Assembly: GCA_050084515.1 (NCBI GenBank)
Contig: CM114271.1
Coordinates: 24,056,001 to 24,120,000 of the forward strand
Direction: 5' to 3'
Length of the DNA: 64,000 nt
Origin: Blasia pusilla
Lineage: Eukaryota
In this document: in pieces, positions 1-64,000 of the stretch
Position numbering within the stretch: position 1 is the stretch's first letter
How the letters are laid out: each line of letters begins with the position of its first letter
Made by a program: the position numbers and the translations under genes
Notes under the pieces: generated by a model
What the model was told of the DNA's origin: nothing
Database searches by the model: none
The model's input: the letters and a program-made list of their open reading frames with translations, nothing else

Positions 1-2780
1 ACAACAGATTAGAAAGGAACCAAAACCGAGAATGTACACATCAAACCAGTACACTTTCAAGGTCTTTGATCCTCAGGCCACCTAATTTATGGCCCAACAA
101 AACGAATGTGTATGCAGAGAGGTAGGTGGGATCTGCCAGGCAATGCACAAGTTACAGGCCTCCTTTCAAACTCCCGAGTCTGAAAGAGAGTCTCTTTGAA
201 GAGTCATGTCTGTTAGAGAATTCAAGTTGCTAAGGTACCGAGTTCAATGGGGCACCAGTTGTGATATTCACAACCAACGCAGTAAGAGAGTTATCGCATC
301 AAAGGGAAACCAAAATGCCACCATTCATTATTTCTTGTGTCTCCTGAACCAACAGACCTCAAGAATTATGCCAGAGGGATCAGACTCTACGGAGGCAGAT
401 TAAAAATCCAAATTTAGGAGAACAGCTATTCAATTGAACCACAAAACAAATGGGAATCAAAAGACACCCAACTATTTGGCAATGGATATGAGACTTCCAG
501 TCCCTATCTTACCTACCCAAGTACTGCAAATACTTTTATTCCAGGTCCAATGACCCTCTTAGATCCCCGGGGGACAAAAATAAAGTCCTCTTCTTCCTAC
601 CTGGGCATTGAGGTGTTGAGGTGTATATTGGATTATTCCATGAGAATCTGCCCACATGAAAGTCCATGGTCTCATGTGTTCCTGAATTGCCATGATGTCA
701 ATTTTGAAGTATAGTGCTGGCCCTACATAAAGTCTTGCATCCTCACTGGTACATGGAGTGCCACATAGAGTTTTGCTCCCCTTAACCCTTTACATATGCT
801 TCCTGACAAACAGTTATTGATGGATGACATCTGAACTTAGAGTGGAACCACAATTACAACCTAGGAATTGACGAATACTTGCATACTGCCTCCCATCACA
901 ACCCTAACACTGATCCCATCTACAAGAAATCGGAAGGGCACAGGCAGTAGCAAAGTTTATTTATGAAATGACCAACAAACTGTCTGTGTGAAAAGGCTTC
1001 CTCTACGGCTTGCATGAACAGGGCCACAGAGATAGCTTTTGTCATTACAGTTCCTAGAGGAAAAAAAGATTTCTCACAGAAGCATGTTATTGATCAGGTC
1101 TTTGACAGGAAGCCTTCAGAGGAATTCTACTAGCTTTTTACTAGGCATTATGGATGGGCAGAGGCAAAAATGGTAGACAAACACCACTACTTGTCTAATA
1201 AAATCATTGAAAGTAGGCCTTTGATTCTAGATTAAAAGTTCTCCATCATAACCAAAGCTTGAATCAAAGGCACAGATATTTGTATATTCCCTCAGTTGAT
1301 GAGTCAACCAAGGGCTGATCTACTAAGGAAACGTGCAAAGGGTACCAAAAGGTCTCCCACTGCCTACTACACTGTTTGGAATTTACATCTTTACATTGGT
1401 GAGCTTGAAGATGTTGCTTCTGAGGTGGACAGGGAAGCACCAGAATTTGCTCGCAGGGTCCCCATTGCTACTGAATGTAGATGGCTTTGTCTTGACGTCA
1501 AAACCGCAACAAGTCTCCAACTCTACCTCGATAACTCTGGGAGTTGACAATAAATCGGGAATGGAAGTCAATCTGCAAAAAACAAAGGTAGTCATCTTTG
1601 GCTCTCAACTCAAAGCAACAAAGAAGATGTACACCTTCACAATTGGGAAGGCACTGAGGCCTGATGTAATTGAAATGGAGGGAGTGTACATCTACTAAGA
1701 AGTGGATATATCCCATGGTTTAGACTCAACAACCATTGGCATCCAATGGCAGTCACAATAAAGGTACCTCCTGACGTCAGATTGCAGGAGAATTGAAATG
1801 CGATGTGCACTCCAACTCTTCAATACTAAGTACAGACCAACTTTATGGCTCTGAAGTCTGGAGCCACAACTGTGTAACATGGTCAAAAGATTTGATGGGC
1901 CACAACAAACCTTTATGCAACAATGCCTCGGGCATAAGGAAAATGACATATCAGGATTTGGTACCAGGAAAGTTTAGGGAGGTCCAAAAGGAGATTCATG
2001 TTTGGAAAAGATTCGTCATATGATCAAGAACAGCAAACCTAAACACAAGTGTCCAAGAGCTCTAAAGCTTCCAGGGAGAGCACTCTTGCAAGTTCAAAAT
2101 GTAATACAATGACCACAAAGAATAGCTAGGCAATGTGGGTCCACCAATTGAGCTCCTGCCGAGATGTACTGGATCATTTCTAGCACTTCACAAAGTCCAC
2201 ATCTCTACAACGTGGGACACTCTACGAGAACGATACATTATAGGGAATCTGAAAGAGCCAAGGCAGTTAAGAAAAACTGAAATGAAACTACACCTTTGTG
2301 ACTGGTGAGATATCAACATACTGAGCTTTTTCTATGGCAGCCCCTATGCTTCCCAACGTGATACAGAGCTAGATTTATGAGTGCCTTCTTAGACTTTCGA
2401 GTATGAATGGAAAAGATAGAAACTGCACAAGCAACATTTTGGAGGATGAAAGGTGTTACCCTATCAAATGCAGATTCCCCAAGAGATTCAGAGGAGCCTT
2501 CTCTGAGTTCTCTCATATGGTGATTTCAAGTCTAGTAGGAACCAACTTCAAATTTTACTAATTTTCTTCCATGGTTCTGGGTGACAACTCTACCCTCCAT
2601 TGCTGCATTTGTCCAGGTCCAGATCTTGAAACCCTAGTATAGGTGTGCAAAATCTAGGCAGCATTATGTGGAGCAGAGACCCACATAGGATCTCTCTGGT
2701 TGAGCTCTGTCCTGTTCTGTTCATATTGTTGCAATACTTCCCAAACTCAAAGTCCCATGGCTAATTTTAGGTCCCCATGA
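1..2780 (+). mobile_element. Highly degraded non-LTR retrotransposon (RTEX-like LINE ORF2 remnant) inside an intron of the KMS1/VMP1 gene
   Basis: RT fragments PTTLFGIYI (~1363), KSGMEVNLQKTKVVIFG (1552-1600; the DNA matches 24251-24300 of the better LINE copy) and LYGSEVWS (~1841). A 3' motif aagtcccatggc..ggtccccatg at ~2750 is shared with the 3' end of the LINE at ~25486. The left boundary is not defined. Confidence 0.7.
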
Positions 2781-3605
2781 TCTGGCCTACCTACGGACAG
2801 CAGATATTTTAAACTCAAATCACAATTGATTTGTTCTCATGTTGCTGCTAGGGAGTGCATTGGCCCACAATGTAGTTTTATCGGAGTTTCCTGCAGGCCG
2901 TCAGAACTTCAGAGCTTGAAAGCTGCCTTCTACATTGAAGGGGCAGGGACTCGGGCAGCCATGCAAGCTATTTTGATATTGAATGGTCAGTGGAATTCGT
3001 ATTTTTCCACTCACAGCAAATTTAGACCAAAATGAGTAACTACACTCTAAATGCGGACCTGGTGACCTACTGAAACTGGAACAGTATTCCTACCTCTCCA
3101 CCCTATGTCAATCAGGACTGTTACAGTTCTTGCTCTGCAACACTCCGAAGTGATGGAGTAACATGCCACTGATATCAATTAGGTCTTCACCAACCCCTGC
3201 AGACCTTAAAAAGTAACATTACAGGAGAGTTTATACATCGTACTTGGCAACTTCCATACTTTCTCATCCTTCACCAACCCCTTTCATTAGTATCATTAAA
3301 TTAGGATACTGGATCTAGAGTGGATGTACAGGCACAATACAGTGGAGACCCTAAAGGCTTCAGAGTAGATAAGAATTTTCCACCATTACCGAAAAGTACA
3401 AGGGAGAAGATAGAGAGCGTAAACAATTTCTTTTCTTAAATAGAAGCTAATACACTTAGCATGATTAATCCATCACAAAGCGAATGTTCCTTGGTACTCC
3501 AGGAAGAAGGGAACTCAAATTAAATTAGCCATCAAAACAACCCCACAGTACATTGTTTGCCAGGAAGGACCATTATGATGAAGGAGGGATAGAGTTCCCA
3601 TTCAC

Positions 3606-6600
3606 CTGCACGTGACATAAAATATGGAGGAAGCTCTCCAAGAGCTGTGCCAACACCCCACAGGACAGCTTCCAGCTGTACTTGCAACAGAACAGTGTGA
3701 AGAGGTACCATAAATCGCTCTGACTGGGAAGCCAGAAGAGGATACACTGGAGGTCCTAGTTGTGAGCAATCCTTTAAAACCCACGAGGATGCAAGACCCC
3801 ACTGGGGTGTGTCATAAGGAGCAGATTTGAAGTCAACCCTCCCACACTGTGTTGCTCGCATTGTAAACATTGCAACATGTGGTCCCAAGTACAAAAGAAA
3901 AGTATGCAGACCAGAACCTGCCAGGTATCACAACACAACGAAGTAAAATGTTTCCACATCAGTATCAAGGAAAGTTTCATCTTTAACAGCATCGATGAAT
4001 AAAGATGGACTGTGATTCAAACATTGCAATCAACCTCCTAATAAAACTGGGGATTGGCAGTATACGTGAGATTCTGAAACTACACCCTCCAATTTCTACA
4101 TCTGAATACCAAAACAACCCCTGCCTCAGTGAGGACAGATACATTTCCCCATTCACCATATGCAGCAGTGACACTTTGCTCTGTTTTACACTGCGAGGAC
4201 ATCAATGACTCTAGAGCTCACAATGCTTCACTAAAAGAACCACAGTAGCAAGTTAGGGAGAAGTCAATGAATCCACAACTTTTACTACTCAATTGCAGGA
4301 CAAACTCGGAATGGCAGATACACACCTAAGCCAATTGACGACAACACCCCAAGAGCAATCCACCACACCACATATCGTGCCCATGCCAATGCCTCCTTCA
4401 TGTACTGCTCCACCCACAAATACCGCCGACAAAATAAGTTACAGAACCACTTCAAAAATTCGACTCTCGAAGAATGAACATCATCAGGCAGTGCTGGGTA
4501 ACAGGCAAGCCAAAACCTTTCAAAGTGAGCAGAAAAGCCATGAAAAGGTGTTTCATACAGAGAGAACATCTCGCACAGGCAAAGATTGCAAGACCTCTCA
4601 CTTCACAATAGATAGAGACACGACATGAAAATCTCTTTGAGACCGGAAATGACGAGCTTTTCAGGCACATCAATGGAGGGACAAGAAGTGATGAACTGAA
4701 AAGGAAAAGGGAACTCAATCAGTTCACAAATCCAGTTCACAAATCTACTCTACCCCAGCTCAAGGAAAGGGCCCCACAACCAGAAACAAAGCAGGCTGGT
4801 GAATATCAATTTGGGCTGTCCAAAGATTCTAATGCGAGAAGTCTTGCATCTCAAAGTCCATTGCAATCGAAGTTTTCCTGTTGCACAGATCTTTGATTTT
4901 ACTCCCTTGAAGCCTGACATAGTCGTATCGGGAGAAGAAGGGTTACAGTATTGACACCTAGAAGGGAAGTGATGGTAAAAAGCAGTTTTGTGATGTTAAC
5001 TGGCTCAAACCCAACTTTTGGAGTGGTTCCACCGTAGACGATAACTGCAAGTCATCGGGTACTGAGGGCTCTTGTCACACCCACATGGTGACTGATTGAT
5101 TACACCAAGGCACCATTCCAAAACGATCCATGCAAACCCTCCACACATAAATCACCTAGAACCCCCTCTTCAATGTACTCTCGCTTCTTATAACATCTTC
5201 TCTTTCTATGTCAGAGTATGTACTGAATGCAAAGGTTATTGATACATGGCGTCCATATCAATGACCATATGTGTATACTGTTATCATGTTCATTTCAAAT
5301 TAAGAAACAGCCGACAAGTTCAAGGGTACTTACTAGAATTAGAGTTCACAAATCAAGCTGAAAGATTCAACCATGACATGAATTGTGATCTATTTCTGTA
5401 AAGTAACAACAAAAGGTACAGTTTGCATTTGAATAAGACTTCAGTCCATTACCACACAGGCCCAGGCCATTGGGAGAAGTGTCAAACAGCCAGAAAACTG
5501 GAATCAAGAACAAAATATAGAAGCAGGTAGACAACATAGGGAATAAATGGACATCTTGCACAAACTAGTTAGCACACATCTCTACCGAGGATGCATCTAC
5601 ATGGAAAACAAAAGTCCAGGTCAGTAAATTCGGTAAAGAACGAACATTACTCAGAATTAAAAAGTGCATTACCCATGGACTCTTTCTCTTAGTTCGGTCC
5701 TCTTACTTCCTTTCTCAAGGACACCAATTGGTTTCTTTGTTAATACAAGTGCTTTGTGAGAGTATGGAGAGTCACACCCAATGGACGAGCAAAGGCGGAA
5801 GTGTACTGCACCAGCTTATGCGGACCATCAACCACATAGAGAGTGGTCCCGACCGTGATGCAGAAGAAGGCAATCAAGGAGAATGGCAATCGATGGGCAC
5901 TGGCATGCCTCCATAGACGCCCCACTTGCTGAAACACAGCTATTGTGAAATATTTTAGTGTTGCCAACGGGCGTTTCGTCACCGCGAGACTCTCCAGCTC
6001 CCGCACATGCTCTTTCTTCAATCCTGAAAGCCCACAGAACCATCCAAAGCACATTTCGAATCAATACAGAAGGCCCTACCATATGGCTGCACAAACGCTT
6101 ACAACTCTGGCACAGTTTCGTGTGTTCACAGGTGAAATCAGCCTTAACGTCTCGTGTTATGGTATCTCCAAATGGCTAGCCTTTCTTCTATGTAACGCCC
6201 GCGATTATCGTGTCTCTGCTGCGTAGGACTGAGAACGACGCGACTGGGCAGCATAGCTAGGAAAATTTCTGAAGTTAGAGGAGCAGGGCCAGTTTCAGAG
6301 GGGTTCACATAAAAAGGTCGAGCGTCGTCCCTTATGATCCCCAAAAAGGTGTCAGACAAAAGAGCCATTGTAAAGATCAAAGCCGAGGAATCCATCATAT
6401 CGTGGGACCGTTAATTTTACTTTCTTTCACTTCAGGACTCCTCGAGTGACTGGAGACCGAAGTACACATCTTCGAGCGGAATCGAGATTCTGTGAATGGA
6501 AACCCGGCTTGTCTCTTCCGTCCATGAAGACCTAAGACAAGTTCCCGATCAATAACCTGCATCCCAGAATCTCTATCTGTAGCACGACACAAGACCGGGC

Positions 6601-7128
6601 AAGGGCTTCCTCGACTCCGTGACTTTCACATTACCGTGTCCCAAGTAAACCCATGAGATATTGAACTGGAAGCACGTACCGAATACCTGTCATCCATCTA
6701 TCGTGACACTTCCAGACACGGCGACACTCAGTATAAGACGAGGGAAGATCGAAAATCCAAAGTTGGTCCAACCAAAGAGAAGAAGGGACAAGTCCAAGAA
6801 CCGTAGATTGTGCAGCAAATTACGATGTCATACGAACTAACTGCAGAGCTCTGGGCCTCAGACTTCGAAGATCCAGAAGGAACCGGGATGATTCGCTCAT
6901 ATAGAGTCAGAACTATCCAAGCGAATCACTGATCGGCCATCTCTACCGGAATCTGTGACGTTCATCGACAGTAATCTGTATGAATTTCGAGCACCACAAC
7001 ATCAAATGCACTGCACCCTAGGTTGATATCCAAAAACTAAGGCTCAAGAAGAGTAACAAGAGCATACTTCTGATCTGACTGTCCACCGTCAATTGCTCTG
7101 ACGTGGCGGCAGCAACGCTCGTATCCAT
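3606..7128 (-). CDS. KMS1: Vacuole membrane protein KMS1/VMP1 homolog, 5' four coding exons: 7068-7128, 5812-6023, 4326-4404, 3606-3917. The remaining exons lie left of the window
   Basis: GT-AG introns with consistent phases splice to MDTSVAAATSEQLTVDSQIRRLKKEHVRELESLAVTKRPLATLKYF...DGPHKL-YMKEALAWARYVVWWIALGVLSSIGLG-SGLHTFLLYLGPHVAMFTMRATQCGRVDFKSAPYDT...EAVLWGVGTALGELPPYFMSRA. This contains the VMP1 signatures SSIGLGSGLHTF and WGxGTALGELPPYF. Confidence 0.93.
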
Positions 7129-8029
7129 GTTAGGAAAGACCAATCAGTAACGTCCCCTCCAAAAGTCAGCAACAAAGCCGGAAGGTCTCAAGATCACTCG
7201 CGCATTGTACGTTATTTCGGAGCTTCGCATATAATCCGATGTGAGGAGCGTCCAGGAAAATACGACGGGAAATCAGGGTGGCCGGTACCCGAGAAAAATA
7301 CACAAAAAGGTCACGAAAATGATAGGGGAAATGAACAAAGAAGTCAATCCCTAAACGCTGCAGAGTGGTTCAAAGGGCAGAACTGCCGTCCAATTCGCCA
7401 ATTCTTCCGAGATCAATTGAGCAAATCTGGAAGATCGGCCAAGAATAAGTCGATTCATACAAGTACAGAGATTGACAGCGAGGGCGGGAAAAGGTCAACC
7501 AGATCTAACTAGCACAGAAAATTTCGAATTACGAGTCTCGGGAGGCCATGGTCGATGCGAATTCGGAATGGACGGGGCGAGATGATATAAATTAGGGTTC
7601 GACTTCTTCAGAGACCACCCGAGTGCTCAGCTTTCGTGGTAGGCAAGACGTGTGGGTTCGAAAGAAGGACGAAGAAAGGAATGAACGATGGATGGCCAAC
7701 CACACGACTAAACTCCGCCTGACTCCGCACTGACGACCACAACGCGGAGTACGGCGGACGGCATTACAAAACCCCGCACATCAGCACACCCGCCCTTCCT
7801 TCCAAAGGGATCCTAGCACGGAACCACTACTCCTACTCCTTTCGCTGCACACAAACAACCAACGACTTTCCGTGCCAATAGCTATCTCTCCATGACCCCT
7901 CCGTCCCCACTCTCCGAATCCTCCTCCTAAACCGCGTTCCACGTCCGGGCCCACCCCCGCCTCTCACAAAAGCTCACATCAACACTTAACTGTGCATACT
8001 CCACCTCCTCATTTTGTCGTGCAAATGCA

Positions 8030-8049
8030 CTCTCTCTCTCTCTCTCTCT
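8030..8049. repeat. (CT)n microsatellite upstream of KMS1
   Basis: About 10 CT units seen directly. Confidence 0.85.
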
Positions 8050-11000
8050 GTCCGTCTTCTACATGTGTGCATGAACACAGTCCAAAGTGCACTCACTCCA
8101 GTGCGCCCCATTACGTGCGGTAAAGCGGCACCGCTTTACCGCTTTACCGCGCCGCGAACAGCTCCGGCGGACAGTAGTTGTAGTTTGTAGTAGTGTAGCT
8201 CGCCTGAGAACGACGGGCGAGGCGATGTCCGCGGCGGCGACCGTCCGAGCCGGTCTCCGTCGACGGCTCTCCGCCCCGGCCAGCCAGCCGGGAACCGGGA
8301 CTCTTCATCGCCGTCGATGGGAATACCGGTGCGCGGGGAATAGGTGCCGAGAGGAGCTGACGGAACTCTTGGTTGGCGTCTCGAATGGCGACTGGTATAC
8401 TTCGGGAATTCTTTTTCTCACATCAGGGCTTCATAGTCCCTAGCTTTTCTCCATGCGGGTTCACATTTCTTAGTTTCCTATTTATTCATTTTTTAAATTA
8501 ATCATACGAAAGCTATAGCGTGTATGCTATGGGGGATTAAAAAAATCAGGGGAATCTTAAATGGAGAAAATTCATAATTCCCTTTAATAATTCAGGTTTT
8601 AATATTACTCTCCTTACCAATCACGATTCTTATGGTAATCATGATTATTATTTTTAAATACAAAAGATTCCTCTTCCAATTTATATTATTATTTGAGAAT
8701 TCCATTTTGCTAACTCCTTTCCGCTTGACACTTGGGAAATTTGGCCAACAGAAATTTTTAGAATTGATTTAAAATTGAACTTCTAACTTTTGAAAACTAA
8801 TCATGAAAATTAGCTTACATTAGCCCCCCTAGAACGCACTAGATGGACATTAGAATGACTACTTTGTGGCATATGCGTAACCCACTTTGAAAAACCCCAA
8901 AGTGGAGATTATCTCTTTTATTATTGCGCGTCTAGGGTATTGTGAGTGCCAGAACTCGCTATGATGTTCTCCATATGATTCTTTTCTTTTCCTCCCACGT
9001 TACTTTCTTTTCTATGCGCATGCACTAGGCCACTCCCATACAATCCTTATGGTTCGAAAACAATTTGGGTGAAGAAAAATTATAGCAAATCAACCCCCAC
9101 TAATTGAGATTGAAATCCATAGTATTATTGGAGAGTGTGTTCTTGATTTGCAAACACCTCTTTGGTTGACATGTGGCAACCAGGCAGCAAGAAAATGATT
9201 TCCCTTCACTCCTCTGCATGACAACAGCTGCCCACTAGTCTCGATATATTTCAAGGCTACCATTATGACATATCGGCATGGAATTGGACCATCTTTGATT
9301 ATAGTCTCTATAGGCATAGCATGTCCTTAGTATTATCAATTAGGAGATAATGGATTTCGTGCTTGTTTATGTTTCTCTCTCCCTTATGGGTCCCTTGTGA
9401 TAGCAAAGAAAATAAGCTCTATGGAACCCACCTACCTTTAATTATAATATAGTCGAAAACTACTTATGATTGGTAGGATTATGATAAGACCAAAATTCTA
9501 ATACATCTCGAGCCTATGGGAAGCTTCAAAAGAAGAGAAGGGTACTTATATGGTGAGATTTACAGACATCTCTCCTTAGACTTTGAAGAAAAATAGGCCA
9601 CTTACTCAGGGCCAAAATAATTGAACCGTTTGTATGTCCCAATTTCACTGCAGATGTTGCACACAATTTGAATGGATCGACCATTTTAACTTGCTATTTA
9701 ACATGCCCCAAGTTAAAACTTACAACTTAAGAACCTTAATGGCAAGGCATTAAGTATTAAAAAATGCTTATTGTTGTAAGAGGATGCTTTTCTAGTTGCA
9801 ACCATATTATTTACCTGGCAAAAGGCCTAGTACAATTAGTAGTTGTAAATGGCTTCCCTCATCAATGAACATCCATGAGGGCTAAAGGAAGGAGCTTCAA
9901 GTTGTCACACCCATAATTCAAGTCATCAACATGAATGATGAATAAACATCCATGACATGTTTTTCATAAAGTATTTGAAGGACGTTTTTTCTTATAACCA
10001 CAAAGAGGTGCTTTGGATTGGCTCATATGTTTTCCATATATGTATATATTATGAGAAAATTTGGTCATGTCCATTTATAGTCTTGTTCTTGGATATGGAC
10101 CCATGACCATAACAATAAGGCTATTTTTTTAAAAACGTTTCTCAATAAACTTCTATAAATGCGGACCACACAAATCTTGTGAAAACTTGGAGGTATTAGG
10201 CATCTACATATGCTATGATTGAAGGAAGCATAAGAGTGTAGAAAGAGTGTCTAAAACAAATGAGACTTTATCTCAAAAGTAAAGAATGGTGTGTTCCCTT
10301 CTATTTCAGGACTGAGTATATTTTAAAATTATTTCTTAATGGTTGAGTTTTTTTCAACAAATGGATGTAGAGTTCTTTGAGAAGGAAAAGGTGTCAAACA
10401 AACCAAAAAATAAATAAGTGATTATGGGAAAATAGTGGGATCCTTACTACTATTCTTCAAGAAAAATATTCCAAGAGACATATGAGTATTAGGATCAATT
10501 TCTTCCAAGAAACGGATCAGAAAACATGATTTAAAACACCAAACAAGATTAGGAAAATGAACAAGGTGCCCATACAAAGAAAAAACATATTAAAGCATAT
10601 TCTACATAGAGCCACATAATTGATGTGACAAGGATTAGAAAGGTTTTAGGAAATTAAGATTTGAGGAAAGAAAATTTGGTGAACTCATGAATAAGGATAG
10701 TAGGGCCACTCAAAGATCAACCACATAATAAATTGGTTGTCCTTATATGTAAGGGCCACAACTATTGCCATGCCATGGGTGGCAATAGGTGGCGCATGGC
10801 TCGTCCTATGTATCGTTAACTATTATGAATGTAAATGGACTTTGTGACCACCTGTCATATCCCCAACATTGAATTTATCACCTTCCTAAGTTGCCACTTT
10901 CTTGTAAGGTAAATAAAAATACAAGACCCTCACTTTCAAAAAAAAAAAAAAAAACTACAAGACCTTCACTTTAAAGATTTTGAAAAAAACTTGACGTACA

Positions 11001-11149
11001 AAAAATTCCTTCATGAGGAGGCTCCTTACTCCAAGGAATCACGAAATGTATTATGGGGATGGTGTACCTATTGAATTCACAACTTTGTACAAACTAGAAA
11101 AGACCCAATTATTTCTCCCACTAATTCTCTCCCAATTTCATACCTATGT

Positions 11150-11475
11150 CTCACTTTCTCGAGCTCTCCAAACTTTATTGACAAACAATTCAAACCTCTT
11201 TTCTCTCCCACAAGTCTCAAGAAGGGGCTTTCCTTCTTTGCCTAGAAGGAAAGCCCCTCGTCTCTCCCACAAACTCTCTCACACAAGTCTCAAACTCTCC
11301 AAACTTTCTTCACAAAAATGGACAACCTCTTTTCTCTCCTACAATCTCTCTCACGATTCCACACAAAGTCTCAAACTCTCCAAACTTTCTTGGCAAAGAA
11401 GGAAAGCACCTCTTCTCTCCCACAAACTCTCTAACGATTCCACTTATGTCTCTAATTCGCGAGCTCTCTAAACTC
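11150..11475. repeat. Degenerate internal direct repeats (CT-rich), probably a TE subterminal region
   Basis: aagtctcaaactctccaaactttct at ~11286 and ~11366; aaggaaagc.cctc.tctctcccacaaactctct at ~11246 and ~11399. Confidence 0.6.
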
Positions 11476-13899
11476 GGTTGAATTCGTTCTCCACAACGGG
11501 TGGTTTTCCACACATCTTCACAAATAACTGAATAAAAAAATAAATAAAGAAGAAACGAAGCACCCTAAATCCAAGCAACCCCAACCGAACGGAACGGAAC
11601 ATTCCGAAAGACGTTTTCTTCCGTGGGATGAGGAGAAGAAGGAAGGAAGGACGTGGATTCCCCGGCCCTCAAGCGGACCGAACTGGACACGTGCCCTGAG
11701 CGGACTCGCGCGGCGGACACACGAACGCGTTTACCGCTCATAGAGGGAGTGGACGCCACCGACTTTTCCGCGAATATTCCATTCCATGTGGTCGAGGCCT
11801 TGAGACACTCCGCCGCCCCGCCCGTTAACGACTCGACCCGACCCACAATGGCCGATTCCGCCACAACCCTAAACGTCACTTATTCGGATAAGTCGGTCGT
11901 TATGCCTTCACTTTCAACTACCCCATCTTTTGTCGCGCTCCTCTCTTGTTCTTCATCCCATCCACTAAAAAGTGTGTGTTAGAGGGGTGGGAGGCGCGAA
12001 TAGTCTAGATGGCGAGAAGTTGTATCTATTCCTTCTTCGTCAGGGGGGATGATGTGGTATGTTACGGCATATAGTTGGGGCGGATTGTTTTTGATGATAT
12101 CCCATAGTTGCTGCTGGCGGTGGATGGATGCCATTGCCATATATGGATTTATGATGAAGAAACACTCTTTGGCCCTAACTTAGTTTGACATGATTGATGA
12201 ATTAGATGGGAGAGGTATCATAATAAGAGGTCACCAAAGGGGATATTTGTTATCGAAAATCATATATCATGGACGGAAGAAACAATAATATGATTAAAGT
12301 AATCCCGATCTCATAAGGGGTGAGTTTGGTGATGAGAGTAGAGACTTTTCTCAAAGATAAATCCCTCTTTCCGTCCATGCCCTCAATTATGGGACTAGAA
12401 CTCATTCCGTCCACCCCACGATCGTGACGGAAATGAGTGGCACTATTAGGACGGTTTAAGGGACTCCTTAGGAAACACCAGGGCAGTTCAACCAAATGGG
12501 GTGCTAGTTGAAGTGAAGCCTTGGGAGAAAAGAGGTTTAAAAAACAAATCTATTTCCGTGATAGAAAGAAGGCCACTTGTTAGCCTTTTTAAAGGGATAT
12601 AAGTCGCTTGGGTGGTTTGAACAACCCCCAATAATACCAGCCAAAGAAGCCGTATTTTTCACAAGGAACAACTTTAAAGCCGCATTTTTGACCCTCCACT
12701 CTCCACATAAAACACACAATTGTGTACTATGCACCAATAAAAATATTTTGGCAAAATCTTCATCTGACCGAATAGTATTTTTCCATGAGTCAACCAAAGT
12801 CAACTCTAAAGCTCTTGCTAAGGAAGCAAGAAGTTATTAAAAATTCGAACAAGTCGGAGTTTTTAAAAAAACTAAAAAAGAATTTTAGAGGGGTTTAACC
12901 TAATGGACCCCTTTGAAAAGATTTTTGTAAAATGCTGCCTTTGGTAGAGAAGACACTTGCTTAGCATTAAAAACCTCTCCTTAACTCTTAATCGGGAGGA
13001 CCATCTAGCTAATTTCTCATATTACTGAAATCTTTTTCTATTTGAAATAACACGTCGCTCAACTTGATGTCTGCCCAATATAATGAGATAAATAGACTTA
13101 ACATGTGAATGTGAGAAAAACGCTTAATAAAAAAGTTTGATTATTAACTCCATTCACTTTTGGCTCAGAAATACAAAAAGTGTGGTGAAATTTATTACTA
13201 TGGGGTACAACCTCAAACTTCTTGACATGACATAGCTGCATTTTTGGGGATTTTTTCGTAAAGCTTTCATGAAAGGCCATAATTTATTTATACCTTTAAT
13301 CTTCCCACCGCCCCCAAACCAAAATTCATGTTGTCGTGATCTCCATTAAAGCCAGCGAAATAACAAAAGTCCTCCAAAAGAAAACAAGGATTTAAAACAT
13401 CACCTTCCTTCCTCCATAATCAAAGAAGCCCTTCTATCTCTACGAGTGCACCATAAAAGGCAGGTGCATTTCAATCTTTCAAATTCTCCGCTTTAAATAA
13501 AGCGGAAAATTTTCATAATATTATATTATTTACAAGAAATAAAATAAAATGCTTCCTATCCATTTGAAGAAAAAAAAAAGAGGTGTAGTTCAGGATATGT
13601 GGCACATGGTGGGAATATTACTATGGCTAAAGTGAATTGAAGGAGTGTCATCTTGTTGTGGATGTTGGAGTAGCTATGCATATGGCATTTCTCGTAATTC
13701 TCATCCTCCTTTTTATACAACTTTCTTTATTGTAGATGGGAAAAACAACATTCTAGGTAAACAAGGAAGGAAGATAGAAAAATAATGGAAATATCAAAGA
13801 TTCATAGAAGTTAACACACTTTGTAGATATGGAAGAAGGGAAAATTTCCTATGAAATTAGTATTGTTTACATATATGGGATGCTCATAACATGGATCGA

Positions 13900-15390
13900 G
13901 TGGTCTTTATGTACCTTTGCGCATTTCCACCATCCTCATGCGCATCCACCTCTTAGATTGGCATCTTGTTCATGCACTTGGCACCATCCATCAAGAAGGA
14001 TCCCAAAACTCATCATGGCTATGATGATGGGTTTCTTGTCCGATGAGTGAAGACCAACACTATCATGTCTTGTGCCCAAAGAGTGTGGATGAATTAGCTC
14101 TTATGTGGCCTCATGCATTACGCCAATCCAAAGGCCCATCCAATTATAAGACTTGCATCTTTTTCATGTTTAGGGTTGTTCATGACACCATCCATCTGGA
14201 AGGATCGCTCGGTTCATCATGGAGGACATAATCATGATTTTCTTGTCAAATGGGGAAGGGAAGAAGGTCATATTTTTCAATGTATTATGTGTGATTCAAC
14301 ATTTATTTCCATATGTTGTTTCATGTTTTTCCATCATGTGAACCTGCACTCTCTTCTAAAATTTACCACTCATTGCGAATGCTCCGCAACTTCTCCGTCC
14401 GTACCCCTGGTAGCTCGCCTTCAACTCAACGAAAAACTCAACCATGGGATTGAATGTGGGACGAACCCAACTAGACGGTGCAACAGCTCGAGTACGAGTG
14501 ACCCCTCCTAAAACATCACTAGTGGAAGAGGAAGTAGCCTCTCCTGACTCCTCCTCCTCATCTAGGAACGGCTCCGTCCATGACACATAGTGTGGGTCAT
14601 AGCGGAGTCGCCATGCCTCAATATCTTGGGCATATCTATGGGAGAACTCATAGTAATCGTCCATGGGCGCCCCCTCTAAATGCTGGAACATACCGTTCCA
14701 TGCTCTGAACGGGTTGAACTCTCTAGAGTTCCTAGCCCCCTGTAAGCCACACCAACTCCTAAACTCTGCAATGAAATTGTGTAGCTCTATCGTGCCTACA
14801 TCACCGGAAAACTTACGCGGTCCTCTACCTCGGTTGTCCATCTTGTACGCCCAATTGGTAGGACCACTTAATGTGTACGATGGATCACTAACACACTCCT
14901 CTACACGCTCCCCCTTGTGTAAAGACGACACATAAGAAGATCAATGTGGTCTCTCATGTGGAGACCTTCGAAACCTCTCACCACTCCGGGTAAACCCTCC
15001 AGAGCTACTCTCAGGTCCACTACCTCGCCTCTCAAAATCCCGAAAGGACGCCGTGATGGCCCTCGTGCCCCTCTCACACGATCACTCTCAATCTCGCAAG
15101 TAATCCCTCAATCACTAAAACGAAACATGTGGCACTCTATCAACACTCTCTCACTGAGATGTGTGCTCTACGGCAATAAGCGGCGCAGTCCGGCAAATCA
15201 ACTGATCTATCATCTCATCCAGAAACCATCCTCAACTCTAGACATCCCACACACGTCTATATCCCTTAAACCCATACAACATAGATGCTCTCAACATCAG
15301 CATGAAACCCAATATCCCAAATACCTTCCCAATATCTGGAAATCTCTCACACGTGCAGGGTAAAAGACCAGAATGGGTAACCTGACAATA
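13900..15390 (-). mobile_element. LTR retrotransposon remnant: gag-like ORF 14356-14931 plus a probable LTR fragment up to ~15387
   Basis: 191-aa ORF with gag N-terminal-like motifs PRKFSGD..ELHNFIAEF..W and FQHLEGAPMDDY. The minus strand reads TGTCAGG at ~15387, an LTR-like start. No pol domains are visible. Confidence 0.5.
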
Positions 15391-16527
15391 ATGTCGATGT
15401 CGCTCCTCGGAAACTGCAAATCTTGATCCCAACTCGGTCGTGAAGAAAACTCCCCCAATCAGCAAGTCATATTCCTCTCGTACTAACGCTGCTCAAACCT
15501 CCTCAATGTGCGGTGTAGGTTCAGTGATTCAGTACGGCACTGGCGGCACGGATTGGCTACAAATGACACATCACTTGGGAATGGGATGCGGCACTCGGCG
15601 GCATACCCTCCTCAATCAGCAATTCACACGCTCTGCTCCTTAGTGAAGGAGTGGCTGCGCGATGCATTGACGGCCACAAGCGACCACTGGCGCGACACGT
15701 GAACGGCAATTGGCGGCGGCGTTGCGCACGGGCGTCGCGCCACGGACAATATTCGATCATCGTCGAGCGGCTACCAATCATAACATAGCAACATGAAATG
15801 AAAACTCCAACACCATAACCCGAGGTCACGTGCCATCACTGATTGATGACAAAGTTGCGACGACAGTGGCGGCCAAACCAAACTATGTGGTGGCGGCGTA
15901 AGTCAAAGAATCAAGAGTGGTCGTGGAACATCCTCCATTCCGTGATGGCGGCGGCAATGGCAACCAAAGGGTGGACAACGGCCAAATGCGGCTCTGAGTA
16001 GTGCTAGGTGGCGGCAGCGGCAGACGATGGACGGTGGATTGTTGACAGTGACGGTTGACAATTGATGGTGATGATAGACTGCTGATGGTGACGGTTGACC
16101 ATTGACCGTTGAACATTGACGGTGACTATGACGGCAACGGCTGCCGTCGGCGCGGCGGCTTGTTTAGGGTGTGAAAAATTTAACCCTAAAAATTGCCTAG
16201 CAATGAAAAATTTGCAAGGTTGACAATAATGTTTTCCTTGCAACTCCAAATTGTGCACCGTTTACTGCACACCATGCACAGCTTTATGATCTAAGACGGC
16301 GTCAAAAATTATTTTGAATAAGACATTCCAGTAAAAACTGACGGGGACTATCGTAAAGCCCAATGTCTCTTTCTCCTACACAAAATTTGGCAGCGCTTCC
16401 GTGCTGATTTCTCCCAACGAATATGTAAAACCTGTGAGAACACAAATCAACAAGCTACATGGTGCTTCCGAGAGCACCGGTGTCGTATAGTAAAATCAAC
16501 CAGTGTGTAAACTCCTTCGTCATTAAG

Positions 16528-17610
16528 TGTTAGATAGAGTTTCATTAGTATTAAGTAAATTGGCTTAGAAAAAGGAGATTCTTATGTTTAAACCTCTTTA
16601 TGGTGCCTCTTTTATGCGGGCCCAACTTTAGGAAAAGGAGGTAATAAATAAAAGATGACTTTATAAAAGTAAATTAGTTGCTTTAATGAAAAGCAAAAGT
16701 AGTCTTGGTTGGTGGCTAGGTTAGTTGGGATAATTTGGAAAATATCAAGTGGGTAAAAGAGGATATTTTGGAAGAGATAAGAGGAAATCTACTTGTGTCA
16801 AAATGTGATTGGCTAAGCCTTGAGAGGAAGCCATGTGGCACAAGATAAGATAAGCTCTATTTCGTACTCTTGTGGATCCCTTGTGAGTATATAAAGAGGA
16901 GGGACCTTCAAGGGTTCATCACCTTCTATTCCACATCTTGAGTCTCTCGTGTCTCTCTTGAGTGTATGGCTTTGGGATTGCTTGCTCTTCCAATGAGAGT
17001 GGATCGGCCCTCTTGGGAGAGTAATTTGATCATGGTCTATTCTTTGAGAGGTTTCTAGAGTGTGGTGTGTATGTGTGTGTGGGGATGAGAGGTTTGTCAC
17101 TGTAGAGGAGTTTAGTCATACTAAAATAGCGGATGTTTTGGCTTGTTACTTTCCCAATGAGAGTGGATTACCCCTTTTGGGAGAATAACTCCGCCAAAAC
17201 GAGGTCAAGCTGGTACAGGTGGCCCATTCTTGAGGAGAGTAGAGAATGTCAAGCATGGATAAGGATGGAGCATTTAGCCAGGCCCGACTTTCCTTTCCTC
17301 AATCCTTACCATGTCAAGGTACTCTTTGTAGATAGGCCTTTGGTTCACTCGCTATTTAGTTTATCACTTTGGAGGCGTTCATGAACCAGGTCATGCAATC
17401 TCCAACTCGGTGATTCTTCCTATCGTCACATATGGAAGGACATGGGATTGTACTTTGTATGTCCTTATATAGCGATCCATGGATGTCAATAGGCCTGGTC
17501 AAGTAGGGTTTAACACTAGTTGTGCTATCTTCCTCGTGTACAAACGTAAAATAGTTTATAGGGATTTTATAGTTAGGAATTTCGGGGTCCGATGTTACGA
17601 AGAAGTGATC
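16528..17610 (+). mobile_element. Probable solo or degenerate LTR
   Basis: TG start, TATAAA-like box at ~16889, internal direct repeat ccaatgagagtggat..ccc..ttgggaga at ~16990 and ~17154, and a gypsy-like ggggtccgatgttac end. No TSD confirmed. Confidence 0.35.
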
Positions 17611-18009
17611 GCCTCGGCACTTCCATTTGTGATACATTTGCCGTGAGAGAATGGAGAGTGTACATCATAATTTTGTATTGAAAAAGGAGAACTTATTAGA
17701 GAGTTCACCTTGCATCTACCACAGCTAGAAGGCGTGCCCTTGCTCGAAGAAAGATTCTCGACACGACACCGGAATGGAGCAATCCACCCTCATACTCAAT
17801 TCCTATCAAAAATTGGGCAGCGCTTTCGCGTGCCACTCTCCCGTACAAAAAATCAGCAAAGCAAAACAACCAACTCAAACGACTCTTGCGCCAGTGAGCA
17901 CTCCCATGAGCCATGAAGCGAGGAACATGGTCCCCCAACCTGCACCAAACATCGAGCAACCAGCAAGCTCCCCCATGAAGCTCTCTTACTCACTCATTCT
18001 CTCTTTGTA

Positions 18010-18523
18010 AAATAAGATCCAATTTCTTTCACAACACCATAGTTCTCACATGTGTGCACTGTCACATGTCTCTCTCAATGTCAAACCAAACTCACTCTCC
18101 TAATGAGAGGCTTGGGTTACACTCACAAGGCAAGGGACCATAGCTCTGCCGCCTTGTCCGAAGAGGTTCAACAACGAGAGAATGAGCTCTCAAACTCTCT
18201 CTCCTTGAGGTATACCCCTCCCTTCTCCCAAGCTCTCCCCATGGTAACCTTTGCTCACAAGTCCCCTCCTTGGCTCTTGACCTGATGTAGGAGGTTAAAG
18301 GCCACTTATCAAAAATAGAAAGTCTATCATATACTCAAAATGGTAATTACCTAAAATAGTAAGTTTCTCAATATCGCTCCAAATGAGCCGAAACGAAGGG
18401 GAAACCTGCTCTCTCAGGTTTCCCGGGGCCTCATTAGGCAAACCTCAACCTCCTGAGTCTTTCCTCCACTACTCATAAAGTTGCTCTACTATATCTCATC
18501 GATCTATCCTAAAAGACGTGACA
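18010..18523 (-). mobile_element. Partial LTR of the family also found at 20881-25995 and 60611-61241
   Basis: About 500 bp alignable by eye with 60740-61241 (ctctcctaatgagaggcttgggttacac...gaggttcaaca..gagagaatgagctctcaaact...ctatcctaaaaga.rtgaca). Confidence 0.8.
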
Positions 18524-21028
18524 GCTAACTCTGTTGGGCCATTTGCTCAATCATCAACTTCATCAAGTCTATCATATGGACATAGAGGGCCAAGAAACCT
18601 GAGTTTAGAGTTGAAGGCCCCGCGGAAAGATTTTTGTTAGGGACATCCTCATTTTTGGAGCTCAACGCTTCAACGGTCGCTCTCTGCTCCTCTAGCTTGC
18701 AATCAATCATTAGTTTGTCTCTCGACTTATCTTTTCTTAGCTCGTGGCTTCCTTGGTTCTTCGCCCTTGGTCACCATTCTCGAGTCCTTGCCTTCTCTGA
18801 TCTCCTCCTTGTCTCTTGCATTGCTCCCCAAGCATCGAGGTCTCCCTATTTCCTTGAATTCTTCTCAAACGTCCAAATCTCCCATGATCCCAAGTTCACA
18901 CTCATCGAGGATAAGCTCTCATGTCACGTATCATGCACCTACTCTCCTTGAACATAAATATTTAGTGTTGCGGAAACGTGTGTTCAATAGGACATGCTCT
19001 TATTGCTAATATGCACCCAAATATGCACTCATGTTAGTCGGGTTTGGGTCGATCAGCATTCCATCTCACCGACGTCTTTCATAGGAATGGGGCGGTGAGA
19101 TGATGGAACTAGGAAGGTTGAGCTATGTGAGGGTTTAGAAGGTGGAATACTTCATGATCTTGTGCATTTTCTGAGATCATTGGTGCATTGGAAGAGACTT
19201 CATACAATCTTTCTAATACAACCTTCCTTGTCCCAAACGTATCTTGGGACTAAACGATATGGTCCAAAACACAATCAAAACCCCAAACGCACGTCGCGTT
19301 TCGAATATGATCCTCACCTCTTTTGCAACCAACCATCCTAGACTCGACTCATCTCAAGTCTTGCTTCATGTCTGGTCCAGGTTTCTTGGTCATGACCATA
19401 AACGCATGAAACGTACAAACTTTATTCGCGCGTTTGGTCTCCTCTCGATCAAGAGACCTCTCAAAAGCGCAATCATCCTAGCGTGAGCCCGCTAAAGTTT
19501 TGATGTTCTGCTTGGCATTTGTTTGGTCATGAGGATCGCGACACTCTTAGAACTAGTTTATAGTTCACTAAGCATTCACATCCTTTCTTATAGAAACTCT
19601 TGTAAGGGGTTCAATCTCAAGATCCAAAATAAAGATAACTAAAGATACTCATCTCCACCACTAAAACCATTGATGCTTCAATGATCTTTTAATCTTAGAA
19701 TGCTTGCTACCTTGCATGGGTAGCTCCAAATATCCATATTAGGTTCTTTTTCTTGTCTCCACATTTGAAAGTAAGTCTCCATGAGTGGTTGTTAAGTATA
19801 GAGTGATTTTTGTCTTACTCAAGTCCTCAAACCTTGAAAGCATGTAGTCAATACCATACCATAGCACTCTAAGGCAAAATGTTCCGCATATGATTCCTAA
19901 CCTACCTCACAATATACTTTTGGGATGGGTACCCTAAGGAATTAATTTCAAGCTATCCTTGGACTATCGTATGAAGAGGCATTGCTTACCAACTTGCATC
20001 AATTGTTCTCTACACACATTTGAGATAAGTCTATCAGATGAAGAAAGATTCTCAATTGTCATTGATTTTATTCCGTTCTTCCCCTTAAAGTTGGTTTTCT
20101 TTCCATTTTCATGATGATAACTTATAATAATTATTACATCATTCTTATTGGAATAGAGGGTATCTATAGGGCATAACAAAAGAGATCAAACATCCACTCC
20201 GTTTCACCGTGGATGACCTATTGGGGATGTGGGAAACCTACATTTGCATGTTTCCGTAGTTTATGGTTATTTTAAGGAGCTCCTCCAAACTTTACATTTC
20301 AAATAAGTTCAAAATGCCATTTGACTTGCTCTTGTGGATTAGAGTTGAAGAGCTGACCTATGCATATGCCACCATGGAAAGCATGAGAGAGAGGGAGAGG
20401 ATCTACCGCAAGGAGGAAAAGCTTGGAGAACTCATTCTCTCCTTGAAAAAAGACTCAAAGAGTTATACTCCTCTATACCTTGTAAGCAATATAAGTATTC
20501 AAAGAACAAAAGTATGGTTTGACACGAGAAAGAAGGTTTGGATCTTTTTATTTTTGAATATCTTTACTGAAGTAGATAAGACTCTATTGTGAAGGAATTC
20601 TTCAACTTACTCTACCTATTTTGCAGAATTAGTGACGATGTTAACATAAATAAAGTAATTTTCTCTAAAGTCCTTAAATCTCTTCATCATAAGTTGCTCC
20701 CACCTATTCTCCAAGAATATTGAAATAGTGTCTTTTAACAACAATCTCAATACCTCCTCACAAAAAAACTCCCCTAGCAAACCTCATTGCACTTAAATTG
20801 TTGATCTTAATCTATCTACAAGTTTCAACCCTAGAGGCAGTCTTCTATTCATCCAATAATACACTTTCTTCCTTCAACCTTATCATGCAAAGACATAATG
20901 TTGCACAACATACATCGTTATTACCAATTTCACATAGAAATACACAAGATGTCATAATCATATTCATGGCATCTCAACACCAAGTCGATTGTGTACCAAA
21001 ATATCTCCAATAAATTAGGATCACTCAA

Positions 21029-25536
<4,508 letters not shown>

Positions 25537-25582
<46 letters not shown>
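25537..25582. repeat. (TC)n microsatellite, about 23 units, at the LINE 3' junction
   Basis: Seen directly. Confidence 0.98.
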
Positions 25583-25585
<3 letters not shown>

Positions 25586-28157
25586 AAATCAAACCTACTC
25601 TCCTAATGAGAGATTTGGATTACTCACAAGGTAGGGAGGAACGTTGTTCCGCCGTCTCATGTCAAGAGGTTCAACAAAGAAGTATAAGCTCCAAAGCTCC
25701 CTCTCCTTGGATATACCCCTTTCCCTCTCTCAAGTTCTCTCCATGATAACCTATGTTTATAGATAACCTCCTCAGCTCTTGACCTAGTGTAGGGGGTCAA
25801 GAGAAAATTACCAAAGTAGAAACTGAACTATATTTTTCAATAAACACTTACTCAAAATAACAAGTTTCTCTACATAATGCTACATGAGCCAAAATGGGGA
25901 AACATGTACTCTCAAGTTACTTGAGGCCTCAATAAGTCATCCTTGTCCTCTTGAACACTACAAATACTAGTTGATCCATCCTAAAAGACATGACAACCTT
26001 AACTCGACATATATGTTACTACTAGTGAACCATCGATTCAAGTCTTTTCACTCTAATATGACAACATAAGTCTATGAGAGATAGCCTCATCCTTACTAAA
26101 TCTTGATGTGTTTTGTTTTTTCTAAGGGATTGCACTCTCTACATGAAAATGTTCAATTATGTCACTACAATTCAAGGCAAGAACATGAAGGAAAATCAAC
26201 AACAATTTATATGCTTGCGCTACTCTAGTGAGAAGAGAAAGTAGTCTACTCTAAAAATTGAAATCAATGCAATCTTGTTGAAATTGGACTCTGGTCTAGA
26301 AATTGAATTATCTCAATTGATGTTGTAAGCATCTCATGGCTCATGTATGGGTGGACCCAACTTTGCAAATGTTCCAAGTAATCTAGTGAAAGAATTTCTA
26401 GAAAGACATTATATAATCCAACAACTTTAAAATTCACTTGAAGACATAAATAAAATAGAAAAATTGTTATCTACATCTATGATACAAAGAATTTGTTACA
26501 CTACATGTGTGGTGTAGCAGGATTAAAGGTAGGGAAATGGGAGGAACCAATGAAAGCAGTAGACATTTTTTTAAATCAAAATATGACTTAAGATGTTGGA
26601 TATTTTTGGTAAGCTCTACAAAAGGAGAATCATAATGTGATAACACTCTACACATATTGAATATCTAACGCTGAACAAGCAAAAAGCTAACGCAAAAATT
26701 CTATTGATAATTTTCGAGAAAATTAATTTCATTGATTGGAAAATTAGATGTCATTTCCTTAATTTATTTCGAAAAAAGATTGTCTTTATTTTTCTAACTT
26801 CGTCCGGGTAAAATAAAAGAAAATCAATCTCATCATCTCGAAATAGAATTCTTGTACTCTCCTTCATCAATCATTTATTCAAACTTTTTTCAATTTCTTT
26901 GAAAAGCCTCCTTGAAATTTCAAATTTTCACTATTTTTATAACACTCACACATTTCCTGATTTTTTCCTCTCCATCTAGATTATCCGCATGTAAACTACT
27001 TACCTTCTCTCCCACACTTCACAGAGGGCCAATGATTGGTTGTCCCAGTAAGCATCATGAGGCTTTCGCTGCCACATGTTCGCTTGAGAGAACCGCTCAG
27101 GAGACAGGTGTCAACCGCCCGAGAGTGACGTGTGGCAGCAGGAAGAAGTCGTGCAGACGGCCCCAAGAACACCACCACCAGAGCCAACCTTGAACCTTGA
27201 AAAGCTGCGCAGCCGAACGGAAGCGAAGCACGAAGGGATTGAGATGCGGTCGGAGTGCTTGATGGGGTTGCGAATTATCAGCCGTAGCACCGACTCTTCT
27301 GCCCTTCATCATCAGAGGAGTCGATTGCACTCCGCCGGAAGGGCGAGGCGCGCGTGTTTGCATCAGACCCCCGAGAAAGCGCAGCATCTTGTCACGTCGG
27401 TGAGCCACTTTGGAAGAACCCAATGGCTGCAGCTGTGAATATCGGCTCTCCCATCAGCCTTGGAGCTTGTCCGGCGTCACGAAATCTCATTTTCATCTTC
27501 CGAGGGAGTACAGGGGCTAACAGCCCTTAAACTCCTTGTCTACCAGTGGCTCATGGATGATGGGAACTACCCTGAATTTTCCACATCTTGCCCATTATTC
27601 TGTGGTCCCTTTTTTTGAAATTACAGGTAGGGAACAAGTAACGTCTGACGCCAGTGCTTTCTTTAATCGACCGTGGATCGTATTTCTCAATGCACTCATA
27701 AACATTACGGTCCAGGACTTGTAGCATTGGGGATAGCATCAGATGATCTCAACGACACCGCGGCTTGCAACACAAGCTGGCGGCAGGAGCTCTCACTGGG
27801 AGTCACAAGCAGCTAGGATGAGTCCCGACCACAGGCAGAGAAGAGAAATGCTTATACGTTGATCTTATGCTCCATTTCTAATTCCGGGATTTCTGACAGA
27901 TGGGAGAGGAGGCTTTCAGATTTACATTTTACAAAAGTACAGAGTTGCCATGTGGTCTCTCTAAAGACTTCGTGTGTGAGATTTGAAGCGGAACCCTTTC
28001 GTAGAGCAACGCATAATCGCCAAGTTAATCAGATCAATCTTGTTCTTTTACCTTTGCCTTCGATCAATCTGACTTCAAATCAGTATGAAAACACTCCACA
28101 CTAGTTGAGCTGTATGTCCGCCAGACAAGGGCTCCAAAGGAGTCCATTCCGGCCTGC

Positions 28158-30539
28158 TCACTTACTGACACTTTCCTGTCGACTGGGAGGGGTCCGTCCC
28201 TTGTGTTTTAGCTGCAACAATGAGGGCTGAAAATCAGTGAGAGATATTTTTCTCGCAGTTATCGACACTACTCACAATGTCCTCCACCGTCTCATGAAAT
28301 ATGATTGAGAGACATGTAAAATAATTTTGACACGGTGTAAACTGAGACGGCATCTGCTACTTTCTTCACAAGACCAAATCTCTTATCTGAAAGTAGAAAG
28401 AGAAAAGGAAATTGATCTGCGTTTACGGTGTCGTGTTTGTGAAGCAGATCAAACATCACCATTCACTAGAATATGCAATTGACTTACTATCTATAGTCCT
28501 GAAAAATCGTCACTTGACCCACGAACAGACAAGGAGCTGGCTGTGCTGTGGAGGGAAAGAATTAGCTTTACCTCTATCTGATGGCGTTCTTGCAATTTGG
28601 CTAGTATCTGTTCCAACTCCGATACTTCAGCTTGCATCGCAGAGGACTCTTCTCTTGCATCAAACAGTAATAGCTCTGCTGGGTTGTTCAGATTTCTGCA
28701 GACAAAAAGCTAAGTATCAGAGTCAATGAAACCTGACGTAAAGATATGCTCAGCTCTTGGTAATCTCACTTGGAAGTACGTCGGCAGAAGTGAGCTAGTA
28801 CTGTTCCTGTAAGCAGCAACATCCTACACTGGAGTTCCTACTGCTCACTCTACATCCTCTGGCTCGAGAAGGTCTTTGACTCGTGTACGGTGAAACTGAA
28901 ACTTCGTTCATATGGAATAAGCATCGAAACAGGAGAATCTTTCACGGCTTGCAGATTTGGTCTCAGAGTCCTCCATAGAGCCATATTGAATACCTTGATT
29001 GACTGCTTGACGGTACGGCGTCAAGCTTTGCCTTAAACTTCTCCAGATATTCTTGTTTATGAAACAGGGCATTGTAAATGACCTCCGCGTTACGGGCCCA
29101 GAAGTAATAAGAGACGGCTCCTGAAACAGCGAGAACCAGAAAGCAGCGTCCCGTCACCTCGCGGTACACTTGGGTTTGAATGGTTACCAGCGATAGCAAA
29201 AAGAGAAAGAGTGAAAGGATGCCACCATTGATAATCAATCTGCAAGGAAAGCAGGAGCAGAACCATAAATCCTGCCATCAGTATTACGCAAGTAGCACGA
29301 TAAATCTCACTTCCTCCTTCAACTCCGAAATCTATGGGAGGGTTGAAGCCCAACGGGCGGCCGCCACAACCTTCGATTTGACAAAATATATCATCGAGAA
29401 CCAGTGGGGATCAACCAGTTGGCACTTTCAAAAACTAATTCAGATACCGTTACTGCTCTAGAGAATTGGTCTCCATAAAATGCAGCTTTTATCTTTTGAA
29501 ACAGTGTTCCTCGGATCGGCTCGTTCGGAAAACGTCCTGTGAGTAAGTCTGTCCCAGACGACGTGACCAATCACTCGATTCGGAAGAGATTACTTACTTG
29601 AACTCGTTGTATATAGGTCTCACATTTCGAAGACTGATACCAAGCGCGACAAAGATACAAAAGTATAGGGGGAAGATACTGAGCAAGCCGATGGACCATC
29701 CGCGTTTGATAGTGCAGTCTCCCTCAGCTCTGCCATGACTGTCAGGCCCTGGGTTTCCCGTAGCCTGAAATCTGCACAACTGATAGGCACGTGAATCCGT
29801 GTTTCCAATACTTCATGAATGGAATTCACAATCGTCCCCAGAAGACGAGGACCACAGTGGCCACGGAACCATGGTCTGCCGGAGAAGGTCCAACTCCTGG
29901 GCACTCTCATAGTCCGGATACTCACAAGTGTGTTTGAAACTCGATGTGCTAAAATTGAGAAGCAAAGCGTACCCAACATCATTAAGCACAGATGGCATCC
30001 AAGAAGGAGGCAAGAGTTTCGGAGGGAGTGCAAGTATTAAGGTACCTGCTAGCCCGAAAGGCGGAGGCAACGATGCAAAAGACGATGATGGGAGAGAGCA
30101 GCACCAGCAAAGCAACCGTGACACACTTCACAGCGCCACGCTTCAGGATCAAAATGAAGAAGAGATTGATGAGACGCAGTATGAGGCAATTGAGCCACAG
30201 AGCAAACCCGAAGCAGGCCTGCATCCAGAACGTCCACAGGGGACATAAGGTCCAAACTGTGCTCTCACGCCGGCCGAAGTGATTGTTGACCACCAGTGTG
30301 GCTCCGACCCACACCAAACCCCCGAGAGAGCTAATTACAGTCAAGTCCACACTTTTCGACTTGATTGGCGGATAGCGCCGGTTCAACACCATCACGACAT
30401 TGCCCAGGACGAACGGAATCGTGCACACACTGATAAAAGCTCCGGTGATGTAATCCAACGGCCGCCCTGGTGGATCTGATAGGGCTCTCCCAGGCTCAGG
30501 GACAACATATTCAGATTTGCAAGCGACGCTCAAAATCAT
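28158..30539 (-). CDS. Seven-transmembrane protein homologous to the 7TM region of plant RGS1, with no RGS domain seen. Exons 30046-30539, 29598-29771, 28994-29239, 28572-28695, 28158-28211 (~363 aa; last two exons tentative)
   Basis: Phase-consistent GT-AG splicing. PLDYITGAFISVC...WTLCPLWTFWMQACFGFALWLNCLILRLINLFFILILKR parallels the recalled RGS1 sequence CPSDYVAVAIS...[42 protein letters not shown] parallels RHVEFRFDELR. About seven hydrophobic segments are followed by a heptad-rich tail (AMQAEVSELEQILAKLQERHQIELK). Confidence 0.78.
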
Positions 30540-33500
30540 TTCTGATGCTGCCCTCCTTCGAATTCCCGCGTATAGCGTCTCCGCCTATGTCCCGCACATG
30601 TCCCGCGTCCCAGCCCCAATGAAAGGCTTCAAAACGAGCATCGGCATCTCCTGCTTCATCCAGCTCTCTCCTCACTTCCTCATGTCTATCTACAATCCGC
30701 CCTTCGCAACTGTTCCCCCCACACTGTTCCAGATTCGGCCCTCTTGCTCCGACAGGTACACAATTGTCCTCACACAATCCATCTTCAGCGAGCTTCTTGC
30801 ATAGTGCCACGAAATCATCTTTCCCTGCGTCCAATCTCACCCAATCCCCTCATCCCTCCAACGAAAACTCGCCTGTCATTTCCTCCCAAGAAATCCGCTC
30901 ACGGAGCGCCGTCTATTCAGACCGCACGAAAAGCACCGGATTGCTCCCTTTCCTCCTCCTAAGAACTCAACGATCCCAAGCGCGCGCGGCAGTCAACACC
31001 GACAGAGCAAAGTGCGATTTCAGTGCTGCGAACTGGCGATCTACGATACGATCGGGGAAGGCTCGGGCCTGCTACGTCCGCTCGAGCGTGACGCAAAGCA
31101 GGAAGAAGATGGCAGTGAAGACTAAAAGCACACAGGTCACAGGTGTTTCCCATGGCCGTTTGAGTTGACCCGGTTTTCACGCTGGCCTTGTAGTGTTGAA
31201 GGGGACAAAAAAGGGGACGGAGCTCCGCGGACACGAATTTGTCGCTATCGCAACTACTGCAGAATCCGTTGAGCTATTTATTTATTTTCCCGTAATACTT
31301 TCAATTTCTCAATGGAGAAAGTCTATTTTATTATTGAAGAACATATTAATAGAGGAAAATGAAACATCGGCTAGAGAAAAGAATAGCATGTATTTAGTGT
31401 TCTTAATTATTTTAAATGATATTCTTTTCTATTTGAAGTACGTAGACACATAGGTGTTTGCAAATAGAAAAGCACTCTTCATTAATAATATAAATTATTC
31501 AATAAAATCTAATCTTTCAAAATTTTCTTTTTCGTCCTTTACTAGTAATTGAATATTAGTGGGTAGTGGGCTCAAGCAAGGGAGTGAAGGATTAATTGAG
31601 TTGCGCACAAAATCATTTACTTACTGTTTGTATAGAAAATATTTTCTTTCGCCCGATTATTACATGTAAAACAAAGATATACGAATTTTCTTATTGAATT
31701 TTTATAGATATTTTTCATAGCATTCCATGTTGGGGGATATTATTTTGGAATGGAAATAAGCTTTCCATTCCTGGAAAATATCTCTCTTCCTTAGGTAAAT
31801 ACTTTCATACAAATCCCTTTTCCCCTAATCAATATTATTATTAGAGAATGCATTTTCATCTTGCAAACTCCTCTCATCCGACAAGATTGTTCTTCTTTTG
31901 AACCAATGAGATAACTCAAAATTGATTGAAAATGATCCACAAGCATACACTAGTGTTTAGTATGAAAGACCTCGGAGGATGAGCAATGTAAAGCCTCGTT
32001 CAACCACAACTCTTTTGTTTTGCCCATGTAAGATTCTAATTAAGATTTCTATATTATTTGCATGGAAGTTTTTTTAAGCCATTTTAAACCCTTTTTCCCC
32101 ATCTTCATTTACGGATTTTTATTTCCACCTTTGCGTCTACTTTATCCTCAAAATAACCACAAACTCTCAAGCCTTCTTTAATTAAGCACAAAAAATAATT
32201 ACTAGGTTTTAAGTGTTTTGATTATTTTCTAACTAGGTCTGTACTTTCCCATAATAATACGAGTAACCAATAAAAGTATATATTATGCACTTCTCCTCTA
32301 TATTCAATGTTCTACTTCTCCCCACCACCTCTAAGCCTCCCTCCTTTCTTTCTCATTTGGGAAAATCTCATTTTTCATTAAAGAAAAAAAAAACCGCCTT
32401 TTCACACAAAGGAATTACAAAATAAAATAAATTTTATGAACTTCTTGTACACAAGATCGGCCATTAAATTCGTTTTCTATGTTTTAGAGAGCTTCTTTCA
32501 CAAACATCAAATTTATTTCCTAGTATATTATCCAACATCTTCATTCCCAACGACGCCTTTATTTGAAATGCTGCTTGGCGTGTTTCAAACAAGTCTCCAA
32601 AAATCCAAACACAATCAGTTTTAGGAGTCAAAAAGATTGCAAACTCGGGTGTTAGTTTTATCAAAACCCAAGATTAATTCCTACCAAGTTGATCATTGAG
32701 ACTTCTTTCAGAATTATCCTGACGCAAATCTTGCATACGATTAAATGTTTTTAGTTATTACTATCATACGAGTTGCTAGATTCTTCCACTCCGATCCGTT
32801 TCCACCCCTTCCATTCTACATTGCAACTAACGTTACCGCACATCGCTTACAATGTCAGCTCTAGTTCACAGAAATTCACCACAGGTTAAAGCTATTTAGT
32901 ATGTCGCTTTGGCGGTTTCCAAGTCACTTCTCCATGACCAACAGTCTACAGAAGGCAGGTACCGCATGTTTCAGCGTGCTCGTAGTGCACACAGGAGCAT
33001 ACGCACCTGCAACCGGGTCAAAGTCAGGACGTAGGATACGCATAGGTCCCGACCACCTGACCAGACGTGCGCATACACATTCCAAGGCAGTTACTGTTTA
33101 GATTGAGTGTAGCCACTCAAGACGTCGTAATGAAATGGCACTATTGAGATCGCGTGCCGACGCGGCCCAGATAGGGTAAGGTATGGCGCAGGCACTGGGC
33201 TCTAGCCATTCGGCTGGGAGCAGGTGTGCACACTCATAGGGAGAATTCAGAAATGCCGAAAGAACCGAAACCGCACCCGAGTTGACGCAGAAGCGCGTGC
33301 CACACCCGCAGGTTTCTTTCCTAGATGGAGAGGCTGATACACGGCAGTCATGTGCGCCTAGCCATGGACGCTCAAGCCGTCACCACAACTCTCGTTCAAC
33401 GGCGCACATCCGCTGTCGATGAATATCAGGCTTCGTCGAGAGAACCTCCATCCGCTGTCGATGAATATCGATCTTTGTCTGTATGACCTCCATCGCACGA

Positions 33501-34341
33501 TCTAGTACAATCTCACAATTACATTCTTCAAGCCTCACCCCCAAGCTTGGCTTCACTCCCGAAACTAGGCTCGGCAATTTCGCTAGGCACATGTTGGATC
33601 AATATACGCAGGACTGTTTGGAACGCCAAATAATGATTCCGGTGGAGTAAATCTATTACAAAGTTCCAATTACCACACGTTTAGTGCCTCTTAATCACCG
33701 ACAATATTCAAAACCCAACAAGGGTGCGCACTTGCTGAGTGCAAATCGCAGTTTCATAAGGTTGAACAAAAAATTCTCATAACCCCTTCAGAGAAGGATG
33801 TTGTCCAGAATATCAGCAACAGTCCCATGTTCGTCAAGAGGGGAAAAAAACGATCCTTTTTACAACCTTGTTCCCTTAATTTCTGTTAGATGTAACTCCA
33901 GCATTTGCCAAATGCAGGCCACGGGTAGCTGACTAAAGGGCCATACTTTGGAATTTCCCGTACCGGAACAGTGACCTAAGATGTCATGACCACACTTGAA
34001 AGGGACACGACCTATCAAAGACAAAACTTTAGCTACCTGGTCGAAGGAATGATAGTGTACCAACTTTCATACAACCCTCACATGACCACAACCGTGAATT
34101 TTCAGGGTGACTCGACTTCCCTTTCCTCAATCATTTCAGAAGACAGATCTATGATCCTTTTCTGACTCAGGTTCCTTGAATGCTGACCACCTCATAAACC
34201 AGGGCATTTATGGCCAATAGCTGCTCCACTTATTTTCTGAGATCAAACTGAACTTGAGAAAAGATGGACGCATCACCATCAAACCAGAGGAAAAAAATAA
34301 GAAACCTTTGTTTAAGTCTACAACCGCTACGTTTGAATCCT

Positions 34342-37300
34342 TCAGTAATACATGCGTTGCTGAGACATCTGTCCAGCCTGCAGCGCAGCACCTGCTTGAA
34401 AGCCCTCATACATGGCACGATTAGCTGCCGCACCCAGTGGTGCCTGACCTAAGCCCAGCCCTAACCCTTGCTGATGAGGTAGCGGGAGCAGTGCCCGCCC
34501 CGCTGCTGCTTGCGTCATACCCAATTGCCGCTGATAGGCTAGCAGATCGGCAGCGCTGTATCCCTGATTGATTCCTGTTGGGGCAATAACACCTTGAAAT
34601 GGTCCCAGGGGTGGAGGAGGAGGAGGTAGGGGTGAGGAGGAGGTGCCTGGTGGAGTTGGTTTGCTGCCCCATGAACACTGGACAGCAAAAACAAAATTCT
34701 GTTTAGTAGAAAACACTCACACCTCATATCAAATCTGTACCATAAAATGCTTGATTAATTCTAAGGTGAACCATATCCATTGTGCATGGCTACAACAAAC
34801 TCTCTAACCAATCAAAGAAATGTAGGAAAACAACACTGAAACCTAAGTAGAATTATTGTGGCAATTACCAATCAGTCAACAGGTTCACTCCAAAGAAACA
34901 GTAAGCAATGTACATCAACCTACTCAGAAACCAATAATAACCTCCCTAACATACAATATCACCAAAGTTCAACTCACTTTCACAGACTTCCCGCAGATGA
35001 CCTTTCCATTTGCTGTTTGGATAGCACAAGCAGCTTCTTCATGAGAGCGATATCTGACAAATCCAAAACCTTTGTCTCTCTGGACACGGACATCCTCGAT
35101 AATGCCTGCTCCCAATGAATGGAATTGTCTGTGCAGTTCTGCCTGGGTGACCTGCATATTAGATTTACAAATTCTAGAAGATATGAGATAAACTCCCAAA
35201 TTTTTCAGGATAGTTAATTCTGAAACTTACAAGATGCAATATTGAAACTCCAAATGGGATTACAGTACATGTAAACTACATCCGAAAAATGTAGCAACAA
35301 GAAAGTTGAGTGTTTCTGTTCACCTCATGTGCCAGGTTGCCCACATACACTGTTGTATACTGTGGGTTATTCTCTGGTGTTTCTCCTTGGGACTCCTCAG
35401 GATGCTGTTCATCATGTTGGTGTACCTCTGCAGTTTCCATAAGTCATTACCATCTACCCAGATATGCCAAACTTAGGACCAAACTCGGAGTGATATCTTT
35501 CACATCCACAGCATTCGAAAGGAAAGAGAATTATTCCAGTACATTTTCACAATACCAGGAAAAAAAAAAAAGTGTTCCCCGGGGGTAATCTACCTGGAAC
35601 AAGTTGTGGAGAAGTAAGTCCCACCAACTGATCTACACCACTAGACACAGCACCATTTGAAACACTGTTATCTTCAGGAGCTGCTCCCATGTTTGTCTTT
35701 GTGGCCCAATTGCATCGAATGGGTCTACTTCCAAGCCATTTTCCTTCAAGACAAGTCCCGTCACCTCCAGCGTTAGGACAAGCTCAACTTCATGTCTACA
35801 CAGGGTTGCAAACTTATGTAAAAACCCAACAAAACCTACCACCTACCTGATGAAAAAGCATCAGGAGAAAGGAGTGTCAAAAAGCATGACCACAAGCGCA
35901 ACTCACTCACCAGTCATCTCTGATATAGCACTCTCAGCTTCCTGTATACCAGTCAAAAAGAAATCTGTAAGAATTCGTCCAACCACTAACTTGACAGACT
36001 GATCTTCATTCCATTAACTTGGGGAAACTCATGGAACTCAGCCTATCCCATTTTGGGGTAGCAAAAGGTGACACCCTGGATACTTGGATTTCCCTTCAGC
36101 TGGATGGCAAAACTGCCATGGCCTCCAGAAAATAGCTGGAAGATCATACAAATTCTTGATCTTCAGGGCACCTCTTCTTTGAAATCTGATGACTTTGCTA
36201 GCTAACTTAGTAGTCACCTATCCATGGGCTGAGTCTTCTCTGCTAAGGACAGGCCTTAAAACTATATTTCTTGGAGTCTAATGTATGAAACCAACCCAGG
36301 CATAGATACTTGTCATCAATGCTGATCATTCCACATATAAAACTCATAACCCTTTCTTGAAAATTGATAATGCAGCACAAAGTGAGACTTGAAACAACTT
36401 TTTCACAAGCACAACCTGCACACCAGGTAACTCTACCTGCTGACTTCTGAAAGAAACAAAGCCGAAACCCCTAGAACGGCCAGATCGTTGATCCCACATG
36501 ACTCGGGCATCACTGTGAATGAAACCAAATATAAACAGTCCAAAATCAAGACCAACTTCCTCGGGGAAGGCTCATGAATTTAACTGGATAATTCTTCTTG
36601 AAGCCAAGCTACTGTTCAAGTTTGCCACGGTCCGAGAGCTTTCTTGGCAACTTAATTGAAGCGACGTTCAAAGCAACAGATGAACCACACCAGACTTTAT
36701 GGACCAGCAGGTTTGCAGAATCGAACTAGTACCTCCACTATGAAATGAGTGTAGGGTAGAACAAAATGGAGCAATCCACCATGAAGACTACTTACGAGCA
36801 GCTGGGATACACGGAGAACGCAGCAAAAAGTGTGGCATCAGTCACCTCGGGGCTAAGATCACCAACAAAAATGTTGAAATGTCCTGTCAACATAGAACTG
36901 TTAGCAAATATCCATGACCATATAGAAACACCCAGCGCTCCACAACCAGCGAGAGCAAAGTCCAAACCTATTCCTCAATTGCAATCTCTATGAGACCACT
37001 GAAAATATTCACAGGAACAGTTGAGCAACTCAACAGACACCCATTAAAAATAAAATGACAACAATTTTGTCTTTACAGTCCAGAGAATAGTGATACAGAA
37101 GGCTATTATGTTGAGATAAACAAGAACCTGTAGTGTCCTCTCTTTGACCACTTGCATAAGCCCAATTCACTTTGATGGCCTGGCCAAACCTGGAAAGATT
37201 TTGACCAATTTAGATTGATCTGATTCATCCACTAGAAGTACTCTTCCACAAAACAGCCTTTTGAGTGAAGTGAAACATGGTTCATATATGCCGTTTTGTT

Positions 37301-39247
37301 TCAATGCTTGTACAGAAAAACAGCTTGACTCACATCTGTCTCCCATTGAGAGTGAGCAACGCAGCTGCAGCTGATCTATGATCAAAGTAGTCCACAAAGC
37401 CATATGAAGACTGCAAAAGTGACGATGAAAAATGTTCATCAAACTCTAAGTCTCACGAGTGAAACACAAGCTCCAGATGGTAACTCTATTTGTAATAAGA
37501 GGAAGTACAGATGATTACTAGTACTTGCACAGTACCTATTTCTAAAAGAGGGAACTGCACCTTTTCTTTTCTGATGAGTTTACAACCCTCCAGAGGACCC
37601 GCACTGGCAAAAACCTCCGCAAGCAAACCTTCAGTGACCTTTGTGTGGATGTTGCCCACATACCTACATCAATCAATTGATCATTGCCTAATCAGTGCCT
37701 CTGTAGTAGGTTTAGCTCTCAAAAAGACACAAGAGATAACACTTCTCCACTAAAGAAAATTCCTTTGTTTTGTTCATACTGAGTGGTAAGGAACTGTCTT
37801 AGGTTCTTGGTTTAGACTGGTCGGACCACACCCCATGAGGCATTGACAAATAAAATATTCACAAAATTGTCTTCAAGAAAGTGACAGAATGGAAGTAAAG
37901 CGGGCAGCTTCATCCTGAGTGTGAGTCAACGGATGACCTACAAGTTGGATTCTGCTACCAGGAATCAAAAGACAATTAAATGTGTTCGAATGAAACTCAA
38001 ACCCCATGCCTTACTAGCAAGATCTAGAAATAACCCAAGAAAAGATCAAGTCAGAATACCTGTTTGCGGAATGTGCTACAACAACGAAAGGTTAAAAAAA
38101 CAACAGCTGCAAAGGAAGACAAAAGCAGCAGCGCACTCACACACTGCGGCATGAAGTTGCATCAAACCCTGGTGGCAGATTTCCACTTGGAATTGGCTCA
38201 ATCTGCAATAAAATATAAAGAAGGGCGATGGAAAAAATAAACAACGAATAAAAGATGTGATTGTACCCGTCTGATTCTGATCTGTGCACTCATTTTGTTT
38301 CTCTCAGTTTAAAACCAATAAATAAAAAGCAGTTTCGGCTGCAATGGCAAAGTGAATTGGTCTGCATTTTTAAAAAATTTAACTACATTCACTCGCCAAT
38401 TGGCCTGCAAAAAGAAGTGGAATGATTGGTTCACAAAATTGCACGAGAATGTAGTTAGATGATTCAGACCTATAGAGACAAAAGTTACTAAAGGAGCTCA
38501 CTATACTCGATGCTCGTTCATCCAATGACAACAAAGCTGAAAAGAAATGACTACTGACACGAGTCTGACAAATTGATCATTACACGTCCAGGCCAGACAT
38601 TAAGATTCAATAATAGATCAGAGAATCTGGAACACGCTAAAGAACAGCTGTCCCCTAACTCAGAGGGAAAGGAAACCATTCAACTAGAAGGTGAAAGTAG
38701 GCAAGTATTAGCTTGATAGGGCCACCCGGGCAACATTGCACAGGCCCTTAAGTAAATTTAACACTAGCAAATACAGGAATACCTAGTGTTACTTTTGACC
38801 ACGTGGCTTAGCAAGAAACGCATTTCCACAGACGCCCTATCAAGCAAATACCTGTGACAAAAGGTGCAGAAGAAAAAGGCTTACACTTCCCGATGCTAAG
38901 TGTTTGGGCAACTTCTCATGCAGAAGTAACAACAGATAGATCCAGAAATCCGTCCGACTAAACCCTCCCAGGATACATAAGCTTGTAGGTGTAGAAGTCT
39001 TTAATCTCTTCTTTCAACAATTCTTTCGCTTGTGGCCATAGAGACTCTAATAAATCTTTCCTTCCACGATTGCTAATCAAAGAAAGTCACTCACTTCAAA
39101 ATATGAATGGTTTGCAACTGAGGCAGAAACTTAGAATACCTGTGACATAGCCGTGAGCAATCCAGGATGATACATGGGTTGTTGTTGAAGCATAGCCTGC
39201 TGCATGAGCGTCTGTTGATTTAATCGTTGCTGATATTGCAACTGTTC

Positions 39248-39320
<73 letters not shown>

Positions 39321-39364
39321 ACTACCTGCTGCTGTGCCTGCTGCTGCGGCACCATTGCATACAT
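34342..39364 (-). CDS. UBP1: Oligouridylate-binding protein 1 (TIA-1-like, three RRMs), 495 aa. Exons 39140-39364, 38141-38202, 37561-37663, 37334-37410, 37128-37189, 36796-36883, 36437-36512, 35911-35941, 35594-35743, 35324-35427, 34978-35151, 34342-34677
   Basis: All 11 introns are GT-AG and phase-consistent. Hallmark peptides [102 protein letters not shown] and [11 protein letters not shown]. Confidence 0.97.
39248..39319 (-). repeat. Coding CAG/CAA repeat giving 24 consecutive glutamines in UBP1 exon 1
   Basis: 72 nt of (CAG/CAA)n in frame. Confidence 0.95.
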
Positions 39365-40596
39365 CTCGTCGACCCGGACTAATTTTACTCTTAAAGAAAG
39401 AACCTCCTTCCGCACCGAGAGGTTGAAAGAGCGAACTAAACGCGAGCTGTCTTAGATCAACCAACTGCAGCAGCAGTGAGGAAAATTAGACACTGATGAT
39501 AAAAATCATGAGGATATGATTGAACAAAAATATACACGACTTGGTTCGCTGCGCGGAGACGGCTAGCAAGTCGAATGCCAGTTGGGAGTAGGCAAATCGA
39601 AGCGAAGGGGAAGGGGGAGGGGAAGGTAGGTACAACGAAATCTTGACGCAAAGGCTCTACACGAAGGACTTCTTAGGCCGAATAAGGGCACCCTGATCGC
39701 AACCTAACAAGCAGGGATTATCACAACGAGTCCCAGGGGACCATAAAGGAAAGTAAAGGCACGACAATCGGTACAAACCAAGGAAGTGAAATCACCTCCA
39801 GGACAGGGGCCAACACCTCGATGCAGAGAAAACGAAGGGGCGAGCAACCGTGATTTGAAAAACGAAAAGAGCCACGGACCAACAACCGCGGGACGAACCC
39901 CGCAACCAAATGCGAGACGCCAAAGTAAAGAAGGACCCGGTCTACACAACTCCCGACGAGAAAAAATGGGACTCCGCTACCAGCAACCGGCCACGAAAGA
40001 GGAACATGGAGCCGCGTAGCGAGAAGACGCACATAGCCTCGCAAGTATGGCGCTCCGAACCGCAACCGAATCGGCGACCTTGCTTGCCAGCGCTCCGTTG
40101 GCCTTGTTGTGCCGTGCCTTTGCCTGGCCTCGCGTTTGCGTACTTTGGAGGAATTGGAAGAGGAACGAGGGAAGACGAGCGAGTGTAGTAGGGACGGGCC
40201 CAAGGACCTGAACGAAGGAAACCTGTCCGTCTTACAAGAGCAGGCTTGGCGCTCCCCACTCGGCAGCTGGCCCCGGTACTGCCGTCCGGGTGAAACGCCG
40301 TCGCCCGACTCCGAGCCCGAGTCCGACGCCGAGCGCAGCGGAGCCAGTTCTTCTTGCCCGGCCCAGTCAAGTCCCGCTGATAAGGCCTCCGTGCCGCCCG
40401 CCGAGAGTACACTCTGCTTTCACGATTCCGACTGCCCGCCCGTGCAGGACCTCGCGTCAGCGCGTCGGACGACTCCGACTCGCGACGAGTACTCACCGGG
40501 GAACTGGTGGAACCGGCTTCAACTGCAACCGTCTCGCGTGCCCGTCATTTTTTCGCTAGGTTCCCAGCCAAGTTAAATAAAATAAACAAACAAGAA

Positions 40597-40658
40597 GGCG
40601 TTTCTCGCCACAGGGGAACACGCCCTGTGGCGTTTCTCGCGCCACAGGGGAACACGCC
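40597..40658. promoter_or_regulatory. Duplicated GC-rich motif upstream of UBP1, with hairpin potential
   Basis: ggcgtttctcg(cg)ccacaggggaacacgcc occurs twice in tandem; gccacaggg/ccctgtggc is an inverted pair. A regulatory role is inferred only from position. Confidence 0.4.
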
Positions 40659-40780
40659 AGAAGTGCCTCAAGAGGAAACTTCAACGGACTTCGGACGCCC
40701 CATTCCAGTCCAGTTCTTCTAGCGAAATTACGTAGTCGTACAATGGCTGTTTCCGCATCATGTATTTCATTTCAACTCCA

Positions 40781-41780
40781 TCTATCTATATCTCTATATA
40801 TGCTATACTATAATAAGCGTATTACATAAAACTTGGCCGACACTTGGTTGTATGACACGTGGCAAAGACAAAATAAATTCTTTCACTCATTGTATGCAAT
40901 TTGAATCCTTCCTAATTTGAACTCCTAATTACAACCACTACTAAAATTACATATTTCTATTGGACTACGTGCTTTTGGTCCTTCTTTACATACGAGTAAG
41001 ATATTGTGAGCATCGTACGAGTAAAATGCATGGTTCATTTCATTTTATCGAACCTCGTATTTGAGAATTATCCTAAATGCAATAATACCCGTTAAATCTA
41101 AATATGTGAGATGAGTTTTCTAAATATGTGAGATGAGTTTTCTGGATAAGAAGCCAACTTGGAGGAGACATGTTCGCAACGATCACACCATCCACAAAAG
41201 TTGTTGAACAAACAATGCAATGCTTCACTCCGGTTTGCAACTAGAATTACCATGGGGTCGCTTTCTTCCGTGGATCAGACTTCAGCTTACGTCTGATGGA
41301 GGACATCATCCCCATCTGACACTCGAGTTATTTTGTTCTCGACATCCAACCAAACCCGACCCACCATGCACAAGTAATCTCCCTTCCAGATTCACAACCA
41401 CATGATTAGTACACTAGTACAACATATTTGTACTTGGCCACCACTTATTTCTCTTTGGAGCAAACACTTTCTCTTCCCAAGAGTGATTGTGGGCGACAGC
41501 CTCCTCCGAACACATATATCCTACCATGGATATGAGAAATTTTATTCGCATGCTCAACATGCTCGTTTTGCCACACTCCTCTATAGGTAGCCAAATCTAT
41601 CAAATACACCTCTCGTATCGAACAAACCTTATCATAGTTATTGCCACCCAAAATGTGGAGCCTTTCGTTGAGAAAAACACAACCGCTATTCAGGCTAGCG
41701 CCGTGAATTCTCGAGAGAGAGAGAGAGAGAGGGTACTTAAAATCAATTTTTTGCATTATAGAAGCTTTCTAGTTTAAATA
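40781..41780 (+). mobile_element. Possible Helitron 5' terminus and non-coding arm
   Basis: A|TCTATCTATATCTCTATATATGCTATACTATAATAAG follows the A^TC junction and TA-rich start typical of Helitrons. An abrupt composition change occurs here. No matching 3' hairpin-CTAG was identified. Confidence 0.4.
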
Positions 41781-41799
41781 AAACAGAGATTTTCCATAA

Positions 41800-44700
41800 A
41801 GACTCAAGGGACAAAGATGTGCGTAGAACTCTTACTCATATTTGCTCCTTGCTACGACCTTGTTGTGATGGGAGATGGAATTCCTCTCATACAAGCCGTG
41901 TCCTCACTATTAGCTTTAGAAGCAATATTTGAACCTAAGCTCCCATCCAAGCATGATGGCTCTTCCACCTTCAAGACCTCTATCATCAAGGCCATGTTGA
42001 CGAGATGTTCGGAAGCTCTATTCTACTCCTCTAGTCTCTTGGATCTCCTTGGATGTGTAACAACTTCATCAGTTGTTGGTGGATCCTTACCATCCAAGAG
42101 CTGCTTTATCCACTTAGGGTATGACGACCGTAGTGGAAGAGCAAGTTGCTCTTTGTAATCATCACCAAATTCTTCTTCTTGATGATCTGGTGTAAAAATT
42201 TGTGGTGTGCTCTTGTGGGTTATCTCTTCGTTTGATGATAATATGGACGGACCACTGATATCCGCCACTTGACGAGGTTGTTCCTGGAACATTACATCAC
42301 GACTCACAAGCATCTTCTTTTCCTCAAGACACCAAAGGCGATAAGCTTTAGACTCATCACTGTATCCCATAAAGATGCACTTCATGCTCTTGGACTCCAG
42401 CTTGGTCCTAGATGCTTCAGGAATATGTACAAAACACTCACTACCAAAAGTCCTGAAATGTTGGACTAATGGTACCTTACCTGAGTATGATTGATGAGGA
42501 ATCATGCCTTGCACTGACTTGGTAGCACTTCTATTTAGAATGTATACGGCGTGATAATGACTTCAACCCAAAATCCATCATCAAACCTTTTGCTTTCATC
42601 ATACATCTTGCCATCTCCACCATTATGACGGTTTGACGCTCAACAACTCCATTTTGTTGTGGTGTATGTGCCGTGGTTAACTGTCGCTTGATTCCATGCT
42701 CCCCCAAATATTTGTTGAATTCTGTTGATAAGAATTCTCCTCCTCGATCGGTGCAAAGCTTTTGTACCTTCTTTCCTATCTCATTCTCAACCAGCTTGTC
42801 CCATACTTTAAATTTTCCAAAATCACTTGCCTTATCACGAAGGAAATACACCCACATCTTCCTACTATAATCATCGACAACTAAAAAGAAGTAGGAAGAA
42901 CCACCTAATGCCACTGTTCTCATTTTACCATAGAGGTCAGCATGTATTAACTCTAGAGGAGCCTTTGCCCTATTGCTGGACTCTTGTGGAAATGGTTGTC
43001 AGTGTTGCTTGCCCATCATACAAGCTTCACAAGTATCCGACACTCCATAAATTGTTGGTAAATCAGCAACAATGTCAGATTTCTGCATCTGACTTAGTAA
43101 GGGAAAGCTTAGGTGACCAAATCTTTCATGCCACAACTTACTGCTACTTAGATATGTACCTACACTTGTCGTGAAAGCATACAGCTCGTAGATATTTCCA
43201 CGTCGTATACCTTCATCCACTACTTTCCCATTGGCATCCTCAATGACAACTCCAGTTTTCTTGAAACGAACCTCTAGGTCATGATCACATAATACTGCCA
43301 CTGAAATCAAATTTCGCTTCAACTCTGGTACGTACAGTACATCAGTTAACTTCTTTTCATCTCCTTTTTGTGAGACTAAAGAAATTGTGCCTTTCCCTTC
43401 TATAGGGCACTTTGCATTATTCCCAACAGTAACAACGATGGGCTCTTGTAGAGGCTGTAAGGAGCTATACCAATCCTTATGATTGGTCATATGCTTAGAT
43501 GCTCCACTATCGAGCACCCATGCATCTTCACTCTTTGACTTAGTGGAATGTTTTGCCTGTGTGCAAAACTCTTCTATTGCTACCCAAGCATCTACTTCAT
43601 GTTCTTCTAGTTCTACAGAATTTCCACACTCCTTCTTAGGTCTTAAACAACCGTTCTTCTCATCCTGACTCCTCTTTCTACAATCTTTGATAAGATGACC
43701 TAGCTTACCACAATAAAAGCATTTGAAGGCTTTTCTTGGAAATTTCTTCTTGACATTTGAATTGTAATCCTGATTTCTACCTCTCTGTACGTTGGCAGTT
43801 AATGCTGCATCACTTCCCTCTCTTGCTTTGAAGCGCATTTCCTCTTCTATCAACATTGCACTAAATTGTTCAAAAGTAAGTGGCGTGGGTCTTACTTGAG
43901 TATTCAGTGCAGTGACCAAACTGTCATACCTTGGAGGCAAAATCCTTATGCACCGACGTGCCAAATCTTCGCTTGACTTTGAAATTCCTACGGACGCCAT
44001 CTCATCTTGAAGATTCTTGATCCTTGTCAAAAATTGCTCCGCGCTTTCTCCTTCTGAAAATTTCTCGGACGTAAGCTGATTCTCCAGATTCTGAATTCGA
44101 GTCTCATTCCTCGTTTCATAATGATTCTTCAAAATGTTCCACGCCTCAGCAGTAGTGGTTGTATGTTGAATGAGAGTCATGACATAATCAGTTATATTTG
44201 TGACAATCGCATATAGAGCATCAGCACTTATGCGTCTCCATGCCAACAATACAACATGATCAATATCCCCAGATGAAGATGAACATGCAGAACTCAAACT
44301 AGCTTGTGGATTTGAATCGACCCTTGTGGCCGTTTCCCAAATCTCAAATGATTCGAGGACAGTATAGTTAGACCCATTTTGAACTTCCACAACGTATAGT
44401 TAGACCCATCTAACTTCCCTTCACCCAGCGGAGGAGGGCGAGCACGAACTGACGAAGAAGTAGCCATCTCTCAAGATTTTGTGCAAACACACTAGATCGC
44501 CATATACAAAATACTGGAAAACCTACTGCTCTGATACCATGTGAGAAAACATAAAGTGACGAAATCATTGAAATCTTTGCAAAACTTAGAGATACAAAGT
44601 AGCCTAGTCTGTTCGTGCGCTCACAGAAGAGCTTCGATGGAACCTGAATTGGAAGATAACTCGACATACTAGAATGCGCTACCGCTGCGGCTCGACTATT

Positions 44701-44919
44701 TGACTACTCGGGAAAACTAGGGTTTTTACCTATTTTTCTTCGTTTCTATTAATATAAAAAGTTTGCATTAATAGAAAAATATTGCATGAGGGTGCCCCGC
44801 ACCCTGATGCAATAGAGGGTTAGATAAACCTAGTAACGTTACTCCTAAAACCACCTACGTCATATTACTATGACTCCTTCGACGTCTAAGTCGGAACCAT
44901 CAATCTAGGCTTCTCCTCA
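41800..44919 (-). mobile_element. Truncated Ty1/copia retrotransposon: 5' LTR 44540-~44919, PBS, gag-PR-INT; RT/RNaseH and 3' LTR missing
   Basis: PBS TGGTATCAGAGC (tRNA-iMet) at 44528-44539. Gag starts MATSSS..KLDGSNYTLWKFKM at 44467. Zinc knuckle CFYCGKLGHLIKDC, protease WVLDSGASKHM, LWHERFGH..CEAC, integrase VDDYSR, TDRGGEF, PQQNGVVER, FGSECF and CIFMGYS. Several stops and frameshifts. Confidence 0.93.
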
Positions 44920-45560
44920 TACAAGGGGTCCGATGAGATTAATGGTGCTCAGAGGAGTGGATGTTGAGAATCCAACATGAGTATCATTCGCAGTGTGAAC
45001 TTTTGCGCTCGATACATGAGAGATAGCGCCATTGTCTCGGGCGTCTCTTAAATGTGTGAGTAAGTGATCAGCCTTGGCGGAGGACAATGGGATTAGCATC
45101 TCCACAGAAAACTTCATGACGACCCTCAGTTCTTGGAACTGGTCAGGCTTTATTCCTCCCGTCAAACGAGCGTAGTGTATCGCGGCTTGTTGGCGTGCCA
45201 GATCGTCCTCATTGAACTTAATATTCATGTAAGTCATGATTTCCTTCTAGATGCCTCTTGTGCATACAATTGCACACAATATGTATTAGCATAAATTAAT
45301 GTCTAATGGCTGATAGATTGAATATGTGAACAATTGATGAATCAAAAAGCAAATTGAGAAGCACATACCTGTGGCTGGAGGCTGTTTTCTCAAATCTCGA
45401 AATGTTGCTGCCCACGCTTTCCTCTGATCAATCATTCGACTTATTTTGACGGCCTCACACATCATCACCCCAATGAGAATGACCAAGGCCTAAATTTTTG
45501 GCATATGTTGGTGGAACTACTTGTGCAAGACCTTCTTCGGGCAACTCAGGCATGTCATGT
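44920..45560 (-). pseudogene. Unknown spliced ORF fragments downstream of the Helitron helicase (possible second Helitron gene or captured gene)
   Basis: ORFs 45286-45486 and 44917-45237 are separated by an intron-like gap with a GTATG donor at ~45368. No recognisable family. Confidence 0.3.
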
Positions 45561-45974
45561 AAAATCATTTTGGCAAAATCCACATAGGATTTTGTTACTT
45601 AGTAGTGAGAATGTAAGGACTATTACCTAGGTGTGGTGAAGGTGTTTGTGTGAGAGAGGTATGATTATTGCACCTGGTTGGATTCATTGGTTATGAGCGT
45701 ACAAACGTATAAGCAGATAGTCAGCAAAAGAGAGTGCGTATAGAGAAAAGTGATCTACAAACCTTAGTATTTGGTGAAGCAGGATCGCCAGTAAACTGAA
45801 CTAGAGTTGTCATAGGTTTGTTGTAGTCATCTGAACTACAGTCACTAAGTAGAATGGTATTTGGTTGTACTGGAATTTCTGGAGTAACTGATGTACCCAC
45901 ATTTGGTTGTTGTGCATTTGAAACATACTATCTCCTTGCTCGCCCTCTAGTTGATCTTTCAGTAGATGTCATAC

Positions 45975-46814
45975 TCACAAGGAGGTAAAATCAGTTGTAT
46001 ATGTATGCAATTGTAATGTATATGATGTGATTTGCCCAAATAAACAAAAATTTGTAGGCTGCAATGAACCAATGATGCGCAAGTGCTCTTTGGTTTTAAC
46101 TCTTGACAACGTAACATACACTAGATTTGGTGCAAAAGCAACTTTTATCACAAGAAGGCATTTCCCTGATACAGTTAGACCTTGGCTCTTATGGCCAGTT
46201 AATGCATAACCCAAGATAAGTGGAAAAGGACTCTTATGGTACTTTTTCTTGACCATGCTTAAGCGTCACAAAGTTGGTGTGACTTATCTTAATTACTTTA
46301 TAATTTGAATGTAACATAACCGTTATATTGGCAAGTTCAGAATCCTTGTAACCACAATCAATAATTTCCGATGCACCATTTGCAGCTTGAATTTGGTCTA
46401 TATTTGAAGTGAGTAAAACTGTCCAGCCAATTGCAAGGAACTGAAGCTGATGGAAATTTGGCTTAGATATCCAATCATGGAATTGCGCATCAAGAGGAGT
46501 GTCAATAGAGATATGGACAATAAATATGTCATATGAACCATATAACCTATGAGGTGCAAAAACATTATAAATTTGGACATCAGCACAATGTGAACATTTG
46601 ATTATGATATCTTCTTATATAAAGTCTATACCAACATCTTCCTCAACAAAACACTTCTCAAGACATGTGTCTATTTGCTGCTATGTAGGTCTTGTTAGTA
46701 TAAGTTGCAACAAAAACGTGAGAAAATCATGGTCCTCATCATGCCTCATGGGTGTATGTAATTCATACTTAGAATGTTTCTAAAGAAGGGATGTGGCACA
46801 CTAGACACATTGAT
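45975..46814 (-). mobile_element. Helitron Rep/Pif1 helicase pseudogene, C-terminal part
   Basis: ELHTPMRHDED (motif IV-like), NGASE, PFPLILGYALTGHKSQGLTV (motif V) and VYVTLSRVKT (motif VI). Confidence 0.88.
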
Positions 46815-47379
46815 GGGGGCTGGTATTTTGGCAGGAGAGAGTAAGAGAGGAGAGGAAGAGAGGAAGAGAGGAGAGTCTCTCTTCAAAAAAAAGGGCCAAA
46901 TCCGCCTCCTCTCTTCAAAACTTTTTGACATATTTGAAACTTTTTGTTTGCTTTCAAATTCAGGAAATCTTTAGAAGAGAATATTTAATGGTCCACATTT
47001 GGCCCTAAAAAAACCTCCTCTTTCATGGGGGCAAGAAAAAAGGAGACATCATAAGACCACTACAAACATTTTTCCATCACTCTCCATGTGAGCCTAAGTT
47101 TCTTAACATTCCCTGTCTCGATAAAAAAAAAAGCAGTGCCCTTGGTATTTTTGTTGGAGGACCACTCGGATGCCAACCTCTCTTTTTGCAGGGATTGTTG
47201 CCTGCATCATGGCCTCCCCTAAATTGCCCCATAACCAACTTTCTGTTGGTTATGAATGGTGTCTACTCAAGACCAACTTTGTGAAATGTGAACACATCAG
47301 ATCCTAAGGCTGAGAAACCGAGAAGCTGCACCCCTCCCAACCCGTAAGAAAGCTCACCATAAGAAAGGAAAGATTTTTA

Positions 47380-48536
47380 GAAGTGATTTTCTTCCACCAC
47401 GCACTCCACGAGGATGTAACGGGTTGGGAATCCGAAATGGCAATCCGGCGGGTAGTAGGAATCATGCACATCTTAGACAAGAAAAGAAGCCTACAAGCTG
47501 GTTTGACGAATGTAGGGAACGAGCAAAAGTTAAGAAGCCCGCCACTATGTGTCGGTTGGTCTCACAGGAAAGAGTCCGATCACTCAGCGATCAACCTGCC
47601 GAACCGGCAACTTGCTTGGAAATGGTTAAAAAGTTGCAGTGGGAAAAAAGCAAAAAAGTTGCAACCCGTCGGAATCATACGGGTTGCAGAATTGTAATTC
47701 TGAGTAGCTAAAAGAACACAATCCACAAGTCCAAAAAAATATTCCAACAAACTTTTACAAACACCATTATGGGTTGAAAAAATCTCGTCCTTTATTACCT
47801 CCGAAGGAACCTTGGAAATGTACATTTGACCCAGTCTATGATTTCTTCAGCCTCGTCATTTATAAATTTACTCCTAACTCTCCTCGGTGACAGTACCAAA
47901 GGAAAGTCTTGGGATACAAGTGGCTCCTCTGGCCGATTGTAGACGGGGATTGAAAATGTTGGCGAATTTGAGAGTCTTGGCCCCCCCTAGGTACACCATA
48001 ACGGTCCCATGTAACCTGATTTGAGTCCCACCGCCTTCCTCGGCAGTATACCTTGTACACTCTGCAATGTGACACCCATCCAATATCAATATGTGCTCCG
48101 TCCCCGGTAATACCATTATGGCAATCGCACAGGTAGTAGGAATCCAACACGTCTGAGAGAAGAAAAGAAGCAAACGTCTGCCTTTACAAGTTGAGGGGAA
48201 GGTGCCAAGGGAAGAAGCCCACCAGACTGCCTCTTAAGTTGGACCAACAGGGAAAGAGTCCGATCAGGCAACCTTTCGGAATCCGACTGGTTGCCAAGAA
48301 GTGGTAAAAAGGTGCAGTGGTCAAAAAGTGAAAAGTTGCAAGCAAGAGAAATCCGACGGGTTGCAAAATAGAAGTCTGCGGAGTACATAGACGATCACAT
48401 TCGAAAAGACAAAAAATGTTCAGCAAACTTTTACAAGCACTACCATCGTTCGAAAAAAATCTTACGCTTTATATCATCCGAAAAAGCTCTGAATCAGACA
48501 TTTGATCTATTCTATGAAATCTTTTGCCTCATCATC
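47380..48536. repeat. Diverged tandem duplication (~680-bp period) in the MULE left arm
   Basis: 47568-47860 aligns with 48251-48536 (ggaaagagtccgatca...aagttgcaa...caaacttttacaa.cac...tctatga..tctt..gcctc.tcat). 47437-47490 aligns with 48118-48171. Confidence 0.75.
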
Positions 48537-49182
48537 AAAAAATCCCTACTCCAAATGCTACAGTCAAGATGGGTCGTTGAGTTCTTTGAACTCACTCGTC
48601 ATTGTCCGAGAGCTCTTGCAAAATTACTTTCGGCCTTGCCCTCCCGATTGTCGAAATTGTTGGAAGTGACGATGGAGTCACTACCAAGGGTGGATCTGGA
48701 ACCGGAGCTCTCGGCTTCGGTGGAGACTTGTACGCCCCAACGAGCCTTTCGTATTCTGCCTTTTCCTCCTTGCAAAGGTCAAACAGTTCCTGCCTTCCCT
48801 CGAGGCAGAGAATGTTCCTGCCACTCTGCTAGGCACCTTTGATACTTGCCCCTGAAAGTCCCACTAAGTCGAACACCAAGTCACCCGGCCTTGAGCAGAG
48901 CTCGATGAGCGTTTGCATCAGGGCTGGCAACTTTTCCCTTCCTCCCAGAAGTGGGGTACTGTCTTACATGTAAATTCTTGGGGGGGAATTGTACAAACTA
49001 TCTAAGCTGTACCCATCTGAGCATGGATCCACAGGATCCTGGATCTTGAACACCTGGAAATTGTGCTCGGGCCGAACGAAGCAGTACACGTAGGAGTGGT
49101 CCATCTGTAAATAAGCACGTTGGAAACAATGTCAGCAACTAAAGAAGTCGGCTTGAGAACATTTTCAATTACTAACTTTGGA

Positions 49183-49435
49183 TCAACCTGTTGGAGTCCG
49201 ACGGGTTTTTTTGTCCCGGACCAACCCGTCGGGCTCCGTTATTTTTGTCCGTGAGCCTAGAGCAGCCCATGCTCGCCTGAGAGCAACCCGTCGCTATCAG
49301 ATGGGTTGCAGCTTTCCGGAAACACAGGGAAAAACCAAAAGCAACTGCAACCCGTCGGAACCCGACGGGTTGCAAGTACACCACGGTTTTCCCTACACTA
49401 AGCCAGCAACCCGTCGCCTTCCAACAAGTTGCTCA
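49183..49435. repeat. Cluster of the ~27-bp palindrome in intron 3 of the cargo gene
   Basis: For example tgcaacccgtcggaacccgacgggttgca at 49346-49374; about five degenerate copies. Confidence 0.85.
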
Positions 49436-51584
49436 CGGAAAAAAAAAAATGGAGATTGACACTCATTATACTCACTCAATGGAGATAAACACTCATTATA
49501 CACATCATTAAAATATATTTGAGATTATAGTACAGGAATTGAGCCTTACCCGAATCTGACTCGTCGCGGATCGGAGTGGGTACTCGTTTTTTATGATCCA
49601 CGATTGCGCCGTCCTCCACTTTAGCGACCTCTTGACGCACTAGAGGTTGAAGAGCTCGTCCTCGCTCCCTCCAGTCAACACCAAGAAGCAGCCCCTGTCA
49701 CTCAGATAGGCGTCTGCAAAGGAGAACAATAGCGCTATCTGGTCATAAGAGAGCGGCACATTCCACTCAGGTACCTCGTCCGATGGATTCTCGCCCCAAA
49801 GTCGCAACCCCGAGGGCAGATCAGTGATCAAGAGATCCACCGCAACCTCTTCGACCACTCCATTCACCGTCCAGGCAGCATGCCTGTTTTGTTGGAGCTT
49901 CCGTCCCAGCGTTGTCAATTTATCGATGGCTGGTGTCGACGCTTGAGAACTGAACCTCTTCAGCTCATCGAGTAAAGGAGTGAACTGAAGGAGGACGCTT
50001 GTCCGGGTTGTTGTTTGTCTGTGTCTTCCCAAGGTTGATGGACTGTATTCTCCTTGGGACAACCCTGGCACCTCTCGCTTCCGCTTCTCCCGAGTCAGGA
50101 CGGCTTGTCGGGGTCTCTATGACCTCAGACTCTGGTGGGGTTTTTTTCGCCGAGGACCTGGTCCGACCCCTCTCCCCCGCCGCCGGACAATTCCGCCTCT
50201 GGCCTTGAATCTTCAGCCTCTCTTTGGGAAGACTCGGCCTCTGAATTTTTCCCTCCCCTCGCCTTGCCTTTGAGATCCACTGTGGATTTGTCTTTGGCTG
50301 TGCGGACCTTGGAAGCCAACTCAGCTGTCTCGTGGGCTTGCTCTTCTGCATCTCCTTCGAAGAAGTCTTCAGGCTACACGAAATTGGGGATGTCGTCTTA
50401 TCTTGAGGCCACTGCATCATGAAGCACTCGTAAATCCTTATCAGTGATGTCTTCAGGGTTGTTGAAGTCGAGCCAAATGGAGCAATTCTCCACCTCCCAA
50501 TCGGACATGTGGTGCCCCATCTCCATGTCGTACATGGAGAATGTCTCTGCATCCGGCGGCGAAGCCCACAATTTCAAGGCTGCCAGTAATTTTCCCCACG
50601 TACCTGCATTCTTACACTGGACGAGGTACCTGAAGACCATCCGTTGGGCAGCTTTTAGTCAAACAGAATTGGCCGTCTGCTCTTGTAGATCTCGCTTCTT
50701 CTTCGCTTGATCCCGTTTGTTCCCCTCTACTCCTTCGTCAAGCTATGCATGAGGAAGGACGCAAAACTTGAACATTGTCTTGAATCGTGGGTTTTTGGTT
50801 GGCTTGTCCCGATTTTCGTCGAGCCAAACCTCGAAATCTCCAGAACTTTCAAGGTTTGCTTCATCCGGGATGGGCTCTAATCTTTTGAGCTCCCCTTGCA
50901 GACCGTCCAGCACGGACTTCCCGATAACCCGCAACGCATCCCATAACGACCATTCGCGTAGCCAATGGGAGATCACTGGATCGGACACACCGGAGGATGG
51001 TGTGCCGCCCTCTTCTGGGCCTCTGTGCCCTCGACACTGATTTTCATCAGTCGGATCCTCCTAAACTCGCTTATGCCGGACAACGCAAACCGATGCACGC
51101 GATCCAGGGACACTCTCTCCCCAATCCAACCATGCGGATCTTCATCCCTTTTCCACTGGGGCTTGATAATCGCCTTCAGCTCCTTGTAGAACCCCGGACC
51201 AAGTTCGGGGTTGAGAATGCTGATGTATCGCTGCATCTTGCTCGCCGTGTATTTCGTTGCTGTAGATACTGCAGCTTGGATGAATTTCGCGCGCTCAGAC
51301 GCAGATACCTTCTCCCTCCACTCCAGCTCCTGTGCAGCGCTCTTTTTCGCGGCATGTATCTTCGACCAGCAAAGGATGGTTACGGCTGCATCTTGGGAAA
51401 TAAACTTATTTGCCCAAGTTTTCTTTTTAATCTGAGCACCCTTTGCAAGCATTTGATTGACAAGGGCATTGCCCAAGAACCCCCTGTACTCTCCCGGGTG
51501 CGTCGTAAGCACCTTCCTCACCCGATCGCAGTCCTGGATCCAGTGGTGGGTGACATTCCCCTCCGATACAATCCTGCACATCCA

Positions 51585-52315
51585 AACTCAACCCGTCAGG
51601 AAATTACATGGGTTCTTGCAACTCGTCGGACTCCGACGGGTCGTCACAGCTCAAGGTCGTATTCTAGGAACGAGCTAAATGATGCAACCCATCGGAGTCC
51701 GGCGGATTGCATTCAGATTTGCTAATGCCTGGTTTCAACCCGTCGGACTCCGACGGGTTGTGGAACTGAACATACTAACGTGAACATAGCAACCCGTCGG
51801 AGTCATACAGGTTGCGCAATTGAATGGAAACTTGCAATTTGACGCAAAATTTGGGGAACCAACTTCCGAACGCAACCCGTCGGACTCCGACGAGTTCATT
51901 TTGGCCAAAAAAAGTTTCGAGGCAAGCAACCCGTCGGACTCTGACGGGTTGCTTTGGGCAAAAAACATACTAAACCTGCGGTCAGTCGAACAACTCGTCG
52001 GAGTCTGACGAGTTGCATTCTTCAAAAAACATCTTGACAAGGCGGCGAGTCGAGCAACCCGTCGGACTCCGACGGGTTGCTTTGGGCCAAAAACTAATTA
52101 AATCTGTGGTCAATCGAACAACTCGTCGGAGTCCGACGAGTTGCATTCTTAAAAAAACATCCGAAAAAGCGTCGAGTCGAGCAACCCATTGGAGTCCGAC
52201 GAGTTGCTTTCGGCAAAACAAAACCTAACCCATTCATCAATCGAGCAAGTCGTCGGAGTCCGACGAGTTGCGTAAGTGTTAAAGTATCCCAACAACCGTC
52301 CCGACGAGTTGCGTA
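51585..52315. repeat. Phased array of the palindrome GCAACCCGTCGGACTCCGACGGGTTGC in intron 2 of the cargo gene
   Basis: Copies at ~51618, 51684, 51736, 51789, 51872, 51926, 51991, 52054 (perfect), 52118, 52181, 52245; period of 63-65 bp in the right half. Confidence 0.92.
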
Positions 52316-53954
52316 AGTGTTAAAGATACTCACGTGTTCATGGCATGCATTGCCATCTCCACCGTCGCCATGTGATGAGGGAATGGGTGAAGGACCACTG
52401 CCTTCACGCTAAAATGTGCCTCCAATGAGTTGGGCCGCACCTCCACAAACTTGGTCCACGCCATGAACCTATGATTTCCATCCCAGATGAAGAAATGCAG
52501 ATTCCTCATCCAGCTGAATTCCGTGCCCTCTACTTGCCTTCTGAAATCCCGGTCTCGCATCCTCCAGAATGTGTCGAGCTTTTCCAAGTCCTCCTCTGTA
52601 ACCAGAGCTTGGGTTCCATGCTCGTCGTAAGGCTGAACATAGAAGGGAGGAAAGCTGTCGACGTAGGATGCTGTCACCGCCGATTGTTTAAGCTTCGCGA
52701 TGTCCTCGTCGGACTGAATTTTGCGGACGTATTCTATTGTCCGCAATCGGCAGAGTGGAATCCTCGAGGTGTTGTGGCCCTCCATGAGTGCCATCTGCTT
52801 AACCACCTGTCAGAACCGGGAGAAGATCAATAAGCTACACTAAATGTCACATAATTTATTGGGAATACACTGAATTCCCAATAAATTATGTGAATTGCAA
52901 TTCACATAATTCAAAAAACCCAGATCCTCTCTTACCCGCTCGAAAATGGGCTCGGTTTCTTGACCAACCAACTTGTCTAAGACAGAAGCTGGCAAATCGA
53001 CTGGGAACTCGTCGATCCGATAGAGGTCGATATCCTCCGCCGGGCTTGGAGACGAGAATGACCGCTCTCCGGCTTCTTCGGCCATGTCCACCATCTCCAC
53101 ACTAGTGGTCCTCATGACCTCGTCGTCATCGATTTAAACTTCTGGCGTTTCCACTATGTTGATTGTGTCCCCGGACTTCATGGGGGACATTTCCCGCATC
53201 TCAACACTTTTGGTTGGAAAGGCAGGGCTATCATCAATGGCTATCGGTTTTTCCCTCCTCGCTTTAGCCAATTCTGCTCTCCTCACCGACGCGTCCAGAT
53301 GCTTCTTTTCTCTCTTTTCGTCGGCGATCCTTTTCTTCAAGGCCTGCGACGTCTCAGCCTCTGCGTTCTGTTTATCGAGCACGTCTTGAACACGTCTCGC
53401 AAGAAGCACTTGGTTGTGCATCTCCGCTTCCCTTTCCCGCTCCTCGATTTCCTGCTGCCTAATTTCATTTGCCAAACGAGGCCCAAGAGATGCTGACGCA
53501 GGAGTCCTAATGGACTTCGGAGTGAAGCTCTGAGACTTGTTGGCTTGTTATTTTTTCCTCGTCATTTTTTCCGAAAATGCCTCCACCTATGTCCACGACG
53601 AATCCCTTGATTAGTCGCCTTGCTGATGTCGAGATGTGTAGCTCGAATCGCCTTGATGGGTAGCTTGAATTGTCTCGAGATCGTTCAGTCGAACCGTCTC
53701 GCTGTCGTTCGGTCGAACTGTCTCGCTCTCGTTACCTCCAATCAACTCGCGATGTGTCGCCGTGTGAAACGCCCCTTCGTATCTGATCACCTGCTGCGCG
53801 GGAGAGTGAGGAATGAAGATCGCGAAATTAGAAACAAAAAATGAGCGATTTTTGCCCTATTTATACTTTTCTAGCCGTTGGGCTGACCGTTGGATCCCGT
53901 CGTCCGTTCGACGGCGACGTGCCGGAGGTTACGGAAGTCCGGAGGTGAAAAATG

Positions 53955-54555
53955 GCAACCCGTCGGAGTCCGACAGGTTGCGCGCCTCCGCCATCCTAGG
54001 TACGTCGCCACGTGCGCGAGCAACCCGTCGGAGACCGACGGGTTGAGCGCCTCCGTCGTCTTCGGAAAAGAACGCGAGGTACCCGCGCAACCCGTCGGAG
54101 ACCGACATGTTGCGCGCCTCCACCGTGTTTGGGACGGGAACGAGACGTACCCAGGCAATCCGTCGGAGACCGTTGGGCTGCACGCTTCCCTCGTCAAGGG
54201 TTAAGAACGTGGGCTTCCCGTGCAAGTCGTCGGAGTTCGGCTGGCTGCACACTTCATGTAAGCACCACAAGGCGAGGCCCTTGCGCAACCCGTTGGAGGA
54301 TGACGGGTTGCACGCCTCGCCGTCTTTGGGCAAATAGGTGAGGCACCCACGGAACTCATCGGGAACAGACGGTTTGCACGCCTCGGGCATCTTCAGGCAA
54401 GAAGGAGCGGTATCCGAGAAACTCGTCGGAGAGCGACAGGTTCCTCGTTGTGACAATGTTTGGCAGAAGCGTGCAACCCGTCCGAAGCCGACGGGTTGCA
54501 GGCTTTGGTTAGCTTCGGGTAATTTTTGAGTTACTAGGACTCTGACGGGTTCCAA
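53955..54555. repeat. Phased palindrome array in the divergent promoter region between the cargo gene and the transposase
   Basis: Copies at ~53956, 54020, 54087, 54155, 54222, 54285, 54352, 54419, 54473, separated by ~30-bp diverged spacers. Confidence 0.9.
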
Positions 54556-54767
54556 GTGTGATTTGCAACCCTCTGCTTCCCAAATCCGGTAACATACTGC
54601 AACAGGATTGAATGTGTTACAGAATTGGATCCATTGTGTCAGACAATGTCACCCACCGAATTCATCTTGTAAGTAAAAATCTGTCAGGAGTATCTGTTTT
54701 CCTATTCACTATAAATTAAAAATTCTCATTCTCATTCTCAGTCTCCTCCCGTTGAAAAATTCTTGGA

Positions 54768-57700
54768 ATGGATAATTATGTGAAGCTCACTTGTGGCAAT
54801 CATGTGGCGGCCCTTCCTCAATCAGAAATCATTCGACCCCAAGCTCGTGAGTCTTTCATAGCAGTGGATGAAAATTTTCTGTCTGTTCGATTTCTTCTCC
54901 AAATTGGAACCATCTTTGTATCCAAAGATGTTAGGGTGGACGGTACGGAAGACATAATAGGTGAGACGGTCCAGCCAGTGACCTCAGACCGTAAAGTATG
55001 GAATCTCCTACCTCTAGCAAATGGTCAATACAGAGTTAACGGCTTGCCCCTGAATTTTTTTGTTTCCCAAGTAGACGGTCTAGAATTTCCTAGTGCTCCG
55101 AGCTCTACGTTTGCAACTCCAAGCTCTGCAGATCCGGCTTCGACTCCAACTTCGCACACTCGTAACAATGTTGTTCTTCTTGAAGAGATTCCGGATGTTA
55201 TCAACCTCAGTGGATCTGTCGGACACCAATCGGGCCCTCTACCCCCAACTCATTCCTCTAGGGAGTATCAGGAAATAGTTTGCTTTCGTCTCTCACCTTG
55301 AAAATGTTCAAGCACATTCTTGTCGACGAGCTGCCGCCCACGTACGATGGTAATTGCATTTTTGAGTTGCCTCCACTTGCTGCTCCTGCTCAAAAGAAGG
55401 ATGGAGGACGCCTCAAGGGTATGGACAAAAAGTCTAATTGTCATCGATGGTGCAGGCTTCAAGAGACTAGTGCTTCCATTCCATATGGTCCTTGGATTGT
55501 CTCCCGCCGCCAATGCGTGGGAGCCTTGGAGTGTAGAAGTCCAGCATGCCCGTATCCAGAGCGCAACGGGCGAGTCAATATGTCGCAATTCCCTCCCAAG
55601 AATGCAGAAAGTCCATACGAGGTCGGTGCCACCATACCGCCGGGAGGCCATTGATGTCCTCATTGTCAGGCATCGCCCTTCTGCGTTGGAGCGTGTCTTG
55701 CATACATATTTTTCATTGTCCACGACTTGGGCTCCACGTCAGAGTATACAAGGCTGGCAGTTCATGTTGGCTCCCACACTCATCCTGTGATCGATGCAAT
55801 TCAAAGACACATCAAGGAGGATGTGGCGAAGAAAGTAGCCGAGGTCTACAGAAACTCTCCGGGTTCAAAGCCCGGAGTGATCAAGCTCACAACGGCATCA
55901 CAAATTTATGAACAATTGCTTGGAATCCCGGGATAGGGCGAGATCACGGTGGTTGAGGAGAAACAACTCTGGGAAAATCTCCCATTTCTCGCTGATCCTG
56001 AATGCTTCCGGAATTTGCTACGTCAAATACGAGTTCAGGATGGAAAGACGGCCGAAATGGATGCCATCGCCAGAATCAAGGCCAACTCCAGATTTCCATT
56101 CATTCAGAGATGGCAGTTCATGGGCCAAGGATGCGAGGGATCCAGGGCCTATGTCTTCAAAATGTCAACCACAGGTCCGTCGAGTGGCCTCCATCTTATA
56201 GATCGAATGAGGGAAGGGGAAGATCTTTACGGGAGCTGAGTAAGCTTTGATATTTGCTACAGAGTCCTGAACGGATGGTTGACGATGGGTGCTCACGTTT
56301 ATGACCATGTGGAGAAGGGACTCAAAACTATATTTTTCTGTGAAGTAAAGGCAAAAGACGTTGGTAGTTTGAAGATGTGTTGGTTACTCTTATTGGAGGT
56401 GGTGAAGGAAAACAAAAGGCCACCTCCGGAAATTTATGGGTTCATGGCAGACAATGCACAACCTGGGTGGATTGCTATCCGGGAAGTGTTCTGGGGTGGA
56501 GGGGTTCAACCGGAGAGGGAAAGGTCGGATGCTTTCCATTGGAAACAGTCTGTGACCCGGTACACCAAATCTTGCATCAAGGAGAATAAGAGGACAGAGC
56601 ATCTCACTCTACTCCAACGCTGCAAGGACAACAAAACCTTGAAGCAGGCCATGGAATGCCAGGAAGAACTTCATGGGTGGTGGAGGAAGCATGCGATTGA
56701 GGGGAAGTACAAAGAGTTGTGCTCTTGGTTGAGTTGGTGGACTGTACGTATGAGACAATGGGGAAACTTCATGCGGCATGTGAGTTCACTATTTTGTCTT
56801 GTCAAGCTCACGCTGAGAATTATTTGTAAAGTTGTAGCTCAGGGTGAGAAGCGTGGGAACTATATGGATTTCAAACCCAAGAAACCAAGCAAGTTGTCGA
56901 CGGGTTGCCCGAGTGTGCAACCCGACGGAAACCGACGGGTTTCCCGAGTGTGCAATCCGACAGAAACCGACGGGTTGCCCGAGTGTGCAACCCGACAGAA
57001 ACCGACGGGTTGTTCGAGGGTGCAACCCGACGGAAACTGACGGGTTGCATCCATAATTTTGGTGCAACCCGAGTGTGCAACCCGTCGGGACCCGACGGGT
57101 CACAGAGTCGTTCATGGGATGCCTCGGCCTTGCAACCCATCGGGTTCTGACGGGTTGCAGTAGGTGGGTTTAAGGTTACAACATGTCGAGACCCGACGGG
57201 TCGCAGAGTCGTTCATGGGATGCCTCGGGCCTGCAATCCGTCTGGTTCCGACAGGTCGCTTATTTCTTTGACTCCTGAGTTATTTTCGTTCCCTTCTAAC
57301 ATTGCCGTCGTTGCAGGGATTGAACGTTCATGAAAATGCCCTCTGCCCCAACATAAGTGGAGCAGAAAGTGTTTATTCCTCCTGGAGGTTCTCACAAGCA
57401 TGCCAACGAATTTCACTTGTGGAGGCATGCCAACAAGACCAGGCAAGAGCAATGCTACAGTCTGCAGCATCCCATATCTTCCTCACAAAAGGCATAACAA
57501 AAGGAAAGGGGTCGTCGATCTATGAGCTCTATGTCGAGGCATTTGTGAGATCTCAGTGATGAAAAAATGTATGTGGAAGCCTTCAACCGGTCGCGAGCTG
57601 AAACTCCACTCGAGCAAGACGTACACATTGGTGGGGATATTCGTAGGCGGGTTTCAAGGCGTCCCATACTGAGATGGTGGTAGAGCGATCGAGCAAGACT

Positions 57701-58818
57701 CGTGGAGACCATATAAGTATCTTGACTTCAGGCAGGTGAAGAGGCAGCATCGAGGAACGAATCCGGTGATTGATTTGGATGAGGAAATTACGCCGCCCTG
57801 GTATTCGGGGACCCCGGACTTGTCCCAAATCTGTGATGGAGTTACTTCTCCAAAATCAGTGAATGTTTTATTTCAAAAGCTCTCCGTTGTTGGAAGTTCG
57901 CAACATCCTGTCACTAGGGTGGTTCAACAATATGGGATTTCGGTAATGGAGGTGGATTGCAACCTAAAACGGTGGCATATATCTCGGAGCAACCTAGGAC
58001 GTGGACCCACCTGCAGGGTAGGATCTGATGGCATTAGGAGGGCATGCGGCACTTTCCTAAATAAGAACTGTACAAGGACTAGACGACCACTGCCTGGGTT
58101 TTGAGGACTCAAAACCTTTGATCGCTTCACGAGGACCGGGATCAATTAAAGTACTTCTTCTGCCCAAATGAATCTTGCACTTTCCGGAAGTCTTATCCGG
58201 CTGCCATTGGAGCTCCCGGGAATACCCCCACGATTTGGCCCATCGCCGCAGTCTGAATCGCACTCAAGGCAAGTGGACAATCTTACAAGTGTCGGTTTCA
58301 CACTCGTAGACGGGGGAAGTTTGGAGCATGTTCGCATTACAGAGACCTTCCCATTTCATATTCAACCCAAGATTGATGTCAACATGTACCTGGAGAAGGT
58401 GGATGATCTCAATCCATTATTTCTGTTTGAGTCTAGAAATGGGGTGAAGAGAAACAGAATCTGCAGGCCAACGGTGGAGAGAGCAAAGTGAATTGCATAA
58501 GCTCGGGAGGCAAAAATGGAGATCATCGCCACGAAAGATGTCTTGAGTGGCAATGGAATAGGAAGGATGTATTGGGTCAGGAACAACACTGTAAATTCAA
58601 GTATCACAGGGGTGTATGTGGTGCACATCTGTTGCTTTCCCACACATTCATGTGATGACTTTGTCCAAAGAGAGACAAGTGGCAAAAGGTATTTCCCTTG
58701 TAAGCACATGTACTATGTGTTGCTGGTAGTTTTAAGAGAGTCGGAGGTAGGAGTAGGAATCCACCAACCAATTCTGTCCCTCAAAGAAGTTCGAAGTATT
58801 TTAAACAAACCACTTTGA
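54768..58818 (+). pseudogene. MULE-type DDE transposase with an N-terminal Cys/His-rich (GCM/WRKY-like) region and a C-terminal SWIM zinc finger; intron 56780-57316
   Basis: CVGALECRSPACPY..CPHC..VHVGSHTHPV; first Asp VSFD; second Asp FMADNAQ; DAFHW at the CxxH position; Glu region NISGAESVYSSW after the intron; SWIM-like HSCDDF..PCKHMYYVL. Stops at 55652, 55934, 56237 and frameshifts. Confidence 0.85.
56890..57255. repeat. 36-bp tandem repeat carrying the same palindrome inside the transposase intron
   Basis: Unit cgagtgtgcaacccgacggaaaccgacgggttgcc about four times, followed by further degenerate copies. Confidence 0.9.
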
Positions 58819-59215
58819 GGATGCAAAATGAGGTTTTAGATTGTACTTTTATTTTTTTCTCAACCTTCACTTTGAGCTTGAACTCTATTCAGCCCTGGGC
58901 AAATGACAGATTTTTTCCATACCTTGGATGGAAAAAGTGATTGGTTCCACACTTATGATTCCACTGATTTTTCAGTTTTCTAAATTTTGTGCAATTTGCA
59001 ACTCGTCGGACTCAGAGGGGTTGCCAAAATATGGAAGAGGAAAAAAAAATTGTGGGACTGCTTAATATATGAACAAAAAAGTGCAAAAAAAATCAAACAA
59101 AAATTTTCCTCGCTTCAACCCAACGAAAACTCTCTTAAAAAATATATATCTATTTCAGTTGAAGGTAGTTTCCTCTCTCCTCTCTTCCTCTCTTCCTCTC
59201 CTCTTACCGCACCTC

Positions 59216-60610
59216 CACATTGGTGTAATGTTATGGCGAGAAATGGATGGCAATTGGCAAAGATCACCTAGTAGTACAACAAGCTTCATTGAGGATGGGT
59301 TCAAATCTGAAGATGGACTAACTCAATGCAATCTCATCAAGTAAGTAAGTGGTCTAAGCATGGAGCACTCGTCTACAACTATTACCTTGGCATGTTTTAG
59401 GCGATTATACTGGTCAGACGTAGTGTGCATTGATGAAAGATCTCCCTTTATAGGTATGGCAAATGCGGAATGGACTGTTGTTGCTGATTCATGCAGTCTC
59501 ACAACAGCAATCCCGGTTGTTGCTATTAGCAATGTAGGAATGCAATTGTACGGAATACCAATACTTTTGCATAAAATGGATAAAGAACATTTTCCCGCAA
59601 CCAGGTGGTCCAGTGATCATTACTAAGCCAAGGCGCAATGTTCTGAATTCTTGATACAGAGCTGCTTGTTCAATGTTGAGAACATGAAAAAGTAAGGCAC
59701 TATCACCATCTACATAAGTTTGCTCATAGTTAGAAGTGGGCGGTTGTTGCTCAATAACAGGTGAGTTCGCACATACGTTGAATGAGAGTTGTGGATCAAT
59801 AAGGTCCATAACTTTTGTTGCAATCTCACTTATGTGAACCTTGCTCCATAGGTTTGCTACAGTATGCCGCTGTATTTCCTCTACAACAAAGCATGGGTTC
59901 TAAAATATGTTTCTATAAATACACTCATTGAGAAAGGTCCACTCGGGTGATACAATAGTGAGAATTTATGATTCTGATATGAATGTGATGTTTTGCAGTA
60001 CTGTATTATAAAAGAACTTATTTGATTGATGAAAGGGATGAAACTCACTAAAACGGACCAGGCGGTCAGTCTTATAGATCATGTTGCTAATTGAATCAAA
60101 TCCTATCAAGTTGGCAAGATTTTGTTTGCCTGTTCGCAGCACTTCATATATAGTCTTGAATTGAATAAAAGTTAAATCAGATAGATATATTGGGCGATAA
60201 CTATACAAAATTGTTGGATGGACGTATAGTGTAGTGGCATCTTTTTAAAACGTAGTTCGTCTACGAGGAGGACTTGAATCAATATATTCAACACTTTGGG
60301 ACCTATGGATGATCGGAATTTGGAGTGCCGTTATTGTTGCCTCAGTTACAGAGACCGATTTATTTAGCACCAAACCAGAGACAAGCCGGAGCTTTATCTC
60401 ATCCAATCCCTCAAGTCCTAGACACGTTGCACATTCAGTAGTGATGTTGAGGAAACCATGTGGCTCTGATTTTAGTGAGTATTTCAACAAGTAAAATGAC
60501 CATTGCACATCGGTGACACGTTGTAGATTCATATGAGCTCCCCAAAGCAGTAGTATAACTAGATGATAGGGAATAACATTCCAGTGCTCATGACCACGCC
60601 TATAGTATTT
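59216..60610 (-). mobile_element. Helitron Rep/helicase pseudogene, Rep C-terminus to helicase motif III
   Basis: VIPYHLVILLLWGAHMNLQRV..YLLKYSLKSEP (Rep tyrosine motif), ITGPPGCGK (Walker A), ATTGIAV, TTVHSAFAIP, IVVDECSM (Walker B) and GDLCQLPSI. Cut at 60610 by an LTR. Confidence 0.9.
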
Positions 60611-61370
60611 TGTGGTGTGCATACACATTGCTACACAACATACATCATTATCACCGAACACACACACAAACGCGCACGATCTCATGCTAACTCATGGCAT
60701 CCAAACAACGAGACAAGAAGTACCAAAATATCTCCAATAAAATAAGATCCAATCTCTCTCACAACACCATAGTTCTCACATGTCTCTCTCAATATCAAAC
60801 CAAACCCACTCTCCTAATGAGAGGCTTGGGTTACACACACAAGGCAAGCAAGACCATAGCTCCGCCGCCTCATGCCAAGAGGTTCAACAAAGAGAGAATG
60901 AGCTCTCAAACTCTCTCTCTCCTTAAGGTATACCCTTCCCCTCTCCAAAGCTCCCTCCATGGTAACCTATGCCCCCAAGTCACCTCCTTGGCTCTTAACA
61001 TGATGTAGGAGGTCAATAACCACTTCCCAAAAATAAGAAGTCGATCATATATTCAAAATGGTATTTACCTAAAATAGCAAGTTCCTCAATATGGCTCCAA
61101 ATGAGCCGAAACAAAGGGGAAACCTACTCTCTCGAGTTTTGCGGGGCCTCAACAGGTCATCCTTGACCTACTGAGCCCGTCCTCCACTACTCATGAATGT
61201 GCTTTACTAGATCTCACCGATCTATCCTAAAAGATATGACAATTATCGTGCGTATACACATCGCTACACAACATACATCGCTATCACCAAACACACACAC
61301 AAACACACACGATCCCATGCTAACTCATGGAAACCAAACAACGAGACAAGAAGTACCAAAATATCTCCAA
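60611..61370 (-). mobile_element. Complete 631-bp LTR (60611-61241, TG...CA) followed by a partial tandem copy (61244-61370)
   Basis: TG start and CA end; homologous to 18010-18523 and to the split LTR at 20881-25995. 61244-61370 repeats the first ~130 bp. Confidence 0.82.
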
Positions 61371-61551
61371 TCGCCCCTCTAGTTGGTGGTTAGATCCCTC
61401 TAACTCCAGATAGCCATCTATCCCTACCTATCATGACATACATCTCTCGGACGCTAAGAGCAAGAAGGTCGGGTGTTCATGTGGCCCAATCGTTAGTTGC
61501 CTTCTTGTCATCCATGTTATAGATATAATTCAGAATGTAGAACTACCTATT

Positions 61552-64000
61552 CTATGTACATCTGGGACACATCCATCGTCCTTGAGGAATCCTAGTGAGA
61601 GGAGGCGTCAAATATGCCATATGCCATCCTCTCGAACACCCATCACAGACTAGCATAGTGGCTACACCATGGGCAAAACCACACAACATACACCACAAGC
61701 CTCTAGTACCTATTGCTAAGCTCGGATCAACTGTACCGTAAATGTTCGGAAGATGACATGGCGCACAGTTACGCATATGGTCCTTCCAAACCATACCATT
61801 GCGTCCTTCCAATAAGAGAACATCAGACGGCAAAACCTCACGCACTCTCAAGATGGTGTGTAATGCAGTCACATCCAACGTCGTGGGTGTTGTTTGCTAC
61901 AAGTAGACATAGTCTCCCTGATGAAACCTCCGGATAGTAGGTTAATAACCACCTCCCCGAATAGTGACATACCTTAACGTATCTCGACGTTGCGCAATCT
62001 CCAAGTTCTCAAACGCCATGGGCATCACTCTCCAAAATAACTCAACCCTCAGAGAACATGTTCGCATCCAAACATCAAGGTCATCAAGGTTCAACACCTC
62101 ACCAACATCTCAACGAATGGCCGTAAGTAAATCTGGCTCTCAACCATAAAGCAACAAGTACGGTGAGAAAGACGCTAAGGATGCCTGCTTGGTGAATCTG
62201 TTTCCCATCGCCAACCATGGCAACTAAAGGTCCCAATCTCCTGGGTGACCTCTCTACAAGCCATACTTGCGTAATCCTCTCTTCACCGTCTGCACAACTT
62301 GCTCCGCTAGTCCATCCACCTCAGGATGATCTCGCGAAGTAGTACGATGGTCGATCAATGCCTGATCATGCAAGGCGTGAAACTCCCCGTGGAACCCTGT
62401 ACCCTGGTCTGTCAACACCTCAGCATGTGCGTCATAGTAGCTCAACACTCGATCTAGGAAGTAGCTCAACACACGTGTCCATCTCAAGTGAGGAAGCCCA
62501 ACGCTATTGTCCTTGTAAACGAAGAAGCACTAAGACTCCCTCACTTGCTTTGTCATGCAATGCATCCAACTCTATCCACTTCGAGAAGTGCTCGACCATC
62601 ACCAACACATAACGACTATGATGCTCCGTCAAAGGCAAAGGTCCTACAAAATCCAAACTCCATCTATAACCTAAACCCATGATCTGAAGTGGATGCAACA
62701 TTGGAGTCGCAGCATTGAACCATGCTCGGACTCAATCACACACCATGCATCTGGCAACAAACTATTGAACGTCAGTCTCCATGCCTCACCACCAATATTG
62801 AATCTGGAGTAAGTTGTACGTCCGCTTCACTCCAAAATGACCCAACTCCTCATGGACATGACGCACCAAATGTGCACTCTACGAAGGATGAAGCACTACA
62901 TGCACTCTACCATTCTCCCACACTCGCAGCACATATGTGCCATCCCACCGGAACCGTCTGGCTTGTTGTAGGATCCGATCCCGCTCTCTAGCATCCACTA
63001 TGCTCGCAACGCTACGAGTACGCAAGTACTCCAAGACCACTCTATCGTCGTGAATATCTTGGCCACCTTTCGTCTCCTTACCGGCCTCTGGATCTAAGGA
63101 CTCTTCATCAGACCTCGCCATCGAAATGTCAACAATCTGGCTCTCCATAGCCAACAAGCCCAAATAGGCTGACGGTTGTCATTCTGGCACCAACTCCTCA
63201 TCACTCTCACCATGCCAACGAGCTCCAGTCGGATCTCGCTAACTTGGGCATGGGTTACGCTCAAACCATTTGTATCTTGGTTGAGCATCCCAAGTCTATG
63301 CACCACATGGAGGTCATACTCCTGCAGTAAAAGAGCCCATCTTGCAAGCTTCCCTATAAGCTTTTCGGACTCCATCGACCACTTAAGTGGCTGATGATTA
63401 GTAATGATGGTAAAGGGATTGCCGAATAGATAACATCTAAGATGTACGATAATCCACATTGCAAAAAAGCACTCACCCTCATACGATCTATACTTCACCT
63501 CTGCAACGTTGTTCGAGCGACTAGCAAAAGCCAACATGAACTCTCTACCATCATCATCATGTTGGGTGAGGACGGCTCCAAGCCCCAACATGCTCCAATC
63601 GGTATGCAATTAGAAATGACGCCCCTTGATCAGTCTCCTCAATATGGGCGCGGACGTCAATTTGTCCTTGAGCATATGAAATGCTCTCTCTTGCTCATAT
63701 CCCCAGTGCCATTCCTGATCCACCTTGGTCATCAAGGTTAGCGGCTTCGCAATCGAACTGAAATCCTTAACGTACCATCAATAGAAGTTTGCCAATCCCA
63801 TGAATGCACGAACTCGACTCACATCTGTAGGGCGTGGAATGCGTGAATAGCCTCGACCTTCATCTGCTGCATATCAATACCACCAGGATATATCGTATGA
63901 CCCAAGTACTCAATGTGGTCGTAGAAGAACTTGCACTTGCCTTTATGTAGCTTCAGCCCATATAACTACAATCGTCGAAACACCCCCTCTAGATGTCGCT
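61552..64000 (-). mobile_element. Ty3/gypsy pol pseudogene (RT-RNaseH-integrase) ending in a PHD finger; continues beyond the window
   Basis: RT LKLHKGKCKFF..EYLGH; RNaseH HTDWS..LGAVLTQ..YEGEC..TNHQPLKW; integrase HEELGHFG..CMVC, WSLDFVGP, LTDQG, DGLAE; C-terminal CMLC..MLVCDGCSRGWHMAYLTPPLTRIPQGRWMCPRC. Confidence 0.92.

Follow-up and report, generated by a model that had tools for sequence, protein, structure and literature searches.

The locus described here is a defective copy of a plant gene that is transposon-like and present in many copies; the last domain of this gene is predicted to fold like a bacterial DNA methyltransferase. It lies in a stretch of 64,000 nucleotides of the Blasia pusilla genome, referred to below as the window. 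A gene for a protein of roughly 1,200 amino acids runs on the minus strand at about 52770-48592, has the methyltransferase-like domain as its C-terminus, and is colinear with a 1,244-residue protein of Riccia sorocarpa. In tblastn, the Riccia proteins P0022 and P0037 are colinear with the window from 52770 to 48667, and each of the two halves of the domain separately matches Riccia proteins at about 6e-11 (Table 1).

Table 1. Features of the gene copy and of the surrounding block, in window positions.
Feature	Position	Strand	Evidence and remarks
Inverted repeat, left arm, 30 nt, perfect, purine-rich	46846-46875	+	blastn, local alignment; candidate block end
Palindrome clusters, GCAACCCGTCGG-N3-CCGACGGGTTGC, 27 bp	47662-59009	.	
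Exon B, target-recognition and SAM-binding half of the methyltransferase-like domain	48592-49104	minus	translation, PF01555, M.RsrI, Riccia tblastn matches
Intron, GT..AG, 445 nt, phase 0	49105-49549	minus	sequence, repeat families D1-D3, RNA depth
Exon A, catalytic half of the methyltransferase-like domain	49550-50116	minus	translation, Riccia tblastn matches, donor sequence
Middle exons, matching residues 303-660 of P0022 and P0037	50413-51573	minus	tblastn HSPs, RNA reads of paralogues
Intron, GT..AG, 760 nt, filled with a tandem palindrome array of period ~64 nt	51574-52333	minus	spliced reads
N-terminal conserved domain, IPLCRL...WDGNHR	52334-52770	minus	tblastn to Riccia P0022
Open frames opposite the gene, the longest at 56240-57040 (266 aa)	54756-58818	+	ORF lists
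Inverted repeat, right arm, 30 nt	59175-59204	minus	blastn, local alignment

The original prediction was of a methyltransferase domain hidden by an intron and stop codons, and the two peptides that it quoted, REKLPALMQTLIELCSRPGDLVFDLVGLSGASIKGA*QSGRNILCLE (translation of 48592-49131) and VDLLITDLPSG (49640-50116), are indeed encoded on the minus strand. Exon A, which is matched by P0005 and P0022 of Riccia (tblastn, 50026/50089-49664), carries motif IV as DLPSG at 49808-49822, followed by EVPEWN. Its frame continues beyond an in-frame TAG (49640-49642) to the donor CGG/GTAAGG, which sets the end of the exon at 49550. A frameshift inside this exon, with a switch to the frame at 49476-49697, was considered and rejected, because the original frame, with its one stop, has a GS-HNF spacing of 56 residues (58 in Riccia) and reaches the donor in phase. 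Exon B begins at 49104 behind the acceptor TTTACAG/ATG, at the very coordinate that had been predicted, and since both exons are in phase 0 at the junction, the two halves splice in frame across the GT..AG intron, as had been proposed. Motifs X and I of this exon read GGREK...GDLVFDLVGLSGAS; motif I spans 48844-48885, and the Glu of motif II lies within LCLEG. The in-frame stops that the prediction placed in the SAM-binding half are a TAA at 48964-48966 and a TAG at 48829-48831, ahead of the terminal TGA (48592-48594); the TAG of exon A, which comes in addition to those already predicted, is the third stop that interrupts the domain.

The damage extends further into the gene, which as a ~1,200-residue unit goes beyond what had been predicted, as does the transposon-like block around it. 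According to the tblastn HSPs and stop counts, the frame of the middle exons shifts near 51000 and meets two further in-frame stops. The copy thus has a minimum of five in-frame stops plus the one frame change, and its reading frame is destroyed. The locus is a dead copy, holding the pseudogenised C-terminal domain of a high-copy, transcribed gene family, and is to be annotated as a repeat-borne pseudogene.

Copies of this gene are abundant in the DNA run X1, where 14,565 contig pieces align to 3.2 kb of the window at an identity of at least 92%. Its paralogues are also transcribed and spliced. From three RNA runs, 27, 58 and 51 reads were aligned, with the first mates mostly on the plus strand, and none of them is at least 99% identical to the window. 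Reads of paralogues cover the middle exons, and four reads of run X20 pass directly from 51573 into 52334-52363, which is a splice over the 760-nt intron. Within the 445-nt intron, RNA depth is 0 over 49149-49469 in the three RNA runs, with the flanking bins covered, and there is no split read over it among the reads listed. The same transcripts bear on the stops of exon B, as all 13 paralogue RNA reads have G at position 48966, where TAA is then read as CAA, and all 11 have C at position 48830, where TAG is read as TGG; the majority of the run X1 DNA contigs likewise have the sense codons at these positions.

Outside the window, a profile search gave 86 matches, namely the query P0005 and 85 others, from Riccia, Ceratodon and ENA contigs. 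About 50 of the 86 are Riccia models, mostly fragmentary and of very different lengths; gene models are present in two annotated genomes, and the named relatives of the family are bryophytes. A metagenome scan for other loci yielded 39 pattern matches with a reduced alignment, none of which was confirmed by tblastn.

The C-terminal domain has the predicted circularly permuted beta-class fold of the DNA N6-adenine/N4-cytosine methyltransferases. In sequence searches, the Pfam family N6_N4_Mtase (PF01555) matches the window at E 8.5e-5 with 23.0 bits, and the relatives P0005, P0012 and P0022 with 24.5, 25.6 and 19.9 bits, all below the gathering cut-off of 26.7; it is on record for eight of the 86 profile matches. 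M.RsrI matches the window at E 0.006, and among PDB sequences the family profile finds only beta-class enzymes, with DpnA at 1.5e-6 and CcrM at 0.006. By hhalign, the SAM half alone aligns to a phage DNA methylase (probability 95%, E 2e-8), and when P0022 was compared with phage records by tblastn, the matches were limited to E 0.2-0.9; each of them falls in an annotated DNA methylase, and the N-terminal domain has none. A search of 1.84 billion representatives returned seven matches at E <= 0.001, of which six belong to this gene family and the seventh is a bacterial multi-domain methylase (5.2e-4); no close canonical enzyme is among them. Word-based sequence searches with P0001 and a 204-aa middle frame gave no match.

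The evidence for the fold comes from the relative P0005, which is only about 30% identical to the window copy. Its AlphaFold2 model (314 aa) has a pLDDT of 81.6 and a pTM of 0.82, and Foldseek ranks CcrM first (3.6e-13) and fills ranks 1-43 with DNA amino-methyltransferases, which are beta-class and Type III Mod-type enzymes. With VIA-align, residues 1-280 reach Z 18.7-16.5 for a beta-class set composed of CcrM, M1.HpyAVI (DpnA-like), M.BceJIV, M.MboIIA, rotifer N4CMT, M.RsrI, M.PvuII and TTHA0409; the model reaches only Z 11-12.7 for MTA1 and METTL3. Strand 63-69 of the model and the loop that follows precede helix 218-228 and strand 234-237. The motif order IV...X-I-II is found in the window, where DLPSG precedes GDLVFDLVGLSGAS on the minus strand, and is identical across all full relatives. 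The predicted arrangement, with the catalytic motif ahead of the SAM motif, is therefore present in the sequence, and the structure prediction of a relative bears out the permuted beta-class fold.

The first seven enzymes of this set, which are solved beta-class enzymes, have the permuted order in common with the family. Their fold is like that of the P0005 model (Z 17-18.7, rmsd 3.1-3.7 A, 184-227 aligned residues), and the resemblance includes the sequence of the SAM side. The overall sequence identity, however, is 11-17%, the family lacks the DPPY or SPPY/SPPF of these enzymes and has GG/GS-R-E/R-K in place of their HPxxKP, and the domain is embedded in an intron-bearing eukaryotic gene of ~1,200 residues.

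The unusual spellings DLPS and VGLSG, to which the original prediction had drawn attention, are found in the window translation, and they can be followed through the family. Motif IV is D[LMIA]P[STE]G in each of the 36 family entries that contain the region, and no [DSN]PP[YFWH] string occurs anywhere in the sequences of the 94 family entries. Within 25 residues downstream of motif IV, 35 of the 36 have a WN dipeptide and the remaining one has LN. The residues of the SAM side are the best-conserved part of the domain. The columns G232, V235, D237 and A248 (motif I) of P0005 are nearly invariant, as are N200 and Q222, and the Asp and the last Gly of motif I are nearly invariant across the family. 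The G-x-G of motif I is kept in most Riccia members (GGWGA) and is lost in the window (GLSGA), in Ceratodon (ANTGA) and in ENA members (ASTGA). At the motif II position, 35 of 38 distinct tails have Glu and two have Asp.

Decay of this copy had been offered as one explanation for both the stops and the motifs, with a catalytically altered, family-wide pseudo-enzyme that binds DNA or flips bases as the other. Decay of this copy explains the stops, as the paralogues read sense codons at two of them. The motifs are a family trait, as all 36 relatives with the region share the alteration and none has DPPY or SPPY. The residue check that the prediction suggested returns no canonical motif IV; on the SAM side, the Asp and Gly of motif I are kept, as is the Glu of motif II. 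Motif IV has lost its aromatic residue and one of its prolines, which argues against the chemistry of an ordinary amino-methyltransferase.

At the other end of the gene, the N-terminal domain is 35% identical to residues 152-301 of P0022 (tblastn E 4e-19). It contains WDGNHR, which is W[DE]GNH[RQ] in P0022 and P0037, and a DG-x-HR-type motif after a beta-alpha core is what we take to be a mark of ParB/DndB-like domains. The domain has no match, to ParB or to any other family, in Pfam (PF02195 and relatives included), NCBIfam, PHROGs or PDB sequences, and its structural model, with a pLDDT of 44.6, is unusable. In an Atlas feature search it scores 0.92-0.96 to clusters that include DUF3723 (31% of members) and ParB_N (11%), and a DUF6551 cluster (98% of members) is found at rank 29. 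A ParB/Srx-like identity of this domain is a lead only.

The gene sits within a 12.4-kb block between the two inverted repeats, which are low-complexity, purine-rich sequence, and no target-site duplication was recognised at the block ends. A PIF1-like helicase frame, also on the minus strand, comes to its end just outside the right arm; it covers positions 53-157 of the 223 of the PIF1 profile (PF05970) and is cut off at position 157 beside the arm. For the helicase piece on the left side, the one match is a weak one to UvrD_C_2 (E 0.038). The block appears to interrupt the PIF1-like helicase frame. Inside the block, the palindrome motif is matched 48 times, with 0.42 matches expected, and all 48 matches fall within the block. 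They form five clusters, at 47.66-48.37, 49.18-49.45, 51.59-52.31, 53.95-54.50 and 56.90-57.26 kb, with a single further unit at 58993-59024. The spacings are 54-68 nt and 35 nt, and in twelve units both arms are within one mismatch at the fixed offset. All of the palindromes are intronic or intergenic, and the introns concerned include two of the gene's own, of which the shorter contains four units, from 49183 to 49445.

The open frames opposite the gene may, by their motif patterns, be a DDE-type transposase with a degenerate SWIM-like finger, which is our assumption; they have no match in Pfam or PDB and to no transposase family. Pfam three-frame scans of 47500-57399 (minus) and 54600-59300 (plus) found PF01555 alone, and no second methyltransferase-like frame in the block. 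A DIRS-type retroelement was considered and rejected, because the Pfam scans detect neither a reverse transcriptase nor a tyrosine recombinase in the block; the DAM domains of DIRS and LTR elements presumably belong to a different Pfam family as well.

By analogy, the block resembles the ParB-methyltransferase accessory genes of giant algal transposons. The Sola1 element of Ectocarpus (Sola1-1_Ec32), of 21.5 kb, is described as encoding a 1,104-aa protein with ParB-like and N4C/N6A methyltransferase domains on the strand opposite to the transposase (PMC12477816). As far as that description goes, the two have in common a protein of ~1,100-1,250 aa in which an N-terminal domain is combined with a methyltransferase domain of the N4C/N6A type at the C-terminus. 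They also share a DNA element that exceeds 10 kb and has open frames on its other strand, and a high number of copies (PMC12477816). Compared by description, they differ in that both the ParB domain and the transposase are only candidates here and in that the catalytic loop here is D-x-P-S/T/E-G. Unlike the algal proteins, the present one has land plants, one moss and one liverwort, as its nearest named relatives.

For the Plavaka elements of red algae, ParB-like accessory proteins are described beside tandem inverted-repeat arrays, and the authors propose that the accessory protein binds and modifies its own element (10.1101/2025.02.11.637652). The likeness to PAG2 and PAG3 in that account lies in the tandem arrays that adjoin a gene whose N-terminus is ParB-like there and a candidate for it here. 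There, PAG3 is a ParB-like domain fused to a 2OG oxygenase and PAG2, a separate gene, is an N6-adenine methylase fused to SET, whereas here a single protein holds the N-terminal and the methyltransferase-like domains, and the arrays are also found inside its introns (10.1101/2025.02.11.637652). DIRS and LTR retrotransposons are described as carriers of DAM domains, another case of a prokaryote-type adenine-methyltransferase domain on a eukaryotic mobile element, but as described these domains ride on elements with a reverse transcriptase or a tyrosine recombinase, neither of which was detected in the block by the Pfam scans (10.64898/2026.05.21.726589). In Marchantia, MpDN4MT1a/b are, by the account given of them, two tandem host genes with expression in late spermiogenesis, and like the present gene they are bryophyte genes on the side of prokaryotic enzymes, clustering with N4-cytosine methyltransferases (10.1101/2021.02.12.428880). 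Neither the seven matches from the search of 1.84 billion representatives nor the 86 profile matches include a Marchantia-labelled sequence, and the families are therefore not close, as judged by these searches.

The locus is a pseudogenised copy from a transcribed family that probably, at moderate confidence, belongs to a giant DNA transposon as one of its accessory genes. In the intact protein of ~1,200 residues, a long middle region separates the N-terminal DGNHR domain from the C-terminal methyltransferase-like domain. The N-terminal domain would bind the palindrome arrays of its own element, and the C-terminal domain would bind SAM and act on the DNA of the element. We infer the link between the gene and the palindromes from this one element and by analogy with the algal ones. 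The chances are about even that the protein, its target pocket altered, remains capable of methyl transfer, and this is likelier than a dead scaffold, which is given rather less than an even chance.

An unlikely but serious alternative is that the whole family consists of pseudo-methyltransferases, which would keep the fold and perhaps SAM binding without transfer. Their role would be in DNA binding or base flipping, or as the partner of another enzyme in the way METTL14 serves METTL3. The aromatic residue and the first proline of motif IV are missing in 36 of 36 entries, the G-x-G of motif I lacks its first G in the window (LSG), Ceratodon (NTG) and ENA (STG) subgroups, and a precedent exists in METTL14 representatives, whose active-site motifs are described as often disrupted and which are thought to be inactive (PMC4738411). 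On the other hand, moss and liverwort members share the loop's Asp, Pro and Gly, the Trp-Asn that follows it, the Asp of motif I and the Glu of motif II, and conservation of the loop, of Trp-Asn and of the SAM-side residues over this distance looks like constraint on a working pocket. Departures from a canonical motif are tolerated in active Trm5, which is reported to carry NLPK or PTPK in the position of NPPY (PMC5714064), and the Pfam scans showed no second methyltransferase-like frame in the block.

It is far less probable that the gene belongs to a host family, for example a lineage-specific expansion, of which this copy came to lie among repeats by accident, with the palindromes as an unrelated satellite. 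Such a family would be in keeping with the gene models in two annotated genomes and with a block to which no transposase family was matched and which has no target-site duplication. It fits poorly, however, with the confinement of all 48 palindrome matches, including those in two of the gene's own introns, to a block bounded by inverted repeats, with the very high DNA copy number, with the roughly 50 mostly fragmentary Riccia models, and with the right end of the block, which adjoins the PIF1 frame cut at profile position 157 of 223. That the motifs and the stops are all decay of one copy of an ordinary beta-class gene with DPPY or SPPY has next to no credibility: the copy is clearly broken, as the domain is interrupted by three stops and the upstream part by additional stops and a frame change, but every relative with the region has the same spelling, open annotated proteins of two other species included, transcribed paralogues exist, and the search of 1.84 billion representatives gave no close canonical enzyme, so that for the motifs this reading is already refuted.

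Transposons with DNA-modifying accessory proteins of their own have, to our knowledge, been described only recently, in algae and fungi, and a full-text literature search gave no report of such a transposon family in bryophytes or other land plants. In the accessory-gene reading, one may go further and speculate, with little confidence, that bryophytes host a lineage of giant DNA transposons, each with an accessory protein of its own, whose ParB-like domain would read the 27-bp arrays in introns and in the promoter region and whose beta-class methyltransferase domain, with a re-tooled loop of D-x-P-S/T-G and the conserved Trp-Asn, would mark or shield the DNA of the element, which could thus escape silencing. 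If true, this would mean either a base modification new to plants or SAM-dependent binding without transfer. With its loop altered throughout and its SAM side kept, the family offers a clean test case for methylation, and of which base, as opposed to binding. Marchantia is reported to use N4-cytosine methylation (10.1101/2021.02.12.428880), and a second prokaryote-type methyltransferase lineage in bryophytes, apparently unrelated to that of Marchantia, would therefore bear on how these plants have acquired and use DNA marks other than 5mC.

The methyltransferase-like sequence lies in a eukaryotic, repeat-rich window with many short broken frames and a GC content of 37–52%, for which the ORF listing contains no long ORFs of bacterial type. 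On the minus strand, 49640–50116 translates as '...AWTVNGVVEEVAVDLLITDLPSGLRLWGENPSDEVPEWNVPLSYDQIALLFSFADAYLSDRGCFLVLTGGSEDELFNL*' and 48592–49131 as '...MDHSYVYCFVRPEHNFQVFKIQDP...GGREKLPALMQTLIELCSRPGDLVFDLVGLSGASIKGA*QSGRNILCLEGRQELFDL...' (* marking a stop), and these translations, together with the DNA itself, bear out the coordinates and peptides of the original prediction of a domain hidden by an intron and stop codons. The half carrying motif IV (exon A) runs in frame past a TAG and ends at 49550 with the donor ATT CGG / GTAAGG, and the SAM-binding half (exon B) starts at 49104 behind the acceptor TTTACAG / ATG. The intron between them, GT..AG and phase 0 on both sides, joins the halves in frame as proposed. 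The frame and the junction are supported by the spacing from 'GS' to 'HNF', which is 56 residues in the window copy and 58 in P0005, a 314-residue protein of Riccia. The predicted stops are also there, and the TAG of exon A adds another that had gone unmentioned. RNA depth is 0 over 49149–49469 in three RNA runs that cover both flanks, with no split read listed, and the RNA evidence for splicing of this intron is weaker than for the second intron of the gene.

The domain forms the C-terminal end of a long gene, since P0022, a Riccia protein of 1,244 residues, is colinear with the minus strand in tblastn. The second intron, upstream in the gene, is spliced in transcripts, because four reads of the RNA run X20 that end at 51573 continue exactly as 52334–52363. 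With P0037, another Riccia relative, a single HSP spans 51000–50413 and contains two further stops, and the frame changes near 51000, where there is no space for an intron. The conserved N-terminal domain (IPLCRL...WDGNHR) shares 35% identity with the Riccia proteins. Its Atlas feature matches fall in clusters where ParB_N, DUF3723 or DUF6551 occur, and the WDGNHR-type motif is presumably typical of ParB/Srx-like domains; profile libraries (Pfam, NCBIfam, PHROGs) give no match, and a ParB/Srx-like nature is suspected on thin grounds. Upstream, at 53134–53547 and 52810–53133 of the minus strand, charged low-complexity frames lie in the frame of this domain, with stops between. They could represent the N-terminal part of this gene, and residues 1–151 of the Riccia proteins do not align to them in tblastn.

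Features of the methyltransferase-like gene copy and its surroundings, in window coordinates
Feature	Position	Strand	Remark
Helicase C-terminal-like frame (GYALTGHKSQGLTVS)	45975–46614	−	left of block; weak UvrD_C_2, E 0.038
30-nt perfect inverted repeat, purine-rich	46846–46875 and 59175–59204		bounds block
Terminal TGA	48592–48594	−	end of exon B
In-frame TAG	48829–48831	−	exon B
In-frame TAA	48964–48966	−	exon B
P0022 residues 982–1125	49110–48667	−	tblastn
GT..AG intron, 445 nt	49105–49549	−	phase 0 on both sides
In-frame TAG	49640–49642	−	exon A, frame read from DNA
P0022 residues 802–943	50089–49664	−	tblastn
P0022 residues 527–606	50667–50413	−	tblastn
P0022 residues 497–531	51000–50896	−	tblastn
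P0022 residues 303–497	51566–50994	−	tblastn
GT..AG intron, 760 nt	51574–52333	−	between P0022 residues 301 and 303
P0022 residues 152–301	52770–52333	−	tblastn
Frames	54756–58818	+	opposite strand to gene
PIF1-like helicase (PF05970, E 2.4e-8) and Rep-like upstream frames	59323–60691	−	right of block

In sequence comparisons of the window copy, the SAM-side half alone is recognisable, with matches to PF01555 (N6_N4_Mtase; E 8.5e-5, 23.0 bits, under the 26.7 cut-off) and to M.RsrI (E 0.006). The Riccia proteins reach both halves in tblastn, at 50026–49664 in exon A (E 5.7e-11) and 49098–48712 in exon B (E 6.3e-11). When 1.84 billion representatives are searched exhaustively with phmmer, only seven matches reach E ≤ 0.001, six of which are uncharacterised proteins (Riccia sorocarpa, Ceratodon purpureus, ENA contigs) and one a bacterial multi-domain methylase. 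A profile built from these sequences finds 86 proteins, the query P0005 and 85 others. Among PDB sequences the family profile matches only beta-class enzymes (DpnA 1.5e-6, CcrM 0.006, TTHA0409, N4CMT), and hhalign aligns the SAM half with a phage DNA methylase (E 2e-8).

The fold was modelled on P0005, a relative containing the complete domain, from a family alignment of 38 rows (pLDDT 81.6, pTM 0.82). The best Foldseek match of the model is CcrM (3.6e-13), and the best matches also include M1.HpyAVI, M.BceJIV, M.RsrI, M.MboIIA, rotifer N4CMT, TTHA0409 and M.PvuII. Residues 1–280 align with these enzymes in VIA-align at Z 18.7–16.5 and an rmsd of 3.1–3.7 Å, and MTA1 and METTL3 reach Z 11–12.7, clearly below the beta-class enzymes. 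In the model, strand 63–69 (ADCLYLD) leads into L-P-S-G, at the place where beta-class enzymes have strand 4 and then DPPY. The Rossmann methyltransferase fold that the original prediction called for is present in this model of a relative that shares about 30% identity with the window copy, and the predicted structure shows it to be permuted. The automatic UniRef names of several Riccia members are 'Trimethylguanosine synthase', of one 'Profilin' and of other family members 'DNA methylase N-4/N-6 domain-containing', of which the fold model and the profile support only the last.

The altered catalytic motif had been put down either to decay of this copy or to a family-wide trait, and the two explanations apply to different features: the stops are decay, and the spelling of the motif is family-wide. 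All 36 family entries that contain the region have a non-canonical motif IV (DLPSG in 17, DLPTG in 6, DAPEG, DMPSG and DMPTG in 4 each, DIPTG in 1), so the unusual loop is common to the moss, liverwort and window members, and a [DSN]PP[YFWH] string occurs nowhere in any of the 94 family entries. A Trp-Asn pair follows motif IV within 25 residues in 35/36. In most members the motif I region is G-D/Q-x-V-x-D followed by eight residues and ends in G/S-A-S/T, the commonest Riccia form being G-G-W-G-A, and the motif II position holds Glu in 35 and Asp in two of 38 distinct tails. The nearly invariant columns (N200, Q222, G232, V235, D237 and A248 in P0005) are located in helix X and motif I, and the SAM side is the most constrained part of the domain.

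Loss of the motif IV aromatic residue and of one proline argues against ordinary amino-methyl transfer. That the enzyme is active but has an altered pocket is, by motif conservation and analogy, an evenly balanced prospect. The same loss speaks for a non-catalytic binder, which is a somewhat less likely possibility; a dead site is argued against by the conserved Asp, Pro, Gly and Trp-Asn, together with the Asp of motif I and the Glu of motif II, and by active Trm5 enzymes, which have NLPK or PTPK instead of NPPY (PMC5714064).

The decay of the window copy is visible against its transcribed paralogues. Reads from three RNA runs with the same species label are 92–99% identical to the window, none at ≥99%. 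At 48966 they carry G (TAA to CAA) in 2/2, 6/6 and 5/5 reads, and at 48830 C (TAG to TGG) in 1/1, 6/6 and 4/4. The contigs of the DNA run X1 are mostly sense at the two exon B stops (depth 94.4/94.4 and 211.4/263.2). Both of these stops are private to the window copy, i.e., decay, and each is one transition away from the paralogue sense codon. Transitions (C>T, T>C, A>G, G>A) make up most of the differences from the paralogues in RNA and DNA reads across 48400–51580, which would be consistent with a silenced repeat having decayed by deamination. Family copy number is high, with 14,565 X1 contig pieces on 3.2 kb and about 50 Riccia gene models of very uneven length. The locus is a dead, repeat-borne copy of a long, spliced, transcribed gene family.

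The copy sits in a 12.4-kb block (46846–59204), within which a palindrome, GCAACCCGTCGG-N3-CCGACGGGTTGC, is confined as far as the window extends. One arm with at most one mismatch occurs 48 times (0.42 expected), and all 48 are located from 47662 to 59009. In twelve units the two arms, at a constant offset of 14 nt, each show at most one mismatch, and units in arrays are spaced by 54–68 nt or 35 nt. The arrays lie inside the two gene introns, downstream of the gene, at 53.95–54.5 kb, where they separate the gene from the frames on the other strand, and at 56.9–57.26 kb. Downstream of the gene, at 47437–48800, about 680 bp are duplicated in tandem; each duplicate contains one unit, and the repeat pairs (47437–47490/48118–48171, 47735–47782/48411–48458) are 75–81% identical.

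Directly beyond the right end of the block, a minus-strand frame covers positions 53–157 of the 223 of the PIF1 profile and breaks off there. The block is read as an insertion splitting what looks like a Helitron-type helicase gene; no target-site duplication was found at its ends. Its plus-strand frames, which have no match in Pfam or PDB, look like a putative DDE transposase whose SWIM-like finger is degenerate. Outside the block, minus-strand frames of 466, 155 and 179 residues at 42023–44399 contain CCHC zinc-knuckle-like and aspartic-protease-like strings and look like the putative gag-pol of a copia-type LTR retrotransposon. To the right, minus-strand frames resemble a PHD-type zinc finger (61552–61896) and the RNase H and integrase of an LTR retrotransposon (62254–63609).

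Similar arrangements are described for algal elements. In the brown alga Ectocarpus, a 21.5-kb Sola1 element has, on the strand opposite the transposase, a protein of 1,104 residues that combines a ParB-like and an N4C/N6A methyltransferase domain; in that study a class of accessory proteins is proposed whose members bind and modify the element that carries them (PMC12477816). The giant Plavaka elements of red algae encode PAG2, an N6-adenine methylase with SET, and PAG3, a ParB-like protein with a 2OG oxygenase, which is adjoined by tandem inverted-repeat arrays (10.1101/2025.02.11.637652). In chlorophytes and chytrids, ParB-HTH is fused to Dam-type methylases (PMC4738411). Further away are the 'DAM' domains of DIRS and LTR elements, which are carried by retroelements (10.64898/2026.05.21.726589), whereas Pfam scans of the block find no reverse transcriptase or recombinase, and MpDN4MT1 (10.1101/2021.02.12.428880), which is absent from the seven phmmer and the 86 profile matches.

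Like the algal systems, the window family pairs a long two-ended protein with arrays of palindromes, resides in a large DNA element and has many copies, but differs in that its closest named relatives are bryophytes, its arrays lie within its own introns and its catalytic loop departs from the usual spelling in all members. Full-text literature searches turned up no description of a bryophyte family of this kind; the algal papers' supplements may include land-plant relatives. In the proposed working, the N-terminal domain would bind the palindromes, the C-terminal domain would bind SAM and act on the DNA of the element, and the gene as a whole would serve a DNA transposon as an accessory gene. 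By analogy with the algal systems, the family behind this locus is probably a variant of a type of transposon accessory protein that has only recently come to notice.

What the first reader, a model, noticed from the sequence alone, without database searches (positions are those of the whole stretch)
53955..54555. CRISPR-looking phased palindrome array in the bidirectional promoter
Seen: about nine copies of GCAACCCGTCGGAnnCCGACGGGTTGC(gcgcctcc) at a ~64-68-bp period, with ~30-bp spacers far more diverged than the repeats. They sit exactly between the two divergent genes. Inference: selection keeps the palindrome and its spacing (about six helical turns) while the spacers drift, as expected for a cooperative binding platform (parS-like or VANC-target-like) that controls both genes.
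Basis: partly seen in the sequence, partly recalled or inferred. Interest (0 to 1): 0.8.

Follow-up and report, generated by a model that had tools for sequence, protein, structure and literature searches.

The report
ParB-type binding palindromes in plant transposon
The repeats are not CRISPR: they are one cluster of a 27-base palindrome spread through a plant DNA transposon whose second gene resembles the bacterial DNA-clamp protein ParB fused to a DNA-methyltransferase-like domain, so they are probably the sites where that protein lands on its own element.

Summary
The array is real: nine 27-bp palindromes at 53955-54499, between two divergent TATA boxes. It is not CRISPR, and helical phasing is not supported. 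The same palindrome occurs 37 times in the window, all in introns, the intergenic stretch or 3' flanks of a 12.4-kb Mutator-type transposon (8-10-bp target duplications; at least 150 copies). The element's second gene encodes a ParB-fold domain with the GxxR motif, a helical domain whose modelled relatives align with ParB/Noc/KorB DNA-binding domains, and a beta-class N6/N4 methyltransferase-like domain lacking the catalytic aromatic residue. Distant relatives carry their own 22-26-bp palindromes: a shared TCGG-nn-CCGA core with family-specific arms that follow the protein tree (22 of 46 loci; 50 sites near the gene, 1 in far flanks). Twenty cargo-less MULE loci of the same genome lack both. 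Best reading: parS-like loading sites for a dimer of the cargo protein, acting like VANC. Binding and effect are inferred, not shown. ParB+methyltransferase cargo genes and adjacent inverted-repeat arrays are already proposed for algal transposons; a land-plant lineage with a defined, co-varying site was not found in ten literature searches.

The parts
46815..59215 (.). Whole Mutator-type (MULE) DNA transposon, 12.4 kb, decayed copy of a high-copy family
   Evidence: Homology to other copies stops at these positions; shared ends; coordinates
46806..46814 (+). Left copy of the 9-bp target-site duplication
   Evidence: 8 of 9 bases match 59216-59224; 7 of the 8 copies with both ends show 8-10-bp duplications with 0-2 mismatches (read by eye)
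59216..59224 (+). Right copy of the target-site duplication
46815..46880 (+). Left end with a short, degenerate purine-rich terminal repeat; holds no 27-bp palindrome
59165..59215 (-). Right end, imperfect inverted counterpart of the left end; holds no 27-bp palindrome
47661..48364 (.). Three palindromes 3' of the cargo gene
48592..49104 (-). Cargo exon 4: C-terminal half of the beta-class N6/N4 methyltransferase-like domain (degenerate motif I)
   Evidence: PF01555 E 3.4e-5 in a sister copy; PHROG DNA methyltransferases E about 1e-6; splice sites
49183..49432 (.). Five palindromes in cargo intron 3
49550..51573 (-). Cargo exon 3: helical ParB-type DNA-binding region, linker, and N-terminal half of the methyltransferase-like domain (motif IV D-L-P-S); broken by frameshifts and stops in this copy
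   Evidence: 25% identity, E 8e-15, to Riccia P0144
51618..52271 (.). Eleven palindromes in cargo intron 2 (modal period 64 bp)
52334..52806 (-). Cargo exon 2: ParB/Srx-fold nucleotide-binding domain (D-G-N-H-R, GxxRxxA)
   Evidence: structures of relatives
52936..53565 (-). Cargo exon 1: charged, probably disordered N-terminus; one stop in this copy
53858..53865 (-). TATA-like box of the cargo gene, kept in sister subfamilies
53955..54499 (.). The reported array: nine palindromes in a decayed 67-bp tandem unit
54710..54716 (+). TATA-like box of the transposase gene
54768..56779 (+). Transposase exon 1: Cys/His-rich region resembling GCM/FAR1-type domains and the first two acidic motifs of the DDE core; stops and a frameshift in this copy
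   Evidence: Atlas leads FAR1/GCM/MULE at 0.84-0.93, no Pfam hit
56917..57259 (.). Eight palindromes in the transposase intron (periods 35, 46, 55 bp)
57317..58818 (+). Transposase exon 2: putative third acidic residue and C-terminal SWIM finger; one frame change near 57700 is unresolved
   Evidence: SWIM E 0.026, below cut-off
58998..59024 (.). Single palindrome 3' of the transposase gene

Best explanation
The palindromes are loading sites for a dimer of the element's own cargo protein, as parS is for ParB or OB for KorB. Shown by sequence: the sites are two-fold symmetric, confined to non-coding parts of the element, kept across subfamilies, and replaced by other symmetric sites in other families. 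Predicted by modelling: the cargo has a ParB nucleotide-binding fold followed by a ParB-type DNA-binding domain. Inferred: two cargo subunits read the two half-sites (shared TCGG core, family-specific outer arm), close into a nucleotide-dependent clamp, spread along the element, and keep it and both divergent promoters accessible against CG/CHG silencing, as VANC does for VANDAL. The methyltransferase-like domain then acts mainly as a binding or shielding module, because its catalytic motif lacks the aromatic residue. The promoter array is the densest GC-rich cluster of such sites, multiplied by tandem duplication. I put cargo binding at about 0.8 and the activating or anti-silencing outcome at about 0.6 given binding.
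For: 37 of 37 palindromes lie outside inferred exons, which make up about 58% of the element. Spacers of different arrays are unrelated (local scores 11.7-12.7, shuffled 10.8-12.1) while the palindrome is the same. Palindromes are conserved like exons between subfamilies whose cargo dS is 0.2-1.8. The cargo is under purifying selection: dN/dS 0.09 (ParB, 550 codons), 0.19 (DNA-binding region, 955), 0.12-0.15 (methyltransferase, 775). GxxR motif: G in 72, R in 68 of 78 aligned sequences. Models of two Riccia relatives align over nearly the whole N-terminal plus DNA-binding region of ParB/Noc (Z 8.1-8.5, rmsd 5.4-6.2, 179-199 residues). KorB is the top hit among 48,161 chains (Z 7.8, rmsd 7.0, 196 of 201), and isolated ParB, KorB and SopB DNA-binding domains also appear (Z 4.3-5.5). 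In distant relatives, TCGG-core palindromes occur in 22 of 46 distinct loci: 50 sites in 231 kb near the gene, 1 in 116 kb of far flank, 2.4 in shuffles, best of 64 cores; arms group with the ParB tree. 0 of 20 loci of other MULEs in this genome carry the cargo, and they hold 1 weak site in 200 kb. VANC precedent: PMC5735166 (passages read).
Against: No binding, expression or methylation data. Fold scores are modest: no Foldseek hit reached E 0.001 and Z 7-8.5 is near the tool's background for helical proteins; the models are of relatives 25-36% identical, not of this protein. Genomic copies show no local protection from deamination: CG decay is 5.1-6.2% in the arrays and 4.4-6.6% in exons. 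24 of 46 distant loci show no core site (many are short or decayed), and the core was chosen. The spacer of the 67-bp unit is almost as conserved as the arms (78% against 84%), so concerted evolution explains part of the conservation. The Glu-Arg of the canonical GERR box is Asn-His here (canonical motif recalled), and nucleotide preference cannot be predicted from sequence (PMC12704722, passages read). Only 4 of 31 long distant loci show the transposase.
Confidence: 0.5

Rival explanations
1. Same binding, but the effector is an active methyltransferase: the clamp carries the enzyme along the element and writes 4mC or 6mA, marking the element as self or blocking 5mC. This is the hypothesis in print for algal elements.
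For: The domain matches beta-class enzymes (DpnA-like E 5e-4, CcrM, RsrI, a 4mC enzyme), is under purifying selection, and keeps Asp/Asn and the second Pro of motif IV in all 25 instances that a pattern requiring them retrieved. One fern protein has D-V-P-F. Many site centres read GANTC, GGATCC or GGCGCC.
Against: Only 3 of those 25 instances have an aromatic fourth residue (one DVPF; two NVPW from near-identical loci). Motif I is degenerate in this family. The centre of the palindrome is its least conserved part (position 13: 72%; 15 different central pentamers in 37 sites). MpDN4MT1 has TSPPY (bioRxiv 2021.02.12.428880, passages read).
Confidence: 0.17
2. Same binding, but the outcome is restraint or architecture: KorB-like long-range autorepression of the two promoters, or ParB-like bridging that brings the ends of a 12-kb element with weak terminal repeats together for transposition.
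For: KorB is the top structural match and silences at a distance as a sliding clamp (PMC11790492, passages read). Sites are spread from 0.85 kb inside the left end to 0.2 kb inside the right end, and the terminal repeats are short and degenerate.
Against: The family reached at least 150 near-identical copies, which fits an activator better. Neither repression nor bridging explains the retained methyltransferase-like domain.
Confidence: 0.15
3. The transposase, not the cargo, binds the palindromes, as AtMu1 transposase and Spm TnpA bind and activate their own elements.
For: A MULE transposase alone binds and hypomethylates its family (bioRxiv 10.64898/2026.08.24.746577, abstract and one section read). 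This transposase has a Cys/His-rich candidate DNA-binding region. Transposase and cargo travel together, so co-descent cannot separate them.
Against: AtMu1 binding peaks at the terminal repeats, whereas these sites are absent from both termini. Twenty loci of cargo-less MULEs lack TCGG-core sites, though those MULEs belong to other transposase clades. A strictly two-fold site suits a ParB-type dimer.
Confidence: 0.1
4. The palindromes act as hairpins or cruciforms (in DNA or intron RNA), or are a self-amplifying minisatellite with no binding partner.
For: One palindrome folds at -9.7 kcal/mol as DNA. Arms change symmetrically between families. A spacer inverted between two palindromes in one copy shows template switching. 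Spacers within an array are homologous.
Against: Within the family 74 pairs change on one side only; 10 change on both (6.8 expected by chance), 7 of them compensatory. One sequence is kept at seven unrelated places in the element. Distant relatives keep dispersed, irregularly spaced single sites. Rfam gives only sub-threshold miRNA-like hairpin hits.
Confidence: 0.07
5. A CRISPR array or CRISPR-derived repeat.
For: Palindromic repeats of 27-35 bp with 30-40-bp spacers at regular spacing.
Against: Spacers are homologous to each other and the same in 30 genomic copies. The neighbours are intron-containing transposon genes. No cas family was hit by the flanking reading frames scanned and no CRISPR repeat family by Rfam.
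Confidence: 0.01

Closest known systems
Ectocarpus Sola1-1_Ec32 accessory gene (PMC12477816, passages read)
   Same: A DNA transposon with an opposite-strand gene of about 1,100-1,200 aa joining a ParB-like domain to an N4-C/N6-A methyltransferase domain, proposed to bind and modify its own element.
   Different: Brown alga and Sola1 superfamily; no binding site is described in the passages read. Here the host is a plant, the element a MULE, the site is defined, and motif IV is degenerate. Direct homology to that protein was not tested.
Bostrychia Plavaka PAG3/PAG2 (bioRxiv 10.1101/2025.02.11.637652, section 8 read)
   Same: ParB-domain accessory gene with adjacent tandem arrays of inverted repeats, proposed as its targets; family massively amplified.
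   Different: Red alga, EnSpm/Plavaka; ParB is fused to a 2OG oxygenase and the methylase is a separate gene. The section read reports no shared core or co-variation of sites. Its supplements could not be read.
VANDAL/VANC of Arabidopsis (PMC5735166, passages read)
   Same: Mutator-type element with an accessory gene; family-specific motifs accumulate as tandem repeats in introns, intergenic and terminal non-coding regions.
   Different: VANC motifs are 8-9-bp and the paper never calls them palindromic (0 hits for the word); no VANC-related Pfam family was hit here. Anti-silencing is shown for VANC, not here.
Bacterial ParB-parS, Noc-NBS and KorB-OB (PDB 7bm8, 6sdk, 7ng0, 8qa8; PMC11790492, PMC12704722)
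   Same: ParB nucleotide-binding fold with GxxR followed by a helical DNA-binding domain; several palindromic sites spread over the replicon.
   Different: No parA neighbour; large insertions in both domains; sites of 22-27 bp against about 13-16 bp (parS and NBS lengths recalled); C-terminal methyltransferase-like domain in place of the dimerisation domain.
Phage ParB-N6_N4 methyltransferase fusions and beta-class enzymes, including MpDN4MT1 and chlorophyte ParB-HTH Dam (PMC12704722, PMC4738411, bioRxiv 2021.02.12.428880; passages read)
   Same: Same two domain types; beta-class motif order (IV before I).
   Different: No close prokaryotic or viral relative of the ParB exon was found, and the catalytic motif departs from [DNS]PP[YFW].

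Membership tests
CRISPR array | Unique, unrelated spacers that differ between loci | tested here: not met
   Spacers are homologous within the array and shared by 30 copies
CRISPR array | cas genes nearby or a known repeat family | tested here: not met
   No cas hit in 17 window frames and 10 sister-copy frames; no CRISPR family in Rfam over 46500-59500
Mutator/MULE transposon | 8-11-bp target-site duplication | tested here: met
   7 of 8 copies with both ends, 8-10 bp, 0-2 mismatches
Mutator/MULE transposon | MULE-type DDE transposase with WRKY/GCM-type and SWIM fingers | tested here: inconclusive
   Motifs visible by eye; SWIM E 0.026; no PF10551 hit; Atlas leads FAR1/GCM/MULE 0.84-0.93
Mutator/MULE transposon | Terminal inverted repeats, long or degenerate, starting with G | tested here: met
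   Short degenerate repeats, both ends begin with G
ParB-CTPase clamp proteins (ParB/Noc/KorB) | ParB/Srx fold with Box II GxxR | tested here: met
   G 72/78, R 68/78; Z 6.0-7.1, rmsd 3.1-3.6 to PadC, a Pnob8-like ParB domain and Srx
ParB-CTPase clamp proteins (ParB/Noc/KorB) | Helix-turn-helix DNA-binding domain after the N-terminal domain | tested here: inconclusive
   Models of relatives align over both domains (Z 7.8-8.5, rmsd 5.4-7.0); DNA-binding-domain-only hits Z 4.3-5.5; consistent but modest
ParB-CTPase clamp proteins (ParB/Noc/KorB) | NTP binding, dimer clamp closure and sliding from a palindromic site | not testable with these tools
   Needs biochemistry; the complex predictor was not available
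ParABS partition system | Adjacent parA ATPase gene | tested here: not met
   The element holds only the transposase and cargo genes
Beta-class N6-A/N4-C DNA methyltransferase | Fold and motif order IV before I | tested here: met
   Profile hits DpnA-like, CcrM, RsrI, 4mC enzyme; PF01555 over its cut-off at 4 genomic places
Beta-class N6-A/N4-C DNA methyltransferase | Catalytic motif [DNS]PP[YFW] | tested here: not met
   D-L-P-S here; aromatic fourth residue in 3 of 25 instances
VANDAL/VANC anti-silencing system | VANC-family protein | tested here: inconclusive
   No Pfam family other than PF01555 on cargo exons; no direct comparison with VANC was run
VANDAL/VANC anti-silencing system | Family-specific motifs in non-coding regions | tested here: met
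VANDAL/VANC anti-silencing system | Protein-induced hypomethylation in trans | not testable with these tools
   Indirect test negative: no reduced CG/CHG decay at arrays
Algal transposon ParB accessory genes (Sola1-1_Ec32, PAG3) | ParB-like domain plus DNA-modifying domain in a DNA transposon, with inverted-repeat arrays | tested here: met
   Architecture matches
Algal transposon ParB accessory genes (Sola1-1_Ec32, PAG3) | Sequence homology to those proteins | not tested
   Their sequences were not retrieved

The most novel reading that the evidence does not exclude
Land-plant MULEs have carried, since at least the split of liverworts and ferns, a eukaryotic ParB-type sliding clamp: a nucleotide-gated dimer that loads at family-specific palindromes, slides through the element, and uses its methyltransferase-like domain to write 4mC/6mA or to shield cytosines from silencing. 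Each family has its own site code on a common TCGG core.
Probability: 0.3. Interest if true: 0.88.

Novelty: new variant of a known kind. Interest (0 to 1): 0.64.

Why it matters
VANC is the only transposon accessory system that the Bostrychia preprint lists as shown to bind and modify its own element; the ParB-type algal cases are untested proposals. This element names both partners, a protein domain and a 27-bp site, and gives a dozen natural protein-site pairs with one core and different arms, so binding, specificity swaps and nucleotide dependence can be tested directly. A positive result would put a ParB-type clamp at work on eukaryotic chromatin and help explain how a CpG-rich 12-kb element reached hundreds of copies in a genome that methylates it. 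Long programmable sites would also be of use for targeted anti-silencing.

Tried and rejected
Helical phasing: rejected (weighted R about 0.35 is flat from 10.0 to 10.6 bp and comes from two dominant periods). Copy-against-copy conservation: equal decay, uninformative on selection, and the copies were the best-scoring matches. Hairpin compensation: no excess. Methylation-protection footprint: none. Pfam does not recognise the ParB exon in any of 78 aligned sequences, nor does a PDB sequence search. Two word-based protein searches found nothing. No viral relative of the ParB exon and no exact palindrome in viral contigs; the one prokaryotic hit, L171, is near-identical to metagenome locus L129 and is probably plant contamination. 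The apparent 45%-identity transposase at L083 came from frameshifts: it is 70-79% identical and its cargo is truncated, so it does not separate the two candidate binders. RNA: no RNA holder listed and no read evidence was obtained, so splicing and expression rest on splice signals and on homology to annotated Riccia proteins. The complex predictor was not available, so the dimer was not modelled. Three look-ups of earlier scan findings returned nothing. Literature searches. None listed a land-plant MULE with ParB cargo; subscription journals, Repbase entries, Iyer et al. 2011 and bioRxiv supplements could not be seen and may describe such elements.

Full report
Observation. Nine copies of a 27-bp palindrome (13-bp arms, one central base) start between 53955 and 54473, mostly 63-68 bp apart, the last 55 bp. 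The same scan found 37 copies in the window, all between 47661 and 59024. The genome holds 522 perfect copies and none of the reversed control. In the majority sequence of 30 genomic copies, the first eight units share 79% in the palindrome and 50% in the spacer, against 44% for shuffled spacers.

The element. The region has at least 40 matches at 88-94% (40 of 1,944 candidates scored), and the ParB exon at least 150 at 92% or more (150 of 2,924 scored). Twenty copies fetched with flanks put the ends at 46815 and 59215. Seven of eight copies with both ends have 8-10-bp target duplications. The ends are short degenerate inverted repeats without the palindrome. The + gene looks like a Mutator-type DDE transposase with a Cys/His-rich region and a SWIM finger; this rests on motifs, weak Pfam and Atlas leads and on the duplication length. 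The window's copy is dead, with stops and frameshifts in both genes. Copies decay by C-to-T changes at CG and CHG, as methylated plant transposons do. The nearest named relatives are from the liverwort Riccia sorocarpa and the fern Adiantum nelumboides; I did not identify the host.

Where the sites lie. Canonical splice signals and protein continuity with annotated Riccia proteins place four cargo exons and two transposase exons. No RNA evidence was obtained. All 37 palindromes fall outside exons: 3 behind the cargo gene, 5 and 11 in cargo introns, 9 between the genes, 8 in the transposase intron, 1 behind it. The reported array sits between two divergent TATA-like boxes, the cargo-side one kept in six sister loci. 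Spacers are related within an array and unrelated between arrays, so each cluster grew by its own tandem duplication around the same motif. Periods vary from 25 to 75 bp with no common helical phase.

Is the motif selected? Between recent copies, palindromes and spacers decay alike (3.8% and 3.4%), which reflects neutral decay. Five subfamily loci give the useful comparison. Cargo dS is 0.2-1.8; palindromes are 74-85% identical, exons 73-90%, other non-coding DNA 60-84%, with palindromes above other non-coding DNA in 5 of 5, in one only barely. Inside the 67-bp unit the margin is small: 84% against 78%, arms higher in 20 of 27 units. Part of the conservation may therefore be concerted evolution, or the spacer may hold a second site.

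The cargo protein. The second exon found 141 relatives in the 50%-identity library. Their alignment keeps a Box I-like Arg (71 of 78) and G-N-H-R-x-x-A (G 72, R 68 of 78). AlphaFold models of two Riccia relatives are confident over this domain and the next 200 residues. Foldseek ranks Noc and ParB first, none at E 0.001 or better. Structural alignment covers 179-199 residues of ParB and Noc, that is both the nucleotide-binding and DNA-binding domains, at Z 8.1-8.5. In the wide search KorB is first (Z 7.8, 196 of 201) and isolated ParB-family DNA-binding domains recur at Z 4.3-5.5; for the longer model, generic helices shared the top ranks. The C-terminal domain matches beta-class N6/N4 methyltransferases, but motif IV reads D-L-P-S and only 3 of 25 retrieved instances have the aromatic residue. 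All three domains are under purifying selection (dN/dS 0.09-0.19).

Distant relatives. A metagenome scan returned the best 80 of 290 loci, 46 of them distinct. They carry interrupted, intron-like gene copies, so I infer plant DNA. Four of 31 long loci show a related transposase head-to-head with the cargo. A de novo search showed recurrent palindromes upstream of the ParB exon and in downstream introns, often irregularly spaced. They share a TCGG-nn-CCGA core, which has a 3-bp centre in this family, with symmetric arms that differ by family. A test of that core, chosen after seeing those calls, found 50 sites in 22 of 46 loci, against 2.4 in shuffles and 1 in 116 kb of far flank; it ranked first of 64 cores, the next having 12 sites. 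Only 7 of 46 loci had three or more. On a FastTree of 33 selected loci, similar arms group in supported clades; this shows co-descent, not causation. Twenty loci of six other MULE groups in this genome have no cargo and one weak site.

Mechanism. A two-fold site, a ParB-type protein in the same element, and family-specific arms together point to the cargo dimer as the binder. Within the family, changes are mostly one-sided (74 against 7 compensatory), which fits duplex reading better than hairpin pairing. By analogy with KorB (PMC11790492) the protein may load, clamp and slide; by analogy with VANC (PMC5735166) the effect may be to keep the element active. These steps are inferred. Against a lasting protective effect, arrays lose CG and CHG cytosines as fast as exons. 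Rivals are an active methyltransferase, repression or end-bridging, binding by the transposase (as for AtMu1; bioRxiv 10.64898/2026.08.24.746577), and a structural or neutral repeat.

Comparison and verdict. The kind is known as a proposal: an Ectocarpus Sola1 element has a ParB plus N4/N6 methyltransferase gene (PMC12477816), and Bostrychia Plavaka elements have a ParB gene beside inverted-repeat arrays (bioRxiv 10.1101/2025.02.11.637652). I read passages or single sections of these papers, not whole texts. Passages of PMC4738411, PMC12704722 and bioRxiv 2021.02.12.428880 gave context; PMC6431247 has no mention of ParB. Ten searches listed no land-plant MULE of this type and no defined site. 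This is a new variant of a known kind: it works like parS/VANC targets by inference, is not CRISPR, and is not a partition system. Interest 0.64, because the protein-site pairs make an untested idea directly testable.

Noticed in passing
window 54054 and 54252; sister loci L071-L074, L085-L086, L089-L090: The spacer of the 67-bp unit holds a second palindrome (10-bp arms, 6-bp loop), clear in sister subfamilies, almost confined to the intergenic array, and decayed in this family.
   Followed up: partly
L160, L164, L166, L170, upstream of the ParB exon: Distant relatives also have a second palindrome type, mostly on the promoter side; it could be the site of a second protein such as the transposase.
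   Followed up: no
window 47437-47877 and 48118-48555: A 440-bp internal duplication (69% alike) behind the cargo gene, each copy with palindromes.
   Followed up: no
L035, L039, L051, L075, L087: Copies of the element are often inserted into or beside other copies or sister subfamilies; a targeting preference was not tested.
   Followed up: no
window 52334 and many library hits: Many predicted relatives end at the same residue as the ParB exon, so the intron that holds an array here seems to be an old, shared intron position.
   Followed up: partly
palindrome centres, window and L095-L129: Centres often read GANTC, GGATCC or GGCGCC, which resemble targets of beta-class methyltransferases (target sequences recalled); the centre is the least conserved part.
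   Followed up: partly
L085, intergenic array: One spacer is inverted between two palindromes, a sign of template switching.
   Followed up: no
window about 43000-44540 and 61500-64000: Fragments that look like Copia-type and Ty3-type retroelements flank the element (read by eye).
   Followed up: no
L171: A contig of a cyanobacterial genome bin carries a ParB exon near-identical to L129, probably plant contamination of the bin.
   Followed up: partly
L187, L188, L193, L195: Two cargo-less MULE groups have their own recurrent spaced inverted motif, 4-6 copies per locus, unrelated to the TCGG core.
   Followed up: no
Atlas hits of the ParB exon: Fungal DUF3723 clusters score 0.95 (31% of members carry the family), a possible link to fungal mobile-element cargo (link recalled).
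   Followed up: no
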